Shown one piece after another: positions 1 through 64,000 of a stretch of 64,000 bases of DNA (position 1 is the stretch's first letter; every line of letters starts with the position of its first letter). The notes under the pieces are model-generated. The model made no database searches. It was not told the origin of the DNA and was given only the letters and a program-made list of their open reading frames with translations. A program made the translations under genes and the position numbers. The stretch spans positions 15,350 to 79,349 of the forward strand of contig JACQFL010000048.1 in NCBI GenBank assembly GCA_016200085.1, given 5' to 3'. The DNA comes from Candidatus Rokuibacteriota bacterium (GTDB lineage Bacteria; Methylomirabilota; Methylomirabilia; Rokubacteriales; CSP1-6).

Positions 1-506
1 GCCATGCGGCAGCGCAGCGAGTAGTACCCCGTGACCATCACGATCTCGAAGATCTCCTCATCGCTGAAGCCGACCTGGCGCAGCGTCTCGACGTTCTCGG
101 GCGTCGCCTTCGCCGGCGCCAGCGCGAGGATCTCCACGTAGCCCAGCATCGCGCGCTCCGCCTCGGGCAAGGGCAGGGCGCGCCAGTTCTGCGCCAGGGT
201 CACGACCTGCGCGGCGTCACCACCGACGATCTGACGGAGAGCCTCTCCGTGAAAGGTCGTTCAGTAGGCGCAGCGATGCAGCGCCGAGGTGAGGACGGCG
301 ATCATCTCCTGTCGGCGTTTCCCGAGGGCGCAGTGCGGGCCCCTGAGCGCGTAGAGGAGGTCGGCGAGCGCCCGCATCACCCGCGCGTTGATGCTCGCCG
401 CGCGGGCGATGTTGGACACCGAGCCGTTTTGCTGCCAGACGTGCGCATACACGTCCGCCAGCTCTCCCGTCGCCTCAGCTTCCGAGATCGTCCTGATCCA
501 GGGCAT
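1..506 (-). CDS. AhpD-like / carboxymuconolactone decarboxylase family selenoprotein. It is partial and runs off the window start, with an in-frame TGA at 261..263 read as Sec.
   Basis: Minus ORF 261..878 carries the C-terminal AhpD-like core (MPWIRTISEAEATGELADVYAHVW...ALHRCAY) and stops at a TGA exactly where the CxxCxxxH motif needs its second Cys (HRCAY-U-TTFHGEAL). The same frame continues without a stop down to position 1 (…LRQIVGG…EEIFEIVMVTGYYSL…). There is a GGAAGGAGAGG Shine-Dalgarno sequence before the ATG at 504-506. Confidence 0.65.
234..250 (-). other. SECIS-like hairpin downstream of the Sec-UGA of the AhpD-like gene
   Basis: Minus-strand RNA reads UGA ACG ACC UUU C ACGGAGA-GGC-UCUCCGU. 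This is a perfect 7-bp stem with a GGC loop, starting about 10 nt after the UGA. Confidence 0.5.
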
Positions 507-910
507 CGTCCTCTCCTTCCTGATGGGAGTGGTCGAGGGAGACCGCCCGCCCGGCGGGAGGCGTTCGAAGCGTTCCCCCGGCGCCGCGTCAGCGGCGGGC
601 GTGTCGCCAAGGAGAGCGGCAGGGTGCTCCGCGCGACGCCGGTCATCGTACACCAGACACCGGGCGCCACTTCCGACCGGTGTGGGTGAAGTGCAGGACG
701 CCAACAGTCGTCTCGTGGCAGAACCTGTCGAGCCGCCGACCGGCGTCTTCGTCTCGCGCAGCGCGCCGAGCCATGGACGGGTATCCGCCGACGAGTCCTG
801 GCCCCGGCGCTCGCCTGGCTCCGGCGGTGAGGCGGGTCTCGGGGAATAAAGCTGGCACCTGGGCTGTTCTCCGAGCACGCACGAATCTCACCTTGCCGCG
901 GGAGGGACGC

Positions 911-1405
911 ATGAAGGGTTGGGGTCGGACCGTGGGGCTGACGGCGACGGCACTGGTCATGGGCGTCGGTGGGGCGTGGGCGCAGCAGCCTGCCAAGGGC
1001 ACCCCGGCAACGGTGACGGGGCGCGTCGTCGACAACATCTGCATGCTCGGCATGGGGCTCAAGGGCGAGGGACATCGGGAGTGTGCGATCGGCTGCGACA
1101 AGGCCGGTGTGCGCATGGCGCTCCTGGACGAGAAGGCCAACGTGCTTTACACGCTGATGGCCGACAAGCCGTTCGTCGATCCCAACGCCCAGATCCGCGA
1201 GTACTTCGAGCGCGTCGTGACGATCAAGGGCGACCTCTACAGCGCGCCGGGCGGCCAGAAGGTCCTCGCCATCAAGGAAGTGCAGGCGGCCCAGGCGGGC
1301 GCGGCGGCGAACCCCTGCGCCGCGAAGAATCCGTGTGCCACGAAGAATCCCTGTGCGGCCAGGAATCCTTGCGCCGCCAAGAAGCCGGCCAGCGCGACGA
1401 AGTAG
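911..1405 (+). CDS. Secreted protein with a cysteine-containing N-domain and a C-terminal tandem NPCA(A/T)(K/R) hexapeptide repeat
   Basis: GGGAGGG Shine-Dalgarno sequence before the ATG at 911. Signal peptide MKGWGRTVGLTATALVMGVGGAWAQQ. C-terminus is NPCAAKNPCATKNPCAARNPCAAKKP. Confidence 0.7.
   Translation: MKGWGRTVGLTATALVMGVGGAWAQQPAKGTPATVTGRVVDNICMLGMGLKGEGHRECAIGCDKAGVRMALLDEKANVLYTLMADKPFVDPNAQIREYFERVVTIKGDLYSAPGGQKVLAIKEVQAAQAGAAANPCAAKNPCATKNPCAARNPCAAKKPASATK
1309..1386 (+). repeat. 18-bp in-frame tandem repeat encoding NPCAAK units (about 4 copies)
   Basis: aacccctgcgccgcgaag / aatccgtgtgccacgaag / aatccctgtgcggccagg / aatccttgcgccgccaag. Confidence 0.7.
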
Positions 1406-1474
1406 CCAGGCGAGGCCGGGTGCCCTCGGCGGACCGAAGCGAGGCAGGCGCCGCTTCGCTTCGGCCCTCGCCTC

Positions 1475-1752
1475 TCAGCACGCCGTCATCTCGACGACGT
1501 TCATCTCCGCCCCGTCACCCCAGGGCGTGCACGGCAGGCCACTCGCTTCCGACGCCCTCTCACCCGTGCTCGCGGGCGGTGACAGGATGCAGGCGATCAG
1601 CGGGTTGTCGCGCGAGGTGAGCGCGGTGATGCTGGCAGGGGGCGGCTCGGTCGCGGCGGGGACGATGGGCGGCGGCTCCGAGACGCTCGAGAGCACCTCG
1701 AGCGCCACGAAGAGGGTGCCGGCCGCCAGCGCGCTGGCCGTGACGATACGCA
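1475..1752 (-). CDS. Small hypothetical secreted protein (about 92 aa)
   Basis: Internal Met of minus ORF 1475..1867 (MRIVTASALAAGTLFVALEVLSS...), with a signal-peptide-like N-terminus. No homology recognised. Confidence 0.3.
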
Positions 1753-1962
1753 TCGTGGTCCTCGACGAAGAAACCAGGTGACCCGTGAGGATATTCCCTG
1801 GGCGCCGCCGCGCTCGCCAGAGGATTCCGGCGACGGCGCGCATTCCCTTCCACACGAGAAGGGCCAACGTGGCGGAGAGTCAACAGTGTCCCCGCTGACC
1901 GTCACGGTTCTCCTGAGCGCTCATCTCGTTCCTGGGCATCGTGTCTCCTTGCCCGAGGGGAC

Positions 1963-2409
1963 TCAAAGCGTGCGCTGATTCTCGCGATCGGCGCGCCAGC
2001 GCCGGCCAACCATGTCCGCTTCCTGCGGGGACACCGGAACCACGAAGAGCGACAGCAGCGTCCGCCCTGTTCGTAGAGGATGTACGTGGCCTGGCGCCGC
2101 CGCGCCTCCGCCAGTCGGGCGCCCAGCAGCTGGGAGGCCTTCGCGGGAGAAGTCGGGGACGGCCACGCGTACGCCGGCACGCTGCCGGAACCACCGCTCG
2201 ATTTCGCCACCATGGCTCGAGACCAGCTCCGCCGGTGACGCCTCCCGCGGCTGCCACCGCACGACGCTGCTGAGCTGTCGCTCTCGCCGAACGAGGCCCA
2301 GGCAGTCGCCGCACGTCGCCACGTGGCAATCGGCTGCCCACATCGCGTCGGCTGGCAGCTCCTCGTCGATGTAGGGGTGCAGGATGGCCTCGAATGCCGC
2401 GCAGGTCAT
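1963..2409 (-). CDS. Zinc-finger (zf-HC2, HxxxCxxC) anti-sigma-factor-like protein, a paralog of the anti-sigma at 7151..7933 that lacks the TM segment
   Basis: MTCAAFEAILHPYIDEELPADAMWAADCHVATCGDCLG... Shares the RAGVRVAVPDFS and LLSLFVVPVS blocks with the other anti-sigma. It is the C-terminal 148 aa of the spurious 583-aa ORF. Confidence 0.6.
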   Translation of the reverse strand: MTCAAFEAILHPYIDEELPADAMWAADCHVATCGDCLGLVRRERQLSSVVRWQPREASPAELVSSHGGEIERWFRQRAGVRVAVPDFSREGLPAAGRPTGGGAAAPGHVHPLRTGRTLLSLFVVPVSPQEADMVGRRWRADRENQRTL

Positions 2410-2493
2410 ACCTGACGATCTAACCCGTCCCGGCCGTGGTTTATTCCGGACGCAGTGGAATGGCGTCACACGGTCGCGTGTTCTGTTCTGTTG

Positions 2494-3711
2494 ATGACGT
2501 TCCGCCGCGCGCTCTTGCGGGGGGCATCGCTGCTGCTGGTGCTTGGCGGCACGGCTCCGGCGGGCGGAGATGCTGGCGCCGACCGGGCCTTTCTCGATCG
2601 GCACTGGCGGAGACCGGTCCCGCCACAGGGCGAGGCGCCGGCGCGGTGGTCCGCACTCGAGAAGTCGCTCGCGCCGCAGAGCTGCGGGGCCTGCCATCAG
2701 GCCCAGCTCGCCGACTGGAAGACGAGCGTCCACGCGCGCAGCTTGGGGCCGGGCGTCGCCGGCCAGCTGGTGGAGATGCGCCGGAGCGATCCCGAATCCT
2801 TCCGGCTCTGTCTGTCCTGCCATGGGCCCCTGGCGGAGCAGCAGCCGGACATCGAGCGCCACGGCCGCTCCGTGCCGAATCCCGAGTTCGACCCCGGCCT
2901 CCAGGCCGCGGGTCTCGCGTGCGCGGTGTGCCACGTGCGCCAGCACGAACGGTTCGGCCCGCCCCGCCGGATCGGGATGGCGAAGGTCACGACGCCGCGG
3001 CCATCGCTTCCCCATGGTGGGGTGACGCGGACGCCGGCGTTCTCGCAGTCGACGTTCTGCACGAGCTGCCACCAGTTCTCCTCCGATGGCTTCGCGCTGA
3101 ACGGGAAGCTGCTGGAGAACACCTACGAGGAGTGGAAGCTCAGCGCCGCCGCGCGCGTGCGCCGGCAGTGTCAGGACTGTCACATGCCCGAGCGCCGGCA
3201 CCTCTGGCGCGGCATCCACGATCCGGACATGGTGAAGTCGGGCGTCGAGATCCTCGCGACGACGGCCCAGCGCTCGTATCGGCCGGGTGACGAGCTTGTG
3301 GCCACGATCGTGGTCAGGAGCGTCGGGGTCGGCCACGATTTCCCGACCTACGTCACGCCACGCGTCGTCGTGCGCGCGGCCCTGATCGACAACACGGGGG
3401 CTGCCGTGGGGGGCAGTGGGCAGGAGTACGCCATCGCACGCGAGGTCACTCTCGACCTGTCGCGGGAGATCTCGGACACCCGCATCCCTCCCGGTGGCAG
3501 CGCGAGCTTTACGTACCGGCGACGGCTCGAGCGCAAAGGCCTTTCGCTCAGCGTGAGCGTCATGGTGTATCCCGACCATTTCTACACGGGGTTCTTCGAG
3601 TCGCTGCTCGCCTCCGGTGCGGGCGCAGGCGCCCCCCAGATCCGCGAGGCGCTCGCGGCGAGCCGGCGATCGGCCTTCGAGATCTTCCGGAAGACCGTGC
3701 GCCTGACGTGA
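2494..3711 (+). CDS. Pentaheme c-type cytochrome (five CxxCH motifs), secreted
   Basis: CGACH, CLSCH, CAVCH, CTSCH, CQDCH. Signal peptide MTFRRALLRGASLLLVLGG. A GTG at 2455 is an alternative start. Confidence 0.8.
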   Translation: MTFRRALLRGASLLLVLGGTAPAGGDAGADRAFLDRHWRRPVPPQGEAPARWSALEKSLAPQSCGACHQAQLADWKTSVHARSLGPGVAGQLVEMRRSDPESFRLCLSCHGPLAEQQPDIERHGRSVPNPEFDPGLQAAGLACAVCHVRQHERFGPPRRIGMAKVTTPRPSLPHGGVTRTPAFSQSTFCTSCHQFSSDGFALNGKLLENTYEEWKLSAAARVRRQCQDCHMPERRHLWRGIHDPDMVKSGVEILATTAQRSYRPGDELVATIVVRSVGVGHDFPTYVTPRVVVRAALIDNTGAAVGGSGQEYAIAREVTLDLSREISDTRIPPGGSASFTYRRRLERKGLSLSVSVMVYPDHFYTGFFESLLASGAGAGAPQIREALAASRRSAFEIFRKTVRLT

Positions 3712-3728
3712 CACGAGGGGAGAGACGG

Positions 3729-4082
3729 ATGCGCGTGCTCATGACGGCAGCTCTGATCGTGCTGCTGAGCGCGTGCTCGACATCGGTCGTCGCCCAGGAG
3801 CGGCGGGTCACCGCGGTTTCGCGCGCTGCGTTCGCGAAGGTCGTCGAGGCGCTCGAGCAGGCCATCACGGACCAGCACCTGGCCCTGGGCTGCCAGGCCG
3901 ATCCCCCGAAGGGCGCGGCGGCGCGCGGCATCGCCATCAAGGACAAGGGCACGACGACCGTCTCGTACATGCCACCGCCGACCGTGTTCGCACCCTACAG
4001 ACATCCGGGCGTGCGCGCCGTCGCCGCCGGGCTCGATCCGATCTTCAACGCGACCGTCGATCAGGCACTGGGCGGGCGCTGA
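3729..4082 (+). CDS. Small lipoprotein (lipobox LSAC), hypothetical
   Basis: MRVLMTAALIVLLSACSTS... in ORF 3708..4082. Confidence 0.55.
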   Translation: MRVLMTAALIVLLSACSTSVVAQERRVTAVSRAAFAKVVEALEQAITDQHLALGCQADPPKGAAARGIAIKDKGTTTVSYMPPPTVFAPYRHPGVRAVAAGLDPIFNATVDQALGGR

Positions 4083-4083
4083 C

Positions 4084-4617
4084 ATGCGGCAACGCCTCGC
4101 GCTCGTGGTTGTCGGAGGCGTGGCCGGCAGTGGGCTGTTCTGGCTGGTCCAGGTGATGACGGGCGGCCCGACCATCACCGCGTTCATGGGCGAACAGGTC
4201 GCTGCTGCCGGCGGATATCCGGCAACCCTGGCGCCCGCCTTCGGGTGGATCATCCATGTCGCCGTCGGTCTCTCGTACGCGTCACTGTTTGGGGTCGTCG
4301 TCGCCCCGCTCCGCTTGCTGCCGCGGGCCGCGCTGGCCGGAACGTCGCTCGTCATGGCAATCGTGTTCGGCTGGCTGACGACCGCCATCGCGCCGTCGGC
4401 CATCAGCGTGACGGTCGGGCTGCTCGGGCACCGGCGGTGGCCCGCCGAGATCTTTCCTTTGAATTGGGACGTCGGCTTGCCGTTCTGGAATCATCAGCTC
4501 TTCTTTCTCGCCAACTGGATCATGCAGGTGCTCGGCGGGATGGTCGTCCGTGCACGGGCGAGGTCGCGGCGGCGGAGCCTGATCACCGGGCGCGAGGGCC
4601 AGGGCGAGCGGGAATAA
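4084..4617 (+). CDS. Hypothetical integral membrane protein (4-5 TM helices)
   Basis: Hydrophobic segments. Starts 2 nt after the preceding stop. No family recognised. Confidence 0.55.
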   Translation: MRQRLALVVVGGVAGSGLFWLVQVMTGGPTITAFMGEQVAAAGGYPATLAPAFGWIIHVAVGLSYASLFGVVVAPLRLLPRAALAGTSLVMAIVFGWLTTAIAPSAISVTVGLLGHRRWPAEIFPLNWDVGLPFWNHQLFFLANWIMQVLGGMVVRARARSRRRSLITGREGQGERE

Positions 4618-4671
4618 ACGCCGGGGCCGGCGGGTTCAGGGGGAAACGTTTGTATCAAGGAGGTGAGTCGA

Positions 4672-4944
4672 ATGATCCGTCAGGTGATCGGCGGCATCGC
4701 GGTCGCGGCCGCGCTCGCCCTCGCGGGGACAGACGCTCTGGCCCAGCAGGCCAACCCGTGCGCGGCCAAGAACCCGTGCGCCACGAAGGCGGCCAATCCG
4801 TGCGCGGCCAAGAACCCGTGTGCGGCCAAGAAGCCGGCTGCTGCGAAGAACCCCTGCGCGGCCAAGAACCCCTGCGCGGCCAAGAACCCGTGTGCGGCCA
4901 AGAATCCTTGCGCCGCCAAGAATCCCTGCGCCGCCAAGAAGTAG
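4672..4944 (+). CDS. Secreted peptide made almost entirely of about 11 tandem NPCAAK-like hexapeptide repeats (about 90 aa)
   Basis: Strong AAGGAGG Shine-Dalgarno sequence. Signal peptide MIRQVIGGIAVAAALALAGTDALAQQ, then ANPCAAKNPCATKAANPCAAKNPCAAKKPAAAKNPCAAK(x5)K. Confidence 0.7.
   Translation: MIRQVIGGIAVAAALALAGTDALAQQANPCAAKNPCATKAANPCAAKNPCAAKKPAAAKNPCAAKNPCAAKNPCAAKNPCAAKNPCAAKK
4749..4938 (+). repeat. 18-bp tandem repeat array encoding NPCAAK units
   Basis: Repeated aa(c/g)cc(c/g)tg(c/t)gc(g/c)gccaag units. Confidence 0.75.
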
Positions 4945-5033
4945 GATCTTTCCGGAGCCGGCCGTGCCCCCCGGGACGCCGGGGGGCCGCCGCCCCGATT
5001 CCCGTCCGTGAGGATGATCTCGGCTCGCCGGGA

Positions 5034-6188
5034 ATGGTTCTGCCGCTCGCGGGTTTGATGCACGTCGTGGTTCTTGCGCGTCGCCTTCTGTTGAAAGTCG
5101 CCACGGTGTTGGTCCTCCTTCCGGCGCTTGCCATCAGTCCCGCATTCGCGCACGACGGTCCCCCCGCTGGCGCCGTCGTACCCAGCGAGCGCATCGATCC
5201 GCGCCAGGTCTATCCCTTCGGCGTCGTCGCCGGCGGGGGCGGACACTTCCACGTCCTGCAGGTCATGCCAGGGGAGCGACGCGTCTTTGCCGGCACCCAT
5301 CTGGGGCTGTTCGTGAGCGAAGACCGAGGGCTCACGTGGCGTCTCGTCGCGCCTCGCTTCAGCGGCGTCGACGTCCACGGCCTCGCACGCGATGCGGCCA
5401 CGGGAGCGTTGTATGCGGCGACCCACGGACAGGGCCTTCTCGTCAGCGAGGACGGTGGCACCCGGTGGCGGGACGGCTCGGCGAGCCTGCCCGGCCGCGA
5501 CCTGCACGCCCTCGCCCTCGATGCCCATGATCGGGGCACGATCTACGTCTGGTCCGTTGGCCATGGTCTCTTCGCTCGGCGAGGTCGCGTGCGGATGTGG
5601 GAACGCCTGGCGGGGCGAGAGGCCCTCACCCAGGTGGAGAGCCTCGCCATCCATCCACAGAATTCGCGGCGGCTCTACGCGGGAACCGCGGCCGGGGTGC
5701 TTGTCAGCGAGGACGGCGGCCGCCGGTGGATGCTACCGCCCGGCGGCCTCGAGCGTCGGACCGCCGGCGTCGCGGTCGTCCCGAGCCGGCCTGACATGGT
5801 CCTCGCCGCGACGTTCGACGGGGTCTTCGCCGGTCACGCAGCCGGCGCGGACTGGAAGCCGCTCGAGGCAGCGCCCTCGTGGTGGGGCCCGATCGTGGGG
5901 TTCGCGTTCGTCGGCGATCGGCCCGACACCGTCTTTGCCGTCTCGCACGAGGGACCGGTCGTCATGCGCGCGGTGTGGGATGGCCCCTGGATACCTCTCG
6001 CGGCGCGACCGCCGGCCACGAGTCGGCGAATCAGCGCCCGCCCTTCGGGGCCGGTCCACGAGCGCGGACCAACCGCAGTGGTGAGCACCCGGCCGTCACG
6101 GCCGATCAAAACCACGGTGGGCGTCGCCCGGACGCCATACGCCCGGGCGACCCGCATGTCGGGATCGAGCACCACGGGAGCGCTGTAG
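5034..6188 (+). CDS. BNR/Asp-box repeat (sialidase-like / Ycf48-like beta-propeller) secreted protein. The 3' end is uncertain.
   Basis: Repeated SxDxGxTW motifs (SEDRGLTW, SEDGGTRW, SEDGGRRW). Signal peptide (...KVATVLVLLPALAISPAFA). A TTG about 57 nt downstream of the ATG is an alternative start. The tail beyond about 6000 overlaps the convergent TlpA-like gene and may not be coding. Confidence 0.6.
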   Translation: MVLPLAGLMHVVVLARRLLLKVATVLVLLPALAISPAFAHDGPPAGAVVPSERIDPRQVYPFGVVAGGGGHFHVLQVMPGERRVFAGTHLGLFVSEDRGLTWRLVAPRFSGVDVHGLARDAATGALYAATHGQGLLVSEDGGTRWRDGSASLPGRDLHALALDAHDRGTIYVWSVGHGLFARRGRVRMWERLAGREALTQVESLAIHPQNSRRLYAGTAAGVLVSEDGGRRWMLPPGGLERRTAGVAVVPSRPDMVLAATFDGVFAGHAAGADWKPLEAAPSWWGPIVGFAFVGDRPDTVFAVSHEGPVVMRAVWDGPWIPLAARPPATSRRISARPSGPVHERGPTAVVSTRPSRPIKTTVGVARTPYARATRMSGSSTTGAL

Positions 6189-6553
6189 CCACGCGCCTTC
6201 ACCTCGCGGGCGACAGTCGTGGCGTCTTCACCGACATCGACGAGCACCGCGGTGAAGCCGTCCGGGGCGAGCTCCTTCGCCATCGCGTCGATCGAGGGCA
6301 ACTCCCTCGCGCAGTGCGGTCACCAGGTGGCCCAGAAATAGAGCATGACGAGATGGCCGCGGAACTGATCCAGCGACACCGTGTGCCCGGTGACGTCGCG
6401 CAGGCTGAAGGCCGGCGCCGTCACGGGCTCGGCCGCGGGCGCCACCCCCAGCGCGTCCCACAGCGCCGAGTCCGTCGTGGCACCCGCCGCGGCGGAGGCG
6501 ACGAACAGGACGCCGAGGACCACACTCGCCCAGGGGGGTCGCCGCGTGATCAC
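5834..6553 (-). CDS. TlpA/thioredoxin-like (redoxin) selenoprotein, periplasmic. In-frame TGA at 6320..6322 read as Sec (U-P-H-C). The 3' end is uncertain.
   Basis: ORFs 6320..6553 and 5834..6301 are in the same frame, separated only by a TGA: ...LVMLYFWATW-U-PHCARELPSIDAMAKELAP...ATPTVVLIGRDGRV. This is the thioredoxin WCxxC motif with the first Cys coded as UGA. Signal peptide MITRRPPWASVVLGVLFVASAAAGA. Confidence 0.65.
6293..6309 (-). other. SECIS-like hairpin downstream of the Sec-UGA of the TlpA-like gene
   Basis: UGA CCG CAC UGC G CGAGGG-AGUUG-CCCUCG. A 6-bp stem with a 5-nt loop, starting 10-11 nt after the UGA. Confidence 0.5.
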
Positions 6554-7134
6554 GCTTGAACCTCCCGCATCGAGTGGGTGGGGCGCGCTCTCACGTCGAT
6601 CGCGAGACGGCTGAGGATCTCGAGCGAGCGATCGTTGAACGGATCCACGCCGGGATTGGCGAGGCGGTGCTCGGCGAGGCGTGTGATCTTTCCCTCCTGG
6701 AGCCGCTCGATCTGGGGAGTGAACGCCTGGAATACCAGATTGACGAACCGCACGAGGCGCGCGTCACCCCGGGTTTCGTCGATGCGAAACCGACGCGCAT
6801 ACCGTTTGAGAGCCGCCCCGCTCTCGTACCGGTCTCCGATCGCCCAGAGGTTCAGGGTGAACAGCGCCTGCGGCCAGCCGTCACGCGCCATGGAGATGGC
6901 GACGAGATGCACGGTGTGATCGGGGAACAGCCTTACCGTGTGGAAATGTCCGGCCTCGTGCGTCGCGCCGTCGTGACGGTGAAAATATGACTGGCAGCCC
7001 GTGTCGCGGTCGAAGACCCCGTAGTCGTCCGGATACAAGGTCCAGGGCGTCACGTCGCGACCGCCGCAGGCGAGCTCCATCACCGTCGTGCCGTCACGCT
7101 CGAGCGCGGTGAGCAGCTGGCGAAGCTCGGTCAT
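6550..7134 (-). CDS. Hypothetical cupin-like protein (HRHDG...EAGHFH His cluster)
   Basis: Internal Met MTELRQLL of ORF 6550..7221. ATGA overlap with the downstream TlpA-like gene. Confidence 0.5.
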   Translation of the reverse strand: MTELRQLLTALERDGTTVMELACGGRDVTPWTLYPDDYGVFDRDTGCQSYFHRHDGATHEAGHFHTVRLFPDHTVHLVAISMARDGWPQALFTLNLWAIGDRYESGAALKRYARRFRIDETRGDARLVRFVNLVFQAFTPQIERLQEGKITRLAEHRLANPGVDPFNDRSLEILSRLAIDVRARPTHSMREVQA

Positions 7135-7150
7135 GGCCCTGGCCACGGGA

Positions 7151-7933
7151 TCAGAGACGGTTGCGCTCGGCACGCTCGAGGCGGAGCCGGTCGGCGCACT
7201 CGAGGAGCGCGTCGTAATCAAGCGCCGACACCAGGCCGAAGACCGCGCGGCCGTCCGTCCACGCCACCGTCCGATAACCCTTCAGGTCTTTCGCGAAGTA
7301 CTCCTGCCCGCGGAAGGTCACAGGTCGGCCGGTCAGGTGCGCGTCGGGGCCGCTGACCGGCACGACGAACACCGACAGGAGCGTCCGGCCCTTCTCGTAG
7401 AAGATGTAGGCCACTTTGCGCTCGTGTGCCTCGGCGAGGCGGCCGCCGATCAACTGGATGCCCGCCGGCGAGTAGTCCGGAACGGCCACGCGAAGGCCGG
7501 CCCGCTGCTGGAACCACTGCTCGAGCTCGCCGCGGTCATTCGAGGCGAGCTCCACGGGCCGCTCGATCTGGGCGTAGGCGATGTGCTTGTCGACGAGCTC
7601 GGCCAGGAGCGGGGCGGAGGGCCGGCTCGCGGGCAAGAGGACCGCCACGAGGAGCGCCGCCACCGCGGCGGCGAGCGGCGCCACGAGCCAGGGGCGCCAC
7701 GCGACGCGGCGCTGCTCGCGGCGCACGAGCGCGGTGATCTTCGCGCGGAACTCCGGCGACGCCGCTTCCCGGGGCTGGCGGCGGAGGACCTCGCGGAACT
7801 GGCGCTCGCGCCCGAGGAGACCGGCGCAGTCCCGGCACCCCGCGAGGTGCGCGTCCGCCGCCGCCATCGCCTCCACCGGCAACTCGCCATCGAGGTAGGG
7901 ATGCACGCTCGCCGCGAATTCTCTGCAGCTCAT
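7151..7933 (-). CDS. Anti-sigma factor: zf-HC2 (HxxxCxxC) N-domain, one TM segment, periplasmic C-domain
   Basis: MSCREFAASVHPYLDGELPVEAMAAADAHLAGCRDCAG... 4-nt overlap with the upstream ECF sigma gene. Confidence 0.8.
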   Translation of the reverse strand: MSCREFAASVHPYLDGELPVEAMAAADAHLAGCRDCAGLLGRERQFREVLRRQPREAASPEFRAKITALVRREQRRVAWRPWLVAPLAAAVAALLVAVLLPASRPSAPLLAELVDKHIAYAQIERPVELASNDRGELEQWFQQRAGLRVAVPDYSPAGIQLIGGRLAEAHERKVAYIFYEKGRTLLSVFVVPVSGPDAHLTGRPVTFRGQEYFAKDLKGYRTVAWTDGRAVFGLVSALDYDALLECADRLRLERAERNRL

Positions 7934-8523
7934 TCCTCGTCCCTCACGTATCCATGCTCGCGCGCCAGCCGCGTGAGGGCCTGCCGCAGCAGGTGCCGGC
8001 CCCGCGACAGGCGGGACATCACGGTGCCCACCGGGCAGCCGACGACGTCGGCGACCTCCCGATAGCTGAGGCCCTCGAGGTCCACGAGCACCACGGCCTC
8101 GCGGAACACCAGGGGCAGGCCTTTGAGCGCCCGATCGACGTCACCATGCAGGACGGTCTGGAAGAACGCTTCCTCCGGGTTGACGAACCCCATCGACGTC
8201 GCGCTGGGCTGGCCGGTCTCCCACACGGCCGCATCGGGCTCCAGGACCTCACGCCCGTCCTTGCGCAGCCGATTCAGGAACACGTTTCTGAGAATCGTGA
8301 GGAGCCAGGCGCGACAGTTGGTCCCCGGGTTGAACCGGTGAAAGTTGCGGAACGCCCGCAGCACCGCCTCCTGGACCACATCCTCGGCCTCCCCCCGGCT
8401 GCGCGTCAGACGAAGCGCCGTCTGGTAGAGCGTCTCGAGATGGACGAGGGCCGTCCGCTCGAACTCGCTGCCCTCCGATGCCGCGGTCCGCCAGGGAATC
8501 GGAAACCCTCCTGTCGTGAGAAC
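7930..8523 (-). CDS. ECF (sigma-70 family, RpoE-like) sigma factor
   Basis: Regions 2 and 4 are recognisable (LVHLETLYQTALRLT..., LPLVFREAVVLVDLEGLSYREVADVVGCPVGTVMSRLSRGRHLLRQ). The GTG at 8523 is a guess. The ORF extends to 8682. Confidence 0.7.
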   Translation of the reverse strand, partial: VLTTGGFPIPWRTAASEGSEFERTALVHLETLYQTALRLTRSRGEAEDVVQEAVLRAFRNFHRFNPGTNCRAWLLTILRNVFLNRLRKDGREVLEPDAAVWETGQPSATSMGFVNPEEAFFQTVLHGDVDRALKGLPLVFREAVVLVDLEGLSYREVADVVGCPVGTVMSRLSRGRHLLRQALTRLAREHGYVRDEE

Positions 8524-8566
8524 ACCACGACCCGCGCGGATATTCCGGCCTCGGGGGTGGCCCCGC

Positions 8567-9655
8567 TCAGGGAGCCGTACCGAGGATCGTCGTCGGGTGA
8601 AACGCCGCCCAGGCGAACCAGAACGCATCGACGTGAGGGATCGCACGCAGCCGGCGTCCCGCCAGCGGCCCCTTGACCCCACGGCCGAGCAGGTTCCAGG
8701 TCGTGCCGGTCTCCCGGTCGCGGAAGCCCCCCTCGTTTGCCTCGAATGTCAGGCTCTTTCCGTCGAGCATTCGACTGTAGACGGCGGTGGCGCCGACCGC
8801 GCGCGACCGCTCGATCCGCGCATCGTCGAGCGCCGAGAGGGCGCCCGGCTGAAAGAAGATCACGAGCGCCTCGCGGTCGATGGCGTCGTGCAGCACCCGC
8901 CGCTCGGCCAGAATCGGCCAGGGGTACGCCTTGGCCGTCTCGCCGATCTTCACGCCGACCACGCGCTCCTTCGGTGGCCGACGCGTATCCGGCCGACCGT
9001 TGAAGAGGAACGGACGAAGCTCCGGCTGATCGTATGACCCGTAGGGATTGGCGCCGTACTGGCGCTGGTGTCCCGTCTCCCGCGACAGGACCTTGCCGTC
9101 CGGGTGGGCCGCCTTCCAGTCCGCGAACGCGATCGTGTTGGCGGGCACCAGCGCGAGCCGCGTCCCCGCACGCTGGCCGACGAGGGCCCGACCTTCCATC
9201 TGCGCCCAGAGCGAGTGGCTCTGACGGTCGTACATGACGAGGTCGCTCTTGTACACCTTGCCCGACGTCCCGAAGTCGAGCGTCACGTCTCCGACCACCC
9301 GGTCGAACGCGATGCCCGAGTTGCGCAGCGGACAGAAGGTCACGACGACAGGCTTGCCCCCGACGGTGTCGTTCACGATCTCGTGCCACATGAGAATCTG
9401 GAGCGGATACGCCCGCGCATCGCCGTTGATCTCCAGCGCGAGCACGGGCTCCTGGGGCACCAGCCACGCGGCTTGACGCGCGGCGATGAACGCCGGTCGA
9501 TCGATCGCCGGGATGCCGTCTGGAGGCGGGCCGCCGGGGATGATCTCGTCGAGCGGGACCAGCGCCTTGCTCTCGTCGGTCCTGAGCCGCTCGGCGGTCG
9601 CCGCCGAAGCGATCAGGACGGTCAGCGCCACCATGATCGGTACGCGTTTCAACAT
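8567..9655 (-). CDS. DUF3179 family secreted protein
   Basis: Internal Met MLKRVPIMVALTVLIASAATA of ORF 8567..10048. Confidence 0.6.
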   Translation of the reverse strand: MLKRVPIMVALTVLIASAATAERLRTDESKALVPLDEIIPGGPPPDGIPAIDRPAFIAARQAAWLVPQEPVLALEINGDARAYPLQILMWHEIVNDTVGGKPVVVTFCPLRNSGIAFDRVVGDVTLDFGTSGKVYKSDLVMYDRQSHSLWAQMEGRALVGQRAGTRLALVPANTIAFADWKAAHPDGKVLSRETGHQRQYGANPYGSYDQPELRPFLFNGRPDTRRPPKERVVGVKIGETAKAYPWPILAERRVLHDAIDREALVIFFQPGALSALDDARIERSRAVGATAVYSRMLDGKSLTFEANEGGFRDRETGTTWNLLGRGVKGPLAGRRLRAIPHVDAFWFAWAAFHPTTILGTAP

Positions 9656-10129
9656 CTGCCGGCTCACGTGGTCCCTCCCTCGGGCGCGTCCGGCCTTACG
9701 GCGCCTGCACGGGCTCGCTCCGGTGCGACGCATCGATGGTCCGGGAGGACGTTCCAGGCGACGCGGCGGGTGACAGCGTGTCCATCGTCGCCTCCTTGCA
9801 GCGCCCTTCTCGGCGCCGTCACTGTAGAACACGCGGCGGGCCACCTCCATTCCCGCTCGGTCGCGAATCGCCATCGTTTCAAGCTCGGCAGGGGGCGGAT
9901 CGTGCGACTCGGAGAGTCGCCGTAGCGGAAGTCGCTGACGACGATGGGGTTTGTGCCCCGAAACGCCATCGGAGGAGCGGCTGGAGAGAAGACCCGGGAC
10001 GTTCGCGCGGAGGGGTCCGGAGAGCGGAAAGATCGGGTGACGCTGCACGATGTCGAGGTTAGCGGCCGGTCATCGGCCCCGGGGCGCCCGGCGGTCGTGG
10101 ACAGATCGTTTCACGCGTCGTGGCGCTGA

Positions 10130-11020
10130 TTAGACCGTCCGCTCCCGCTCGCCGAAGAGGCCGGTGGGGCGGATGACGAGCAGGCCGATCAGGAACACGA
10201 AGCCGTAGAGATCCTTGTAGGCGGCCGAGAAGAACACCGAGCCCAGGGCCTCGATGAGGCCGAGGAGCACGCCGCCGACGACCGATCCCAGGATGGAGCC
10301 GAGGCCCCCGATCACGATGATCTCGAAGCCCTTGAACGTCGAGATCGCCCCGCCCTCCGGATAGACGAGGAAGTCCGGCGCGAGGAGGGCCCCGGCCGCC
10401 GCGGCCAGGGCCACGCCCACGCCGAACGCGAGCATGTCGAGTCGGAGCACGTCGACCCCGGCGGTCTGGATGCCGACGCGGTTCTGGGCGGCGCCACGGA
10501 ACGCCGTCCCGATCCACGTGCGCTTCACGAGCAGGTAGAAGAGCGCGAGCAGCGCCAGCGTGGCGATGAGGGCCACGAAGCGGTTGCCGGAGATGGGCAG
10601 GGTGAGCAGCGTGGTCGGGCGCGCGTAGTCCCGCGGCGCGTACTGGTTGGGCCCGCCGAGCACGACGGCGAGGTTCCGGAAGAGGACCATGAGCGCGATG
10701 GTGACGATCGTCGCGTACTCGTCACGCCGCTCGATCCCCCGCACGTACATCGGGCGCAGGAGCACGCGCTGCGTGACGAGCCCGAGCACGAAGACCGCCC
10801 CCATCGTGAGCGGCAGCGCGATCCACCAGCGCCCCGGGCCGAGCACGGTGGCCAGCAGCGCGTACTGCACGTAGCTGCCGATCATGTAGAACTCGCCCAT
10901 GGCCCAGTTGATCATCTTCATGATGCCGTAGATGAACGTGATCCCGAGCGCCATCAGGCTGTAGATGACCCCGATGACGAGCCCCGAGAGCACGTACTGG
11001 GACAGGAGGAACGCGTCCAC
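10130..11020 (-). CDS. livH: Branched-chain amino acid ABC transporter permease (LivH-type)
   Basis: 296-aa polytopic protein with a typical LivH signature. Confidence 0.8.
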   Translation of the reverse strand: MDAFLLSQYVLSGLVIGVIYSLMALGITFIYGIMKMINWAMGEFYMIGSYVQYALLATVLGPGRWWIALPLTMGAVFVLGLVTQRVLLRPMYVRGIERRDEYATIVTIALMVLFRNLAVVLGGPNQYAPRDYARPTTLLTLPISGNRFVALIATLALLALFYLLVKRTWIGTAFRGAAQNRVGIQTAGVDVLRLDMLAFGVGVALAAAAGALLAPDFLVYPEGGAISTFKGFEIIVIGGLGSILGSVVGGVLLGLIEALGSVFFSAAYKDLYGFVFLIGLLVIRPTGLFGERERTV

Positions 11021-11023
11021 GCC

Positions 11024-12244
11024 CTACTTTTTGGGGGCCATCAGCAGGTCGCCCGTCTTCAGCTCGGGCGGGAAGATGATCTTGGCCTCGGTGAAGACCT
11101 GCTCGGGCCGCGTGTACTGCATGAAGAGCATCGGCGGGGTCCACTGCTGCCAGTACGGGCCCTCGCCGCGGGTGAAGCTGATGGTGCCGTTCCAGCCCTC
11201 GAACTTGCTGGCGAGCAGGGCCTTGACGAGGCTCTCGCCCGCCTCGCTCCTGGCCGCGTTCAGCGCGTCGGCGAGCAGCGTGATCTGGGCGTAGCCGTTC
11301 AGCGCGCCGTAGACGGGATCCTCCTTGAACTGCTCGCGGTACTTCGTGCGGAACGCCTCGCCCCGCGGGGTCAGCTTCATCGTCGGGTGGTAGTAGGTGA
11401 TGAAGGTGACGTACGTGCCCTTCTCGCCGAGGTTCTTCCAGAACTCGGGACGGGCGGGCAGGTCGTAGGATACGAGCATCGGGGTGGCGGGGAAGAGCGC
11501 GACGTCGGAGGCCTGCTTGAGGATGAGGTACACGGGCGTGCCGACGCCCACGTTGATCAGGAGGTCCGGCTTCCAGCTCTTGATCTCCAGCAGCTGCGGG
11601 GTGAGGTCCACCACCGCCCGGTCGAACATGACCGTCTTGAGCTCGGCCGCGACGTCCATGGTCTTGAAGAGCTTCTTGGTGTCCTCGACCACGCCGACGC
11701 CGTAGTCGGTGTTCTCGGCCAGCACCGCTACCCGCTTGAAGCCCTGCTGCTTGATCCAGCGGTTCCAGATCGTCACGCGATCGGGGTCGATCACGTGGGT
11801 GCGGAACGTGTACGCGAGGTGCCGCTCGGTGATGCCCTTGGCGGAGGCCTGGGTGGAGAAGACGGGGATCTTGAACTGCTCGGCCAGGTCCTGCACGGCG
11901 CCCATCACCGAGCTGTGGAACTGGCCGATGACGGCCACGGCCCTGTCCTGGCTGGCCAGCTTCCGGAAGCCGGCCACGCCCTTCTCCGGCGTGCCGGAGT
12001 CGTCCTCGACGACCAGCTCGATCTTCCGCCCTCCGAGCACCCCGCCGCGGGCGTTCACGTCGTCGGCGGCCATCTTGGCGCCGCGGACGATGAACTGCCC
12101 GGCCGCGGCATCGCCGGGCGGCGAGAGCGGGGTCAGGACGCCGATCTTGACCGGATTCTGAGCGAGCGCCGGCGCGACGAGCCCCACACCGGCGATGGCC
12201 GTGAGCACCGCGACCGCACTGGCAAGCCAGCGATGACGTCTCAT
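11024..12244 (-). CDS. Branched-chain amino acid ABC transporter substrate-binding protein (LivK/LivJ family)
   Basis: Signal peptide, then a periplasmic binding protein type I fold. Confidence 0.8.
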   Translation of the reverse strand: MRRHRWLASAVAVLTAIAGVGLVAPALAQNPVKIGVLTPLSPPGDAAAGQFIVRGAKMAADDVNARGGVLGGRKIELVVEDDSGTPEKGVAGFRKLASQDRAVAVIGQFHSSVMGAVQDLAEQFKIPVFSTQASAKGITERHLAYTFRTHVIDPDRVTIWNRWIKQQGFKRVAVLAENTDYGVGVVEDTKKLFKTMDVAAELKTVMFDRAVVDLTPQLLEIKSWKPDLLINVGVGTPVYLILKQASDVALFPATPMLVSYDLPARPEFWKNLGEKGTYVTFITYYHPTMKLTPRGEAFRTKYREQFKEDPVYGALNGYAQITLLADALNAARSEAGESLVKALLASKFEGWNGTISFTRGEGPYWQQWTPPMLFMQYTRPEQVFTEAKIIFPPELKTGDLLMAPKK

Positions 12245-12359
12245 GTCGATCCTCCCCGGCGAGCCTTCGCGTGCCCGGCGCTCGAGCGCCGAGCGCCCGG
12301 CGGAAGGCCGCCATCCGCGCGGATTCTACCCGATGCGCGAGCGCCTCGTCTCCGGGCCC

Positions 12360-13142
12360 TCACGCCATGTCCGGTAACCCGGTATGGGCGGTGATCCCGC
12401 CGTCGACCACGATCGCGGCTCCCGTGATGAAGGAGGACTCGTCGGAGGCGAGGAAGCACACGGTGCTGGCGATCTCGTCCGGCTCGCCGATCCGGCCGAT
12501 GGGATGCGCGGCCGCGTTCCGACGCCGGAAGTCCTCCGCGCGATCCTTGCCGAGGAGCTCTGCGGCGCGGGTGTTGATGGCGCCCGGGCACACGCAGTTG
12601 ACCCGGATGCCGTCGCGGGCGTTCTCCCGCGCCGCGGAGCGGGTGAGGTTGATCACGCCGGCCTTGGCGGCGTTGTAGGACGACAGGCCGTAGTCGCCGG
12701 CGATCCCGGAGATCGAGGCCGTGTTGACGATGACGCCGCGCCCCTGGCGGCGCATGAGGGGCAGGCAGTACTTCATGCCGAGGAACGTGCCCGTCAAGGT
12801 GACGGCGATCACGCGGTTCCAGCTCTCGAGCGAGATCTCGTGGAGCGGCGCGGCCTCCGCCAGGCCGGCGTTGTTGACGACGATGTCCAGGCCACCGAAG
12901 GTGTCGAGCGCCAGCTGGATGGTGGCCTGGACGCGCTCGGGGACGGCCACGTCCATCTTGATCGCCACCGCGCGCCCACCGCCGGCCACGATGGCCGCCG
13001 CGACCTCATCGGCGCGTCGGCCGCTCAGGTCCGCGACGACCACCGCCGTGCCGTGACCGGCCAGGCGGCGTGCGGTCGCCGCGCCGATCCCGGAGCCGGC
13101 GGCCGTGACGATGGCGATCCGGCCCCCGAGCGAGGCGGTCAT
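12360..13142 (-). CDS. SDR family oxidoreductase (FabG-like 3-oxoacyl-ACP reductase)
   Basis: MTASLGGRIAIVTAAGSGIG...NAAK, the C-terminal 260 aa of the spurious ORF 12360..14240. Confidence 0.75.
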   Translation of the reverse strand: MTASLGGRIAIVTAAGSGIGAATARRLAGHGTAVVVADLSGRRADEVAAAIVAGGGRAVAIKMDVAVPERVQATIQLALDTFGGLDIVVNNAGLAEAAPLHEISLESWNRVIAVTLTGTFLGMKYCLPLMRRQGRGVIVNTASISGIAGDYGLSSYNAAKAGVINLTRSAARENARDGIRVNCVCPGAINTRAAELLGKDRAEDFRRRNAAAHPIGRIGEPDEIASTVCFLASDESSFITGAAIVVDGGITAHTGLPDMA

Positions 13143-13147
13143 GGCGC

Positions 13148-13921
13148 TCACACCGCCATGATGTGGTATCCGCAGTCCACGTAGATCACCTCGCCGGTGA
13201 TCCCCGAGGCGAGCGGGGAGGCCAGGAACGCCGCGGTGTCGCCGATCTCCTTCAGGGTCACGTTGCGGCGCAGCGGCGCCTTCTCGGCGGCGTGCTGGAG
13301 CATGCCGGTGAAGCCCTTGATCCCGCGCGCGGCCAGCGTGTTCACCGGGCCGGCGGAGATGGCGTTGACCCGGATGCCGCGCGGGCCGAGATCGGCGGCC
13401 AGGTAGCGCACGCTCGCCTCGAGCGAGGCCTTGGCCACGCCCATGACGTTGTAGTTGGGGGCGACCTTCTCGCTGCCGTAGTAGGTCATCGCGATCACCG
13501 AGCCCGGGCCGGACTTCTCGAGCAGGGGCGCCGCCGCGCGGGCGAGCCCGACCAGCGAGTAGGCCGAGATCTCGTGGGCGGTGAGGAAGCCGGCGCGCGA
13601 GGTGGCCGTGAAGGAGCCCTCGAGGTCGGCCCGCTCGGCGTAGCCGATGGAATGCACCAGGAGCGCCAGGGCGCCGAGCTCGCGCTCGAGGCCGGCGAAG
13701 ACCGCCGCGATCTCGGCCTCGGAGGTGACGTCGCAGGGGAACAGGAGCGAGCCGGGCAGCGTTGCGGCAAGCTCGGCGACGTTCTCGCGCAGCCGCTCGC
13801 CCTGATAGGTGAAGGCCAGACGCATGCCGGCCGCCGCGAGCGACTGGGCGATGCCCCAGGCGATCGAGCGCTTGTTGGCGACGCCGAAGACGACGCCGGT
13901 CTTGCCCGTGAGATCGATCAT
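13148..13921 (-). CDS. fabI: Enoyl-ACP reductase (NADH) FabI
   Basis: Matches E. coli FabI along its full length (AFTYQ, NYNVMGVAKASLEASVRY, NAISAGP). Confidence 0.9.
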   Translation of the reverse strand: MIDLTGKTGVVFGVANKRSIAWGIAQSLAAAGMRLAFTYQGERLRENVAELAATLPGSLLFPCDVTSEAEIAAVFAGLERELGALALLVHSIGYAERADLEGSFTATSRAGFLTAHEISAYSLVGLARAAAPLLEKSGPGSVIAMTYYGSEKVAPNYNVMGVAKASLEASVRYLAADLGPRGIRVNAISAGPVNTLAARGIKGFTGMLQHAAEKAPLRRNVTLKEIGDTAAFLASPLASGITGEVIYVDCGYHIMAV

Positions 13922-13942
13922 GAAGCCTCCGTGGGACCGGGC

Positions 13943-14338
13943 TCAGCCCGCCTGGCGCAGGCGGGCGACGAGGGCCGCATCCGCGGGCGGGAACTGGTAA
14001 CGCTGCAGCTCGCCCGGCGCGACCCAGTCCATGGCCTGGCCCTCGCGGGGCTCGATGGCGCCGGCCACGAGCCGGCAGCGGTAGAAGTGGAGCACGATCG
14101 TGCGGTCCGGGTACTCCCATTCCGTGGTGTCGACGGCCGCGCCGACCTCGAAGCGCCCGCCCAGCTCCTCGGTGAGCTCGCGGCCCAGGCAGGCCGCCAG
14201 GTCCTCGCCGGCCTGGCGCTTGCCGCCGGGGAACTCCCACAGGCCTTCGAGGTGCGTGCCGCGCCGGCGCTGGGTGATGAGATAGCGGCCCGTGGCGTCC
14301 TGGATGAGCGCGGCGGTGACGTCGACCACGAGCGGCAC
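13943..14338 (-). CDS. NUDIX hydrolase, MutT-like (8-oxo-dGTP diphosphatase-type)
   Basis: Complete Nudix box GGKRQAGEDLAACLGRELTEELG. Confidence 0.8.
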   Translation of the reverse strand: MPLVVDVTAALIQDATGRYLITQRRRGTHLEGLWEFPGGKRQAGEDLAACLGRELTEELGGRFEVGAAVDTTEWEYPDRTIVLHFYRCRLVAGAIEPREGQAMDWVAPGELQRYQFPPADAALVARLRQAG

Positions 14339-14339
14339 G

Positions 14340-14873
14340 TCAGGAGGCCGTCCAGCCGCCGTCGACGGCGAGCACGGCGCCCGTGACGTAGCGCGCGGCG
14401 TCGGAGGCCAGGCACAGGCTGGCGGCCGCGACGTCTTCCACCGTGCCGGCGCGGCGGATCGGGATGCGGTGCTCGATGACCCGCCGGTCGAAGTCGTTGA
14501 TGCCCTGGCCGAGGTCGGTGTCGATGGTCCCCGCCGCGACGACGTTGACCCGGATGCCTTCGCCGATCAACTCGACGGCCGCCGCGCGCGCCAGCATGTG
14601 CAGCCCGCCCTTGGAGGCGACGTAGGGCGCGAAATTCTGGACGGCCACGGTGCCGGCGGCCGAACCCACGTGGACGATCGAGCCTCCGCCGCTCACGGCC
14701 AGCCCCCGACCGCCCTCCTTCGTGACCGCCGCGACCGTCTCGGCCAGCGGCGCGGGCCGGCGACCGAAGACGACGACGCGCGCGCCTGCCGCGGCGAAGC
14801 GCTCCGCCGTCCCGCGGCCGCTGCCGGCACCGCCACCGGCGATCACCGCGACCTTGCCGTCGAGCGCGTTCAC
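14340..14873 (-). CDS. Truncated SDR-family protein (about 177 aa, central segment missing). Possible gene remnant.
   Basis: GKVAVIAGGGAGSG ... YVASKGG ... C-terminal SDR motifs, but too short for a complete SDR. GTG start overlaps the mutY-like stop (GTGA). Confidence 0.4.
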   Translation of the reverse strand: MNALDGKVAVIAGGGAGSGRGTAERFAAAGARVVVFGRRPAPLAETVAAVTKEGGRGLAVSGGGSIVHVGSAAGTVAVQNFAPYVASKGGLHMLARAAAVELIGEGIRVNVVAAGTIDTDLGQGINDFDRRVIEHRIPIRRAGTVEDVAAASLCLASDAARYVTGAVLAVDGGWTAS

Positions 14874-15604
14874 CGGACTTCGCGCCCCACCCGGCGGGGC
14901 CCGGCGCGCGCGGGTCGCCCGGCGCGCGCATGGCGTCGTGCCGGCGGAGCGACCGGATAGCTCACGCAGAGCCGGCGCATCGGGCACGTCGGGCAGCGGG
15001 GCGCGCGCGGCGTGCACCAGGTGGCGCCGAAGTCCATCAGCGCCTGGTTGAAGTCGTAGCCGCGCCCGCGGGGCACGAGGGCCGCGGCCAGATCCCACAA
15101 GGTCTTCTCGCCGCGCACGCGCCGCGCGCGGCGCGGCCCGAGGAACACGCGCGTGAGCACGCGGCGCACGTTGGTGTCGAGGATCGCGGCGTCGCGGCCA
15201 TAGGCGAAGGAGAGAATGGCGCCCGCCGTGTAGCGGCCGATCCCGGGCAGCCGGCGCAGGCGCTCGGCGTCGTCGGGCAACCGGCCGCCATAGGCCGCGA
15301 CGGTCTCGCGCGCGATGGCGTGCAGGCGCACGGGGCGGACGTTGTAGCCCAGCGGGTACCACAGCGCGCGCACGTCGTCGACCGGCGCGCCGGCCAGGCT
15401 CTGCATCGTGGGATAGCGGTCGAGGAACTGGCGGTACTTCGGCAGCACGCGATCGACCTGGGTCTGCTGGAGCATGATCTCGGAGACCAGCACGCGGTAG
15501 GGGTCGCGCGTTCGGCGCCACGGCAGGTCGCGCCCGTGACGGCGGTACCAGGTGAGCAACCGGCACTGGAAACGGCGGACCGTCCCGGCATCGGGACGTC
15601 GCAC
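14870..15604 (-). CDS. HhH-GPD DNA glycosylase with 4Fe-4S cluster loop, MutY/endonuclease III-like. Glycosylase domain only.
   Basis: DPYRVLVSEIMLQQTQVDRV; CTPRAPRCPTCPMRRLC. Confidence 0.8.
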   Translation of the reverse strand: MRRPDAGTVRRFQCRLLTWYRRHGRDLPWRRTRDPYRVLVSEIMLQQTQVDRVLPKYRQFLDRYPTMQSLAGAPVDDVRALWYPLGYNVRPVRLHAIARETVAAYGGRLPDDAERLRRLPGIGRYTAGAILSFAYGRDAAILDTNVRRVLTRVFLGPRRARRVRGEKTLWDLAAALVPRGRGYDFNQALMDFGATWCTPRAPRCPTCPMRRLCVSYPVAPPARRHARAGRPARAGPRRVGREVR

Positions 15605-15683
15605 GGTCAGAGGGTCGACTCCAGGGCCCGCGGCGTACGCTTCACGAGCCGGGATTCTAGCGCGGGACGTGTAGAATCAGGCC

Positions 15684-16754
15684 ATGGCAAATGCCGACCC
15701 GCTGCACGACCTGCACGCCGCCGCGGGGGCGCGCTTCGGCTCCCCGTGCGGCGTCGAGCTGCCGCTCGACTACGGCGACGCCGCAGCGGAGTACGAGGCC
15801 GTGCGGCGGGGCGTGGGGCTGCTCGACCATGGCGATTGCGGCGTGCTGGAGGTCACCGGGCGGGACCGCGCCACGTTCCTGCACGCGATGTTGAGCCAGG
15901 ACGTCAAGTCGCTGGCGCCGGGGCAGGGGGCGGCGGCCGCGTTCCTCGACATCCACGGCAAGGTCCAGGTGACCCTCCGGCTGCTCGTGCAGGACGATCG
16001 CATCCTCGTCATCACCCCGCCGGGGCTGGCCACCAAGACCTCGGAGGCGCTCGACCACTACCTGTTCTCCGAGAAGGCGGTGTTCCGCGACGCGACGGGC
16101 GAGTCGTGCATGCTCACCCTCGCGGGCCCGGAGGCTGCGGCGGTGGCCCAGAGGCTGACGGGGACGGTCGTGGCCGAGCCCGAGTGGTCCCACGTGCCCG
16201 CGCGGCTGGGTGACGTCGAGGTCAGGCTGGTGCGCGGTGACGGCGAGACCGGGGAGCCGGAGGTGTGGCTGATCGGCGCCGCCGCGGACGGGCCGGCGGT
16301 CTGGCGCGCGGCGCTCGCCGCCGGCGCGCGGCCCGTGGGCCTGCACGCGAAGGACGCGCTGCGCATAGAGGCCGGCACGCCGTACGACGGCCACGACGTC
16401 GACGAGACCGTGCTGCTGCCCGAGATCCCGCAGGAGCGGCTGGTCTCGCACACCAAGGGCTGCTACATCGGCCAGGAGGTCGTCGTCCGCATCCGCGACC
16501 GCGGCCACGTCAACCGTCACCTGCGCGGGCTCCTGGTGGAGGGCGGCCGTGTGCCCGTGGCGGGCGCGGCGGTGCTCGCGGGCGACGACGAGGTCGGCCG
16601 GGTGACGAGCGCCGCGTGGTCGTACGGGCGGCGCCAGCCTGTCGCGCTGGCCTTCGTCAAGCGCCAACACGCCGAGCCGGGCACGCCGCTCGCCGTCCGC
16701 CTCGATGGCAGCGTCGCGCGCGCGACCGTCTCGGCGCTGCCCTTCACGCGGTAA
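15684..16754 (+). CDS. ygfZ: Folate-binding Fe-S cluster repair / tRNA-modifying protein YgfZ (GcvT family)
   Basis: KGCYIGQE signature and GcvT-like fold. Confidence 0.8.
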   Translation: MANADPLHDLHAAAGARFGSPCGVELPLDYGDAAAEYEAVRRGVGLLDHGDCGVLEVTGRDRATFLHAMLSQDVKSLAPGQGAAAAFLDIHGKVQVTLRLLVQDDRILVITPPGLATKTSEALDHYLFSEKAVFRDATGESCMLTLAGPEAAAVAQRLTGTVVAEPEWSHVPARLGDVEVRLVRGDGETGEPEVWLIGAAADGPAVWRAALAAGARPVGLHAKDALRIEAGTPYDGHDVDETVLLPEIPQERLVSHTKGCYIGQEVVVRIRDRGHVNRHLRGLLVEGGRVPVAGAAVLAGDDEVGRVTSAAWSYGRRQPVALAFVKRQHAEPGTPLAVRLDGSVARATVSALPFTR

Positions 16755-16784
16755 GCCCGACCGGCCGGGAGATCGGGAGCGCGC

Positions 16785-18797
16785 ATGCCCAACCGCCTCG
16801 CCCAGGAGACCAGCCCCTACCTGCTCCAGCACCAGGACAACCCCGTCGACTGGTACGCGTGGGGGGAGGACGCCTTCGCCAGAGCCCGCGCCGAGGACAA
16901 GCCCGTCCTCCTGTCCGTCGGCTACTCGGCCTGTCACTGGTGCCACGTGATGGAGCACGAGTCGTTCGAGAACCCCGCCATTGCCGAGGTGATGAACCGC
17001 CACTTCGTCAGCGTCAAGGTTGACCGCGAGGAGCGGCCCGACGTGGACCAGATCTACATGCAGGCCGTGCAGTCGATGACGGGCCACGGCGGCTGGCCGA
17101 TGACGGTGTTCCTCACGCCCGAGGGCGTGCCGTTCTACGGCGGCACGTACTATCCCCCCGCGGACCGTCACGGGCTGCCGGGCTTCCCGCGGCTGCTCGA
17201 GGCCATCAGCGAGGCGTGGCGCACGCGGCGGGGCGAGGTCGTGCAGTCCTCGCAGCAGATCGCGGCCGGGCTCAATCGCGCCGAGGGGCTGCGGGCGGCG
17301 AGCACGCTGCTCACCCAGGACGTCCTGTTCTCCGCCTTCCAGGGGCTGGGGGCGCAGTTCGACGACGCCCAGGGCGGCCTCGGCGGCGCGCCCAAGTTCC
17401 CGCAGCCGATGATCTGGGAGTACGTGCTGCGCTTCTGGAAGCGCACGGGCAACGACGAGGCCGCGCGCATGGTCCGCACCACGCTCACGAAGATGGCGCG
17501 GGGCGGGATGTACGATCAGCTCGGCGGCGGCTTCCACCGTTACTCGGTCGACGCCCAGTGGCTCGTGCCCCACTTCGAGAAGATGCTCTACGACAACGGC
17601 CAGCTGGCCTCGCTGTACCTGCACGGGTGGCTGGCCTTCGGCGATGCCGAGTACCGGCGCATCACCGAGGAGACCCTCGACTACGTGCTCCGCGAGATGA
17701 CCGACCCGGCGGGCGGGTTCTACTCCGCGCAGGACGCCGACTCCGAGGGCCACGAGGGCAGGTTCTTCGTCTGGACCGCCGACGAGATCCGCGCGGTCCT
17801 GGGCGGCGGTGACGCGGACTTCGCTCTCCACTACTGGGGCGTGGACCGCGGCTCGAACTTCGAGGGCCGGAGCATCCTCTGGGTGCCAGGCGAGCCGGAT
17901 GTCGAGCGGATTGCGGCGGCGCGCGCCCGGCTCTTCGCCGCGCGCGAGCCGCGGGTGCATCCCGGGCGCGACGACAAGGTCCTGGCGGCGTGGAGCGGCC
18001 TGGCGTGCCGCGCGTTCGCCGAGGCCGGTCGGGCCCTCGGCCGGGCCGACTACGTGGCGGCGGCGGTCCGGAGCGCGGCGTTCCTGACCACGGCGATGCG
18101 TGATGCCGAGGGCCGCTTGCTGCGCACGTGGAAGGCCGGCCGCGGCAAGCTCAAGGGCTATCTCGAGGACTACAGCATGGTGGCGGCCGCCCTCCTCGAG
18201 GTCTACGAGGCGACGTTCGAGCGCCGCTGGCTCGACGCCGCCCGCGGCCTCGCCGACGACCTGCTGCGCCTCTTCTGGGACGACGCGCTCGACGGCTTCT
18301 ATGACACGGGCCACGACCACGAGCGGCTGATCGTGCGGCCGCGCAACCTGTACGACAACGCCGTGCCCTCGGGCACGGCGTTGGCCATCGAGACGCTCCT
18401 GCGCCTGGCCGTGCTCACGGGCGAGGCGCGCTACGAGACGAAGGCGCTGACGGCGCTGCGGCCCCTGGCGGACCTCATGGCCCGGCATCCCACCGCGTTC
18501 GGCCGCTTTCTCTGCGCGCTCGACTTCCACGTCGGCCCGAAGGTCGAGGTCGCGCTGCTCACGCCGCCCGGCGACGGCGCCGCGCCGCTGCTCGCGGAGA
18601 TCTTCGGCCGCTATCTCCCCAACCGAGTCGCGGCGGGTGCCCGCGCCGGCGACACCGCCCAGGCGGTGGGGCTGCCGCTGCTGGAAGGTCGTGAGGTCGT
18701 CGAGGGCAAGGCGACGGCTTTCGTCTGTCGCAACTACGCGTGTGAGCTGCCCGCGACGGATCCCGCGACCCTCGCGCGCCAGCTGGACGCCTCGTGA
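16785..18797 (+). CDS. Thioredoxin-domain protein YyaL (DUF255 plus six-hairpin glycosidase-like fold)
   Basis: [25 protein letters not shown]...[15 protein letters not shown]. Confidence 0.85.
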
Positions 18798-18870
18798 CCC
18801 CGCGCGTGTCACCGATCTATTGGAGGACGTGTTCGGCTCCGTTCACCGCTGAGGTCTTCCGGGAGGCCGC

Positions 18871-19266
18871 ATGCCCCACACGCTGATCCGCGCCCAGGGA
18901 CTCTCCGAGCCCATCAGCCACTACTCCGACGCCGTGCGCGCCGGGACGACCGTGTACGTCTCCGGGCAGGGCGCCTTCGACGCCCAGGGTCGGCTGGTCG
19001 GGCGAGGCGACGTCGTGGGCCAGACGCGCCAAGTCCTCGACAACATGAAGATCGCGCTGGCCGCCGCCGGCGGCAGTCTGGACGACGTGGTGAAGGTGAC
19101 CGTCTACCTCGCCGACGTCGCGGACCGGCCGCAGGTCAACAAGGTGCGCCAGGAGTACTTCGGGGCGAACAAGCCCGCCAGCACGCTGATCGGGATCAAC
19201 GAGTTCGCGCTCGACGGGATGCTGATCGAGATCGAGGCCGTGGCCGTCCTCCAGGGAGGCCGGTGA
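18871..19266 (+). CDS. ridA: RidA/YjgF family reactive-intermediate deaminase
   Basis: 131 aa with the typical RidA C-terminus. Confidence 0.8.
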   Translation: MPHTLIRAQGLSEPISHYSDAVRAGTTVYVSGQGAFDAQGRLVGRGDVVGQTRQVLDNMKIALAAAGGSLDDVVKVTVYLADVADRPQVNKVRQEYFGANKPASTLIGINEFALDGMLIEIEAVAVLQGGR

Positions 19267-20111
19267 GGGCCGCGGTCCGCGGTCGCGCGCGGCTGCTCGC
19301 CCTGCTGGGGCTGCCGGCGGCGCTGCTCGGGCTGCTGTTCGTCTACCCGCTCGCGCACATGGCAGCGCTGTCCGTGCGCACGGTGTTCCCCGGCGCGTTC
19401 CAGTACACCGGGGCTCACTACGCGAAGTTCGTCAGCGATGCGTACTTCCTGCGGGTGACGCAGACCTCCTTCGCGCTGGCGCTGACGGTGACCGTGCTCA
19501 CCGCCGCCGTGGGCTATCCCGTCGCCTACTACTTCGTCCGCTCCCGCTCACGCCACAAGCACTGGATCTTTCTCGGGGTCATCTCGCCGCTGCTCGTGAG
19601 CATCGTGGTGCGCACCATCGGCTGGACGATCGTGCTCGGCAACGAGGGCCTCGTGAACAACGCCCTGCGCATGCTCGGCATCGTGCGAGAGCCGCTCGCG
19701 CTCATGAACAGCTTCTGGTCGGTGACGGTGGGACTCGTCCACGTCCTGCTCCCGTTCATGATCCTTTCCATCGCCAGCGTGCTGGGCAAGATCGACACCG
19801 CGCTGGAGGAGTCGGCGGCCATCCTCGGCGCCGGCCCCCTGCGGACGTTCTGGCGCGTGACCCTGCCCCTGTCGATCCAGGGGGTCGCCGCGGGCTCCAT
19901 CCTCGTCTTCTGCCTCACCATCGGCGCCTACATCACCCCGTGGTGGCTGGGGCGCGGCAAGGTCCTGCTCTTCTCCACCACCATCTACGACCAGATCCTC
20001 GCGATCGTGGACTGGCCCTTCGGCTCGGCCGCCGCCATGATTCTCGTGGCCGCCACGCTGGCGATCATCCTCCTCTACTTCGCGCTGATCGGGCGGGTCG
20101 CGCGACGATGA
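19263..20111 (+). CDS. ABC transporter permease (PotB-like, spermidine/putrescine-type family)
   Basis: Polytopic, with an EAA-like loop. Confidence 0.75.
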   Translation: MRAAVRGRARLLALLGLPAALLGLLFVYPLAHMAALSVRTVFPGAFQYTGAHYAKFVSDAYFLRVTQTSFALALTVTVLTAAVGYPVAYYFVRSRSRHKHWIFLGVISPLLVSIVVRTIGWTIVLGNEGLVNNALRMLGIVREPLALMNSFWSVTVGLVHVLLPFMILSIASVLGKIDTALEESAAILGAGPLRTFWRVTLPLSIQGVAAGSILVFCLTIGAYITPWWLGRGKVLLFSTTIYDQILAIVDWPFGSAAAMILVAATLAIILLYFALIGRVARR

Positions 20112-20112
20112 A

Positions 20113-20889
20113 ATGAAGATCCTCGGCTGGTACGTGGCCGCCGTCCTTGCTTTTCTGGCGCTGCCGGTGCTCGTGGTGATTCCCTCGGCGCTCAGCGCGG
20201 GCTCCACCCTCGGCTTCCCGCCGCAGGGCCTCTCGCTCAAGTGGTTCAGGAACGTGGTGGATCATCCGGAGTTCCTGCGCGCGCTGGCGGTGAGCGTCGA
20301 GGTCGCGGCGGCCTCGACGGTGCTCGCGCTGGGCCTCGGCACCCTGGCGGCGTTCGCGTTCGTCCGGTACCGCTTCGCCGGTCGCGACGTGCTCCAGCTG
20401 GCGTTCGTGGCGCCCCTCGTGTTCCCGGCCATCGTCTACGGCGTGGCCATGCTGATGATGCTCACGCCACTCAAGCTCACGCGCACGATGCTGGGGTTGA
20501 CGCTGGCCCACGTCGTCATCACGCTGCCCTACGTCCTGCGCACGGTGGGCGCCACGCTGCACGGGGTGGACCGCCGCCTGGAGGAGTCGGCGCAGATCCT
20601 GGGCGCGGGCCCCTGGCGCACGTTCTGGCACGTGACGCTGCCCCTCATCCGGCCCGGACTCATCGCGGGGGCGACGTTTTCGCTCATCATCTCTTTCGAC
20701 GAGTTCACGGTCTCGCTGTTCCTCACGGGGCCCGGGCTGATGACCCTGCCCCTGGAGATCTACCACTACACCGAGTTCACCATCGACCCCACGATCGCGG
20801 CCATCTCGACGGTCTTGATCGTGCTGTCCGTTGCGACGATCATGGCCATCGAGCGCTTCCTGGGCTTCGAGCGCCATTTCCAGGTGTAA
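20113..20889 (+). CDS. ABC transporter permease (PotC-like)
   Basis: Polytopic, adjacent to the first permease. Confidence 0.75.
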   Translation: MKILGWYVAAVLAFLALPVLVVIPSALSAGSTLGFPPQGLSLKWFRNVVDHPEFLRALAVSVEVAAASTVLALGLGTLAAFAFVRYRFAGRDVLQLAFVAPLVFPAIVYGVAMLMMLTPLKLTRTMLGLTLAHVVITLPYVLRTVGATLHGVDRRLEESAQILGAGPWRTFWHVTLPLIRPGLIAGATFSLIISFDEFTVSLFLTGPGLMTLPLEIYHYTEFTIDPTIAAISTVLIVLSVATIMAIERFLGFERHFQV

Positions 20890-20895
20890 ACCTCG

Positions 20896-20916
20896 GAGGG
20901 GGGTTTCGCCCCCCTT
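20896..20916 (+). terminator. GC-rich hairpin after the permease gene
   Basis: gaGGGGGGtttcgCCCCCCtt. No clear U-tract. Confidence 0.4.
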
Positions 20917-21018
20917 CCGAAGCCTCTCCCCAGGAGGATTGCGCCGGCAAAGCCGGCGCTCGAACGGAGGTTTATTCCCGCGGCCTGTCGCGGTGAGGGC
21001 GGTGGGCCGCTTCGAGGG

Positions 21019-22170
21019 GTGTCGAAGAGCGAACGGCCCGTTCAGACGGGCAGAGGAGGCGAGATGAGTGACCACGAGAAGGACTACCTGTTGCAGTGCT
21101 TCGCGACGGACGTGCCGCGGCGGCGCGTGCTCAAGGGACTGGTCGCCGCCGGCGCCGGGCTGGCGACCCTCACGCGGTTCGCCGATCACCTGGCCGCTGC
21201 GCCGGCTGACGAGGCCGCCGAGCTGACGATCTTCGCGTGGCCGGGGCTCGTCCCCGACATCCTGAAGGAGCGCTCGGTGGCGCCCTTCAACCGGACGTAT
21301 CCAAAAGTCAATGTGAAGCTCGACATCAGCACCAACGCGACCATGTACCCGAAGATGCTGGCCAGCAAGGCCAACCCCGTCATCAGCGGCGGCATGTTCA
21401 ACGACGTCTTCGTGCAGCGGGGCATGGGCGACGGGCTGTGGGTGAAGCCCAACGACGAGTGGATGCCGCACCGCAAGGAGATCCCCCCGGACATCATGCC
21501 GCCGGGCGGTTACGGCACGATCTTCCAGCAGACACCGTTCGGCCTCATGTACAACCCCGACAAGGTGGAGAAGCCCAGGTCCTGGGCCGATCTCTGGGAC
21601 CCGAAGTACAAGGGGCGGGTGGAGATGTGGGACATCTACTTCGACGCCTACATCGCGGCCGCCGTCATGAGCGGCAAGGGGCCCAGCGTCGAGGAGGGCA
21701 TCAAGCTGTGGGCGCCGCACAGGCAGAACATCGGCGCGTGGACGATGTCGCCGACCAAGGTCGAGGACGACGTCTCACGCGGCGAGATGTGGCTGGCCCC
21801 GCACTGGGGCTCGTGGGCCGAGCAGGCGCGCAGCCAGGGCAAGAAGGTGGCCTTCACCATCCCCAAGGAGGGCGCCGTGCAGTGGGGCGGCCACATGGTG
21901 ACGGTGGCGGGCTTCTCACCCAAGGTGACCGAGTTGACCCAGCGGTACCTCGACACCTGGAACTCGGAGGAATGTCAGCTGGGCTGGGTGACCAAGGGCT
22001 TCTTCGGGCCTGCCAACAGGAAAGTCAAGATCCCGGCGGAGATGCTGAAGCTCGAGGCCATGATGACCGCGGAGGACGCGGCCAAGAAGCTCATCCGCTA
22101 CGACGTCAAGGCGGTGGGTGAGCGCATGACCAAGCTGAAGGCGATGATCGACCAGACCCTGAAGGTGTGA
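21019..22170 (+). CDS. ABC transporter substrate-binding protein (solute-binding family 1) with a Tat-like signal
   Basis: RRRVLKGLVAAGAGLATL. A start at MSDHEKDY (about 21064) is possible. Confidence 0.75.
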   Translation: MSKSERPVQTGRGGEMSDHEKDYLLQCFATDVPRRRVLKGLVAAGAGLATLTRFADHLAAAPADEAAELTIFAWPGLVPDILKERSVAPFNRTYPKVNVKLDISTNATMYPKMLASKANPVISGGMFNDVFVQRGMGDGLWVKPNDEWMPHRKEIPPDIMPPGGYGTIFQQTPFGLMYNPDKVEKPRSWADLWDPKYKGRVEMWDIYFDAYIAAAVMSGKGPSVEEGIKLWAPHRQNIGAWTMSPTKVEDDVSRGEMWLAPHWGSWAEQARSQGKKVAFTIPKEGAVQWGGHMVTVAGFSPKVTELTQRYLDTWNSEECQLGWVTKGFFGPANRKVKIPAEMLKLEAMMTAEDAAKKLIRYDVKAVGERMTKLKAMIDQTLKV

Positions 22171-23252
22171 GCAGCGACGTCCAGCTCGACCGCGTGACGA
22201 AGCGCTTCGGCGACGTCACCGCGGTCAGCGCCGTGTCGCTCGAGGTCCAGCCGGGCGAGGTGCTCGCCCTGCTGGGCCCGAGCGGCTGCGGCAAGACGAC
22301 GACGCTGCGCATGATCGCCGGCTTCGAGACGCCCAACGAGGGCGCCGTCCGCATCCGGGGCCACGTCGTCAACGACGTGGCGACGTATCGCCGTAACCTC
22401 GGCATGGTCTTCCAGCACTACGCGCTGTTCCCTCACATGTCCGTCTTCGACAACGTGGCCTTCGGCCTGCGCATGCGCCGCCTGCCGCGCGACCAGACGC
22501 GCGAGCGCGTGCGGGAAGCGATGGCGCTCGTGCGGCTGGCCGGGCTGGAGACACGCCGGCCGTCCGAGCTGTCGGGTGGCCAGCAGCAGCGTGTGGCGCT
22601 GGCCCGCGCCATCGTCACGCGGCCGGCCGTGCTCCTGCTCGACGAGCCGCTCGGCGCGCTGGACCGCAAGCTCCGGGAGCAGATGCAGATCGAGCTCCGC
22701 GCGCTGCAACGCACGCTCGCCATCACCACCATTTTCGTCACCCACGACCAGGAAGAGGCGCTCACCCTCGCCGACCGCATCGCGGTGATGGAAGCGGGCG
22801 AGATCGTGCAGATCGGCACCCCCACCGAGATCTACGAGCGCCCGCGCTCGCGGTTCGTCTCGGACTTCATCGGCGTGTCGAACTTCCTGCCGGGCAAGGT
22901 GGTCGAGCGCGACGGCGACGCCGTGACGGTGCAGGTGGCGGGTCTGCGCCTGCGCGCCGCGGGCGGCGATGGGGTGCAGCCCGGTGACCCCGTCGAGGTT
23001 GCCGTGCGGCCGGAGAAGGTCCGCCTCGGCACGGCGCCGTCGAGCGATGCGAACTGCGTGGCGGGGCGTGTCGAGAACGTCGTCTACCTGGGCGCGGTCA
23101 CCTACTACTACGTGCGGGTGACGGAGGACGTCAGGCTGGTGGCGATGGAGCAGAACCAGACGCCGCGCCCGGCGCACGCGGTGGGCGAGACGGTCCACGC
23201 GGCATGGGAGGCGGCGAGCGCGCTACCGCTCCGGGTCGCGGCTCAGCGGTAG
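22167..23252 (+). CDS. ABC transporter ATP-binding protein (PotA/MalK-like, with C-terminal TOBE-like domain)
   Basis: Walker A GPSGCGKTT, LSGGQQQRVALARA, Walker B LLLDEP. GTG start overlaps the preceding stop. Confidence 0.85.
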   Translation: MSSDVQLDRVTKRFGDVTAVSAVSLEVQPGEVLALLGPSGCGKTTTLRMIAGFETPNEGAVRIRGHVVNDVATYRRNLGMVFQHYALFPHMSVFDNVAFGLRMRRLPRDQTRERVREAMALVRLAGLETRRPSELSGGQQQRVALARAIVTRPAVLLLDEPLGALDRKLREQMQIELRALQRTLAITTIFVTHDQEEALTLADRIAVMEAGEIVQIGTPTEIYERPRSRFVSDFIGVSNFLPGKVVERDGDAVTVQVAGLRLRAAGGDGVQPGDPVEVAVRPEKVRLGTAPSSDANCVAGRVENVVYLGAVTYYYVRVTEDVRLVAMEQNQTPRPAHAVGETVHAAWEAASALPLRVAAQR

Positions 23253-24454
23253 GCGCAGGGCGGCACGGCCGTCTTGAATGGCGATTGCGGCAGGTGCTGG
23301 CCGTGCGGGAACAGGCGGAGCTGTCGCGCCGGCGGCGCGGGCGCGAGGCGTCTTCCGCGCAGGGCCAGGAAGTGAGCCGCCCGCGCGGTGTCGACGCCGA
23401 GCCGCCGGAGATCGCGGGCGCCTCGCAGCACCACGCGGCGCCGTTGCGCGATCACGGCGGCTGCCGCCTTCGGCCCGAGCCCGGGCACGCGCAGGAGCAG
23501 CTCGTGCGGCGCGTGCAGGACGTCGAGCGGAAAGTGCTCGGGGTGGGCGAGGGCCCACGCCGTCTTCGGATCGTCGTCGAGCGGCAGGTTGCCGTCCTCG
23601 CCGAACACGAGCTCGTCGAAGCCGAAGCCGTACTGGCGTAACAGGTGCTCCGCCTGGTAGAGCCTGAGCTTGCGCACGGCCGGGGTTCCCGGTGCACCTT
23701 CCATCGGCGTGCCGGCCACCGGTTGGAAGGCGCTGAAGTGCGCGTGGTGGAGCATGCGCTCGCGCTCCAGGCGCGCCACCAGCCCGAGCGTCTCGCGGTC
23801 CCGCTCGCCCGCCGCGCCCACCACGAACTGCGTCGTGGTTCCCGCCGTCGGCATCCCATCGCGCCGCCGCTGCTCGCGGCTGTCACGCGCCAGCCGCCCC
23901 GCCAGCATCAGCTTGGGCAGCAGGTCGCCGCCGAAATCCTTCTCGCGCGCGAGCGCCCGCACGTACCCATCTCCCGGCGCCTCGAGATTGGCCGACACCC
24001 GCGTGGCCAGCCGCGAGGCCTCCTCGACCTGCGCCGTCTCCGCCCCCGGCAACACCTTGACGTGGACGTAGCCGCGAAATCCTTCGCGCTGCCGGAGGAT
24101 CTGCAGGCTCGCCAGCATCCGATCCATCATCCGCACCGCCCGCCCCGGAACTCCCGAGGTGAGGAAGAGCCCTTGAGCGAGTCCCTTGCGATGCGCCTCC
24201 ATGAACGTGGTGGCGACCTCCTCCGGCGCCAGCCCCGTCCGCTTCACCTTTCCCCCACAAAACGTCGGACAGTACCCGCACGACAGCGAGCACGCGTTCG
24301 TCTGCATCACCCGCATGATCCGGGTCGTCCCCCGTCCCGGTACCCGCACCGGCCGGATCCCCACCGCCCCCGATTGGGGGTCGACGCGCTCAGGAGCCCC
24401 ATCCTCCCGATCATGCGATTCCGCCAAGATCTCCCACCGAGTCCGCCGATCCAT
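23243..24454 (-). CDS. Putative DNA modification/repair radical SAM protein (the family usually linked to family-4-like UDGs), with C-terminal helix-hairpin-helix
   Basis: CSLSCGYCPTF radical-SAM cluster motif and LLRVPGLGPKAAAAV HhH. Internal Met MDRRTRW of ORF 23243..25111. Confidence 0.65.
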   Translation of the reverse strand: MDRRTRWEILAESHDREDGAPERVDPQSGAVGIRPVRVPGRGTTRIMRVMQTNACSLSCGYCPTFCGGKVKRTGLAPEEVATTFMEAHRKGLAQGLFLTSGVPGRAVRMMDRMLASLQILRQREGFRGYVHVKVLPGAETAQVEEASRLATRVSANLEAPGDGYVRALAREKDFGGDLLPKLMLAGRLARDSREQRRRDGMPTAGTTTQFVVGAAGERDRETLGLVARLERERMLHHAHFSAFQPVAGTPMEGAPGTPAVRKLRLYQAEHLLRQYGFGFDELVFGEDGNLPLDDDPKTAWALAHPEHFPLDVLHAPHELLLRVPGLGPKAAAAVIAQRRRVVLRGARDLRRLGVDTARAAHFLALRGRRLAPAPPARQLRLFPHGQHLPQSPFKTAVPPCAYR

Positions 24455-24642
24455 ATACAGGTGAGGAATGATACTCAACACAAGACGAGTAGTCAAGTAA
24501 CACATCTCGATCCCGCGCCCGCGCGCAGCAACCGGGCGCGCACAGCAAAAGCCCGCTTGGCCGATGCGAGCAAAGCGAAGCGAGCGAGGCGTCAGGTCAA
24601 CGGAGGGAGCCCAGAGACCGGCGGCGGTAGACCGCCCACGAA

Positions 24643-24797
24643 GACGGCGGGGCCGAGCGGGTCGGGGGTGGCTCCCGGGCGCCGTTGGGTACGCTCGAAC
24701 ATCGGCGCGCGCCGAGCGCGTTTCGCGGACGCCCCGCTCGGTGGCCCCAGTGTCAGTCGGCGCCCGGGAGCCACCCCCGACCCGCTCGGCCCCGCCG
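24643..24797. repeat. About 155-bp intergenic element with 38-40 bp G-rich terminal inverted repeats (copy 1 of a 3-copy family)
   Basis: Left arm gacggcggggccgagcgggtcgggggtggctcccgggcgcc; right arm ggcgcccgggagccacccccgacccgctcggccccgccg. Loop begins TTGGGTACGC and ends CAGTGTCAGTC. Confidence 0.6.
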
Positions 24798-24827
24798 GAC
24801 CCCGCGAGGTGTATACTCCGGAGAGTC

Positions 24828-24915
24828 GTCGTGGGGGGAGGAATCCTGAGAACCGGGTGCGGCCCGGGACCCCTCGAACCTGCTCTGGATAATCCCAGCG
24901 AAGGGAACACGCCGA
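24828..24915 (+). promoter_or_regulatory. TPP (THI-box) riboswitch upstream of thiS
   Basis: ggggaggaatcCTGAGAaccgggtgcggcccgggACCCctcGAACCTGctCTGGATAATcCCAGCGaAGGGAA. The CGGCCGCGGAG immediately 5' of the thiS ATG can pair with an upstream GGCCGCG element, which would sequester the Shine-Dalgarno sequence. Confidence 0.85.
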
Positions 24916-24980
24916 CGGATCGCGGCCGCGCCCGAAGTCTCGGGACAGCGGCCGTTGCTGTTTCCGGCCGCGGAGCGGGC

Positions 24981-25181
24981 ATGAAGGTCAGTGTCAACGG
25001 ACGCGCGATGAACCTCGACGACGACCTCAGCGTGGAAGCGCTGCTCCAGCAGCTCGGCGTGAATCGCCGGTTCATGGCCGTGGCCGTGAACCGCGAGATC
25101 ACCCCGCGCACGCGGTACGGGCAGACGGTGCTGCGCGAGGGCGATCGGGTGGAGATCGTGCGTCCGATGGGAGGGGGCTGA
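24981..25181 (+). CDS. thiS: Thiamine biosynthesis sulfur-carrier protein ThiS
   Basis: 66 aa, ends GG, immediately upstream of thiG. Confidence 0.85.
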
Positions 25182-25182
25182 G

Positions 25183-25965
25183 ATGTACGACACGTCGCTC
25201 GTCATCGGCGGCAAGGAGTTCTCGTCGCGGCTGATCGTGGGCACGGGCAAGTACTCGTCGAACGAGGTCATGCGCCAGGCCCACGAGGCCTCGGGCGCCC
25301 AGGTGGTCACCGTCGCGGTGCGCCGGGTGAGCCTGCCGGGCACCGGCGAGTCCATCCTCGACTTCATCGACACCAACCGCTACACGCTGCTCCCGAACAC
25401 CGCCGGCTGCTACACCGCGGACGAGGCCATCCGCACCGCGTACCTGGCGCGCGAGGCCGGGCTCGGCGAGATGGTCAAGCTCGAGGTCATCGGCGACTCG
25501 CGCACGCTGTTTCCCGACGTGGCCGGGCTGCTCGAGGCGACGAAGACGCTGGCGCGCGAGGGCTTCACGGTCATGCCCTACACCAACGACGACCCCGTGA
25601 TGGCCAAGCGCCTGGAAGACGCGGGGGCGGCGGTGGTCATGCCGCTCGGCGCGCCGATCGGCTCCGGGCTCGGGATCCGCAACCCGTACAACATCAAGAT
25701 CATCCTCGAGACCGTGTCGGTGCCCGTCATCGTCGATGCCGGGGTCGGCACGGCCTCGGACGCCGCCATCGCCATGGAGCTCGGCTGCGACGGCGTGCTC
25801 ATGAACACGGCCATCGCGGGCGCGCGCGACCCGGTGGCCATGGCGACGGCGATGAAGCAGGCCGTGGAAGCCGGACGGCTCGCCTTCAAGGCCGGGCGCA
25901 TGCCCAAGCGCCTCTACGCGAGCGCGTCCTCGCCGCTCGAGGGCGTGCCCGATTGGTCGAGCTGA
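25183..25965 (+). CDS. thiG: Thiazole synthase ThiG
   Basis: [24 protein letters not shown]... a full-length ThiG match. Confidence 0.9.
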
Positions 25966-26588
25966 GGCTGCTCCTCGTCACCGACCGGGCCCAGACGCGC
26001 GGGCGCGAGCTCGTCGCCGTGGTGCGGGCCTGCCTCGACGCCGGACTGCCCGCCGTCCAGGTGCGCGAGAAGGACCTCGGCGCCGCCGACCTCGCGCGGC
26101 TCTGCCGTGCGCTCCGCGAGCCGACGCGTGAGCGCGGGGCGCTGCTGATCGTCAACGACCGCGCCGACGTGGCCCTCGCGGTCGGCGCCGACGGCGTGCA
26201 GCGCACGTCGTCCTCCTTGCCCGTGGCCGACCTCCGCGCGCTCGCCGACAAGCGCCTGCTCGTGGGCGCCTCGGTGCACTCGCGCGACGAGGCGCTCGCC
26301 GCCGAGGCCGCCGGCGCCGACTGGGTCGTGTTCGGGCCCGTCTACGACACGCCGTCCAAGCGCGCCTACGGGCCGCCGCAGGGCCTCGTCGCTCTCGAGC
26401 GGGTGACGGCCGCCGTGCGCGTGCCGGTGATCGCCATCGGCGGCATCACGCCCGAGCGGGTGGGCGCCGTGCGCGCGACCGGCGCGGCGGGCGTGGCCGC
26501 GATCTCGGCCATCCTCGACGCGGAGGCGCCGGCGGAGGCCACGCGCCGGTTCCTCGACGCCCTGGGGGCCGCCGCGGGACGCTCATGA
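25953..26588 (+). CDS. thiE: Thiamine-phosphate synthase ThiE
   Basis: LLLVTDR...VQVREKD...IAIGGI motifs. Overlaps the thiG end. Confidence 0.85.
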
Positions 26589-26666
26589 CCGGGTGATCGT
26601 GACGGGGCAGGTTTCGCCCGACGTGGAGGACGTCCTGCCCGCCCGATTCGTGAAAGGCTGAAGACC

Positions 26667-27995
26667 ATGACCAAGGACGAGTTGAAGGCGCGCGTGTACG
26701 AGGCCATCGACCGGCGGGCCCAGGAGATCGTCGGGCTCGGCGAGACCATCCGCAAGAATCCCGAGCTCGGCTTCAAGGAGGTCAAGACCGCCCGCCTGGT
26801 CGAGGAGACGTTCTCGAAACTCGGGCTGAGCCCCAAGGCCGGGCTCGCACTGACCGGCGTGCGCGCCGACGTGGCCGGGCGCGCCGGGGCCGGGCCGACG
26901 TTCGCGCTCCTCGGCGAGCTCGACGCCCTCGTCGTCGCGGGCCATCCCGTCGCCGACCCCGCCACGGGCGCCGCCCACGCCTGCGGCCACAACGCCCAGG
27001 TCGCGGGCCTCATCGGCGCCGCGATGGGCCTGCTCGACGCGAAGGCCTTCGACCTCCTTGCGGGACGCGTGGTCTTCTTCGCGGTGCCGGCGGAGGAGTA
27101 CGGGGACATCGAGTGGCGGGTGAGCCAGGCGCGCGCGGGGCGGCTCGAGTTCCTCGGCGGCAAGCCGGAGCTGCTGCGGCTCGGCCACTTCGACGACGTG
27201 GACCTCTCGATGATGATCCACCTGACCCCGCGGACCGAGGACGGCAAGGCGGGCGTGCCCCAGTCGAACAACGGCTGCATCGTGAAGACCATCCGCTACG
27301 TGGGGCGGGCCGCCCACGCCGGCGGCGCGCCCCACATGGGCATCAACGCCCTCTACGCCGCCAAGATCGGGCTCATGGCCGTCAACGCCATCCGCGAGAC
27401 CTTCAAGGACGAGGACACCATCCGCGTGCACCCGATCGTCACCCACGGCGGCTCGCAAGTGAACGTCATCCCCGGCGAGGCGCGCCTGGAGACGTACGTG
27501 CGCGGCCGCTCGGTGGAGGCCATCCTGGACGCCAACAAGAAGGTCGACCGCGCCTTCCGCGCCGGCGCGCTCGCGCTGGGCGCCAAGGTCGAGATCGAGA
27601 CCCTGCCGGGCTACATGCCGATGACGTGCGACGCCACGATGGCCGAGCACTTCAAGAAGAACGCGGCCACGCTCGTCGGCGCCGAGCACTACCGCCAGAT
27701 CGGCCACCGTACGGGCTCGACCGACATGGGCGATCTGAGCATGGTCATGCCCGTGCTGCATCCCTACATCGGCGGCGCCCGGGGCACCGGCCACGCCGCG
27801 GACTTCGAGATCGTCGACCAGCAGCTCGCCTACGTCACGCTGTCCAAGGCGCTGGCGGCGATGGCCGTCGACATGCTGGGCGACGGCGCGGCCGGCGCGA
27901 AGGACGTCATCGCCAAGGCCCGGCCGCCGATGACGCGCGAGCAGTACCTCACGTTCCAGCGCGGCATCGCCAAGCGCGAGGTTTACGAGGGGTGA
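26667..27995 (+). CDS. M20-family amidohydrolase (M20D aminoacylase/hippurate hydrolase-like)
   Basis: HACGHN metal-binding motif, 442 aa. Confidence 0.75.
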   Translation: MTKDELKARVYEAIDRRAQEIVGLGETIRKNPELGFKEVKTARLVEETFSKLGLSPKAGLALTGVRADVAGRAGAGPTFALLGELDALVVAGHPVADPATGAAHACGHNAQVAGLIGAAMGLLDAKAFDLLAGRVVFFAVPAEEYGDIEWRVSQARAGRLEFLGGKPELLRLGHFDDVDLSMMIHLTPRTEDGKAGVPQSNNGCIVKTIRYVGRAAHAGGAPHMGINALYAAKIGLMAVNAIRETFKDEDTIRVHPIVTHGGSQVNVIPGEARLETYVRGRSVEAILDANKKVDRAFRAGALALGAKVEIETLPGYMPMTCDATMAEHFKKNAATLVGAEHYRQIGHRTGSTDMGDLSMVMPVLHPYIGGARGTGHAADFEIVDQQLAYVTLSKALAAMAVDMLGDGAAGAKDVIAKARPPMTREQYLTFQRGIAKREVYEG

Positions 27996-28010
27996 TCCTC
28001 GGCGCGCGGC

Positions 28011-28172
28011 GACGGGGCCACGGGGGGTGGGGGGCAGGGGCCGACGAGACCACGTCGTACGCGCCCGCTACCCGATCGCGGCTGGGCTCCATCCCGGCGC
28101 CCGGGGTCCGTCGCCGGTCGGCGGGGTACGGGTCCTGCCGGCCCCTGTCTCCCACCCCCCGCGGCCCCGTCG
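28011..28172. repeat. About 160-bp intergenic element with imperfect 33-bp G-rich terminal inverted repeats (copy 2 of the family)
   Basis: gacggggccacggggggtggggggcaggggccgac ... cggcccctgtctcccaccccccgcggccccgtcg. Internal GTCGTACGCGCC. Confidence 0.5.
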
Positions 28173-28223
28173 GGCTCGGGCACCGGCATTCATTCGCTCC
28201 GACCTCGGACCCAGGACACGGGC

Positions 28224-29027
28224 GTGTACGGTAAGAGCGCGGCGGACTTTCCGCAGCGCGTCGTGTGCCTCACGTCCGAGACGGCGGAGATCGCGTATCT
28301 GCTCGGGGCGGGGGATCGCGTGGTCGGCGTGCCGGGCACGGCGCGGCGGCCGGAGGCCGTGCGCGAGAAGGCGAAGGTCGGCGGGTTCACCACGTTCCGG
28401 CTCGATCGCATCCTGGCGCTGGAGCCCGATCTCGTCCTCGCGTTCTCCGATCTCCAGAAGGACGTCGTGCGGGATCTCATCGGGGCGGGGGTGGCGGTGC
28501 TGTGCACCAACCAGCGCTCGTTCGACGAGGTGCTGGGCGCGATCCTGGTCATCGGCGGTGCGCTCGGCCTGCCCGACGAGGCGCGCGGGCTCGTGCAGGA
28601 CATGCGCGACGAGGTCAAGCAGATCCGCGAGTACTCGAGCGTGTGGCCGGACCGCCCACGCGTGTACTTCGAGGAGTGGCACGACCCGCTCATCGCGGGC
28701 ATTCGCTGGGTCTCGGATCTGATCGAGATGGCAGGGGGCGAGGACGTCTTCGCGGAGCTCCGCGCCCAGCCCCTCGCGGCCGGGCGTGTCGTCCAGCCCG
28801 ACGAGGTCGCCCGGCGTGACCCGCAGCTGATCCTCGCCTCGTGGTGCGGCAAGCCGGTCGACGTCGAGGCCATCAGGGGCCGGCCGGGCTGGAGCGAGGC
28901 GGCCGCGGTCAGGAGCGGCCAGATCCACGAGATCGACGGGGCCGACGTCCTCTCGCCCGGGCCGTCGCTGATGGTCGGCCTGCGCCGCATCCACGAGCTG
29001 ATCCAGGCCGTTCAGGCCGCCACCTGA
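28224..29027 (+). CDS. Periplasmic binding protein of the BtuF / iron-siderophore / cobalamin class (ABC SBP, helical-backbone type). No cognate permease or ATPase adjacent.
   Basis: RVVCLTSETAEIAYLLGAGDRVVGV... typical class III SBP. Confidence 0.7.
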   Translation: MYGKSAADFPQRVVCLTSETAEIAYLLGAGDRVVGVPGTARRPEAVREKAKVGGFTTFRLDRILALEPDLVLAFSDLQKDVVRDLIGAGVAVLCTNQRSFDEVLGAILVIGGALGLPDEARGLVQDMRDEVKQIREYSSVWPDRPRVYFEEWHDPLIAGIRWVSDLIEMAGGEDVFAELRAQPLAAGRVVQPDEVARRDPQLILASWCGKPVDVEAIRGRPGWSEAAAVRSGQIHEIDGADVLSPGPSLMVGLRRIHELIQAVQAAT

Positions 29028-29144
29028 GAGCCCCCGCCCGCTGGGCTCCCGGGCTAGAATGAAGGGGTCCTAAAAAGTTGGGTCGAGGGGGGCCTCCGGG
29101 CTAGGATCGGTCCCTCGTGACCCGTCCAAGGAGTCCGCTGATCC

Positions 29145-30590
29145 ATGGCTGATCTCGCTGTCGCCCGCCCCGAGCGCTTCTTCGCCGACCGGTTCAACGT
29201 GACGCCGTCCCTGATGGAGCGGCTGCTCGGTTCCTCGCTCCGCGGGCGCGTGGACGACGCCGACGTCTACCTCGAGTACCGTATCAACGAAGAGCTGGTA
29301 CTCGAGGAAGGAACAGTCAAAAAGGCCTCTCGGCACGTCAGCCAGGGCGCCGGGGTCCGGGCCCAGGCCGGCACCCGCACGGGCTACGCCCACACCGACG
29401 ACATCTCGATCGGGAACCTCGAGGAGGCCGCACGCCAGGCGCGTTCCATCGCCGATCAGTCGAGCGCCTCGGGGATCCTCGCCGTCCCCGGCCGGCGCCC
29501 GCACGACCTCTACGCGCTGGCCGAGCCGCCCATCGTCACGGAGCTCACCCGCAAGGTCGATCTGCTCCGGCGGGTGGACCGGGCCGCGCGCGAGGCCGAT
29601 CCGCGGGTCAAGCAGGTCATCGCCAGTATTGGCAGCGAGGACGTCGTGATGCTGATCGCCACCGCGGGCGGCTGGACGGTCGGGGACGTGCGCCCGCTGG
29701 CCCGGCTCAACGTCACGGTGATCGCCGAAGAGAACGGCAAGCGCGAGATCGGGTCGTACGGCGGCGGCGGCCGCGTGGCGTTCGACTTCTTCCTCGAGCA
29801 GGATCGCTGGAGGCGCTTCGCCACCGAGGCCGCGCGCCAGGCCACCCTCAAGCTCGGCGCGCTCGACGCGCCGGCCGGCACCATGACGGTGGTGCTCGGC
29901 CCGGGCTGGCCGGGGATCCTGCTCCACGAGGCGATCGGGCACGGCCTCGAGGGTGACTTCAACCGCAAGGGCGTGTCCGCCTTCGCCGGGCGCATGGGCC
30001 AGAAGGTCGCCTCCGAGCTGGTGACGGTGATCGACGACGGGACGATCCCGAACCGCCGCGGCTCGCTCAACGTCGACGACGAGGGCACGCCCACCGGGCG
30101 CACCGTGCTCATCGAGAAGGGCGTGCTCGTGGGCTACATGCAGGACAAGCTCAACGCCCGCCTCATGGGCGCGGCCCCGACGGGCAACGGCCGCCGCGAG
30201 TCGTACGCCTATCCGGCGATGCCGCGCATGACGAACACGTTCATGCTCGCGGGGGAGGATGACCCCGAGGACATCATCCGCTCGGTCAAGCACGGGCTCT
30301 ACGCGGTGACGTTCGGCGGCGGCCAGGTCGACATCACCAGCGGCAAGTTCGTGTTCTCGGCCACCGAGGCCTACCTGATCGACGACGGACGCATCGGCGC
30401 CCCGCTGAAAGGGGCCACGCTGATCGGCAACGGGCCCGACGCCCTGACGCGGGTGAGCCGCGTGGGGCGCGACCTCGCGCTCGACGAGGGCGTGGGCACG
30501 TGCGGCAAGGACGGGCAATCCGTGCCCGTGGGCGTGGGACTGCCGACGATCCGCATCGACGGCATGACGGTCGGCGGGAGCCAGGTGTGA
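29145..30590 (+). CDS. tldD: Metalloprotease TldD
   Basis: 481 aa, canonical TldD with HEAIGHGLE-type motif. Confidence 0.9.
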   Translation: MADLAVARPERFFADRFNVTPSLMERLLGSSLRGRVDDADVYLEYRINEELVLEEGTVKKASRHVSQGAGVRAQAGTRTGYAHTDDISIGNLEEAARQARSIADQSSASGILAVPGRRPHDLYALAEPPIVTELTRKVDLLRRVDRAAREADPRVKQVIASIGSEDVVMLIATAGGWTVGDVRPLARLNVTVIAEENGKREIGSYGGGGRVAFDFFLEQDRWRRFATEAARQATLKLGALDAPAGTMTVVLGPGWPGILLHEAIGHGLEGDFNRKGVSAFAGRMGQKVASELVTVIDDGTIPNRRGSLNVDDEGTPTGRTVLIEKGVLVGYMQDKLNARLMGAAPTGNGRRESYAYPAMPRMTNTFMLAGEDDPEDIIRSVKHGLYAVTFGGGQVDITSGKFVFSATEAYLIDDGRIGAPLKGATLIGNGPDALTRVSRVGRDLALDEGVGTCGKDGQSVPVGVGLPTIRIDGMTVGGSQV

Positions 30591-31945
30591 GCGGCGTCGA
30601 TCCCGGGCTGCTCGTCTCCGTCCTGCGGCGCGCGACGGCGCGCGGGGCCACGGCGGCCGACGGCTTCCTGGTGGAGGATCGCCACTTCAGCGCCATGGTG
30701 CGGCTGGGCGAGGTCGACACGGTGACCCACTCGCAGGACCAGCGGCTCTCGCTGCGCGTCTTCTACGGGCGCGCCACCGCGGCCGCCTCGAGCTCGGATC
30801 TGTCCCCCGCCTCGCTCGAGCGCGTGGTGGACGAGGCCACCGCGCTGGCCCGCATCACCGCCGAGGACGAGCACGCGGGCCTGCCGGACCCGGCCGAGGT
30901 GATCGAGCGCGTGCCGGACCTCGACCTCGAGGACCGCGAGGCGCCGGCGCTGTCGCCCGAGGAGAAGATCGACATCGCGCGGCGGGCCGAGGCGGCCGCG
31001 CTGGCCAGCGACCCGCGCATCAGCAACTCCGAGGGCGCGGAGTCCTTCGACCGGCGCTCGCACTACGTGTACGCCGCCGCGCACGGCTCGGGTCGCGTCT
31101 TCGCGGGCGACTACGCCACCACCTCCTTCGGCATCACCTGCTCGCCGGTGGCGGCGCAGGACGGCGAGATGCAGCGGGATTCCTGGTACTCGATGGCCCG
31201 CAAGCGCGCCGGGCTGGACGACCCGGCGTCGGTGGGGCGCACGGCGGCCGCGCGCGCGCTGCGCCGCCTGGGCGCGCGCAAGGTCAAGACCACCGAGGTG
31301 CCGGTGATCTTCGATCCCGAGAACGCGGCGAGCCTGCTCCGGTCGGTCGCGGCGGCGGCCAGCGGGCCGAGCCTGTACCGCCGCGCCTCGTTCCTCGTCG
31401 AGCGCCTCGGCCAGCGCATCGCCGCCTCCGGCGTCACCATCGTGGACGACGGCCTGCGCCCGGGGGCGCTCGGCTCACGGCCGTTCGACGGCGAGGGGCT
31501 CCCGACGCGCCGCACCGCGCTCGTCGAGGACGGCGTGCTGGTGACGTACCTGCTCGACACCTACAGCGCCCGCAAGCTCGGCCTGGCCTCGACCCACCAC
31601 GGCACCCGCGACGGCGCCGGGGTGACGGTGGGGACCACCAACCTCATGCTGCTGCCGGGCACGGCCTCGCCCGACGACCTCATCGCGTCGGTCGACAACG
31701 GCTTCTACGTCACCGAGCTGATCGGCTTCGGGGTCAACGGCGTCACCGGCGACTACTCTCGCGGCGCCGTCGGGCTGTGGATCGAGAACGGCAAGCTGGC
31801 GTACCCGGTCGAGGAGGTCACGGTGGCCGGCAACCTGCTGGAGATGCTCCTGGCCATCGACGGGGTCGCCAGCGACCTCGTGCTGCGCGACCGGACCGCG
31901 GCGCCAACGCTGAAGATCGCCAAGATGGTCGTCGCGGGAGCGTGA
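30587..31945 (+). CDS. pmbA: Metalloprotease PmbA/TldE
   Basis: GTG start overlapping the tldD stop (GTGA). Typical PmbA sequence. Confidence 0.85.
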   Translation: MSGVDPGLLVSVLRRATARGATAADGFLVEDRHFSAMVRLGEVDTVTHSQDQRLSLRVFYGRATAAASSSDLSPASLERVVDEATALARITAEDEHAGLPDPAEVIERVPDLDLEDREAPALSPEEKIDIARRAEAAALASDPRISNSEGAESFDRRSHYVYAAAHGSGRVFAGDYATTSFGITCSPVAAQDGEMQRDSWYSMARKRAGLDDPASVGRTAAARALRRLGARKVKTTEVPVIFDPENAASLLRSVAAAASGPSLYRRASFLVERLGQRIAASGVTIVDDGLRPGALGSRPFDGEGLPTRRTALVEDGVLVTYLLDTYSARKLGLASTHHGTRDGAGVTVGTTNLMLLPGTASPDDLIASVDNGFYVTELIGFGVNGVTGDYSRGAVGLWIENGKLAYPVEEVTVAGNLLEMLLAIDGVASDLVLRDRTAAPTLKIAKMVVAGA

Positions 31946-31977
31946 GCCTCGCTCCGGACAAGGAGACGTTGGGCGCG

Positions 31978-32763
31978 ATGGTGATCGACAGCCACTGTCA
32001 TTTGCACGACCCGGCCTTCGCGGACGTGCGCGAGACCGTGACGACCGCGCTGGCCCACGACGTCTGGGGCGTGGTGGCGGTCGGCTGCGATCCCGACAGC
32101 AACGAGACGACGCTGGCGCGCGCCGCCGCCCTCCCGAAGGCGATCTGGCCGTGTCTGGGGCTCCACCCGGACTGGGACAAGCTGGGCGACGCCGAGCTCG
32201 AGCGCGTCGAGGCGCAGCTGGCGCGATACCACGCGCGCATCGTCGCGCTGGGCGAGGTCGGGCTGCCGTGGTACTCGCTCGAGGGCGCCGCCGACGCCGC
32301 CGGTCGCATGGCGCGCGGCCTCGCCCGGCTCGAGCGCCTGCTCGCCCTCGCGGTTCGCTACGACCTGCCCGTGGTGCTGCACGCCCCGCACGGCGCCGCG
32401 GGAACGGCCCTCGAGGCGCTGCGGCGGCGCGGCGTCGAGCGCGCGGTCTTCCACTGGCACAAGGCCCCCGCCGCGATCACCGGCGCCATCGTGGAGGCCG
32501 GGTACCTGATCTCGGTGACGCCGGAAGTCGTGTACCGCGACCGCGATCGCGAGCTGGTCGAGGCGGTGCCGCTGGCCTCGCTCCTCGTCGAGAGCGACGC
32601 GCCGTGGCCGTACCGCGGGGAGTTCGAGGGGCGCCCGTCGGGCCCGTGGCTCGCGGCCCGGGCCGCGGAGGAGGTCGCGAAGATCAAGCGGCTGCCGGTG
32701 GACGACGTCATGCGCCAGCTCTGCGCGAACACGGTCAGCTTCTTCGACCTTCCCTGGCGGTAG
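31978..32763 (+). CDS. tatD: TatD-family metal-dependent DNase/hydrolase
   Basis: MVIDSHCHLHD... Confidence 0.8.
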   Translation: MVIDSHCHLHDPAFADVRETVTTALAHDVWGVVAVGCDPDSNETTLARAAALPKAIWPCLGLHPDWDKLGDAELERVEAQLARYHARIVALGEVGLPWYSLEGAADAAGRMARGLARLERLLALAVRYDLPVVLHAPHGAAGTALEALRRRGVERAVFHWHKAPAAITGAIVEAGYLISVTPEVVYRDRDRELVEAVPLASLLVESDAPWPYRGEFEGRPSGPWLAARAAEEVAKIKRLPVDDVMRQLCANTVSFFDLPWR

Positions 32764-32784
32764 ACCATAGAGGAACGTCGTCGC

Positions 32785-33474
32785 GTGGCGGTCCCAGGGA
32801 GCGAGCTGGCGCTCGTCCTGCACTTGCCCGAGGGAGGTGAGCGGGTGGCGTGCGTGGTGGCGTGCCACGGGCTGCGCGCATCCAAGGACAGCGAGAAGTA
32901 TCTCCTGCTCGCCAGCGAGCTGCCCGCGGCGGGCTTCGCGCTCGCGCGCTTCGACTTCCGCGGCTGCGGGGAGTCGAGCGGCCGCGAGGAGGACACCACG
33001 GTGGGCACGCGGGTCGAGGACGCGCGCGCGGTGCTGGCCGCGCTCCACGGCCATCCGCGGCTCGGCGGGCGGTTCGGGCTCCTGGGCTCGAGCATGGGCG
33101 GTTTCGTGGCCCTCTGCCTCGCCGCCGAGCGCGGGGACGGCCGGCCCGTGGTGACCTGGAACGCGCCCGCGAACTTCTCGGACCTGGCCGACCGGCCGAC
33201 GGTCGAGGGGGAGGGCCTCGGGGTGCCGTTCTTCGAGGAGCAGGCCGCCGGCCGCTACGGAGAGGCGCCGCACGGCGTCGCGGGGCACCTCGTGATCCAG
33301 GCCGAGGCCGACGACGTGGTTCCCCTGGAGCACGGCGTGCTGCTCCACGAGCGCGCCGCCGCGCCGTGCGACATCGTCATCGTGGCGGGCGCTGATCACC
33401 GGCTGAGCGACACGGTGCACCGTCGCGAGGCCGTGGCGCGCAGCCTCGAGTGGTTCAAGCGATACCTGGAGTGA
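32785..33474 (+). CDS. Alpha/beta hydrolase (dienelactone hydrolase / BAAT-like)
   Basis: GSSMGG nucleophile elbow. Confidence 0.65.
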   Translation: MAVPGSELALVLHLPEGGERVACVVACHGLRASKDSEKYLLLASELPAAGFALARFDFRGCGESSGREEDTTVGTRVEDARAVLAALHGHPRLGGRFGLLGSSMGGFVALCLAAERGDGRPVVTWNAPANFSDLADRPTVEGEGLGVPFFEEQAAGRYGEAPHGVAGHLVIQAEADDVVPLEHGVLLHERAAAPCDIVIVAGADHRLSDTVHRREAVARSLEWFKRYLE

Positions 33475-33502
33475 CGGCCGCGCCGCCGGCGAGGGACCGA
33501 GC

Positions 33503-34651
33503 ATGATCAACCGCGACCGTGTGACGGGCCAGTTCCTCGATCTCGTCCGCATCTCGAGCCCGTCGGGCCGGGAGGGCGAGGTGGCGCGCTATCTCGGGCC
33601 GGTGCTGAGGGACCTCGGCGCCAGCGTCGAGGTCGACGACGCGGGCGCGCAGGCCGGGAGCGACACGGGCAACGTGCTCGCCCGCATCCCGGCCACCGAC
33701 CCCAACGCGCCGCCCCTCTTCATCTGCGGCCACATGGACACCGTGGTGCCGTGCGAGCACGTGCGGCCGGTGGTGGAGGGCGACGTCGTCCGCACCGACG
33801 GCACCAGCGTGCTGGGCGGCGACGACAAGGCCGCCATCGTGGCGATCCTGGAGGCCGTGCGCGTGCTCGGCGAGCAGCGCATCGCCCACGGGGCGATCGA
33901 GCTCCTGTTCACGATCTGCGAGGAGAACGGCCTGCTCGGAGCCAAGGCCTTCGACGTCGGCCGCCTCACCGCGCGCACGGGCCTGGTGCTCGACTGCGAC
34001 GGCGTGGATGAGCTGATCACGCGGGCGCCGGCGACCAATCACATGCGCTTCATCGTGCATGGCCACGAGGCCCACGCCGGGATCGCGCCCGAGCAGGGGA
34101 TCAGCGCCATCAAGGTCGCCGCGGAGGCGGTCGCCGCCATGCGCCTCGGCCGCGTGGACGCCGAGACCAGCGCCAATCTCGGGCGGATCGAGGGCGGCCT
34201 GGCCACCAACATCGTGCCCAACCAGGTGACCCTTCGCGGCGAGGCCCGGAGCCTCACGGTCTCCGGCCTCGAGAAGCAGACCGAGCACATGACGGCCTGT
34301 TTCGAGGAGGCGGCGGCGCGCCATCGCGCGCGCATCGGCGCGCGCGAGTATCGGGCGCGCGTGGAGACCCAGGTGGTCCGCAGCTGCGAGCCGCTCGACG
34401 TGCCGGCCGATGCCCGCATCGTCCGCCTCCTCGCGCGGTCGGCGGCCGGGCTCGACCGCCCGTTCCGCACGCGATCCACGGGCGGCGGCTCGGACGCCAA
34501 CGTGTTCAGCCAGCGCGGGATCGAGATCGCCAACCTGGCCTGCGGGATGCGCGAGATCCACACCGTGCACGAGTGGGTCGACGTGCGCGACCTCGTCTCG
34601 ACCTCACGCCTGCTCGTGGAGGCCTGCCGGCTGAACGCGTCGGTTTCCTGA
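33503..34651 (+). CDS. M20-family peptidase (PepT/tripeptidase-like)
   Basis: HMDTV, GGDDKAAI, EENG motifs. Confidence 0.75.
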   Translation: MINRDRVTGQFLDLVRISSPSGREGEVARYLGPVLRDLGASVEVDDAGAQAGSDTGNVLARIPATDPNAPPLFICGHMDTVVPCEHVRPVVEGDVVRTDGTSVLGGDDKAAIVAILEAVRVLGEQRIAHGAIELLFTICEENGLLGAKAFDVGRLTARTGLVLDCDGVDELITRAPATNHMRFIVHGHEAHAGIAPEQGISAIKVAAEAVAAMRLGRVDAETSANLGRIEGGLATNIVPNQVTLRGEARSLTVSGLEKQTEHMTACFEEAAARHRARIGAREYRARVETQVVRSCEPLDVPADARIVRLLARSAAGLDRPFRTRSTGGGSDANVFSQRGIEIANLACGMREIHTVHEWVDVRDLVSTSRLLVEACRLNASVS

Positions 34652-34984
34652 AGCTGGGGGCTCCAGGCGTCCCCCGCTCCCCGGCGGCTCCCGCTCGCAC
34701 GACGAGCAGCGTGTGGTCGTCCTCAACCCGCCGCGGCGCTGGGCGAGACGGGCGTTCGCGCGTCGCGCTCGGAGTGGACCCGGTGGCGCTCGGAACGCGC
34801 GATTCCAGAGCGGTCGGATCCTCGAAATCGGCGCTCGGGGCGCGACTCCCATGGCCGGCCGTTCGGCATGCGGAATGTCATGGCGACGCGGAGATACACG
34901 GATATCCGGGATTTTCGATGGCCCGTCCCGGAACGCCGCGTCAGCGGGGTGACAATCGTCCGCCGGTTGTGTTACGAGTGAGCC

Positions 34985-36259
34985 GTGAGACGTCGTTTTC
35001 TGGCCAGCGCCGTTGCGGTCGTGACCGTGGTGGCGGTCGTGTGGGGCGGCATCGCCTGGTGGAAGTCCCGCTACACCGTCACGACCGACGACGCCTACGT
35101 CGACGGCACCCTGGCCCCCGTGAGCGCCAAGGTCTCGGGTCAGGTCGTCGAGCTCCTCGTCCGCGACAACCAGCAGGTCAAGGCCGGCCAGGTGCTCGTG
35201 CGCCTGGACTCGCGCGACTACCGCGCCAAGCTCGAGCAGGCGCGCGCCGCGGTCCTCATCGCCGAGCGGCGGCACCACGCCGCCATCGAGCGGGTGGGGC
35301 TCGGACGCGAACTGGCCGTCAGCCAGCGGACCCAGGCGCGCGCGGCGGCGATCCGCGCCGACGCGGCGCGCGTCTCGGCGGCGGCCCTGCTGGACTCCGC
35401 GCGCGCCACCGTGCACGCCCGCCGCGCGGCGCTCGCCTCGTTCAAGGCCGACCACGACCGCGCCATGGCGATGCGCGATCGCGCCACGCAGGACCTGGCG
35501 CGCGCGCGCGAGCTGTTCAAGAAGGAGCTGGTCGCCCGGGAGTTCGTCGACCACGCCGAGACCGACGCCCGCGCGGCGGAGGCCATGGTGACCTCGGCGG
35601 CCGAGCGCACGTCCCAGGCCCAGCGGGACCTCGAGTCGGCCGAGGCCGACGCGCGCACCCGCGAGCAGGGCTTCGATCCGCAGCAGCTCGGCACGCGCCT
35701 GGCCGAGGCGCGCATGGTCGACGCCAGCGCGGCGGACCTCAACGCGAAGGCGGTGCTCCAGGAAGTGAAGGTGCGCGAGGCCGAGCGCGATCTCGCCGAC
35801 GCGCAGTGGCGCGAGTCCCAGGCGGATCTCCAGCTCGCCACCCTGAACGTCGAGTACACCGAGCTGCGCTCGCCGATCGACGGCCTCGTCTCGAAGCGCA
35901 GCGTCGAGATCGGGCAGGTGGTGCAGCCGGGTCAGCCGCTGCTCGTGGTGGCGGCGCTGCACGATATCTGGATCACGGCCAACTTCAAGGAGACCCAGCT
36001 GCGCGGGGTGCGCGCGGGCATGCGCGCCGAGGTCTTCGTCGACACCTATCCCGATCGCCCCTGGCGCGGCGTCGTGGACTCGATCAGCGCGGGCACGGGC
36101 AGCCGGTTCTCGCTCCTGCCCGCGGAGAACGCGACGGGCAACTGGGTCAAGGTCGTGCAGCGCGTGCCGGTGAAGGTCGTCCTGGAGGAGACACCCTCCG
36201 GCAATCCGCACACCCTGCGCACCGGGATGTCCGCCGTGGTCACCATCCACTTCCGCTGA
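34985..36259 (+). CDS. HlyD/EmrA-family membrane fusion protein. Orphan: no pump partner adjacent.
   Basis: N-terminal TM segment, long coiled-coil, lipoyl and beta-barrel domains. Confidence 0.75.
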   Translation: MRRRFLASAVAVVTVVAVVWGGIAWWKSRYTVTTDDAYVDGTLAPVSAKVSGQVVELLVRDNQQVKAGQVLVRLDSRDYRAKLEQARAAVLIAERRHHAAIERVGLGRELAVSQRTQARAAAIRADAARVSAAALLDSARATVHARRAALASFKADHDRAMAMRDRATQDLARARELFKKELVAREFVDHAETDARAAEAMVTSAAERTSQAQRDLESAEADARTREQGFDPQQLGTRLAEARMVDASAADLNAKAVLQEVKVREAERDLADAQWRESQADLQLATLNVEYTELRSPIDGLVSKRSVEIGQVVQPGQPLLVVAALHDIWITANFKETQLRGVRAGMRAEVFVDTYPDRPWRGVVDSISAGTGSRFSLLPAENATGNWVKVVQRVPVKVVLEETPSGNPHTLRTGMSAVVTIHFR

Positions 36260-36292
36260 CGTCCGCCCGGCGGAAGGCGCGGCAGCGTGAGG

Positions 36293-37078
36293 TCAGCGGA
36301 GCGCGAACCAGAAGACGGCGGCGGCGACGAGCAAGCGGTAGACGACGAACGGGCGGAGCGAGCTGGATTTCAGGTACGCGATCAGGAACCAGACCGCGAA
36401 CCAGCCGGCCACGAACGCGCAGAGCACGGCGAGCGCGAGCGGGCCGCCGTCGCCCGGCCCGAGGCCCCCCCGCAGCAGGTGCAGGAGCTTCACGCCCCCC
36501 GCGCCCGCGGTGATGGGGATGCCGAGCAGGAACGCGAAGCGCGCCGCCGTCGCGCGATCCAGCCCCGTGAACAACCCCGCCGTGATGGTGATGCCGGAGC
36601 GCGACGTGCCCGGGACCAGCGCCAGGGCCTGGGCGACCCCGACGGTCAGCGCCTGGGCGGTCGAGACGCGCTCCAGCGGCTCCCGCGCCGCCGCCGGCGA
36701 TCGGGCGCCGCGGTCGGCGATCCACATCACGAGGGCCCAGAACGCCGTGGCCACGGCCACCACGAGCGCAGAGCGCAGGTGGGCCTCGATCCACTTGTCG
36801 AGCAGGAGACCCGCGAGCGCGCCGGGTATCGTGGCGAGCACGATGAGCGCCCCGACCCGGCGCGGGAGCGCGCCGGTGCCGAGCGCGAGCAGCTCCGCGC
36901 GGAAGTAGGCGAGCAGCGCGAGCAACGTGCCCAGGTGCATGGCGGCGTCGAAGGCGAGCCCTTGATCCGGCCAGCCGAAGAGGCGCGGCACCAGGATGAG
37001 GTGGCCGGACGACGACACGGGCAGGAACTCCGTGAGGCCCTGGACGATGCCCAGGACCAGCGCCTGGGTGTAGCTCAC
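36293..37078 (-). CDS. uppP: Undecaprenyl-diphosphate phosphatase UppP/BacA
   Basis: GLTEFLPVSSSGHL signature. Confidence 0.85.
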   Translation of the reverse strand: MSYTQALVLGIVQGLTEFLPVSSSGHLILVPRLFGWPDQGLAFDAAMHLGTLLALLAYFRAELLALGTGALPRRVGALIVLATIPGALAGLLLDKWIEAHLRSALVVAVATAFWALVMWIADRGARSPAAAREPLERVSTAQALTVGVAQALALVPGTSRSGITITAGLFTGLDRATAARFAFLLGIPITAGAGGVKLLHLLRGGLGPGDGGPLALAVLCAFVAGWFAVWFLIAYLKSSSLRPFVVYRLLVAAAVFWFALR

Positions 37079-37884
37079 CCGACGATGTCTTCGCCGCCGT
37101 CCACGCCGATCACGTTGCCCGTGATCCAGTAGGCTTCGGGGTGGGCGAGAACGACGATGGCGCGCGCGACGTCCTGGGGCGTGGTCATGCGGCCGCTCGG
37201 GTTGCGCTGGCGGGCCTGCTCGACGAGCGCCTCGTGGCCGGGGATCTTCGCCAGCGCCGGCGTCTCCGTGACGCCGGCGCGGATGGCGTTCACGGTGATC
37301 CCGCGCGGGGCCAACTCCACGGCGAGCTGGCGGACGTGGGATTCCAGCGCGGCCTTCGCCGCCGAGACCGGCCCGTAGTGGGGCAGCACGCGCGTGCTGC
37401 CGGCAGACGTCATGGCGAAGATACGTCCGCCTTCGCCCATCAGGCCGCGGGCGACGATCTCCTGGGTCCAGTAGACGAGCGTGTGGGCCATGACGTCGAG
37501 GGTCATGTCCAGCTGGGCGGCGGTCGCGGCGTCCGTCATCGGATCGGCGACGAGCGGCTTCAGCGTGCCGAAGGCGAGGGAGTGGAGCAGCACGCTCACG
37601 CGGCCGCCCGGGCCGAGGATGCGCTCGATCGCGGTCACGACCTCCACACGCTTGTCGGCGTCGGCGGCGTTGACGTTGAAGAAGTGCGCCTGCCGTCCCA
37701 GGCCGCGGATCTCCTCGCCCAGGCGCTCCACGTTGGGCAGCGTCACCTTGCGGTCGAGGTGCACGCCGAGGACGTCGAGGCCGGCGCGCGCCAGCGCGCG
37801 GCTCGCGGCGGCGCCGAAGCCCGAGGAGGCGCCGAGCACCAGCGCGGCGCCGCGAAGGCGAATCGCGTCGGTCACGTTGCGCAT
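37075..37884 (-). CDS. SDR family oxidoreductase (FabL/enoyl-reductase-like)
   Basis: GASSGFG Rossmann motif, 269 aa. 4-nt overlap with uppP. Confidence 0.7.
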   Translation of the reverse strand: MRNVTDAIRLRGAALVLGASSGFGAAASRALARAGLDVLGVHLDRKVTLPNVERLGEEIRGLGRQAHFFNVNAADADKRVEVVTAIERILGPGGRVSVLLHSLAFGTLKPLVADPMTDAATAAQLDMTLDVMAHTLVYWTQEIVARGLMGEGGRIFAMTSAGSTRVLPHYGPVSAAKAALESHVRQLAVELAPRGITVNAIRAGVTETPALAKIPGHEALVEQARQRNPSGRMTTPQDVARAIVVLAHPEAYWITGNVIGVDGGEDIVG

Positions 37885-37907
37885 TCTATCGTAGAATCCG
37901 GGAGGTT

Positions 37908-38645
37908 ATGCCGAAGACGGCGGGCATCATCCTCATCGGCAACGAGATCCTTTCGGGCAAGATCGCGGACGCCAACGCGGCGTATCTCTGCCGCGAGCTG
38001 CGCGAGCTGGGCGTGGAGGTCCGGCGCATCACGGTGATTCCCGACGAGGTGGACCTCATCGCGCGCGAGGTGGCGGAGTTCAGCCGCGCCTTCGACGTCG
38101 TGTTCACCTCGGGCGGGGTGGGGCCCACCCACGACGACGTCACCATGGAGGGCGTGGCGCAGGCGCTGGGCACCCGGGTCGTGCGCCATCCGCACCTGGT
38201 GGAGCTGCTGCAGCGCTACTACGGGGACCGGATCAACGACGCCAGCCTCCGCATGGCCGAGGTGCCGGACGGGGCCGAGCTGCTGAGCGGCGGGTCGCTG
38301 CGCTTTCCCACCGTGTTCGCGCGCAACGTCTACGTGCTCCCGGGCGTGCCGGAGATCTTCCGGCAGAAGTTCGACACGCTTCGCGAGCGCTTCCGGGACG
38401 AGCCCTACCACCTTCGCCAGGTCTTCGTCGTGATCGGCGAGTCGGCGATCGCCGAGCACCTGAACACTGTGCTCGCCGCGTTCCCGGAACTCCTGCTCGG
38501 CTCTTACCCCGAGTTCTCGAACCCGGAATACCGGGTGAAGGTGACACTGGAGTCGAAGGACCTCGGGTACGTCGAGGCCGCGCTGGCCGCGCTGCTCGAT
38601 CGCCTGCCGGCGGACGCGGTGGTCAAGGTGATCCAGGGGCGCTGA
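37908..38645 (+). CDS. CinA-like / molybdopterin-binding (MoCF biosynthesis) domain protein
   Basis: MPKTAGIILIGNEILSGKIADANAAYL. Confidence 0.7.
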   Translation: MPKTAGIILIGNEILSGKIADANAAYLCRELRELGVEVRRITVIPDEVDLIAREVAEFSRAFDVVFTSGGVGPTHDDVTMEGVAQALGTRVVRHPHLVELLQRYYGDRINDASLRMAEVPDGAELLSGGSLRFPTVFARNVYVLPGVPEIFRQKFDTLRERFRDEPYHLRQVFVVIGESAIAEHLNTVLAAFPELLLGSYPEFSNPEYRVKVTLESKDLGYVEAALAALLDRLPADAVVKVIQGR

Positions 38646-40381
38646 CGGCCCTGAGCGCGCTCGTCCCGCTCGCCGTCGCGGTCGTCGCGGCCGCGCTGTA
38701 CCTGATCGGCCTCGGCCGTGCGCCGTTCCTCGATCCGCCCGAGGGCTTCCACGCCGCCGTCGCGCTCGACATCGTGCGGAGCGGCGACTGGATCACGCTT
38801 CACGTCGACGGCGTCCGCTACTTCGACAAGCCCCCGCTGCCGTACTGGCTCATGGCGTCGGTCTTCCACGCCGCCGCGCCCGAGCCCTTTGCCGCGCGGC
38901 TCGTGCCGGCGCTGGCCGCGGTGGCGTGCGCGTCGCTGACCGCGTGGCTCGGGGTGCGGCTCGGGGGCGCGCGGGTCGGGCTGATCGCCGGCCTCATGAC
39001 CGCGGCGAACCTCGGCTTCTTCCTCTACGGGCGCATCGTCAAGCCCGACACGCTGTTCATCCTGTGCCTGTTCCTCGCGTGGGCCGGTTTCGTCCTCGCC
39101 TGGTTCGGCCGGGGCCGGCTGGTGCTCGCGCTCTTCTGGGCGGGCCTCGGCCTGGCCGCGATCGCCAAGGACGTGGTGGGCGCGCTGGCGCCCCTGGCCA
39201 TCGCCGCGCTCTTCTTCGGGCTCGTCGGCGAGCGGCGGTGGCGGGACTTCGTGCCCTGGTGGGGCCTTGGCGTCTTCGCCGTGCTCGCGCTGCCCTGGCA
39301 CCTGCTGGTCGAGCGGCGCAACCCCGGCTTCTTCTGGTACACGATCGTCGACAACCACCTCCTGAACTTCATGCGCCAGCGGAGGTTTCCCGACGAGGAC
39401 GTGACCCTCGGCGCGCTGGAGTTCCTGGCCGTGACCGCGGCCGCCTTCCTGCCGTGGCTGCTCGCGGTGCCGTGGGCGGTCGGGCAGGCCTTCCGCGACC
39501 GCCACGGCCTCGCCACCGAGCGGCTGTGGGCGCTCTTCGCGCTCTGGCCGCTCGTCCTCGTCGCGTTCTTCACGCTCTCGCCGTTCAAGCTGCCGCATTA
39601 CGGCCTGCCCGCGGTGCCCGCGCTCGCCCTGCTCGCGGCGCGGACGTGGGACGCGAGCATCGCGCGGGCGCCGGACGCGCCGGGCCCGCGAGCCCTGCTG
39701 GTGCCCATCGTGGTGCTGTTCGCGGCGGGCGCCGTCGCGCTCGCCGCGGCCTGGGCCGGGGCGCTGCCCCTGCCGGACGACGTCCTCGACGCGGTGGATC
39801 TGGCGTCCCGGAATCGCGCCGCCCAGGGCCTCGGCTCCGGGCCTTCCCCCTTCGTGACGTGGCGGCCGGTGATCGGCACCACGGCGCTCCTGCTCGGGGG
39901 CGGCGCCCTCGCGCTCGCGGTGGCCGCGTGGCGCCGGGCGGGCTCGGCCGGCGTCGCGCTCGCGCTCGCCGTCGTGCTGGGCTTCCTGCCGCTCGCGGGC
40001 CGGGGGATGGCCGACTTCGCGCGCCTGCGGTCGGTGGCGCCGCTCGCCGCGGGGCTCGCGACGCGCGTGCACCCCGGCGAGGTGGTGGCCCACGAGGGCC
40101 CGATCGAGAATGCCGCCTCGCTGCTGCTCACGCTGCGCGCGCCGCTGCGCATCGTGGACGGGCTGCAGTCGAACCTCGCCTTCGGCGCCACGTTCGCGGA
40201 GGCGCGCGACGTGTTCTGGGACGGCGCGCGCCTGCGCGCCGCGTGGACGGGAGCCGCGCGCTGTTACCTGGTCACCTCCCGGGGGCCGGAGGGCAGCGTC
40301 ACGGCCACGCTGCCCCCCGAGCGCCTGCACCTGCTCGCGCGCAACGGCACGCGGAGGCTCTACTCGAATCTTGCCGATTGA
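38642..40381 (+). CDS. GT39-family (ArnT/PMT-like) lipid-carrier-dependent glycosyltransferase. The start codon is uncertain.
   Basis: PMT_2 features, including a DPPEGFHAAVALDIVRSGDW motif resembling the ArnT DExRYAExAREM...SGDW motif. The conserved N-terminal TM helix lies upstream of the first ATG/GTG (38774). Only a CTG is available in frame, right after the CinA stop. Confidence 0.65.
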   Translation: MTALSALVPLAVAVVAAALYLIGLGRAPFLDPPEGFHAAVALDIVRSGDWITLHVDGVRYFDKPPLPYWLMASVFHAAAPEPFAARLVPALAAVACASLTAWLGVRLGGARVGLIAGLMTAANLGFFLYGRIVKPDTLFILCLFLAWAGFVLAWFGRGRLVLALFWAGLGLAAIAKDVVGALAPLAIAALFFGLVGERRWRDFVPWWGLGVFAVLALPWHLLVERRNPGFFWYTIVDNHLLNFMRQRRFPDEDVTLGALEFLAVTAAAFLPWLLAVPWAVGQAFRDRHGLATERLWALFALWPLVLVAFFTLSPFKLPHYGLPAVPALALLAARTWDASIARAPDAPGPRALLVPIVVLFAAGAVALAAAWAGALPLPDDVLDAVDLASRNRAAQGLGSGPSPFVTWRPVIGTTALLLGGGALALAVAAWRRAGSAGVALALAVVLGFLPLAGRGMADFARLRSVAPLAAGLATRVHPGEVVAHEGPIENAASLLLTLRAPLRIVDGLQSNLAFGATFAEARDVFWDGARLRAAWTGAARCYLVTSRGPEGSVTATLPPERLHLLARNGTRRLYSNLAD

Positions 40382-40409
40382 GGCGACGCGCCCGCATATC
40401 ATTTGACCG

Positions 40410-41198
40410 GTGAGCCCGATGGCAGGTGAGCGCTCGGCCCGGCCCAAAGTCGTGGTGGTCATGCCGGCCTACAACGCCGGCCGCACCCTGCGCCTCACGT
40501 ACGAGGAGCTGCCCAAGGACACGGTCAACCTCGTGATCCTGGTCGACGACGGCTCCTCGGACGCCACCCTCGAGGTCGCGCGCGAGCTGGGCCTGGAGGT
40601 CTTCGTCCACAACAAGAACTACGGCTACGGCGCCAACCAGAAGACGTGCTACGCGGAGGCCCTTCGCGCGGGGGCCGACGTGGTGGTGATGGTGCACCCG
40701 GACTACCAGTACGATCCGACCCTGGTGCCGCAGATCATCGAGCCCATCCTGCGCGACGAGGCCGACGTGGTGCTCGGCTCGCGGCTCAAGGCGGGCTCGG
40801 CGCTCGCGCAGGGGATGCCGTGGTGGAAATTCGTCGCCAACCGCTTCCTCACGGGGGTGGAGAACCGCGTCTTCGGGCTCGAGCTCTCCGAGTACCACAC
40901 CGGCTACCGGGCCTTCCGCCGCGAGGTGCTGGAGACCGTGAACTTCCGCGCGAACTCCGACGGGTTCGTCTTCGACCAGGAGATCATCGGGCAGGTGGTG
41001 GCGGCCGGCTTCCGGCTCGCCGAGATCCCGGTGCCCACGCGCTACTTTCCCGAGGCCTCCTCCGCCAGCTTCGTGGCCTCGACCGTCTACGGGCTGCGCA
41101 TCCTCTCGACGCTCTTCTGGTACACGCTCCACCGGCAGGGTCTGCGCCGCTCGCGCCGCTTCGACAGCCTGCGCGCCCGCTACACGCGCCTGGAGTGA
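40410..41198 (+). CDS. GT2-family glycosyltransferase (polyprenyl-phosphate sugar transferase, DPM/ArnC-like)
   Basis: VVMPAYNAG ... VDDGSSD ... GSRL motifs. Confidence 0.8.
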   Translation: MSPMAGERSARPKVVVVMPAYNAGRTLRLTYEELPKDTVNLVILVDDGSSDATLEVARELGLEVFVHNKNYGYGANQKTCYAEALRAGADVVVMVHPDYQYDPTLVPQIIEPILRDEADVVLGSRLKAGSALAQGMPWWKFVANRFLTGVENRVFGLELSEYHTGYRAFRREVLETVNFRANSDGFVFDQEIIGQVVAAGFRLAEIPVPTRYFPEASSASFVASTVYGLRILSTLFWYTLHRQGLRRSRRFDSLRARYTRLE

Positions 41199-42733
41199 CC
41201 GCCACCGTCCGCGTCCTCGACGGGCTCGCCGTCGTGATCGCCCTGGCCCTGCTCGTGATGCTCGCCACCGGCGTCATCGCGCTCGGCGCCGCCGTCCTCG
41301 ACCGGCCCGAGGATCTGCTCGTCGCCCTCGTGGTGGTGGTCGCGACGCGGGCGTGGCTACGTCCGATCCCCCTGCCGGCGGTGCGACCCGGGCGCGCCGT
41401 CGCCCTCGGGGTCGTGGTCTACGTGCTCGTGATGTCGTTCATCGCGCTCACGCGCCACGCTGCCCTCCGCAGCCACGCCCTCGATCTCGGCCAGTACCTG
41501 CAGATCGTCTGGAACATCGCGCACGGGCGCGGGCCGGTGTCGACGGTCGTGCCCACGTACATGACGGCCGAGCGCATGCACGCCTGGGGCGATCACTTCT
41601 CGCCGGTGTTCTATCTGCTCGCGCCGCTCCAGCGGGTGGCGCCGGGCGCCGCCTCGCTGCTCCTGGCCCAGACCGTCATCCTCGCCGCGGGCGCGCCGGT
41701 GGTGTACCGGTGGGCGACGCGCGTGCTCGGCGACCCGCGGGCGGCGGCCGCCTTCGCGCTGCTCTACCTCGTGAGCCCGAGCCTGCAGGGTATCAACGCG
41801 CGCGACATTCATCCGGCGGCCTTCGCGATCCCGCTCCTGCTGGCGGCGGCCTGGGCCGTCGATGCCGGACGCTGGGGCTGGGGCGTCGCGGCCCTCGTGC
41901 TGACGCTGGCGTGCCGGGAGGACGCGGCGGTCGCGGTCGTCGGCTTCGCCGTGTGGCTGGCCCTCGCGCGGCGGCGCCACGTCGCCGCCGCGGTCGTGGC
42001 GGCGGCCGCGCTGGCCGTGCTGGCGGTCGACGTCTCGCTCCTGATGCCGCGCTTCCGCGGCGGCGCCTACGTCCACCTCGGCCGCTACGCGCACCTCGGG
42101 ACGTCGCTCGGCGGGATCGTCGTCTCCCTCGCGCTCAGGCCGTGGCGGTGGATCGCGATCGGGCTGACCCCGGCCCGGCTCGTGTACCTCGGCGCCCTGC
42201 TGCTGCCGCTGGCCCTGCTGCCGCTCCGCGCCCCGCTCGTCGCGGCGGCGGCCGTGCCCGGCCTGGCCATCAACCTGCTCGCGCTGGATCCCAAGCTCGT
42301 CGATCCGCAGGCCCAGTACCAGGCCTTCGTGCTGCCCTTCCTCGTGCTGGCCGCGGTGGAGGGCTACCGCCGGCTGCGCGATGAGCGCTGGAGGCGCCTG
42401 GCCCTGCCCGCGGCGTTCGCGCTGAGCCTGGTCCTCACCGCGCGCACGGCGAACGACCTCAGCGTGAGGTTCTGGGGCTTCGGGGACGTCCAGCGCGGCG
42501 CCTACGCGCTGATGGCGCGCGTCCCGGCGGGCGCGGCGATCAGCGCCAACGAGCGGCTGGTGCCCCATCTGGCCACGCGCCCGGAGGTGCACGTGTTCCC
42601 GCGCGGGCTGGACACGAGCGAGTACGTCCTCGAGATGCGATCGGCGGCGGCCAGGGTGCCCTCCGACCGCTACGCGGTCGTCGCCAGCGCCGATCCCTGG
42701 GTGCTCTGGCAGCGCAGTGGCAGTGGGAGGTGA
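41195..42733 (+). CDS. DUF2079-family polytopic membrane protein
   Basis: GTG start overlapping the GT2 stop (GTGA). LGQYLQIVWNIAHGRGPVSTVV. Confidence 0.65.
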   Translation: MTATVRVLDGLAVVIALALLVMLATGVIALGAAVLDRPEDLLVALVVVVATRAWLRPIPLPAVRPGRAVALGVVVYVLVMSFIALTRHAALRSHALDLGQYLQIVWNIAHGRGPVSTVVPTYMTAERMHAWGDHFSPVFYLLAPLQRVAPGAASLLLAQTVILAAGAPVVYRWATRVLGDPRAAAAFALLYLVSPSLQGINARDIHPAAFAIPLLLAAAWAVDAGRWGWGVAALVLTLACREDAAVAVVGFAVWLALARRRHVAAAVVAAAALAVLAVDVSLLMPRFRGGAYVHLGRYAHLGTSLGGIVVSLALRPWRWIAIGLTPARLVYLGALLLPLALLPLRAPLVAAAAVPGLAINLLALDPKLVDPQAQYQAFVLPFLVLAAVEGYRRLRDERWRRLALPAAFALSLVLTARTANDLSVRFWGFGDVQRGAYALMARVPAGAAISANERLVPHLATRPEVHVFPRGLDTSEYVLEMRSAAARVPSDRYAVVASADPWVLWQRSGSGR

Positions 42734-42875
42734 GCCGCCGCCGCGGCGGCGAGCCGAGCGGGGTGTGAGGTGGGCGCGCGGCGCGCGCCCGCCCGAGCGG
42801 TGAAATGCCTGAATAGCGTGAGGTGAGCCACCGCCGCGGCCGCGAGATGAGCGGTGAGATTCCGAATCACGCGCC

Positions 42876-43283
42876 TCACTCGGCCGGCGCGGCGCCCAGG
42901 ACGTGGGAGGCGTGGTGGAGCGCCAGCCGCCAGCCATCCCGCGAGCGCTCGAACAGGTTGGTGGCGAGTACCGACGCCGCCGACAGGCGGCCGTCCACCT
43001 CGGAGAGGATGTTCTCGGTGCAGGTGACCCACGCCAGCTCGGCGCGGGCGACCACGGCGACGTCGGTGATCGTGAAGCGCATCTCGGCGGTGTTCTCGAA
43101 GATCGCCTCCCACGACTGGCGCACCGCCTCCCAGCCCACGAGCAACGGCCAGCCCGGGTGCACGCACTTGACGTGGGCACCATGGAGCCAGACCTTGTCC
43201 ATCTCGGCGAGGTCGAGGGCCTCGAAGGCGCGATAGAAGCGCGCGTTGGCCTCTTCGAGGGCCGCCTCGTCGCCGGGGCTCAC
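42876..43283 (-). CDS. SnoaL-like / NTF2-like (DUF4440) domain protein
   Basis: EEANARFYRAFEALDLAEMDKVW... GTG start overlapping the Rieske stop. Confidence 0.55.
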   Translation of the reverse strand: MSPGDEAALEEANARFYRAFEALDLAEMDKVWLHGAHVKCVHPGWPLLVGWEAVRQSWEAIFENTAEMRFTITDVAVVARAELAWVTCTENILSEVDGRLSAASVLATNLFERSRDGWRLALHHASHVLGAAPAE

Positions 43284-43627
43284 GGCAGGCCGGAGACCAC
43301 GAGGGCCTCGCCCTCGAGGCGCAGCGGCAGTGGAGTGAGCGCGTCGCCCGCGCAGGGGCCGGCGACGCAGGCGCCGCTGGCGGGCTCGAACACCGCGCCG
43401 TGCGTCGCGCAGATCAGCCAGCGGCCGTCGTCGCTCAGGAACTCGTTGGGCCAGAGGTCGAGCGTGGTGCCCGTGTGCGGACAGCGGTTGACGTACGCGC
43501 CGTACGTGCCCTGGTGGTTGACGACGAACGCCTGCACGGGACGGCCGCCGCACGCGACGGCGAAGGCGAGGGTGCGCCCCGGAGGCAGATCGGCCGCCTG
43601 GCAGCGCCACTCGGGCGGGGCCGTCAT
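43280..43627 (-). CDS. Rieske [2Fe-2S] domain protein
   Basis: CPHTG ... CATHGA cluster ligands. Confidence 0.7.
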   Translation of the reverse strand: MTAPPEWRCQAADLPPGRTLAFAVACGGRPVQAFVVNHQGTYGAYVNRCPHTGTTLDLWPNEFLSDDGRWLICATHGAVFEPASGACVAGPCAGDALTPLPLRLEGEALVVSGLP

Positions 43628-43650
43628 GGGCCGCATGGTACCATCGCCTC

Positions 43651-44586
43651 ATGCTCGCGATCGACGCGCGGGACGTCGTCAAGACGTTCCGCTCGGGGGT
43701 GTTTCGGCGTCGCGCGACGGCGGCCCTCTCCGGTGTCTCCCTGGCGGTCCCGCGTGGCGCGATCTTCGGCGTGCTGGGACCGAACGGCGCCGGCAAGACC
43801 ACTCTGCTCTCGATCCTGGCGACGCTGCTGATCCCGGACGGCGGGCAGGTGACGGTGCTCGGTCACGACGTGCGGCGCGAGGCGACGCTGATCCGCCGCC
43901 GGCTCAACATGGCGAGCGGCAACGCCTCGTTCCTCTGGAACCAGCGCCCCGCCGAGATCCTGGCCTTCTACGGGCGGCTCTACGGGCTCTCGGGCCGCGC
44001 GCTGCGCCGTCGCGTCGACGACCTGCTCGAGCTGTGCGAGCTGACGGCGTACCGCCGCGTCGCCTACAACGCGCTCTCAACGGGATTCAAGCAGCGCCTG
44101 GCGCTCGCGAAATCCCTGGTCAACGACCCGGAGCTCCTGTTCCTCGACGAGCCCACGCTCGGGCTCGATCCCGACGTCGCGGCCCGACTGCGCGGGCGCA
44201 TCGCCGATCTGCGGCGCGAGCGCGGGATGACCATCGTGCTCACGACCCACTACATGCGCGAGGCCGAGCAGCTCTGCGACGAGATCGCGTTCATCAAGGG
44301 CGGCCGCGTGCTCGCGCGGGGCACGGCGGGGGAGCTCAAGCGCCAGATCCGGATCGGCGAGGTCATCGCCTTCCGGCTCGATCCTCCGGCGGCGCCGTGG
44401 CTCGGCGAGGCCGCCGGGGTGCTCCGCTGCGTGACGCACGACGGGCGCATCGAGTGCACGGTGGACGAGGCCGAGAAGCGCCTGCCCGAGCTGCTCCGGC
44501 GCCTGCACGACGAGGGCGCGGTGGTGCGGGACGTCCAGGTGCGCGAGCCCGAGCTGGAGGAGGTGTTCGTTGAGCTGGCGCGCTGA
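43651..44586 (+). CDS. ABC transporter ATP-binding protein (ABC-2/DrrA-like exporter)
   Basis: GPNGAGKTT, LSTGFKQRLALA, LFLDEPT. Confidence 0.85.
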   Translation: MLAIDARDVVKTFRSGVFRRRATAALSGVSLAVPRGAIFGVLGPNGAGKTTLLSILATLLIPDGGQVTVLGHDVRREATLIRRRLNMASGNASFLWNQRPAEILAFYGRLYGLSGRALRRRVDDLLELCELTAYRRVAYNALSTGFKQRLALAKSLVNDPELLFLDEPTLGLDPDVAARLRGRIADLRRERGMTIVLTTHYMREAEQLCDEIAFIKGGRVLARGTAGELKRQIRIGEVIAFRLDPPAAPWLGEAAGVLRCVTHDGRIECTVDEAEKRLPELLRRLHDEGAVVRDVQVREPELEEVFVELAR

Positions 44587-45364
44587 GGCCGTCGCCGTCT
44601 GGGCCTTCGCGCTGCGCAACCTCCAGATGGCGTCGCGCAACGTGTTCCTGATCTTCGAGATCCTGTTCTGGCCGGTGCTCGGCGTGCTGATGATCGGGCT
44701 CATGACGTCGTTCCTCCGGCTGACCCCCGAGTCGACTGCGTTCCTGCTCATCGGGCAGATCACCATGTCGACGGTGCACGTCTGCCAGCTCGACGTGGCG
44801 TACTCCGTCCTCTACGACGTCTGGAGCAAGTCGATCAAGCACGGTTTCCTCGCCCCCATCGGCGTGCACCACCTGACGCTCGGCTCGTGGCTGGTGGGGA
44901 TGCTCCGCGGGCTGGTCGTGTTCGCGCTCGCCGCCGCGCTCGGCCGCTGGACGTTCGGCTTCCACCCGCTGCAGCCGGGCGTGCTCGCGCTGGCGACCTT
45001 TCTCGCCGGCTGCTTCCTGACGGCGTGGGTGGTGAGCGTGAGCGTCTGCGCCCTCATCATGCTGCTCGGCGCGCGCGCGGAGACGGCCGCGTGGGCGTGC
45101 GTCAACTTCATCCTCGTCCTCGCCGGGATCTACTACCCGATCGACGTGCTGCCCGGGCCGGTGGCCGCGGTGGCCATGGCCATCCCGCTCACGTACTTCC
45201 TCGACGCCTACCGCGCGCACTTCGGCTTTCCCTCGTCGTTCACGGCGCCGGTCGCGACCGGCTTCGCGCTGTCCGCGGCCTACGCGGCGCTGAGCCACTG
45301 GGCCCTCTGGGCGGCCGTCCGCCACGCGCGGCGCTCGGGCCTGCTCCTCAAGATGTCGGAATGA
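44570..45364 (+). CDS. ABC-2 family transporter permease
   Basis: 6-TM ABC-2 membrane protein. Overlaps the ATPase stop. Confidence 0.75.
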   Translation: MSWRAEAVAVWAFALRNLQMASRNVFLIFEILFWPVLGVLMIGLMTSFLRLTPESTAFLLIGQITMSTVHVCQLDVAYSVLYDVWSKSIKHGFLAPIGVHHLTLGSWLVGMLRGLVVFALAAALGRWTFGFHPLQPGVLALATFLAGCFLTAWVVSVSVCALIMLLGARAETAAWACVNFILVLAGIYYPIDVLPGPVAAVAMAIPLTYFLDAYRAHFGFPSSFTAPVATGFALSAAYAALSHWALWAAVRHARRSGLLLKMSE

Positions 45365-45425
45365 GCGCGCCGAGCGACCCGAGCGGGCGGCGCCCCGCCC
45401 GTCGCTGCCGCGCGCGCGGAATCCA

Positions 45426-45578
45426 ATGAGCGCCTCGACGCTGCCGGATCTGCCACTCGCGAGCGCCGGACCGGTGAGCGCGCTCTTCACCGCGCGGGGG
45501 CTCACCACCGTCGGCACGCTCGTGCTGGAGGAGGGGCGCGGCAAGTGCACGACCAAGCTGTCGGGCGTCGAGCTCTGA
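45426..45578 (+). CDS. Possible small protein (50 aa) not in the ORF track
   Basis: ATG...TGA with strong GC3 bias (MSASTLPDLPLASAGPVSALFTARGLTTVGTLVLEEGRGKCTTKLSGVEL). No obvious Shine-Dalgarno sequence. Confidence 0.25.
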   Translation: MSASTLPDLPLASAGPVSALFTARGLTTVGTLVLEEGRGKCTTKLSGVEL

Positions 45579-45612
45579 TATCCTGCGGCGTGCTGCCGAC
45601 TCCACCCAGGAG

Positions 45613-46242
45613 ATGACGCGCATGGACATCACCGCGTTCGCCCGCATCAGCCCGTGCACGTTCGCCGAGGTCGTCACGCGCGACCGCGTGATGGACCACG
45701 GCATGAAGCCGCTCTATCCCGACATGCCGCGGCTGGTAGGGCCGGCGTATCCCGTCGAGTGCCCCCCGGGCGACAACCTCATGCTCCACGTGGCCATCCA
45801 TCGCGCGCCCGAGGGATCGGTGATCGTGTGCAAAGCCGGGGACAGCAACTGGGCGATGGCGGGGGGCAACGTCTGCGCCTACGCCCAGCAGCGCGGCGTC
45901 GCGGGCCTCGTGGTCGACGGCGTGATCCGCGACCTTGCGGAGACGCGCAGCAACCGGTTCCCGGTCATCGCCCGCGGGGTGGTGCCCAAGCCCGGCGTGC
46001 GCAAGCAGGTCGGCACCCTGAACGGCCCCGTCGTGTGCGGCGGGGTCCGGGTCGAGCCCGGCGACCTCGTGGTCGGTGACGAGGAGGGCGTGGTCGTGGT
46101 GCCGGCGGCGCGCGCCAAGGAGATCCTCGAGGCCGCGCAGGCCCGCGCGGACAATGACGCGCAGACGCCGCTGGAGGCCTGGGTGGCCAATCACAAGAAG
46201 AACATCGACGCGGCCCTCGCGGAGCTGGGCTTCACGGGGTAG
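45613..46242 (+). CDS. RraA-family protein (RraA / 4-hydroxy-4-methyl-2-oxoglutarate aldolase-like)
   Basis: GDNLMLHVAI...GDVVVGDEEGVVVVP. Confidence 0.7.
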   Translation: MTRMDITAFARISPCTFAEVVTRDRVMDHGMKPLYPDMPRLVGPAYPVECPPGDNLMLHVAIHRAPEGSVIVCKAGDSNWAMAGGNVCAYAQQRGVAGLVVDGVIRDLAETRSNRFPVIARGVVPKPGVRKQVGTLNGPVVCGGVRVEPGDLVVGDEEGVVVVPAARAKEILEAAQARADNDAQTPLEAWVANHKKNIDAALAELGFTG

Positions 46243-46245
46243 TCC

Positions 46246-46983
46246 ATGCCGCCCGTCCTCTCGGCCCTCGTGCTGGGCTTCGTCCTCGGCTTGCAGCACG
46301 CGACGGATCCCGATCACCTCGTGGCGGTGGCCACCATCGTCACCCGCGAGCGCCGCCTCGGGGCCGGCGCGCTCGTGGGCGCCTTCTGGGGGCTGGGCCA
46401 CACCCTGACCCTGGGCGTCGTCGGCGGACTCATCATCGCGCTCGGCCTGCGCGTGCCCGACGCGCTGGGCCGCGGGCTGGAGCTGGCGGTCGCCGCGATG
46501 CTGGTCCTGCTCGGCGCGGCGCGCCTGCGGGACGCGCTGCGGGGCTGGGGCGCCGTCGACCGCGCGCACATCGTGGCCGATCACGAGCACGACGGTCACG
46601 AGGCCTTCCACAGCCATGGCCACGAGCACGGTGACCTGCGCCACGGCCATCCCCACGTGCATCCCTCGCGCGCGCTCGTCGACGCGCTGCGCGAGCGCCG
46701 GCCGGGCGCCCGGGCGTTCGTCGTGGGGATCGTGCACGGCCTGGCCGGCAGCGCGGCCGTCGCGCTCCTCGTGCTGACGACGCTGCGCTCCCCCTGGGCC
46801 GCCGCGCTCTATCTCCTCATCTTCGGCGCGGGCACCGTCGCGGGGATGACCGCGCTCACCGGCGCCATGGCGCTGCCGGTGACGCTCGCGCTCCGGCTCC
46901 GCTGGGCGCCGCGGGCGCTCGCCTTCGGCGCGGGGGTGGGTTCGGTGGCGTTCGGCGTCGTCTACGCCGTGCGCCTGCTCTAG
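46246..46983 (+). CDS. Nickel/cobalt transporter of the NiCoT/RcnA type (HX4DH signature, His-rich loop)
   Basis: GLQHATDPDHLVAV signature. Loop HEHDGHEAFHSHGHEHGDLRHGHPHVHP. Confidence 0.7.
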   Translation: MPPVLSALVLGFVLGLQHATDPDHLVAVATIVTRERRLGAGALVGAFWGLGHTLTLGVVGGLIIALGLRVPDALGRGLELAVAAMLVLLGAARLRDALRGWGAVDRAHIVADHEHDGHEAFHSHGHEHGDLRHGHPHVHPSRALVDALRERRPGARAFVVGIVHGLAGSAAVALLVLTTLRSPWAAALYLLIFGAGTVAGMTALTGAMALPVTLALRLRWAPRALAFGAGVGSVAFGVVYAVRLL

Positions 46984-47023
46984 TCGCGCGCCCCGCGCGC
47001 GCCTCCTCTCGCCCCCTCGAGGC

Positions 47024-47563
47024 TCAGCGACGGAGCGCCTGCTCGGCCTGACGCAGGTGCTGGCGCTGATGCGCCGCGATCAACCTGAAGCACGAGTAGA
47101 GGTTGTACGTCAGGCGCGCGTCGAAGGGCGAGACGACGCGCAAGGCTCGTAGATCGAGTCCCTCGGCCTTCGCCACGAGACCGACGACGGCGTCCTGAAG
47201 GACGTCGAAGTCGGAGAGGACTGCGGTGCGGGGCCGGTCGACCGACGGCACGAACGCCTCGGTCGTCTTGACCGGTAACCTGAGCGTCGAGGCCCACCAC
47301 AGCAGGCGCCCGAGGACATCCATCCGATGGCTCCCGGACCCGCCGGGCATGCCCCGACCGCGAGCGATGGCGTCCTCGATCAGCGGCAGGAAGGCGCGCG
47401 ACGTGAGGTTGAGGTGGACCAGACACTGCGCCGCCGACCATCGACCCGGCGCCGGGGGCGTCTCCCACGCGGCGTCTCCCGCGACGGCCGCGACGTCGTG
47501 GGCGCGGCGGCGGGCCTCCGCGAGCTCGCCCTGGATGGCGGCCAGCTGCTCCGTGCGGCCCAT
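47024..47563 (-). CDS. DinB/YfiT-like (DinB_2) metal-dependent hydrolase/thiol transferase family protein
   Basis: 179 aa with the conserved His triad pattern. Confidence 0.65.
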   Translation of the reverse strand: MGRTEQLAAIQGELAEARRRAHDVAAVAGDAAWETPPAPGRWSAAQCLVHLNLTSRAFLPLIEDAIARGRGMPGGSGSHRMDVLGRLLWWASTLRLPVKTTEAFVPSVDRPRTAVLSDFDVLQDAVVGLVAKAEGLDLRALRVVSPFDARLTYNLYSCFRLIAAHQRQHLRQAEQALRR

Positions 47564-47572
47564 GGCCGGCGC

Positions 47573-49135
47573 TCAGGCGTCCAGCGAGTCCATGAAGCCG
47601 GCGATCTGCTCGACGCGCACGCCCGAGACCGCGATCTCCGGCGCGTAGATCACCTCGTCGGCCGCCCACACGATCGTGCCCTTGGCCTCTCTCGTCACGC
47701 CCATGACGTTCTCGAGCACGGTGGCGATGTTGTCGTTGATACGCAGCGCGTTGGCGCGCAGGGGCGCCGCCAGGCGGCCGTCGCGGATGACCCAGGAGTC
47801 GCCGACCACGGTGCAGGTGAAGTCGCCGGCGCGCAGGCCGTTGACCGGGTACGTGTACCAGATCCGGCCGACGTAGAGGCCGTCGCGCACCGTGCGGATC
47901 AGCTCCTCGAGGCTCACGGCCTCCGCGCCCTGCACCACCACGTTGGAGGCCGCCACGCCGGGGCCGCGGTCGAACTGGCGGCCGCCGCCGGCGCCGAAGC
48001 GGAAGCCGTTGCGCGGCACGAGCGCCCGCGCGGCCTCGTCGCCCGTCGCGCCGAGCTTGGCGGCCAGCGCCGGGTCGCGCAGCAGGCGCTGGGTCTGGTA
48101 CCAGCTGGACAGGCAGCCGACGAGCACGCCGTCCCTGATCAGGTCGGTGCGTCCCGTCGGCAGGCCCTCGCACGTGATGCCCTTGGAGCCGGTGTAGCCG
48201 GGGACGTTGCCCGCGTCCCAGACGCTCAGGCGCGGCGAGGCCACCTGCCGGCCGAGGCGGCCGAGGAACGGCGTGTTCGAGGCGTAGAAGGTGCCGGCGG
48301 AGCAGGCGGGCACGATGACGTTGTTGAGCAGGTCGCTGACCGGCTGCTTGCCGAAGATGACCGTGTACTCGCCCGAGGGCACGCGCTCGCCGCCGACGGC
48401 GGCGATGGCGTTGCCCGCCGCCTCGATGCCGGCCTCGTCGGAGAACTCCTCGAGGCGCGTGCCCGTCGACCAGCCCGAGCCCTTGGCGTCGCGCGCTTCC
48501 ACCATCGCCGTCACGAACGCCGTGATCAGGGTGGACTCGTCCGTCTGCGCCTCGGGCATGCGCGTCGAGACGATGGCGATGCGCTCCTGGAGGATCGTGA
48601 CGTCGCCGCCGAGGATGAGCCCCAGCGCGCGCAGCGCCTCGTCGCTGCCCGCCAGCTCCGCCAGCCTGGACGAGGCGAGGAAGGTGCGGAGCGCGCCGTT
48701 GACGATCGTCCAGCCCGCGCCCACGAGGGCCTCGTCGTCGATGGCCAGGAGCCTCGGGTCGGCGTAGTCCGTGAGGGTGCGCCGCTCGCGCGCCGGCTCG
48801 GGCAGGGAGACGAAGTCCGGATCGCGCACCGCCGCGGCGCGCGCCTTGTCGAGCGCGCGGCGGGCGCCCGCCTCGCCGAGGTCGGTGGGCTCGCTGCCGA
48901 AGCCGACCACCGGGCCCTGGGGCCCGTCGAAGACCACGTGGAGGCCGAGGCCCGAGGACTCGTCGGACTTCGGCTCCTCGACCCCGTTCGAGGGGATGTG
49001 CGAGGTGTAGCAGAGCCGGGTGAGCAGGCTCGCGTTCGAGGCGACGAAGACCTCGACCTCGCGCACGCCGGGCGCCCGGCGCGCGCCCTCGAAGGCGATG
49101 CGCGCGGCGCGCTCGAGCTCGGTCAGGGTCCGCAC
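47573..49135 (-). CDS. TldD/PmbA-family metallopeptidase homolog (divergent, 520 aa)
   Basis: TldD/PmbA fold, lacking a signal peptide. GAGGTGA Shine-Dalgarno sequence overlapping the upstream rhodanese stop. GTG start. Confidence 0.75.
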   Translation of the reverse strand: MRTLTELERAARIAFEGARRAPGVREVEVFVASNASLLTRLCYTSHIPSNGVEEPKSDESSGLGLHVVFDGPQGPVVGFGSEPTDLGEAGARRALDKARAAAVRDPDFVSLPEPARERRTLTDYADPRLLAIDDEALVGAGWTIVNGALRTFLASSRLAELAGSDEALRALGLILGGDVTILQERIAIVSTRMPEAQTDESTLITAFVTAMVEARDAKGSGWSTGTRLEEFSDEAGIEAAGNAIAAVGGERVPSGEYTVIFGKQPVSDLLNNVIVPACSAGTFYASNTPFLGRLGRQVASPRLSVWDAGNVPGYTGSKGITCEGLPTGRTDLIRDGVLVGCLSSWYQTQRLLRDPALAAKLGATGDEAARALVPRNGFRFGAGGGRQFDRGPGVAASNVVVQGAEAVSLEELIRTVRDGLYVGRIWYTYPVNGLRAGDFTCTVVGDSWVIRDGRLAAPLRANALRINDNIATVLENVMGVTREAKGTIVWAADEVIYAPEIAVSGVRVEQIAGFMDSLDA

Positions 49136-49139
49136 GGCG

Positions 49140-49559
49140 TCACCTCGCGGGCGTGCCCGCCGCGCGGCCCTCGACGGGGTAGCCCTTCTCCTGCCAGCCC
49201 GGCAGGCCCTCGTCGAGCACCTTGTGGTTCCGCCACCCCATCGCGTACAGCATGTTGCTGGCCCCCCGGGACAGCGCGTGGGGGCAGCCTCAGTAGAAGA
49301 CGGCGAGCCCCGTCTTCGTGATCTCGCCGGCGCGCTCGGGCACCGCGCGCAGCGGCATCGAGCGCGCGCCCTTGATGTGCAGCTCCGCGTACTCGGCCCA
49401 GTGGCGCACGTCGATGATGTCCGCCTTCGTGCCCGCGGCGAGGGCGGCGTGCAGCTCGGCGACCTTGATGAAGGCCACGGGGGACTCGGGCGGCGCCGCG
49501 GGCGCGGCGCCCAGCAGCACGCCGGCCGCGGCGAGCACGGGGATCAGGGTGCGGCGCAT
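49140..49559 (-). CDS. Periplasmic single-domain rhodanese (sulfurtransferase) selenoprotein. In-frame TGA at 49290..49292 at the active-site Cys position (VFY-U-GCPHALSRG).
   Basis: Signal peptide MRRTLIPVLAAAGVLLGAAPAAP. The rhodanese core (ADIIDVRHWAEYAELHIKGARSMPL...) runs up to the TGA. The same frame continues for 49 more codons through the rest of the domain (GASNMLYAMGWRNHKVLDEGLPGWQEKGYPV) to a TGA at 49140. It sits between two TldD/PmbA-like genes with 4-nt gaps. Confidence 0.65.
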
Positions 49560-49563
49560 GGGG

Positions 49564-51126
49564 CTAGCCTCCGAGGATCCGGGCGCGGCTGCGCATGGTA
49601 GGCCCGCCGTTGCCGAGCTTCTTGACCTGCATGGGCTGGCCCTTGCCACAGTTGGGGATGGGGTAGAGCGTGAAGTCGGAGCCCACGGCGTCGACGTTGA
49701 GAAGATAGTCGCGCGTGTCAGCGGCGATGCCGCCGTCGCGGTAGACCTGCCCCAGCTCGCCGTGCACGATCTCGTACACGCGGCGCGCCGAGATGCGGAA
49801 GTTCTCGCGGCTCTCGGCGATGGACGGCGTGCGGTGACCGCACACGTACCAGCCGCGGTCGACCTCGCGGATCATCTCTGCGGCCTCGCGGTCGCCGCCC
49901 GCGAAGACCGTGTTCGACATCCGGATCAGCGGCACCAGCGAGGCCTCGGTGGCCTTGAAGTGGCCGTTGGGCGCGCCCCCGAAGATCGCCGCGGTCTGGC
50001 GGCTGTTCATGAAGCCCTGGAAGATCCCGCGATCGATGTGCACCACGCGCCGCGCGGGCGTGCCCTCGTGGTCGTAGGCGTAATGGCCATAGCCGGGGAG
50101 CGCGGGGTCGGAGAAGGCGGTGACCAGCGGCGAGGCCACGCGCTTGCCGACCTGGTGCTGGTCGAGCCCGCGCAGCAACCAGGAGCGCCCGGCATACGCG
50201 GTCTCCATCTTGAGCGCGCGATCGAGCTCGACGGGGTGGCCGATGATCTCGTGGGACACGAGCGTGTTGTAGTGCGGATCGGTGACCACGACGACCTCGC
50301 GGTCCGACGAGGGCAGTACCGGCGCCTCGGCCATCTCGCCCGCCTCGCGCGCAAGATCGAGGGCGAGATCGACGAAGGGCGGGAAGCGGATCCACGGCTC
50401 GCTGACCCCGGTGGCGAGGATCTCCCAGCCGCGCTGATGGCCGGCCGCGTCGGAGATCCCGTGGCTCGTGGAGCCCGAGACCCCGACGGCGCTCACCCAG
50501 CCCTGGGTCAGCGCGAAGGACTGGTCGATCAGGCTGCCCTCGCTGGAGGCGAAGAGCTCGCGCGAGAGCTGGGTGAGCACGCCGATGTAGTTGTAGGACA
50601 CGCGCGGATCGCGCCCCGCGACCTGGCGCGAGACGTCGACGGCGTAGCGCACCATCTCGCCGAGCGGCATCGCGCGGGGGTCGATCGCGTACTCGGCGGC
50701 CACCGTGTCCTCCCGGACCTCGACGGGATGCAGGCGCGTGTCGGCCAGCGCGGCGCCGAGGGGACCGTGCTTGCCGCGCGCCTGGGCCTTCATCTCGGCG
50801 TTGACCCACGCCCGGCGGTAGGCGCGCTCCAGCGCCGCGCGGATAAGCCGCTCGAGGTCGGGGAGATCGGCGGCGCCGAGCGCCTGACCCATCCAGCCGG
50901 CCGCCACCGCGCGGTCGCCCGCGAGCACGCGGACCCCGAGGGCCAGCGTCGCGTCCTCGCCCGCGTACCGCGCGGCACCGTTCTCCGCCCCGGCGGACTT
51001 CGCCTCGGTGACCTCAAGGCGCAGGTCCGCATAGCGCAGGTGCGGCAGCCGCCCGGCAGCGTTGCGGAGGAGGTCACGCGCGCTGGACTTCACCGAGTCG
51101 AGATGGTCAACGCGTATCGGTGCCAC
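49564..51126 (-). CDS. TldD/PmbA-family metallopeptidase homolog (divergent, 520 aa)
   Basis: GAAAGGAG Shine-Dalgarno sequence and GTG start. TldD/PmbA fold. Confidence 0.75.
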   Translation of the reverse strand: MAPIRVDHLDSVKSSARDLLRNAAGRLPHLRYADLRLEVTEAKSAGAENGAARYAGEDATLALGVRVLAGDRAVAAGWMGQALGAADLPDLERLIRAALERAYRRAWVNAEMKAQARGKHGPLGAALADTRLHPVEVREDTVAAEYAIDPRAMPLGEMVRYAVDVSRQVAGRDPRVSYNYIGVLTQLSRELFASSEGSLIDQSFALTQGWVSAVGVSGSTSHGISDAAGHQRGWEILATGVSEPWIRFPPFVDLALDLAREAGEMAEAPVLPSSDREVVVVTDPHYNTLVSHEIIGHPVELDRALKMETAYAGRSWLLRGLDQHQVGKRVASPLVTAFSDPALPGYGHYAYDHEGTPARRVVHIDRGIFQGFMNSRQTAAIFGGAPNGHFKATEASLVPLIRMSNTVFAGGDREAAEMIREVDRGWYVCGHRTPSIAESRENFRISARRVYEIVHGELGQVYRDGGIAADTRDYLLNVDAVGSDFTLYPIPNCGKGQPMQVKKLGNGGPTMRSRARILGG

Positions 51127-51213
51127 GCCGCTCCTTTCTCAGGCCACCCACGCCGGTCCCGGACTCGCGGACCCCGCTACCATGAACCCCCGCTACAATG
51201 TGTCCCGCTACAA

Positions 51214-52407
51214 TCAAAACGGCTCGACGAGCACCGCTTCGCCCTCGGCGACGTCGCCGCGCTCTTCCTCCAGGATCACCAGGCAGTTGCCGACGACCAT
51301 CGAGCTGAGGATGCCGGAGCCCTGGGGCCCGGTGGTGCGCACGGACCAGCCGCCGTCGGCGTAGCGCAGGACCCCGCGCTTGAACTCGCGGCGGCCGGCT
51401 TTCTTGCTCATGGGCTCGGCGGCGCGGGCGAGGAACGTCTCGGGGAAGAGGCGGCGGCGGCCGGCGAGCTTGTAGAGGGCCGGACGCACGAAGAGCATGA
51501 ACGTCAGCATGGAGGCGACGGGATTGCCGGGCAGGCCGAAGAAGTGCGCGGCGCCGATGCGGCCGACCGCGAGCGGGCGGCCCGGCTGCATGGCGACCTG
51601 CCAGAAGTCGACGCCGCCGATCTCGCCCAGGACCTCCTTGACCAGGTCATAGACGCCGACGGAGACCCCGCCCGAGGTCAGCACCACGTCGGCGATGCGG
51701 CCCGCGTCGAGCAGGCGCGCGCGCAGGTCCTCCTTGCGGTCGGGCACGATGCCGAGGTCCGTCACCGAGGCGCCGCACTCCTCGGCCAGCCCACGCAGGG
51801 TGAAGCGGTTGGCGTCGTAGATCTGGCCGGGCGTGCGCTGGGTGCCGGGCTCGGCCACCTCGTCGCCGGTCGAGAGGACGGCCACGCGCGGGCGCTGGCG
51901 CACCAGCACCTGGCGCGCCCCGAGGGAGGCCACGAGGCCGAGCTCCTGGGCGCGCAGCACGGTGCCGCGCTCCACCACGATGACGCCGGCGGTGACGTCC
52001 TCGCCCCGGCGGCGCACGTTCGCGCCCTTGGCGATGGCCACGATCCGCACGCGCGCCCCCGCGCGCTCGACGATCTCCTGCGGCAGCACGGTGTCGGCGC
52101 CGACGGGCATCGGGGCGCCAGTCATGATACGCACGGATTGCCCGGGCGCCAGGGTGCCCCCGAACACGGAGCCGGCGGGGAGATCGGCGACGACGTCGAG
52201 CTCGCGTGTGCCGCTCGCGGGAACGTCGGCGCTGGTGACGGCGTAGCCGTCGACGGCGGAGTTGTCGGCGGGCGGCACGTCGAAGGGCGCGTGCACGTCC
52301 TCCGCGAGCACGCGGCCGCGCGCGTCGACGAGCGCGACGAACTCGGGCGGGGCGACGGCGGTGACCCGGGCCAGGATGTGATTTTGGCCATCCCGCACCG
52401 AAATCAT
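51214..52407 (-). CDS. moeA: Molybdopterin molybdotransferase MoeA
   Basis: Full-length MoeA with the MoCF-binding domain (GGVSVG). Confidence 0.85.
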   Translation of the reverse strand: MISVRDGQNHILARVTAVAPPEFVALVDARGRVLAEDVHAPFDVPPADNSAVDGYAVTSADVPASGTRELDVVADLPAGSVFGGTLAPGQSVRIMTGAPMPVGADTVLPQEIVERAGARVRIVAIAKGANVRRRGEDVTAGVIVVERGTVLRAQELGLVASLGARQVLVRQRPRVAVLSTGDEVAEPGTQRTPGQIYDANRFTLRGLAEECGASVTDLGIVPDRKEDLRARLLDAGRIADVVLTSGGVSVGVYDLVKEVLGEIGGVDFWQVAMQPGRPLAVGRIGAAHFFGLPGNPVASMLTFMLFVRPALYKLAGRRRLFPETFLARAAEPMSKKAGRREFKRGVLRYADGGWSVRTTGPQGSGILSSMVVGNCLVILEEERGDVAEGEAVLVEPF

Positions 52408-52427
52408 GCCGGTATTATACCCGCGCC

Positions 52428-52952
52428 GTGAGCGAGGTCATGTCCGTCGCACCACGTCCCGCGGGGTTCTGGATCCGCGCCGTCGCTGCGCTCGTCGACC
52501 TCGCGCTCTTCTTCATGGTGCAGCGGTCGCTCACGCTCCTCGGCGGCCGCCTGTGGGGCGGCAGCGGGGAGGGCTTCACGGGCGTGGTGGGATCCTTCAC
52601 GCTGCTCTTCGCCGCGGTGTACGCGATCGTGCTGCACGCCGGGCCCGGACAGACGCTCGGCAAGCTCGTGGTCGGGGCGCGCGTGGTGGACGTCGACGGC
52701 GGCCCGGCCGGGGTGGGGCCCGCGCTGCTGCGGTGGTTCGGCTACTTCCTCTCGGGCGCGACGTTCGGCGCGGGGTTCGTGATCGCGGGGCTGCGGCGCG
52801 ACAAGCGTGCGCTGCACGATCTCGTCGCCGGCACGCGCGTCGAGCGCATGCCCCGGCGCCGTCCCGTGGCCGGCGTGCCGCCCACCCCTCCACCCGGCCC
52901 GCCTGCCGTGCCTGGCGAGGCGGAGCCACCGGCGCCCCCGACCGGATACTGA
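52428..52952 (+). CDS. RDD-family membrane protein with a Pro-rich C-tail
   Basis: WIRAVAALVDLALFF...GKLVVGARVV. Confidence 0.7.
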   Translation: MSEVMSVAPRPAGFWIRAVAALVDLALFFMVQRSLTLLGGRLWGGSGEGFTGVVGSFTLLFAAVYAIVLHAGPGQTLGKLVVGARVVDVDGGPAGVGPALLRWFGYFLSGATFGAGFVIAGLRRDKRALHDLVAGTRVERMPRRRPVAGVPPTPPPGPPAVPGEAEPPAPPTGY

Positions 52953-52990
52953 CCGGCAGCGACTTCGGGATCGACCGGGGAGGGTAGGCC

Positions 52991-53785
52991 ATGGACCTCG
53001 AGCTCAGGGGCAAGTCGGCGCTCGTGACCGGAGGCAGCCGCGGCATCGGCCGGGCGGTGGCGATGGGGCTGGCGAAGGAAGGCGCGCGGGTGGCGATCTG
53101 CTCGCGCTCGGCCCAGTCGCTGGCGGCGACGGCCGCCGACATCCGGGCGAAGACCGGCGTGGAGGTGCTGCAGATCCCCGCGGACCTGTCATCGCTGGCC
53201 GGGGTGACGACGGTGGCGACCCGCGCGGTGGAGCACTTCGGGGGCCTCGACGTCCTCGTCAACAACGCCGGCGCGATCCGAGGCGGCGATTTCATGAAGA
53301 TTCCCGACGAGCAGTGGATGGGTGACTGGAGCCTCAAGCTCCTCGGCTACATCCGCATGTGTCGCGCGATCTTCCCGGTGATGCAGCAGCACGGCGGCGG
53401 CCGCATCTGCAACGTCGTCGGCGCGGCGGCCCGCAACCCCTCGCCCGGCTACCTGGTCGGCGGCACCGCCAACGCGGCGCTGATCAACTTCACGAAGGGC
53501 CTCGCCGACCTCGGCGCGCCGTCCCAGATTCTCGTCACTGGCGTGTCGCCCGCGGCGACGGCGACGGAGCGCTGGGAGTCGCTCATCGAGCAGCAGGCCA
53601 AGGCCGCCGGCCAGCCGTACGAGGACTACCGGGCGGACGCGGTTCGCGCCTACCCCCTCGGCCGCATCGGCACCTCCGAGGACGTCGCCGACCTCGTCTG
53701 CTTCCTTGTCTCCGCCCGCGCCGCCTTCCTGACGGGCATCACCATCACCATCGACGGCGGCTCCACCCGCGGCGTGTATCCATAG
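52991..53785 (+). CDS. SDR family oxidoreductase
   Basis: TGGSRGIGRA ... NNAG. Paralog of the SDR at 58106. Confidence 0.8.
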   Translation: MDLELRGKSALVTGGSRGIGRAVAMGLAKEGARVAICSRSAQSLAATAADIRAKTGVEVLQIPADLSSLAGVTTVATRAVEHFGGLDVLVNNAGAIRGGDFMKIPDEQWMGDWSLKLLGYIRMCRAIFPVMQQHGGGRICNVVGAAARNPSPGYLVGGTANAALINFTKGLADLGAPSQILVTGVSPAATATERWESLIEQQAKAAGQPYEDYRADAVRAYPLGRIGTSEDVADLVCFLVSARAAFLTGITITIDGGSTRGVYP

Positions 53786-53841
53786 GAACCTGGGTGGAAC
53801 CCCTTCGGTGATCCGCGACTGGATTGGGCAGCGCCGCGCGC

Positions 53842-53987
53842 GGCAGGGGTGGGGCTGGAGAGGGGTCCCGGGAGCCCTTGGGTACGCGTGGAGAACGGCG
53901 CGCCTCGATGACCGCGACAGCGTGTCCCCGGCGGAGAGTAGGCACAGTCAGTGGGCTCCCGGACCCCTCTCCAGCCCCACCCCTGCC
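53842..53987. repeat. About 145-bp intergenic element with 35-36 bp G-rich terminal inverted repeats (copy 3 of the family)
   Basis: ggcaggggtggggctggagaggggtcccgggagccc ... gggctcccggacccctctccagccccacccctgcc. Loop begins TTGGGTACGCG and ends CACAGTCAGT. Confidence 0.6.
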
Positions 53988-54130
53988 TTCGCCGACGCCC
54001 GCGCCATCACGCGCCGCGTGGCTGTAAAGTGGCTTGACAGGCGTCGCCTCCTGTCACTACTGTAGCGCCGGGTACAGTCGGGTCCCACTTTCCATCAGCC
54101 CCTGTCATCGAGGGCAGGAGGTCGCGCGCG

Positions 54131-54469
54131 ATGCCCGCTAAGCTGTTCGTCGGCAACCTCTCGTTTCAGGCCCCGGAGGAGGATCTGCGCGAGCTGTTCG
54201 CGCAGGCAGGGACCGTTGAGACGGTCCGCATCATCACCGATCAGTTCACCGGGCGCCCGCGCGGATTCGGCTTCGTCGAGATGGCGACCAAGGAAGAGGC
54301 GACCAAGGCCGTGGAGATGCTCAACGGCCGGCTCTTCAGGGATCGCAATCTTGTCGTCGACGAGGCCCGTCCCCAGCCCCAGCGCGGCCCCGGCGGCGGA
54401 GGCGGTGACCGTGGCCCACGCGGCCCGCGCCCCGGCGGCGGGGGCGGCGGAGGCGGCTGGCGCCGCTGA
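54131..54469 (+). CDS. RRM-type RNA-binding protein with Gly/Arg-rich tail
   Basis: KLFVGNLSF (RNP2) ... RGFGFVEM (RNP1). Confidence 0.85.
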   Translation: MPAKLFVGNLSFQAPEEDLRELFAQAGTVETVRIITDQFTGRPRGFGFVEMATKEEATKAVEMLNGRLFRDRNLVVDEARPQPQRGPGGGGGDRGPRGPRPGGGGGGGGWRR

Positions 54470-54477
54470 CGTCCGTG

Positions 54478-54512
54478 CGGGGTGAGCGGCGGTCGAGCGG
54501 GATCGGCCGCCG
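54478..54512. terminator. Bidirectional GC-rich hairpin between convergent genes
   Basis: gcggcggtcgagcgggatcggccgccgc. Confidence 0.4.
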
Positions 54513-54515
54513 CGC

Positions 54516-56693
54516 TCAGAACAGGTTGAGCTGCGCCGCCGGGTCGGCCTCCGGGGCGGGTGGCCGCAGCGCCGTGTCCTCCGTGAACGCGCGGAAGCGG
54601 TCCCAGATCTCGCGAACCTTCGCCTGGTAGTACTCGACGTTCTCGTCGGGCGCGGCCGGGTCCCACTCCGTCACCAGACGGGCGCGCTCGTTCACCGCCA
54701 CCGAGGCGCCCCGTCCCGCCACGTAGTACGCGATCTGATCACCGGGCTGCCAGGGCCGTCCCGACGCGCACGCGAGCTCGTAGCCCGCCGACGGGTTGCG
54801 CGCGCCCGCCCGGATCTTCTCGCGGTAGGCCTCGAGGGACTCGCCGAGGGTCTCGGTGCGCGCGAAGAGCTTCACGGGCACGCGGCGGTGGGCGAAGTCG
54901 TCGAGCCAGCGATCGACGGCGAGCCTGACCTCGGGAGCGCGGCCGGTGAGGAGCAGACCGATGACTTCCTCGATCAGGCGGCGCTGGAAGGGCTCGAGGC
55001 CGCGCGAGCGGAAGCCCGAGCCCCTGAGCGTGACGCGCCCGCGGTCGTCGAGCAGCGCGTAGGTCTTCGCCTTGTAGGAGAACATCGCGGCGTAGCGCTC
55101 CTCGAGCTCGAGCTGGATCCCGGCCGGGAGCGCCGGCGCCACGCGCTCCAGGAGGGTCTCGTGGGCGGGCGGGGCGTGCTGCGGAGGCGGCACGAAGTAG
55201 ACGCCGTCGGTATCCGCCTCGACGACGACCGCGCCCAGCTCGCCGAGCCGGTCGATGATTGCCCGGATCACGCCCTGGCCCTGGGACGTGACCCGGTTGG
55301 CGGCGTCGAAGTCGTTCCAGTGGCCGTGGCCGAAAGCGAGGTAGCCGTAGAAGGAGTTGATGAGGATCTTGAAGGACTGCGACAGCGCGGCCCAGTGCGC
55401 CCGCTCGTCGGCGGTGGCGGCGGCTTGCATCCGTCGCTTGGCGTCGACGCGGACGTCGCGCAGGTGGGCCAGCAGCGTCGGGAAGGCGCCCAGGTGATCG
55501 CTCGCCGGCGCGATGCCGGAGGCCAGCATCAGCGACGGGTACAGCGAGGTCACGTCGGCGTGCAGCACGGGCCGGGCGACGCCTTCCCGGAAGAGCGCGA
55601 CGTAGCCGCCGCCGACCGCGGTGCCCGGGCGCGGCGCCGGCACGGCCTGGCGCTCGTGAAGGTACGCGCGCATGAGCAGGGCGTCCACCTTGGCCGCGCT
55701 GCCGCGCAGCATCGCCGACTGGTAGTCGAACGGCACGAGCTGGGCCTGGGCGAAGTACGGCGGCGACAGGATCTCGGAGATCCTCAGCGTCTCGAGGGCG
55801 TCGTCGGCGGCGTAGGCCATCAGGCGGTCCGGGGCCTCGCGCAGCTCGCGGGCGATGGCGGAGGCGTCGACGTACGTCCGGTCGGGCGCGGCCACGCCGA
55901 AGTGTCGCGCGATGTCCTTGAGCCCGAAGGAGGGCAGGTCGCGCGCGCCGACGTCGAAGAGCTGGGCGAGCATCCAGGTGTCGACGATGGCGCGCCCGGC
56001 GACGTCGTAGCGGCGGTAGTCGAGCGTGCGCTCGGCGATCTGCAGGCGGCTGTAGCGCCCGCGCAGCGCGCTGCCGTCGCGGCCCCAGGCCAGGCTCACC
56101 CCGTGACGGCGGGAGCGGGCTTCGAGGTATTCCAGGTCGAACCGGAAGATGTTGTGGCCCTCGAGGACGTCGGGATCGCGCTCGCGGATGATGCGGGTGC
56201 ACTCGGCGAGGAGCTCGGCCTCGCCCATGCGGTCGCCCCGGATCACGTGCGAGAAGCCGCCGCTGTCGGCCAGGCCGACGGCCACGATGCGGTCACCCTC
56301 GCGGGCGGCGTTGGGGAAGTCGTAGCCCTCGGTGGTGACGACCTCGATGTCGAGGGCCAGCCTTCGCAGGTCCTTGAACGTCATGCCGCCGAACGACGTC
56401 CGCCCGGTCGAGAGGAGGTACTGGTGCACGGGGTCGGGAAGGAAATGGTAGGGCGCATCGGCAGCGCCGGGTCCGCGGCCGCTGGCCTGGCGGCACCGGT
56501 CGCGCGCGGCGAGCGCCGCGGACCACGACCCGAAGCGGGCGAGCCAGCGGAAGGCTCCCGGCCCGTCGAGCTTGACGAGGTCGACGAGACCGTCGGCGCC
56601 CGCGAGCAGGACCTCCTCCGCCGCGAGCAGGAACGGCGCGAAGGCGTCGGTCTCGACGGCGATGCCCGACGGGGAGCGGCGGTAGAGCCGCAT
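54516..56693 (-). CDS. Family-B DNA polymerase (Pol II-like)
   Basis: Exonuclease motifs, SLYPS, KILINSFYG (motif B), ADTDGV (motif C variant). Confidence 0.75.
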   Translation of the reverse strand: MRLYRRSPSGIAVETDAFAPFLLAAEEVLLAGADGLVDLVKLDGPGAFRWLARFGSWSAALAARDRCRQASGRGPGAADAPYHFLPDPVHQYLLSTGRTSFGGMTFKDLRRLALDIEVVTTEGYDFPNAAREGDRIVAVGLADSGGFSHVIRGDRMGEAELLAECTRIIRERDPDVLEGHNIFRFDLEYLEARSRRHGVSLAWGRDGSALRGRYSRLQIAERTLDYRRYDVAGRAIVDTWMLAQLFDVGARDLPSFGLKDIARHFGVAAPDRTYVDASAIARELREAPDRLMAYAADDALETLRISEILSPPYFAQAQLVPFDYQSAMLRGSAAKVDALLMRAYLHERQAVPAPRPGTAVGGGYVALFREGVARPVLHADVTSLYPSLMLASGIAPASDHLGAFPTLLAHLRDVRVDAKRRMQAAATADERAHWAALSQSFKILINSFYGYLAFGHGHWNDFDAANRVTSQGQGVIRAIIDRLGELGAVVVEADTDGVYFVPPPQHAPPAHETLLERVAPALPAGIQLELEERYAAMFSYKAKTYALLDDRGRVTLRGSGFRSRGLEPFQRRLIEEVIGLLLTGRAPEVRLAVDRWLDDFAHRRVPVKLFARTETLGESLEAYREKIRAGARNPSAGYELACASGRPWQPGDQIAYYVAGRGASVAVNERARLVTEWDPAAPDENVEYYQAKVREIWDRFRAFTEDTALRPPAPEADPAAQLNLF

Positions 56694-56874
56694 GGCGCAG
56701 CCGCCATCGGCGAGGTCGAAGGCCAGCAGGCCGGGGGTGCGATCCCAGCCGAGGAGCAGGGAGTCTACCGCCGCGCCTCCGCCACCAGCGCGCGAGACGA
56801 CTCCAGGTGCCCAACGGTGGCGCGGCCCGTGGAGGGGGCGAAGACGGCGGCGATCAGCGCGACGGGTGCGTGGC

Positions 56875-57060
56875 TCATGACGGGATTCTACCGTGTCTCC
56901 ACGACTCGACGCGACCCGAGCGAAGCGTCACGGTGACGTCGGCGATCGCGGGGTCGACATCGCGGATCTCGATCTTCTCTATGTCCGCCGTCGCAATATC
57001 GCGCGCGTCGAGCTCGTGCTGGAACGCCGGCCAGTTCTCTGGACGGAACCCGTACGTCAT
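56875..57060 (-). CDS. Small hypothetical protein (61 aa)
   Basis: GGGGAAAGGCGGAG Shine-Dalgarno sequence before ATG. MTYGFRPENWPAFQHELDARDIATADIEKIEIRDV... Confidence 0.35.
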   Translation of the reverse strand: MTYGFRPENWPAFQHELDARDIATADIEKIEIRDVDPAIADVTVTLRSGRVESWRHGRIPS

Positions 57061-57176
57061 GCCGCTCCGCCTTTCCCCGTGGCGTGTGGAGTCGCCGCGC
57101 GCGTGACGTCGCCTCGCCTCGTACTCTCCCACGTGCGTGGGGTGGGCGCAATCGCCGTAGGCGCCGACGTCACGGT

Positions 57177-58053
57177 ATGCTGAAGCGCATGCCCTCCCGG
57201 AGCGGCGTCTCGCGTGCGCGCGGAGGATCGTGGACGATCGTCATCGTGCTGCTGCTCGCGGCCGGATGCGCCAGCGTCAGCTTCCCGAGCCTGTCACCCA
57301 CGCCGTCGATCCGGATCACCGGCCGGATCTTCCGGCCCAAAGGGCGCGGCCCGTTCCCGGCGGTGGTGCTGCTGCACAGCTGCCACGGGGTCTCGGCGTC
57401 GGCCCCTCGACTGGGGGCGATGGTTCGCGACGGAGGGCCATGTCGCGCTCGTGGCCGATAGCTGGGGAGCGCGCGGGATGAAGGAGAGCTGCACGCCGGC
57501 GTCGAAGGACGTCGAGACCACCGCGCGGCTCGACGACGCGCTCGGGGCGCCGCGTTTCTTACAGTCCGACCCCACGGTCGATCCGCGGCGCGTCGGCGCC
57601 ATCGGCTGGTCCAACGGCGGGGATTCGCCATCGGCGTGATCAACGGCCCGAGTCTCGAGCGGGCGCGCGCACGCGGCGTGGCCGTCCCCGAGCCGGGCTT
57701 TGCCGCTGCCGTCGGGGTGTATCCGGGCACGTGCGGGCCGTTCACGCCGGAGCTGGTGGTGCGGCCGCTGCTCGTGCTCATCGGCGAGGCGGACGACTGG
57801 ACGGTCGCCCGGCGCTGCGTCGAGATGGTCGAGGCGATGCGGGCGCGCGGCGCCGAGGCCTCGATCGTGCTCTATCCCGGTGCCTACCACTACTTCGACA
57901 TCGAGGGCCAGGCCAAGGCCTACCTCGCCGACGTGAAACCAGAACAAGCCCGACGCCTGCTGCGGCGCCACCGTCGCCTACGACCCCGCCGCGGCCGCCG
58001 ACGCCCACCGCCAGGTGCGCGACTTCTTCGGCTATCATCTCAGGGCCCGGTAG
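57177..58053 (+). pseudogene. Dienelactone hydrolase-family lipoprotein gene, disrupted by at least 3 frameshifts
   Basis: Homology runs across three ORFs in different frames (57084.., 57214.., 57636..). The C-terminal segment …ATVAYDPAAAADAHRQVRDFFGYHL is in yet another frame. Lipobox LLLAAGCAS. Confidence 0.6.
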
Positions 58054-58105
58054 GACATCGAAGGGGACCTCGCCGGCCCCCTCCGAGCCAGCGAGGAGAC
58101 GACCG

Positions 58106-58885
58106 ATGGATCTCGGACTCAAGGGGAAGACGGCGCTGGTCACGGCGTCGAGCAAGGGCATGGGGCGGGCCTGCGCGCTGGGGCTGGCCGCAGAGGGCGC
58201 GCGGGTGGTGATGTGCGCGCGGACCGAGGCCGATCTCCAGGCCACCGCCGATGACGTCCGGGCCAGGACGGGCGCCGAGGTCCTCGCGCTGCCCGCGGAC
58301 GTCACCAGGGAAACGGACGTGAAGAATCTTGTCGCGCGCGCCACCGAGCGGTTCGGCGGCGTGGACATCCTCATCGCCAACGCGGGCGGGCCGCCGCGCG
58401 GCAACTTCGACGACGTCAACGACCAGCAGTGGATCGGCGCCTTCGAGGTCTCCGTCCTCTCCGTGGTCCGGCTGATCCGCGCGGTGCTGCCGTCGATGCG
58501 GAAGAAGCGGTGGGGGCGGATCCTCACCATCCAGTCCGTGTCGGTCAAGCAGCCCGTGGAGGGGCTGCTCCTCTCCAATGCCGTGCGGCCGGGCGTCGCC
58601 GGCATGATGAAGACCATGACGCCCGAGCTCGGGAAGGACAACATCACGTTCAACGTGCTGTGCCCGGGCCGGATCATGACCGAGCGCTTGCTCGGTGGCG
58701 CCAGGCAGGCGGGCATGCCGGAGAAGGAATACCTCGAGAAGGTCGCGCTGGACATCCCGCTGCTCCGCGTGGGCACCCCCGAGGAGTTCGCCAACGTCGC
58801 GGTGTTCCTGGCCTCGGAGCGCTCCTCCTACGTCACGGGCGTCGCGCTGCAGATCGACGGAGGAGTGGTGCGCGCGCTGCTCTGA
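58106..58885 (+). CDS. SDR family oxidoreductase
   Basis: TASSKGMGRA ... NAG. 259 aa. Confidence 0.8.
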   Translation: MDLGLKGKTALVTASSKGMGRACALGLAAEGARVVMCARTEADLQATADDVRARTGAEVLALPADVTRETDVKNLVARATERFGGVDILIANAGGPPRGNFDDVNDQQWIGAFEVSVLSVVRLIRAVLPSMRKKRWGRILTIQSVSVKQPVEGLLLSNAVRPGVAGMMKTMTPELGKDNITFNVLCPGRIMTERLLGGARQAGMPEKEYLEKVALDIPLLRVGTPEEFANVAVFLASERSSYVTGVALQIDGGVVRALL

Positions 58886-58897
58886 GCCGACCGGCGC

Positions 58898-59692
58898 ATG
58901 CTGCGCGGCACGATCTCGCGGTTCTTCGCCAACGACGGCTTCTTCCTGGCCGCGGGACTCTCGTTCTTCTTCCTGATCTGCGTGATCCCGCTCGTCCTGA
59001 TCGGGGTCTCGACGGTCGGCTTCGTGCTGTCCAGCGAGCAGGCGACCCACGCCGTCATCGGCCAGCTCGTGCGGAACTTCCCCGTCTACCGGCACGAGAT
59101 CGAGCGAGCGATCCTGCGCATCGTGCAGACGCGCCGCGCCTCCGGCCTGGTGGGCACCGCGATGCTGGTGTTCTTCTCCACCCCCATCCTCGGGGCCTGC
59201 CGGCTCGTGCTGCACCGGATGCTCGGCGTGCGGGGAACGCGAGGCTATCTCCGCAATCTCCTGGTGGACGCCAGCATCGTCCTCATGCTGGGCGTGCTGC
59301 TCTTCGCGGGCACGATCGTGATCTGGACGGCGGACTGGCTCCAGGCCTTCGTGCTGGAGCCGGCCCGGGTGCCCGGGCGGTGGATCGACGCCGCCCAGAA
59401 CGGGGTCAGCCTGCTCCTGTCGATCTGGATGTTCTATCTCGCCTACCGCTTCGTGCCCCAGCGCCAGCCCCGCAAGGCCGCCGCCCTGGCGGGCGCCGTC
59501 CTGGCCGCGGTGCTGTGGGAGATCGCCAAGCAGCTTTTCCGGATGTACATCCGCAACGTCGGTATCTACGACCAGATCTACGGCACGCTGGGGGTGCTCG
59601 TGGCCTTCGTGATGTTCGTCTACTACTCGGCCATGGTGTTCGTGCTCGGCGCGTCGTTCGTGGCCTCGGTCGAGGCCCGGCGCCGCGGGTGA
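58898..59692 (+). CDS. YihY/BrkB (ribonuclease BN-like) family inner-membrane protein
   Basis: FFLAAGLSFFFLICVIPL ... 6 TM segments. Confidence 0.75.
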   Translation: MLRGTISRFFANDGFFLAAGLSFFFLICVIPLVLIGVSTVGFVLSSEQATHAVIGQLVRNFPVYRHEIERAILRIVQTRRASGLVGTAMLVFFSTPILGACRLVLHRMLGVRGTRGYLRNLLVDASIVLMLGVLLFAGTIVIWTADWLQAFVLEPARVPGRWIDAAQNGVSLLLSIWMFYLAYRFVPQRQPRKAAALAGAVLAAVLWEIAKQLFRMYIRNVGIYDQIYGTLGVLVAFVMFVYYSAMVFVLGASFVASVEARRRG

Positions 59693-59707
59693 GAGGAGGG
59701 TCCTGCC

Positions 59708-60232
59708 ATGGAGCGCACCCCCGAGGGGCTCGACCACACGGTGACGAGCCGGGACATCACCTTCGAGGCGGACGTCACGTCGGTGACCCCGTTCCTGAAG
59801 CTCGCCACGGTGAGCCGCGGCGGCGGTGATCACATGACGTTCGCGTGCGACGAGGGACCGAGCCTCGGCGGGCTGGGCTCGGCGCCCACGCCGCTGATGT
59901 ATTTCAGCGCCGCCCTCGCCTTCTGACTCATGACCCAGGTGTCCCGGTACGGGCACATGCTCAAGGTCGAGGTGACGCGCATGCGCATGCGCGTCCGGGC
60001 GCATTACCGCGTCACGGGGTCGGTCCTGAACGACACGATCGAGGGGGAGATGGTCGGCGCCGACACCATCCTGGAGCTCGAGTCGCCGGCGCCGCCCGAC
60101 CAGGTCGCCCGGGTGATCCGCAACGCGGAGCGCGGCTGCTTCGTCATGCAGGCGCTGCTGAAGCCCGTGCCCGTGGCCGCCACGACGGTGCTGAATGGCC
60201 AGGCCCTGCCGGCGCGACGCGACGCGTTGTGA
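59708..60232 (+). CDS. OsmC/Ohr-family peroxiredoxin-like selenoprotein. In-frame TGA at 59924..59926 at the first conserved Cys (SAALAF-U-LMTQV).
   Basis: ORFs 59708..59926 and 59930..60232 are in the same frame with only a TGA between them. The second conserved OsmC Cys is present (AERGCFVMQAL). Confidence 0.6.
59939..59956 (+). other. SECIS-like hairpin downstream of the OsmC Sec-UGA
   Basis: UGA CUC AUG ACC CAG GUGuCCCG-GUA-CGGGCAC. The stem has one bulge, the loop GUA contains a G, and it starts about 12 nt after the UGA. Confidence 0.4.
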
Positions 60233-60274
60233 TATCGTTCCGGCGCCCAGAACACGGCGAGCCGGAGGATCTCC

Positions 60275-61186
60275 ATGGTGCTCAAGGACAAGGTGGCGGT
60301 GGTGACGGGCGCGGCGCGAGGCATCGGCCGCGAGATCGCGCTGCTGATGGCGCGCCATGGCGCGCGGGTCGTGGTCAACGACTACGGCGGCTCCGAGTCG
60401 GGGCAGGGCGGCGCGAAGGCGCCGGCCGACGAGGTCGTCGGCGAGATCAAGTCCGGCGGCGGCGAGGCGGTCGCCAGCTACGACAGCGTCGCGACCATGG
60501 CGGGCGGCCAGAGGATCGTGCAGACCGCGCTCGACGTCTTCAAGCGGATCGACATCGTCGTCAACAACGCCGGCATCCTGCGCGACCGGATGATCTTCAA
60601 CATGACGGAGGAGGAGTGGGACGCCGTCATCGACACTCACCTCAAGGGCACCTTCGCGGTGACGCGGGCGGCGGCCCCGCTCATGCGCGAGCAGCGCTCG
60701 GGCCGCTTCATCAACATGACGTCCACCTCGGGGCTGGTGGGCAACGTCGGCCAGGCGAACTACGCCGCGGCCAAGCTCGGCATCGTGGGGCTCACGAAGG
60801 TCGTCGCGCTCGACATGGCGCGCTACAACGTGACCGCCAACTGCATCTCGCCGTTCGCGTGGACGCGGATGATCGGCACAATCCCGACCACGACCGAGGC
60901 GCAGTCGTCGCGCGTGGAGAAGATCAAGAAGATGTCGCCCGCCCACATCGCGCCCGTGGCCGCCTTTCTCGCCACCGATCAGGCCAAGGACATCACCGGG
61001 CAGGTCTTCGGCGTCCGCGGCAAGGAGATCATGCTCTTCGGCCACATGCGCCCGATCATGCGCGTGCACCACGCCGACGGCTGGACGGTCGATCGCATCG
61101 CCGAGATGTTCCCGGGCACGCTGCAGCACCACCTGGTGCCGCTGGAGACCAGCGGCCAGTATTTTGATTACGATCCGCTCGTATGA
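60275..61186 (+). CDS. SDR family oxidoreductase (MFE-2/HSD17B4 dehydrogenase-domain-like)
   Basis: VTGAARGIGR ... NNAGILRD ... YAAAK. Confidence 0.8.
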   Translation: MVLKDKVAVVTGAARGIGREIALLMARHGARVVVNDYGGSESGQGGAKAPADEVVGEIKSGGGEAVASYDSVATMAGGQRIVQTALDVFKRIDIVVNNAGILRDRMIFNMTEEEWDAVIDTHLKGTFAVTRAAAPLMREQRSGRFINMTSTSGLVGNVGQANYAAAKLGIVGLTKVVALDMARYNVTANCISPFAWTRMIGTIPTTTEAQSSRVEKIKKMSPAHIAPVAAFLATDQAKDITGQVFGVRGKEIMLFGHMRPIMRVHHADGWTVDRIAEMFPGTLQHHLVPLETSGQYFDYDPLV

Positions 61187-61200
61187 CCCGCGGGGAACGG

Positions 61201-61226
61201 CCGGGGGGTTCTCGACCTCCCCCCTT
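61201..61226 (+). terminator. GC hairpin after the SDR gene
   Basis: ccGGGGGGttctcgaccTCCCCCCtt. Confidence 0.35.
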
Positions 61227-61429
61227 GTAGACGCCACGACCGAACGACGACGACTGCAGCACCACGGGCGCAGCTGATCGCGCCTGCCCCGTTCTCGGGC
61301 GGCGTCGACGCTCGACCCGAGCGGGAACGGCGTCGCCGGTGCTGGCCACTGGAAGCTTTGACAACACGGCACGTGAAAAGCTCTTCCCTTCCTGCGTGGT
61401 CTGGTGCAAGATCGCGCGGGCGCTGGGAA

Positions 61430-62302
61430 ATGGATTTCTCGCGTACGAGCGCGTGCGTTCTGTCCCGAGGGATCGGGCTCCTCGTGCTCGTCACTCTCGT
61501 GCTCGTGGCCGGCTGCGGCAGCGGGCGCGTGGTCCTCCCGCTGACCATCGACGGCGGGGCGTCGCCTCCGGGCAGCGATCCCCGCACCTTCACCACCGAC
61601 GAGTCCGCCGTCCGCGCGATCGCCGCGCTCATGGTCCACGAGCTGGACCTGCCCATCCCCGACCGCCTCACGGTCTTCGTCTACGAGTCGCGGCGCGTGT
61701 TCGAGCAGGGGCTCGTGCACGACGGGCAGATCGCGCCGGTGCGCGCCGCCGAGCTGGGTGAGTTCGCCATCGGGGTGGGCAAGCGCCGCCAGCTGTTGCT
61801 CAACTCCGAGGGGGCCGATCGCCGGGGGCGGGAGTGGCTCCGGCTCATCGCCCACGAGCTGACCCACGTCTCCCAGATCGAGCTGGCCCAGGGCGAGGGC
61901 CGGGCCGAGCAGTGGCTCGCGGAGGGCATGGCGGAGTGGGTCGCCTTCAGCGTGCTGGAGCGCCTGCGCCTCGACACCGTCGCCCACCGGCGCGTGGTCT
62001 CGCGCTCGGGCATCCGCAACTACGCGGCCCTGGTCGCCGCCCGCCTGGACATCGAGACCCTGGGCTCGCCGCGTGGCTTCACCGTCCGCCACCGGCGCGA
62101 TGGCTCGCTGCCCACGTACCAGCTCGCGTTCCTGATGGCCGATTACCTGATCGAGCGCGAGGGGTTCACCAAGGTGATCGAGTACTTCCGGTCGTTCTCG
62201 ACCTCGCTCGACCGCCACGAGAACTTCGAGCGAGCGTTCGGCCAGACCCTGGCCGGCTTCGAGAGCGAGATCCTGACCCACCTCAAGACCGTCGTTCCCT
62301 GA
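61430..62302 (+). CDS. Lipoprotein with an HExxH zincin-like motif (putative metallopeptidase; DUF-like)
   Basis: Lipobox LVAGCGS. HELTHV...EGMAEW. Confidence 0.55.
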   Translation: MDFSRTSACVLSRGIGLLVLVTLVLVAGCGSGRVVLPLTIDGGASPPGSDPRTFTTDESAVRAIAALMVHELDLPIPDRLTVFVYESRRVFEQGLVHDGQIAPVRAAELGEFAIGVGKRRQLLLNSEGADRRGREWLRLIAHELTHVSQIELAQGEGRAEQWLAEGMAEWVAFSVLERLRLDTVAHRRVVSRSGIRNYAALVAARLDIETLGSPRGFTVRHRRDGSLPTYQLAFLMADYLIEREGFTKVIEYFRSFSTSLDRHENFERAFGQTLAGFESEILTHLKTVVP

Positions 62303-63998
62303 CGCCGGCGCTCCGGCGCCGCCACGCGACAGCCGCCGCCGTCGCCGCCCCCAGCACGCTCACGGCCATCCCGGCCGCGTCCGCGGGCCCGGGCGCGTAG
62401 ACCAGATCGATGCGCGCGCCCGGTGCCGGCGCACGCACCTCGAGATCGCCCGCCATCCCGCGCCGCAGGGCCACGGGCCGGCCGCCGCTCGTCGCCGTCC
62501 AGAGGGGGTAATAGGCGAGTCCCGCCGGCGCCCAGCCCGGGGACGCGGCGGACGCGACGAGCTGCCACCGGCCGGGGCCCAGACGCACGGCGCCGGGCGC
62601 CGGGCCGGAGCGAAGGAACAGCACGAACGGCGGGGACGTCACCCGGCGCGCGAACGTGCGATCGACGGCGAGGGCGCGCAGACGGGGCACGTCCTCGTCC
62701 AGGGCCACGATCACGCTGATCCCCAGCCGATCGACGACGGCGTCGAAGGCCGCGGCGTCGATCGTTGCGAGGGGCTCGCCGAAGACGCTGACGCCGTCGA
62801 GCTGCTCGGCGAGCTCGCGTAGCGGCGCGCGCCCGTCGCGGGGCCCGCGGTAGAAGAACGCGGCGACCGGTGAAGGGTGGGTGAACGTGCCCGAGATGAT
62901 CGCGCGCCCGGCGAAGAGCGGGGTGAGCGCGGTGACGTGGGTGTGCGGCCGGTACCACTCGCGGCCGTAGACGAGCGGCACCCCGGAGCGCAGGAAGAGC
63001 ACGCGGCCGGGTGGCGCGGCACGCAGCGCGTCCCAGAGCGCGGTGAGGCGGAGCCCGCGCGCCGTCGGCTCCCAGGCGGGCCACTCCGCGGCGCGCGCCC
63101 ACAGGGTGAGGGTGCCCGCGGGCAGCGAGAGCAGCACGGCCGCGGCGATCGCCACGCCGCTGGCGGCAGCGAGACGGCTGTTGGAGTATCGAGGAGCGGC
63201 CTGGGTTCCCCGGGGCGCTCCCGAGCGTGGGGGGCTTGGGGGCCATCTCGGGGCCCCCATGTGAGTCAATCCCAGCAGCCAGCGTCCGCCGACGGTACCC
63301 GCCGCGAGCACGGATGCCATCGCGACGCCGTCGACGGCGCGGTTCGCCGGCAGCCAGCGCAGCCCGAGCGGCTCCACCACCAGGGCGTCGAGGGCGACGA
63401 GGCCGGCGGCGACCAGCGGCAGCGCGCCCACGAGCAGCCCGGCCGGCGCGGACAGCGCGCGCGAGCGCCGGACCGCGATCAGCGCGGCGACCGCGAGGAG
63501 CGCGGGCAGGGGACGGAGCAGGAGCTCCGGCTGGAGCGCGCCCCACGCGAGCGCCCGCGCCTCCGCGAGCCGCACCAGGAGGGGCAGCGTCCAGAACGCG
63601 GTGAAGGCCGCCGCGAGCGCGAGGACGAAGGCCGCCGCCACCAGACGCTTCCGGCGCTCACCGCCCACACCGAGGGCGGCGAGGATGACGGCGGCGACGG
63701 CGGTGGGGAGGTGCGCGGGGTGGGTGAGCACGACGAGGGCGACGAGCGGCGCGCTGGCGAGGGGCGGACGGACAGCCGTCCATCCCGCGAGGACGAAGAC
63801 GAGGAGCGGCAGCAGCGCCCAGCCGAGCCGCGCCGCCACCATCCCGATGTGCAAGCCGCCTTCGACGCCGCTCGCCAGCCCGCCGGAGAGGGTCAGCGCG
63901 ACGAAGGCGCCCGGCAGCGCGGCCCAGCCGTTGCCGGTCAGCCGGGTCAGGGCCAGCCACGCCGTGAGCCCGGGCGCCACGTAGATGAGCCAGAGCAT
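62283..63998 (-). CDS. Large hypothetical polytopic membrane protein. It may extend past the window end.
   Basis: 571-aa ORF with many hydrophobic segments and a 20-nt overlap with the convergent lipoprotein gene. Function unknown. Confidence 0.5.
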   Translation of the reverse strand: MLWLIYVAPGLTAWLALTRLTGNGWAALPGAFVALTLSGGLASGVEGGLHIGMVAARLGWALLPLLVFVLAGWTAVRPPLASAPLVALVVLTHPAHLPTAVAAVILAALGVGGERRKRLVAAAFVLALAAAFTAFWTLPLLVRLAEARALAWGALQPELLLRPLPALLAVAALIAVRRSRALSAPAGLLVGALPLVAAGLVALDALVVEPLGLRWLPANRAVDGVAMASVLAAGTVGGRWLLGLTHMGAPRWPPSPPRSGAPRGTQAAPRYSNSRLAAASGVAIAAAVLLSLPAGTLTLWARAAEWPAWEPTARGLRLTALWDALRAAPPGRVLFLRSGVPLVYGREWYRPHTHVTALTPLFAGRAIISGTFTHPSPVAAFFYRGPRDGRAPLRELAEQLDGVSVFGEPLATIDAAAFDAVVDRLGISVIVALDEDVPRLRALAVDRTFARRVTSPPFVLFLRSGPAPGAVRLGPGRWQLVASAASPGWAPAGLAYYPLWTATSGGRPVALRRGMAGDLEVRAPAPGARIDLVYAPGPADAAGMAVSVLGAATAAAVAWRRRSAGVRERRS

Positions 63999-64000
63999 CG

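What the first reader, a model, noticed from the sequence alone, without database searches (positions are those of the whole stretch)
53842..53987. Third copy of the inverted-repeat element, upstream of an RRM RNA-binding protein gene
Arms of 35-36 bp (ggcaggggtggggctggagaggggtcccgggagccc and its reverse complement, with one indel) enclose about 75 nt. That segment starts TTGGGTACGCG and ends CACAGTCAGT, nearly the same loop termini as copy 1. Three copies in 64 kb, all intergenic, suggest a high genome-wide copy number. Proximity to an RRM protein gene raises the possibility of a structured RNA partner.
Basis: seen in the sequence. Interest (0 to 1): 0.6.

Follow-up and report, generated by a model that had tools for sequence, protein, structure and literature searches.

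The report
Lineage-specific intergenic long-hairpin repeat element
A real 146-bp hairpin-forming repeat, one of three in this Rokubacteria window, is missing from the same sites in related genomes, so it is most likely a small selfish DNA insertion rather than an RNA partner of the neighbouring RRM gene.

Summary
Window 53842-53987 has a 36-nt arm, a 75-nt centre and a 35-nt arm, fully paired apart from one bulged C, and lies far beyond chance. Two more elements share the geometry: c1 (24645-24797) and c2 (28010-28172). All three are intergenic, and independent assemblies of the same population reproduce them.

The RRM interpretation is not supported. Relatives at 76-88% protein identity keep the SDR-RRM-PolB and M20-binding-protein synteny but have spacers about 150-180 nt shorter and no such hairpin. 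c1 and c2 are not near RRM genes. The centres fold no better than shuffled sequence. Rfam has no match.

Similarity between copies is mosaic. c1 and c3 share the inner stem and centre, c1 and c2 share the outer arm, and the four differences at confidently alignable arm positions are all compensated on the opposite arm.

My best reading, at about 0.45 confidence, is a non-autonomous hairpin-dependent mobile repeat resembling REPINs or MITEs. It fails strict membership tests for both: no target-site duplication, no conserved REP ends, and an unpaired centre. I found no transposase and could not obtain a genome-wide copy number. Interest is modest.

The parts
53842..53877 (+). c3 5' arm, 36 nt, G-rich with a G-quadruplex-type motif. 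The inner 15 nt (GGGTCCCGGGAGCCC) is shared with c1.
53878..53952 (+). c3 unpaired centre, 75 nt. It starts TTGGGTACGC, ends GTCAGT, and has CGGCGCGC at positions 19-26, as in c1. It has no excess fold stability of its own.
53953..53987 (+). c3 3' arm, 35 nt, C-rich. It pairs fully with the 5' arm apart from one bulged C.
24645..24797 (+). c1: 40/40 perfect arms and a 73-nt centre. It lies between a promoter-like site for the minus-strand gene (24496-24468) and the extended -10 / TPP riboswitch of thiS-thiG-thiE.
28010..28172 (.). c2: 42-nt arms (36 Watson-Crick pairs, 3 G.T, 3 A.C) and a 79-nt centre unrelated to c1/c3, so its orientation is undefined. It starts 14 nt after the M20 peptidase stop codon and ends 51 nt before the binding-protein gene.

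Best explanation
The element is one copy of a lineage-specific family of non-autonomous, hairpin-forming DNA repeats of about 146-163 bp. Each has 35-42 bp G-rich/C-rich arms around a non-pairing centre of about 75 nt. Copies have inserted into harmless intergenic positions in this Rokubacteria lineage. What appears to be maintained is the ability of one strand to fold into a long hairpin, not the arm sequence. By analogy with REPINs and IS200/IS605-type elements, I infer that the folded single strand is the form handled by a trans-acting enzyme encoded elsewhere in the genome. This would probably be a single-strand (HUH/Y1-type) transposase, because no target-site duplication is present. Shown here: the elements are real, share a geometry, are partly homologous, are absent from orthologous sites in relatives, and keep pairing through compensated changes. 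Inferred: mobility itself, the single-stranded DNA intermediate and the type of enzyme. Any effect on neighbouring genes, including the RRM gene, would be incidental.
For: (1) Relatives lack the elements at syntenic sites. For c3 the spacer is 345 nt against 197 and 149 nt. For c2 it is 228 nt against 45 nt in the 88% relative. For c1 the 85% relative has only 203 nt ahead of thiS, which also has to hold the riboswitch. (2) In 82 kb of relatives there is no inverted repeat with arms of 18 nt or more and no covariance-model hit above 18.4 bits. (3) All three copies lie outside genes. c1 sits between two divergent promoter-like sites, so it is probably outside both flanking transcripts. (4) Pairing is kept through compensated substitutions at alignable positions: termini CGGC/GCCG (c1), CGAC/GTCG (c2) and GGCA/TGCC (c3), and inner stem GGGCGCCG/CGGCGCCC (c1) against GGGAGCCC/GGGCTCCC (c3). 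[quoted passage not shown] (5) There are no target-site duplications (flanks), as for single-strand transposition. (6) c2 carries six transition mismatches, split evenly between strands, which fits an older copy decaying neutrally. (7) No Rfam family matches and the centres have no fold signal.
Against: No transposase, RAYT, recombinase or reverse transcriptase is present in the 64 kb window. Mobility is inferred only from absence in relatives at 76-88% protein identity. Their spacers are too diverged to give a base-precise empty site, so loss in relatives or origin in place is not excluded. Only three copies are known, and the genome-wide count is unknown. The copies are very divergent: c1/c3 outer arms are no more alike than composition predicts (p = 0.74), and c2's centre is unrelated. 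That is unlike a recent burst of a classical MITE or a REPIN population clustered around a master sequence. The model built from c1 and c3 finds c2 only marginally, at 22.6-24.4 bits against a noise ceiling of 21.6. No matches appeared in genome, metagenome, viral or plasmid collections. Both large scans returned exactly 20 stretches, so an output cap may have hidden true hits.
Confidence: 0.45

Rival explanations
1. The element acts as RNA. It could be a small RNA gene, or a cis-acting intercistronic hairpin (terminator, insulator, mRNA stabiliser or RNase III site) transcribed with the flanking genes.
For: c2 and c3 lie 14 and 56 nt downstream of co-directional genes. The centres of c1 and c3 have the same orientation as those genes. 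Stem pairing is kept by compensated changes. If the conserved block upstream of the RRM gene is a leader rather than a promoter, c3 could sit in an SDR-RRM read-through transcript.
Against: No Rfam family matches. The centres fold no better than shuffles. No U-tract or terminator-like site is present. c1 lies between divergent promoter-like sites, not downstream of a gene. c2's mismatches are three G.T on each strand, so no strand is favoured. The model scores c2 equally on both strands. The elements are absent from orthologous sites in relatives that keep the same genes.
Confidence: 0.17
2. The element is a host DNA-level site: a cruciform or G-quadruplex-prone motif bound by a nucleoid, topoisomerase or recombination protein, recognised by shape rather than sequence. 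Bacterial BIME/REP sites that bind gyrase or IHF, and integron attC sites, are comparable cases.
For: Geometry is conserved while sequence varies. Elements account for 5 of the 14 strict G-quadruplex motif clusters in the window. Placement is intergenic.
Against: The family is absent from relatives, which is unexpected for a core chromosomal function. No attC R-box motifs (RYYYAAC/GTTRRRY) occur at the ends. No integrase is nearby, and the flanked genes are syntenic housekeeping genes, not cassettes.
Confidence: 0.1
3. The three hairpins arose independently in place, by template-switch or fold-back replication errors that extend short palindromes. On this view they are not a family.
For: The outer arms of c1 and c3 are unrelated yet perfectly self-complementary. 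The copies show different degrees of decay: 0, 1 and 6 defects.
Against: c1 and c3 share a 22-nt junction (20 of 22), the 3' terminus and an internal CGGCGCGC at the same position; the centre alignment gives p < 0.0005. c1 and c2 share the outer terminus (p about 0.02). All three have nearly the same arm and centre lengths. Relatives of the same composition show no such events in 82 kb.
Confidence: 0.06
4. One reading: the element encodes a structured RNA that is the binding partner or regulator of the adjacent RRM protein.
For: Proximity only: the element ends 143 nt upstream of the RRM start codon.
Against: RRM orthologues in relatives lack the element. The other two copies are not next to RRM genes. 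The RRM gene has its own conserved leader that can pair with its ribosome-binding site, and this leader is separate from the element.
Confidence: 0.03

Closest known systems
REPINs (REP doublets forming hairpins, mobilised by RAYT tyrosine transposases; Bertels and Rainey 2011, PMC3116915)
   Same: Extragenic, roughly 100-150 bp, and predicted to form a long hairpin as a single strand. Compensatory changes on the two sides keep the hairpin. No target-site duplication. Encodes no enzyme of its own.
   Different: In REPINs the two ends are highly conserved (invariant 16-mers overlapping short REP palindromes) and the less conserved spacer also pairs. Here the ends share only about 9 nt (CGRCRGGGG), the mid-arms are effectively unrelated between c1 and c3, and the central 73-79 nt does not pair. 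No RAYT gene was found, and the over-represented 16-mer criterion could not be tested.
Bacterial MITEs (for example Correia/NEMIS, ERIC, RUP, Nezha). Features quoted from general knowledge.
   Same: Small non-coding intergenic elements of 100-200 bp with terminal inverted repeats, present or absent between related genomes, able to fold into stem-loops if transcribed.
   Different: Classical MITEs have terminal repeats conserved between copies and short direct target-site duplications. Here there is no duplication, the arms differ between copies but are compensated within each copy, and no parent IS with matching ends was seen.
IS200/IS605-derived palindrome-associated elements (PATEs). From general knowledge.
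   Same: Depend on single-strand hairpins, leave no target-site duplication and carry no terminal inverted repeats in the DDE sense. c1 and c3 have a short quasi-palindrome (GGCTCCCGGGCGCC / GGGTCCCGGGAGCCC) at each junction with the centre.
   Different: Those elements have two separate subterminal hairpins and a conserved 4-5 nt target next to the left end. Here the two ends pair with each other over 35-42 bp, and the left flanks (..CGAAGA..GCGCGG..GCGCGC) share no motif.
Integron attC sites. From general knowledge.
   Same: Conserved in folded single-strand structure rather than in sequence, with a variable central region and a similar size range.
   Different: No R''/R' core motifs, no integrase, no cassette array. 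The genes between c1 and c2 are syntenic housekeeping genes in relatives that lack the elements.

Membership tests
REPIN | Two highly conserved REP sequences (each a short imperfect palindrome) in inverted orientation at the two ends | tested here: not met
   Only about 9 terminal nt are shared. The c1/c3 outer arms are no more alike than composition predicts (p = 0.74). A short quasi-palindrome exists at the inner junction of c1 and c3 but not of c2.
REPIN | The whole element, spacer included, folds into a hairpin, with compensatory changes | tested here: inconclusive
   The arms pair (40/40, 36/42, 35/35) with compensated substitutions. The 73-79 nt centre does not pair and has no fold signal.
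REPIN | Many copies per genome and a cognate single-copy RAYT gene flanked by the repeats | not testable with these tools
   Only 64 kb of this genome was reachable. The window has no transposase-like gene.
MITE (DDE-transposase derived) | Terminal inverted repeats whose sequence is conserved between copies | tested here: not met
   Arm alignments between copies are weak or not significant (p = 0.02-0.18 for whole arms). BLAST finds only the 22-nt c1-c3 junction.
MITE (DDE-transposase derived) | Direct target-site duplication flanking each copy | tested here: not met
   Flanks are AAGA|GACC (c1), GCGG|GGCT (c2) and GCGC|TTCG (c3), with no consistent duplication.
MITE (DDE-transposase derived) | Presence/absence at orthologous sites between related genomes | tested here: met
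   Absent at all three syntenic sites in relatives at 76-88% protein identity. The empty sites are not alignable base for base.
Intrinsic (Rho-independent) terminator | G+C-rich stem with a short loop followed by a U-tract, downstream of a gene | tested here: not met
   The scans call no terminator-like site. The loop is 73-79 nt. The 3' flanks are GACCCC, GGCTCG and TTCGCC. c1 is not downstream of any gene.
Curated structured RNA family (Rfam 15) | Match to a covariance model at its gathering score | tested here: not met
   The only window hit at gathering score is the TPP riboswitch. The elements match only generic miRNA-hairpin models at 17-45 bits, against thresholds of 53-150.
Integron attC | R''(RYYYAAC)/R'(GTTRRRY) core sites, a cassette array and a nearby integron integrase | tested here: not met
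   The ends are CGRCRGGGG...CCCCYGYCG. The neighbours are syntenic housekeeping genes and no integrase is present.

The most novel reading that the evidence does not exclude
The elements may belong to a class of mobile or recombination substrates defined by shape rather than sequence. In this reading a Rokubacteria enzyme recognises a long G/C-polarised hairpin with a large unpaired centre. The arm sequence would then be free to vary, or be regenerated from the opposite arm at each event. That would explain perfect self-complementarity alongside near-complete divergence between copies. It would be a chromosomal analogue of attC-type structure-specific recognition in an uncultured phylum.
Probability: 0.1. 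Interest if true: 0.7.

Novelty: new variant of a known kind. Interest (0 to 1): 0.3.

Why it matters
If this reading is right, the uncultured, large-genome phylum Rokubacteria (Methylomirabilota) carries its own family of hairpin-dependent selfish repeats. I found no description of such repeats in the searchable literature. The family has an unusual property: the geometry and self-complementarity of the hairpin are preserved while the sequence diverges almost completely between copies. This matters in practice for annotation. These elements resemble structured RNAs or regulatory palindromes and sit next to promoters and a riboswitch, so they could be mistaken for regulators. They could also modulate neighbouring genes incidentally. 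For the specific claim I was given, the result is negative: nothing ties the element to the RRM protein.

Tried and rejected
1. Public-collection scans with the c1/c3 junction motif CCGGGNGCCNTTGGGTACGC.
- Genome contigs returned 20 hits in unrelated phyla, about the number expected by chance for 18 specified bases. None had flanking complementarity above 8 bases.
- Metagenome contigs also returned 20 hits, none with a hairpin.
- Viral contigs returned 0 hits.
- Both large scans returned exactly 20 stretches, so a cap may have hidden true hits. Absence elsewhere is therefore not proven.

2. blastn of c1 and c3 against 72,556 plasmids found no match.

3. Attempts to extend beyond the window, or to find strain polymorphism, through exact protein look-ups. 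The contigs of this organism in the index are short or lie inside the window, and two look-ups found no record.

4. A base-precise empty site. The spacers of the 87-88% relatives are too diverged to align around the insertion points.

5. A search for partial copies or solo arms in all fetched DNA found none.

6. A retron (msr/msd with a1/a2 repeats) was considered from memory and rejected. The 75-nt centre is too short and there is no reverse transcriptase.

7. Y RNA, 6S RNA and ribozyme classes were rejected because Rfam gave no hit even at E <= 10.

8. My early impression that a G-rich 5' arm in all three copies indicated a shared orientation was wrong. Reverse-complementary arms show this on both strands, so only the centres of c1 and c3 define an orientation.

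9. My first assumption that c1 lies downstream of a co-directional gene was also wrong. The upstream gene is on the minus strand.

10. One search was an incomplete script and gave no result.

Full report
**Observation**

Window 53842-53877 (GGCAGGGGTGGGGCTGGAGAGGGGTCCCGGGAGCCC) is the reverse complement of 53953-53987 apart from one bulged C. The 75 nt between them starts TTGGGTACGCG and ends CACAGTCAGT.

It is far beyond chance:
- The 30-nt arm and its complement are the only two matches in the window, with none expected in 100 shuffles.
- The element folds at -110.3 kcal/mol against -70.6 +/- 4.2 for shuffles, z = -9.5.
- In 20 randomisations of the window, no inverted repeat with a 30-140 nt loop reached more than 20 matched bases.

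Two further elements have the same geometry:

| Copy | Coordinates | Arms | Centre |
|---|---|---|---|
| c1 | 24645-24797 | 40/40 perfect | 73 nt, TTGGGTACGCT...CAGTGTCAGT |
| c2 | 28010-28172 | 42 nt, 36 Watson-Crick pairs | 79 nt |
| c3 | 53842-53987 | 36/35 nt, one bulged C | 75 nt |

They are not assembly artefacts. c3 is identical in an NCBI MAG contig and three independent Logan assemblies. c1 and c2 are identical in another contig of that MAG.

**Organism and context**

The window is 67-76% G+C in 2-kb steps. Names attached to identical and near-identical proteins place it in Candidatus Rokubacteria / Methylomirabilota.

I called genes by codon-position GC content and ran Pfam on the neighbours:
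- c3 lies between an SDR gene (stop at 53785) and an RRM-domain gene (54131-54469). A convergent family-B DNA polymerase gene follows.
- c2 lies 14 nt after an M20 peptidase gene and 51 nt before a periplasmic binding-protein gene.
- c1 is not downstream of a co-directional gene, contrary to my first impression. The gene to its left is on the minus strand (23243-24307).
- c1 sits between a promoter-like site for that gene (24496-24468) and an extended -10 (TGTATACT) just ahead of a TPP riboswitch (24824-24924). The riboswitch controls thiS-thiG-thiE.
- The window contains no transposase, recombinase or reverse transcriptase, including in its poorly annotated gaps.

**Is it linked to the RRM gene?**

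No. The SDR-RRM-PolB arrangement is conserved in other Rokubacteria. Their SDR-to-RRM spacer is 197 nt (87% relative, L045) or 149 nt (76% relative, L046), against 345 nt here, and the element is missing.

What is conserved upstream of the RRM gene is a separate block downstream of the element (about 54033-54136). It may be a promoter (perfect -35, weak -10). It may instead be a leader whose CCTCCTGTC pairs with the GGGCAGGAGG ribosome-binding region: 24 predicted pairs, one compensatory, the rest invariant and so uninformative. If any structured RNA at this locus belongs to the RRM gene, that leader is the better candidate.

**Are the other copies conserved?**

No.
- The 88% relative has 45 nt between the M20 and binding-protein genes, where the window has 14 + 163 + 51 nt.
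- The 85% relative has only 203 nt ahead of thiS, which also has to hold the riboswitch.
- Across 82 kb of relatives there is no inverted repeat with arms of 18 nt or more.
- A covariance model built from c1 and c3 finds nothing above 18.4 bits there, and those hits are short hairpins.

So the family is restricted to this lineage among the genomes I could reach. The relatives' spacers are too diverged to give base-precise empty sites.

**Relationship between the copies**

Similarity is mosaic:
- c1 and c3 share the inner 15 bp of the stem (13 of 15), the first 10 nt and last 6 nt of the centre, and CGGCGCGC at the same internal position. The centre alignment gives p < 0.0005.
- The outer arms of c1 and c3 are no more alike than their composition predicts (p = 0.74).
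- c1 and c2 share the outer arm (CGGCGGGGCC against CGACGGGGCC, p about 0.02) but not the centre.
- The covariance model recovers c2 only marginally: 22.6-24.4 bits, about equal on both strands, against a noise ceiling of 21.6 bits.

c2 therefore belongs by architecture and arm terminus rather than by overall sequence.

At the confidently alignable arm positions (the shared termini and the inner stem), all four differences between copies are matched on the opposite arm. There are two at the termini and two in the inner stem, and the inner-stem pair are transversions. The pairing is therefore maintained, not merely inherited.

c2's six mismatches are all transitions, three G.T on each strand. 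No strand is favoured, which fits an older copy that is decaying.

**RNA or DNA?**

Several results argue against a dedicated structured RNA:
- Rfam gives nothing beyond generic miRNA-hairpin models far below threshold.
- The centres fold no better than shuffled sequence on either strand.
- No terminator-like U-tracts are present.
- c1 lies between divergent promoter-like sites.
- c2's mismatch spectrum and its model scores are symmetric between strands.

c2 and c3 could still be transcribed by read-through and then act incidentally as large RNA hairpins.

**Best explanation and comparison with known systems**

The most economical reading is a non-autonomous DNA repeat whose single-stranded hairpin is what matters for its spread. 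A trans-acting enzyme encoded elsewhere would handle it. The absence of target-site duplications points to a single-strand (HUH/Y1-type) mechanism rather than a DDE transposase.

The closest described class is the REPIN. It is extragenic, forms a hairpin and commonly shows compensatory changes (PMC3116915). Membership fails on defining features:
- REPIN ends are highly conserved REP sequences and the spacer pairs.
- Here the ends are barely conserved and a 73-79 nt centre does not pair.

Classical MITE membership fails on conserved terminal repeats and target-site duplications. attC, terminator and Rfam memberships also fail. I therefore file the element as a new variant of the general kind "intergenic hairpin-forming repeat", with mobility inferred rather than shown.

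**Limits**

- Only three copies are known.
- Both large DNA scans returned only chance hits. Each returned exactly 20 stretches, so a cap is possible.
- Viral and plasmid collections gave nothing.
- I could not reach the rest of this genome.
- The copy number, orientation statistics and partner enzyme that would settle the question remain open.

**Verdict**

The family is real but small and loosely defined. The RRM and structured-RNA interpretation is not supported. The element is most likely a selfish hairpin repeat specific to this Rokubacteria lineage. Interest is modest, at 0.3. It would rise if a genome census showed a large family defined by shape rather than sequence.

Noticed in passing
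window 54033-54136: A conserved block upstream of the RRM gene (CTTGACAGGCGTCGCCTCCTGTCACTACTGTAGCG ... GCCCCTGTCATCGAGGGCAGGAGG) is shared with relatives at 87% and 76% identity. It could be a promoter (perfect -35, weak -10). It could instead be a leader whose CCTCCTGTC pairs with the ribosome-binding site: 24 predicted pairs, one compensatory, the rest invariant. Rfam has no match. It may be an autoregulatory or temperature-sensing leader of the RRM gene.
   Followed up: partly
window 24824-24924 (+): A TPP riboswitch (RF00059, 56.3 bits against a gathering score of 54.3) lies ahead of thiS (24981-25181), thiG (25183-25965) and thiE (25953-26588). Copy c1 ends 26 nt upstream of it.
   Followed up: yes
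window 54485-54514; L046 11284-11321: A short G+C-rich hairpin lies in the 46-nt gap between the convergent RRM and PolB genes, and an equivalent hairpin follows the RRM gene in a 76% relative. It is probably a shared terminator without a U-tract.
   Followed up: no
window 56693-58106: About 1.4 kb next to the PolB gene has no confident gene and no Pfam hit. Relatives carry DSBA-like and dienelactone-hydrolase genes at the corresponding position, so this may be gene decay or replacement.
   Followed up: partly
window 23243-24307 (-) and 62283-63998 (-): Two sizeable genes with good codon-position GC signal (334-354 aa, and 571 aa or more, running off the window) have no Pfam family at E <= 1e-5.
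   Followed up: no
window 29145-31945 and 47573-51126: The window holds two separate pairs of PmbA/TldD-type metallopeptidase genes. The second pair has a small rhodanese gene between its members, and this arrangement is conserved in relatives.
   Followed up: no
window 2416-3711 (+): A multihaem cytochrome c gene with MtrC/MtrF-like, c554, c7 and NapC/NirT-type domains lies near the left end of the window.
   Followed up: no

What the first reader, a model, noticed from the sequence alone, without database searches (positions are those of the whole stretch)
59708..60232. OsmC/Ohr-family protein with UGA in place of the first conserved (peroxidatic) cysteine
ORFs 59708..59926 and 59930..60232 are in the same frame and adjacent. 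The junction reads ...PLMYFSAALAF-U-LMTQV..., the OsmC block AALAxCF with C replaced by UGA. The second conserved Cys (RGCFVMQ) is retained downstream. A bulged hairpin with a GUA loop starts about 12 nt after the UGA. The ATG annotated as the start of the second ORF lies immediately 3' of the UGA. A conventional annotation would therefore call two tiny fragments and miss the selenoprotein.
Basis: partly seen in the sequence, partly recalled or inferred. Interest (0 to 1): 0.8.

Follow-up and report, generated by a model that had tools for sequence, protein, structure and literature searches.

The report
OsmC-like selenoprotein gene, known family
The two small adjacent reading frames are one gene for an OsmC-like redox protein whose first active-site cysteine is replaced by selenocysteine encoded by UGA; this is a real but already catalogued selenoprotein family, so the finding is correct and ordinary.

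Summary
ORFs 59708..59923 and 59927..60232 are one reading frame, interrupted only by TGA at 59924-59926. Only the joined protein passes Pfam OsmC (48.4 bits, cutoff 27.5). It scores 167.7 bits (cutoff 95) on NCBIfam NF041052, "OsmC-related (seleno)protein". The TGA column aligns with the first conserved Cys of five solved OsmC-like structures and of Cys-form homologs from Alphaproteobacteria and Burkholderiales. The second Cys (C144) is kept. TGA is present in 116 of 116 related loci, almost all Rokubacteria/Methylomirabilota, with conserved protein sequence on both sides.

A hairpin lies 12 nt after the TGA. It has a 6-bp stem and a CGGUAC loop, and it fits the published bacterial SECIS consensus. 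Its 5' arm holds the four most constrained synonymous sites of the gene, and one stem pair covaries (U·G, U-A, G-C).

The family (motif UxxT, COG1765) was described in 2005, and Methylomirabilota are reported as selenoprotein-rich. No Sec machinery lies in the window. Peroxidase activity is inferred, because this subfamily lacks the usual activating Glu.

Verdict: interpretation supported, already known, low interest.

The parts
59695..59699 (+). Shine-Dalgarno GGAGG, 8 nt upstream of the true start codon
   Evidence: Read directly from the sequence. No purine-rich motif precedes the internal ATG at 59930 (59910-59929 = ccgccctcgccttctgactc).
59708..60232 (+). Complete selenoprotein coding sequence: 174 codons including Sec73, plus a TGA stop at 60230-60232
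   Evidence: Same-frame translation. Pfam OsmC scores 48.4 bits over residues 56-157 only when the ORFs are joined. NCBIfam NF041052 scores 167.7 bits over residues 19-164. The N-terminus M..PEGLDP is conserved in orthologs.
59924..59926 (+). UGA codon read as selenocysteine (Sec73), motif U-L-M-T (UxxT)
   Evidence: TGA in 116 of 116 related loci. The column aligns with Cys in 3CJE, 2ONF, 2OPL, 1VLA and 9WO1 and in L033, L034 and L042.
59930..59932 (+). Internal Met75 codon, which gene callers wrongly use as the start of a 100-aa fragment
   Evidence: ORF list. Most database homologs are 95-100 aa fragments beginning MTQV. No SD sequence lies upstream.
59936..59959 (+). SECIS-like hairpin: lower pairs 59936-37/59958-59, G·A mismatch, 6-bp stem 59939-59944/59951-59956, apical loop CGGUAC 59945-59950. 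There are 18 nt between the UGA and the loop.
   Evidence: Alifold consensus. Pair 19-30 occurs as UG 34, UA 11, GC 8; covariation 0.069 against 0.026, reached by 0 of 500 shuffles. The four lowest synonymous entropies of 66 four-fold codons lie in the 5' arm, p = 2.8e-4. It meets the published bSECIS constraints at -8.9 kcal/mol.
60137..60139 (+). TGC codon of Cys144 (ERGCFVMQ), the second conserved (resolving) cysteine
   Evidence: Invariant in alignments A1 and A3 and in 34 of 34 codon-aligned orthologs. It aligns with the second Cys of 3CJE, 2ONF and 1VLA.

Best explanation
Window 59708..60232 (+) is a single gene for a 174-residue OsmC-like thiol/selenol redox protein of the curated family NF041052, the YhfA/COG1765-like branch of the OsmC/Ohr superfamily.

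Shown here:
- The UGA at 59924-59926 sits at the position of the first catalytic cysteine of the OsmC fold.
- That codon is conserved as TGA throughout a large Rokubacteria/Methylomirabilota clade.
- It is followed by a conserved hairpin under RNA-level selection.

Inferred:
- During translation, SelB with Sec-tRNA(Sec) binds the hairpin that starts 12 nt downstream (6-bp stem, GG/GU-containing apical loop).
- This inserts selenocysteine at the UGA instead of terminating.
- The selenolate of Sec73 attacks a hydroperoxide or other oxidised substrate.
- The resulting selenenic acid is resolved by Cys144 into an intramolecular selenenylsulfide.
- That bond is re-reduced by a dithiol donor, lipoyl- or thioredoxin-type.
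For: - Frame and junction.
- The Pfam OsmC domain spans the UGA; the joined protein scores 48.4 bits against a 27.5 cutoff, and each fragment alone fails.
- NCBIfam NF041052 'OsmC-related (seleno)protein': 167.7 bits against a cutoff of 95.
- TGA in 116 of 116 related loci, with conserved residues on both sides.
- Cys at the same column in homologs from Alphaproteobacteria and Burkholderiales, and in PDB 3CJE (E = 2.7e-20), 2ONF, 2OPL, 1VLA and 9WO1.
- Second Cys invariant.
- Hairpin: alifold consensus, covarying pair 19-30 (Fisher p = 1.3e-5), frozen synonymous sites in the 5' arm (p = 2.8e-4), and a fit to the published bSECIS constraints.
- TGA is a normal stop in this genome, ending 35 of 48 GC3-supported ORFs, so a recoded genetic code is excluded.
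- SD before ATG 59708 and none before ATG 59930.
- Two more in-frame TGAs in the window lie inside redoxin and rhodanese domains at their active-site positions.
- Literature: OsmC-like selenoproteins with motif UxxT, COG1765 (PMC1088965); a Methylomirabilota MAG with 63 predicted selenoprotein genes (PMC13188914).
- In 32 of 89 related loci a Prx-like gene with its own in-frame TGA is adjacent.
Against: - No tRNA-Sec, SelA, SelB or SelD lies in the 64-kb window or in the fetched flanks. The decoding machinery is therefore assumed from the lineage, not shown.
- The hairpin is not thermodynamically unusual. The bSECIS consensus is passed by a quarter of random UGAs here.
- Covariation rests on one stem pair plus an optional loop-closing pair, within closely related sequences. 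Phylogenetic inflation is therefore possible.
- Rfam gives no SECIS hit.
- For the chemistry, the Glu at -9 from the catalytic Cys in 1VLA and 2OPL is Met here and Ala in 3CJE. YhfA-type proteins, which lack the Arg and Glu, have no demonstrated peroxidase activity (PMC8945050).
- One metagenome contig carries TCA (Ser) at the codon.
- No experimental data exist for this clade.
Confidence: 0.92

Rival explanations
1. The TGA is a genuine stop. Either there are two separate small genes, or only the C-terminal 100-aa half is expressed, starting from ATG 59930.
For: Gene callers produce exactly this: hundreds of 95-100 aa database entries. TGA is the usual stop codon in this genome. No Sec machinery is seen in the window.
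Against: - Neither fragment alone reaches the Pfam threshold, and the OsmC domain spans the junction.
- The catalytic Cys column falls exactly on the TGA.
- No SD sequence precedes ATG 59930, whereas GGAGG precedes ATG 59708.
- The codon is TGA in 116 of 116 loci, never TAA or TAG, and is always in frame with no indel between the halves.
- The N-terminal half is under purifying selection, with variation at synonymous sites only.
- No ortholog has a stand-alone C-terminal half.
Confidence: 0.03
2. UGA is read through as a standard amino acid (Trp, Cys or Gly), by near-cognate decoding or a variant genetic code, rather than as selenocysteine.
For: One database entry translates the codon as W (P0004). 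Sec machinery was not observed directly.
Against: - P0004's codon is TGA and the W is a gene-caller artefact.
- 35 of 48 ORFs in the window terminate at TGA, including Pfam-confirmed genes, so TGA is not generally reassigned.
- The column is Cys, Sec's natural counterpart, in all Cys-form homologs.
- A conserved downstream hairpin under RNA-level selection is the signature of SelB-dependent recoding.
- The family is curated as a selenoprotein family.
Confidence: 0.03
3. The gene is a pseudogene inactivated by a nonsense mutation, or the TGA is a sequencing error.
For: Truncated remnants of this gene exist in some MAGs (L037, L038, L041). One contig has TCA at the codon.
Against: The same TGA occurs in 116 independent assemblies. 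Both halves are intact and conserved, with no frameshift or second stop.
Confidence: 0.01

Closest known systems
NCBIfam NF041052 'OsmC-related (seleno)protein', equivalent to the OsmC-like selenoprotein family of Zhang, Fomenko and Gladyshev 2005 (COG1765, motif UxxT)
   Same: - The full-length match is far above the curated cutoff (167.7 against 95 bits).
- Sec sits at the first conserved Cys, with motif U-L-M-T matching UxxT.
- Cys-form homologs exist.
- A bacterial SECIS lies directly downstream in the coding region.
   Different: Nothing defining differs. This copy comes from a soil or groundwater Rokubacteria/Methylomirabilota lineage, whereas the family was first described from the marine Sargasso Sea data. 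In the clade sampled here every member examined (116 of 116) is the Sec form.
PDB 3CJE, 'OsmC-like protein' (structural-genomics entry); also 2ONF (Ta0195), 2OPL, 1VLA (T. maritima OsmC)
   Same: 3CJE matches the profile at E = 2.7e-20 over residues 10-157. It shares GLTG-C-VMTQ against AF-U-LMTQ, KKG-C-F against ERG-C-F, and the DEG..GG..SAP.PL motif.
   Different: All solved relatives carry Cys, not Sec. No function has been assigned to 3CJE. 1VLA and 2OPL have a Glu at -9 from the catalytic Cys, which is Met here.
Ohr/OsmC thiol-dependent organic hydroperoxide reductases (E. coli OsmC, Xylella and Pseudomonas Ohr)
   Same: They share Pfam superfamily PF02566. They also share two conserved Cys that form an intramolecular disulfide after peroxide reduction and are recycled by lipoylated proteins (PMC8945050). 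The same two positions are occupied here by Sec73 and Cys144.
   Different: Sequence similarity to canonical OsmC/Ohr is too low to reach them by profile search of the PDB. The activating Glu is not conserved, and probably the Arg is not either, as in the uncharacterised YhfA class. Here the first Cys is Sec.
E. coli fdhF-type bacterial SECIS and the bSECIS consensus model
   Same: The hairpin lies in the coding region directly after the UGA. It has 18 nt between the UGA and the apical loop (allowed range 16-37), a 6-bp upper stem, a 6-nt loop with G in the second position followed by G, and an energy of -8.9 kcal/mol.
   Different: The primary sequence is unrelated, and no bulged U is required by the comparative data. 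SelB binding is untested.

Membership tests
OsmC/Ohr superfamily (Pfam PF02566) | Domain match above the Pfam gathering threshold | tested here: met
   The joined protein scores 48.4 bits against a 27.5 cutoff, over residues 56-157 and profile positions 2-98 of 100. The fragments alone score nothing and 22.9 bits.
OsmC/Ohr superfamily (Pfam PF02566) | First conserved (catalytic) Cys on the long helix | tested here: met
   The column is occupied by UGA (Sec). It aligns with Cys of 3CJE, 2ONF, 2OPL, 1VLA and 9WO1 and of the Cys-form homologs L033, L034 and L042.
OsmC/Ohr superfamily (Pfam PF02566) | Second conserved (resolving) Cys | tested here: met
   Cys144 in ERGCFVMQ is invariant. It aligns with the second Cys of 3CJE, 2ONF and 1VLA.
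Canonical Ohr/OsmC peroxidases | Activating Glu (and Arg) next to the peroxidatic Cys | tested here: not met
   The Glu at -9 from the Cys in 1VLA and 2OPL is Met here and Ala in 3CJE. The Arg could not be mapped without coordinates. YhfA-type proteins are reported to lack both residues (PMC8945050). The gene is therefore filed with the YhfA/COG1765-like branch, not as a canonical Ohr or OsmC.
Canonical Ohr/OsmC peroxidases | Hydroperoxide reductase activity, homodimer, lipoyl-dependent recycling | not testable with these tools
   Needs biochemistry. It is inferred only from superfamily membership.
NCBIfam NF041052 OsmC-related (seleno)protein | Whole-protein score above the curated cutoff | tested here: met
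   167.7 bits against 95, residues 19-164 on profile positions 2-144 of 144.
OsmC-like selenoprotein (Zhang et al. 2005) | Redox motif UxxT | tested here: met
   U73-L-M-T76. The motif is listed in PMC1088965 and PMC13188914. One relative, L076, has UxxS.
Bacterial selenoprotein gene (general criteria) | In-frame UGA conserved among orthologs, with conserved coding sequence on both sides | tested here: met
   116 of 116 loci.
Bacterial selenoprotein gene (general criteria) | Homologs with Cys aligned to the UGA | tested here: met
   L033 and L034 (about 50% identity), L042, P0002, and the PDB relatives.
Bacterial selenoprotein gene (general criteria) | bSECIS hairpin directly downstream that meets the consensus constraints | tested here: met
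   Spacing 18 nt, 6-bp stem, loop CGGUAC, -8.9 kcal/mol. The specificity is weak, because 25% of all UGAs in the window pass.
Bacterial selenoprotein gene (general criteria) | Evolutionary support for the RNA structure | tested here: met
   One covarying pair (UG, UA, GC), with 0 of 500 shuffles reaching the observed score. Synonymous sites in the 5' arm are frozen (p = 2.8e-4). The support is modest: one pair, in closely related sequences.
Bacterial selenoprotein gene (general criteria) | Sec-decoding machinery (selC tRNA-Sec, selA, selB, selD) in the same genome | tested here: inconclusive
   None lies in the 64-kb window or the fetched flanks. The rest of the genome is not available. The lineage is reported as selenoprotein-rich, and two further in-frame-TGA redox genes lie in the window.
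Bacterial selenoprotein gene (general criteria) | Selenium physically present in the protein | not testable with these tools
   Needs 75Se labelling or mass spectrometry.

The most novel reading that the evidence does not exclude
In this Rokubacteria/Methylomirabilota clade the OsmC-like protein may be an obligate selenoenzyme; no Cys form was found among 116 loci. Selenocysteine would substitute for the missing Arg/Glu activation of the YhfA-type active site. That would give real peroxidase or disulfide-relay activity to a branch of the superfamily whose Cys forms have no known activity. It might act together with the Prx-like selenoprotein encoded directly upstream in about a third of relatives, forming a two-selenoprotein detoxification module.
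Probability: 0.15. Interest if true: 0.4.

Novelty: already known. Interest (0 to 1): 0.15.

Why it matters
The practical value is mainly for annotation. This gene and hundreds of its relatives sit in public protein databases as 95-100 aa C-terminal fragments labelled 'hypothetical' or 'OsmC-like'. Their catalytic residue and N-terminal half are missing. Recognising the UGA as Sec restores a complete redox enzyme.

The window holds at least three such genes in 64 kb. That fits recent reports that Methylomirabilota carry the largest bacterial selenoproteomes. Nothing here changes the understanding of Sec decoding or of the OsmC/Ohr superfamily. The biochemical function of this YhfA-like branch remains open.

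Tried and rejected
- Single-sequence folding of the post-UGA region is not more stable than shuffles (z = -0.8 and -0.6). It is rejected as evidence on its own.
- A permissive Rfam search of 59880-60020 found no SECIS family. It gave only noise hits on a downstream palindrome.
- The 36 genome-derived sequences alone showed no two-sided covariation. The metagenome scan was needed. It returned only close relatives (73-83% identity), so more divergent Sec forms were not reached.
Pairs 20-30 and 22-28 break without compensation in 19 and 13 of 60 distinct sequences. It is energetically equivalent in the window sequence (-9.1 against -8.9 kcal/mol).
- The lower stem from the single-sequence MFE (G9-C39 and neighbours) is not conserved; column 39 is G in most orthologs.
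- Synteny: none of the window's neighbours (BrkB-like membrane protein, SDRs) flanks the gene elsewhere. No operon partner can be inferred for this copy.
- Sec machinery: a search over about 40 ORFs of the window and ARAGORN on the window and 42 loci found nothing.
- A strict contiguous-stem bSECIS test failed to score the hairpin. It was replaced by a relaxed version with a matched background.
- Structure prediction was not run. Sequence-level matches to five solved OsmC-like structures already settle the fold, and the tool returns no coordinates for measuring the Sec-Cys distance.

Full report
**Observation**

The region was read and translated. An ORF opens at ATG 59708, preceded by GGAGG at 59695-59699. 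It runs to a TGA at 59924-59926. The frame then continues through CTC (Leu) at 59927-59929 and ATG (Met) at 59930-59932, and ends at a TGA stop at 60230-60232. The junction reads ...PTPLMYFSAALAF-[UGA]-LMTQVSRYGHMLK..., and ERGCFVMQ follows with Cys144 (TGC, 60137-60139).

The ATG is one codon after the UGA, not immediately after it. Otherwise the description is accurate.

**Family**

- The joined protein (U written as C) matches Pfam OsmC (PF02566) at 48.4 bits against a cutoff of 27.5. The match covers residues 56-157 and so spans the UGA. The N-terminal fragment gives no OsmC hit, and the C-terminal fragment scores 22.9 bits, below threshold.
- NCBIfam gives a decisive hit: NF041052, "OsmC-related (seleno)protein", 167.7 bits against a cutoff of 95, covering the whole 144-position profile. 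The family is already curated as one whose members may contain selenocysteine.
- The closest solved structure is 3CJE, "OsmC-like protein" (phmmer E = 6.9e-11; family profile E = 2.7e-20).
- In 3CJE, 2ONF, 2OPL, 1VLA and 9WO1 the UGA column aligns with a Cys.
- The second Cys aligns in 3CJE, 2ONF and 1VLA.

**Comparative evidence for recoding**

- A protein search returned 620 homologs. Most are 95-100 aa entries covering only the C-terminal ~55% of the query and beginning MTQV. That is the footprint of gene callers stopping at a conserved TGA.
- A genome scan gave 42 loci, nearly all Rokubacteria/Methylomirabilota MAGs. A metagenome scan gave 80 more.
- Counting the window, 116 of 116 sequences that cover the column carry TGA. 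The flanks are conserved (GSAPTPLMYFSAALAF | LMTQVSRYGHMLK), and there is no indel or second stop between the halves.
- Homologs at about 50% identity from Alphaproteobacteria (L033, L034: SVGF-C-ALTQ) and one at about 30% from Burkholderiales (L042) carry Cys. So does P0002.
- The "W" in P0004 is a TGA that the gene caller translated as Trp.
- P0001 really has TCA (Ser), on a single 1.9-kb contig whose downstream hairpin sequence is otherwise intact.
- TGA is an ordinary stop in this genome, ending 35 of 48 GC3-supported ORFs. A reassigned genetic code is therefore excluded.

**The RNA element**

On its own the hairpin is unremarkable. Fold energies have z = -0.8 and -0.6 against shuffles, and Rfam gives no hit. 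I implemented the published bSECIS constraints from PMC13188914: a loop of 3-9 nt, a stem of 4-16 bp, G in the first two loop positions followed by G or U, 16-37 nt between the UGA and the loop, and energy of -7.5 kcal/mol or lower. The element passes, with spacing 18 nt, a 6-bp stem, loop CGGUAC and -8.9 kcal/mol. However, 25% of all UGA trinucleotides and 10 of 35 ordinary TGA stops in this 72% GC window also pass.

The persuasive evidence is evolutionary.

- There are 66 four-fold-degenerate codons with a conserved amino acid across the gene. The four with the lowest third-position entropy are codons +3, +5, +6 and +7 after the UGA, which form the 5' arm of the stem. Their entropies are 0-0.53 bits against a median of 1.13 bits elsewhere (Mann-Whitney p = 2.8e-4).
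- These codons are also atypical for the gene. Gly is GGG where GGC dominates elsewhere, and Ser is TCC.
- The one variable stem position covaries. Alignment column 19 (window 59942) pairs with column 30 (59953) as U·G (34), U-A (11) or G-C (8) among 60 distinct sequences. C occurs at column 30 only with G at column 19, and A only with U. Fisher p = 1.3e-5, and 0 of 500 shuffles reach the observed covariation score.
- A C22A change usually comes with C27U. This adds an A-U pair that closes a GGUA or GAUA tetraloop.
- Alifold independently picks this unbulged register.

The caveat is that this is one covarying pair in closely related sequences, so phylogenetic inflation cannot be excluded.

**Context**

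- The window is 71.7% GC.
- The gene sits between a BrkB/YihY-like membrane protein (58898-59692) and an SDR (60275-61186).
- None of these neighbours flanks the gene in other loci.
- In 32 of 89 related loci with enough flank, an AhpC/TSA-like gene lies within 2.5 kb. It carries its own in-frame TGA (YRGRW-U-PYC) and is usually directly upstream on the same strand. That links the family to peroxide and thiol chemistry. The window copy lacks this partner.
- No tRNA-Sec, SelA, SelB or SelD is present in the window or the flanks. For 64 kb of a multi-megabase genome this is uninformative, but it leaves the machinery unshown.
- Two other in-frame TGAs in the window fall at the active-site positions of a redoxin/TlpA-like protein (FWATW-U-PHC) and a rhodanese-like protein (VFY-U-GCPH). 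In both, the Pfam domain spans the TGA. Both are followed by hairpins that pass the same consensus test.
- This fits the report that a Methylomirabilota MAG has 63 predicted selenoprotein genes (PMC13188914, citing Deng et al. 2026).

**Mechanism**

Shown here:
- A single ORF with a conserved UGA at the catalytic-Cys column of an OsmC fold.
- A retained second Cys.
- A conserved downstream hairpin under RNA-level constraint.

Inferred from established knowledge of bacterial Sec decoding and of Ohr/OsmC chemistry (PMC8945050):
- SelB with Sec-tRNA(Sec) binds the hairpin and inserts Sec at residue 73.
- The selenolate reduces a hydroperoxide.
- The selenenic acid is resolved by Cys144 into a selenenylsulfide.
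- A dithiol donor regenerates the enzyme.

The chemistry is the weakest step. The Glu at -9 from the catalytic Cys in 1VLA and 2OPL is Met in this family and Ala in 3CJE. The YhfA-type branch, to which the 2005 paper's COG1765 assignment points, is reported to lack the Arg and Glu and has no demonstrated activity.

**Comparison with the known, and novelty**

OsmC-like selenoproteins were described in 2005 from the Sargasso Sea data: 3 sequences, COG1765, motif UxxT, with a predicted SECIS (PMC1088965). They are listed again in the 2022 and 2026 reviews and modelled by NCBIfam NF041052. This gene has the same motif (U-L-M-T) and scores far above the model's cutoff.

It is therefore a correct rediscovery of a known selenoprotein family in a lineage already noted as selenoprotein-rich. 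Three minor points go beyond the catalogue. The Sec form is exclusive within this clade. The gene is frequently paired with a Prx-like selenoprotein gene. Public protein databases hold a large number of truncated entries for it.

**Verdict**

- Observation confirmed, with two small corrections.
- Interpretation supported, with confidence 0.92 that this is a Sec-containing OsmC-like protein and roughly even odds that it is specifically a hydroperoxide reductase.
- Novelty: already known.
- Interest: 0.15.

Noticed in passing
window ~5837-6766 (-), TGA at 6322..6320: A second probable selenoprotein gene. The read-through protein ...LVMLYFWATW-U-PHCARELP... matches Pfam AhpC-TSA (89.3 bits) and Redoxin (89.1 bits) across the TGA, with a UxxC motif. 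A 6-bp hairpin with an AGUUG loop lies 16 nt downstream. The gene lies downstream of an ECF sigma factor (7933-8748), a zf-HC2 anti-sigma protein (7154-8140) and DUF6969 (6553-7281), all on the minus strand.
   Followed up: partly
window ~49140-49560 (-), TGA at 49292..49290: A third probable selenoprotein gene. It encodes a rhodanese-like protein with ...TGLAVFY-U-GCPHALSRG... at the active-site loop. Pfam Rhodanese scores 53.4 bits, spanning the TGA. The gene sits between two TldD/PmbA-like genes.
   Followed up: partly
L005-L035, L064-L118 (e.g. L123:1-584): In 32 of 89 related loci an AhpC/TSA-like gene with its own in-frame TGA (YRGRW-U-PYC) lies within 2.5 kb of the OsmC-Sec gene. It is mostly directly upstream on the same strand, giving a recurrent pair of selenoprotein genes. 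The pair is absent from the window.
   Followed up: partly
L037:~6001-6165, L038:~6001-6159, L041:~6001-6084: Truncated C-terminal remnants of the OsmC-Sec gene (28-59 residues). They lack the N-terminal half, the UGA and the SECIS. In L037 and L041 they sit right after the Prx-like selenoprotein gene, so they look like decayed copies.
   Followed up: no
L123:601-1110 (protein P0001): One metagenome contig carries TCA (Ser) instead of TGA at the Sec codon, while the downstream hairpin sequence is unchanged. It could be a recent Sec-to-Ser mutation or a sequencing error. P0003 (Leu at this column) was not checked.
   Followed up: partly
window 59974-59995 (+): A perfect 22-nt palindrome, GACGCGCATGCGCATGCGCGTC, lies inside the coding region and encodes T-R-M-R-M-R-V. 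It forms a strong hairpin just 3' of the SECIS. It is not conserved in orthologs and accounts for the Rfam noise hits.
   Followed up: no
L005, L014, L019, L038 (MAG JBKPAK01, GB_HAYS_MAG_00007): One MAG carries three full copies of the OsmC-Sec gene on different contigs, plus one remnant. These are either true paralogs or co-assembled strains.
   Followed up: no
window 24824-24924 (+): A TPP riboswitch (Rfam RF00059, 56.3 bits) lies upstream of thiG at 25183-25965.
   Followed up: no
L006 and L031: Two loci with the same Sec gene are labelled Limnocylindria (Chloroflexota) and Nitrospirales rather than Rokubacteria. This could reflect horizontal transfer or mis-binning of MAG contigs.
   Followed up: no
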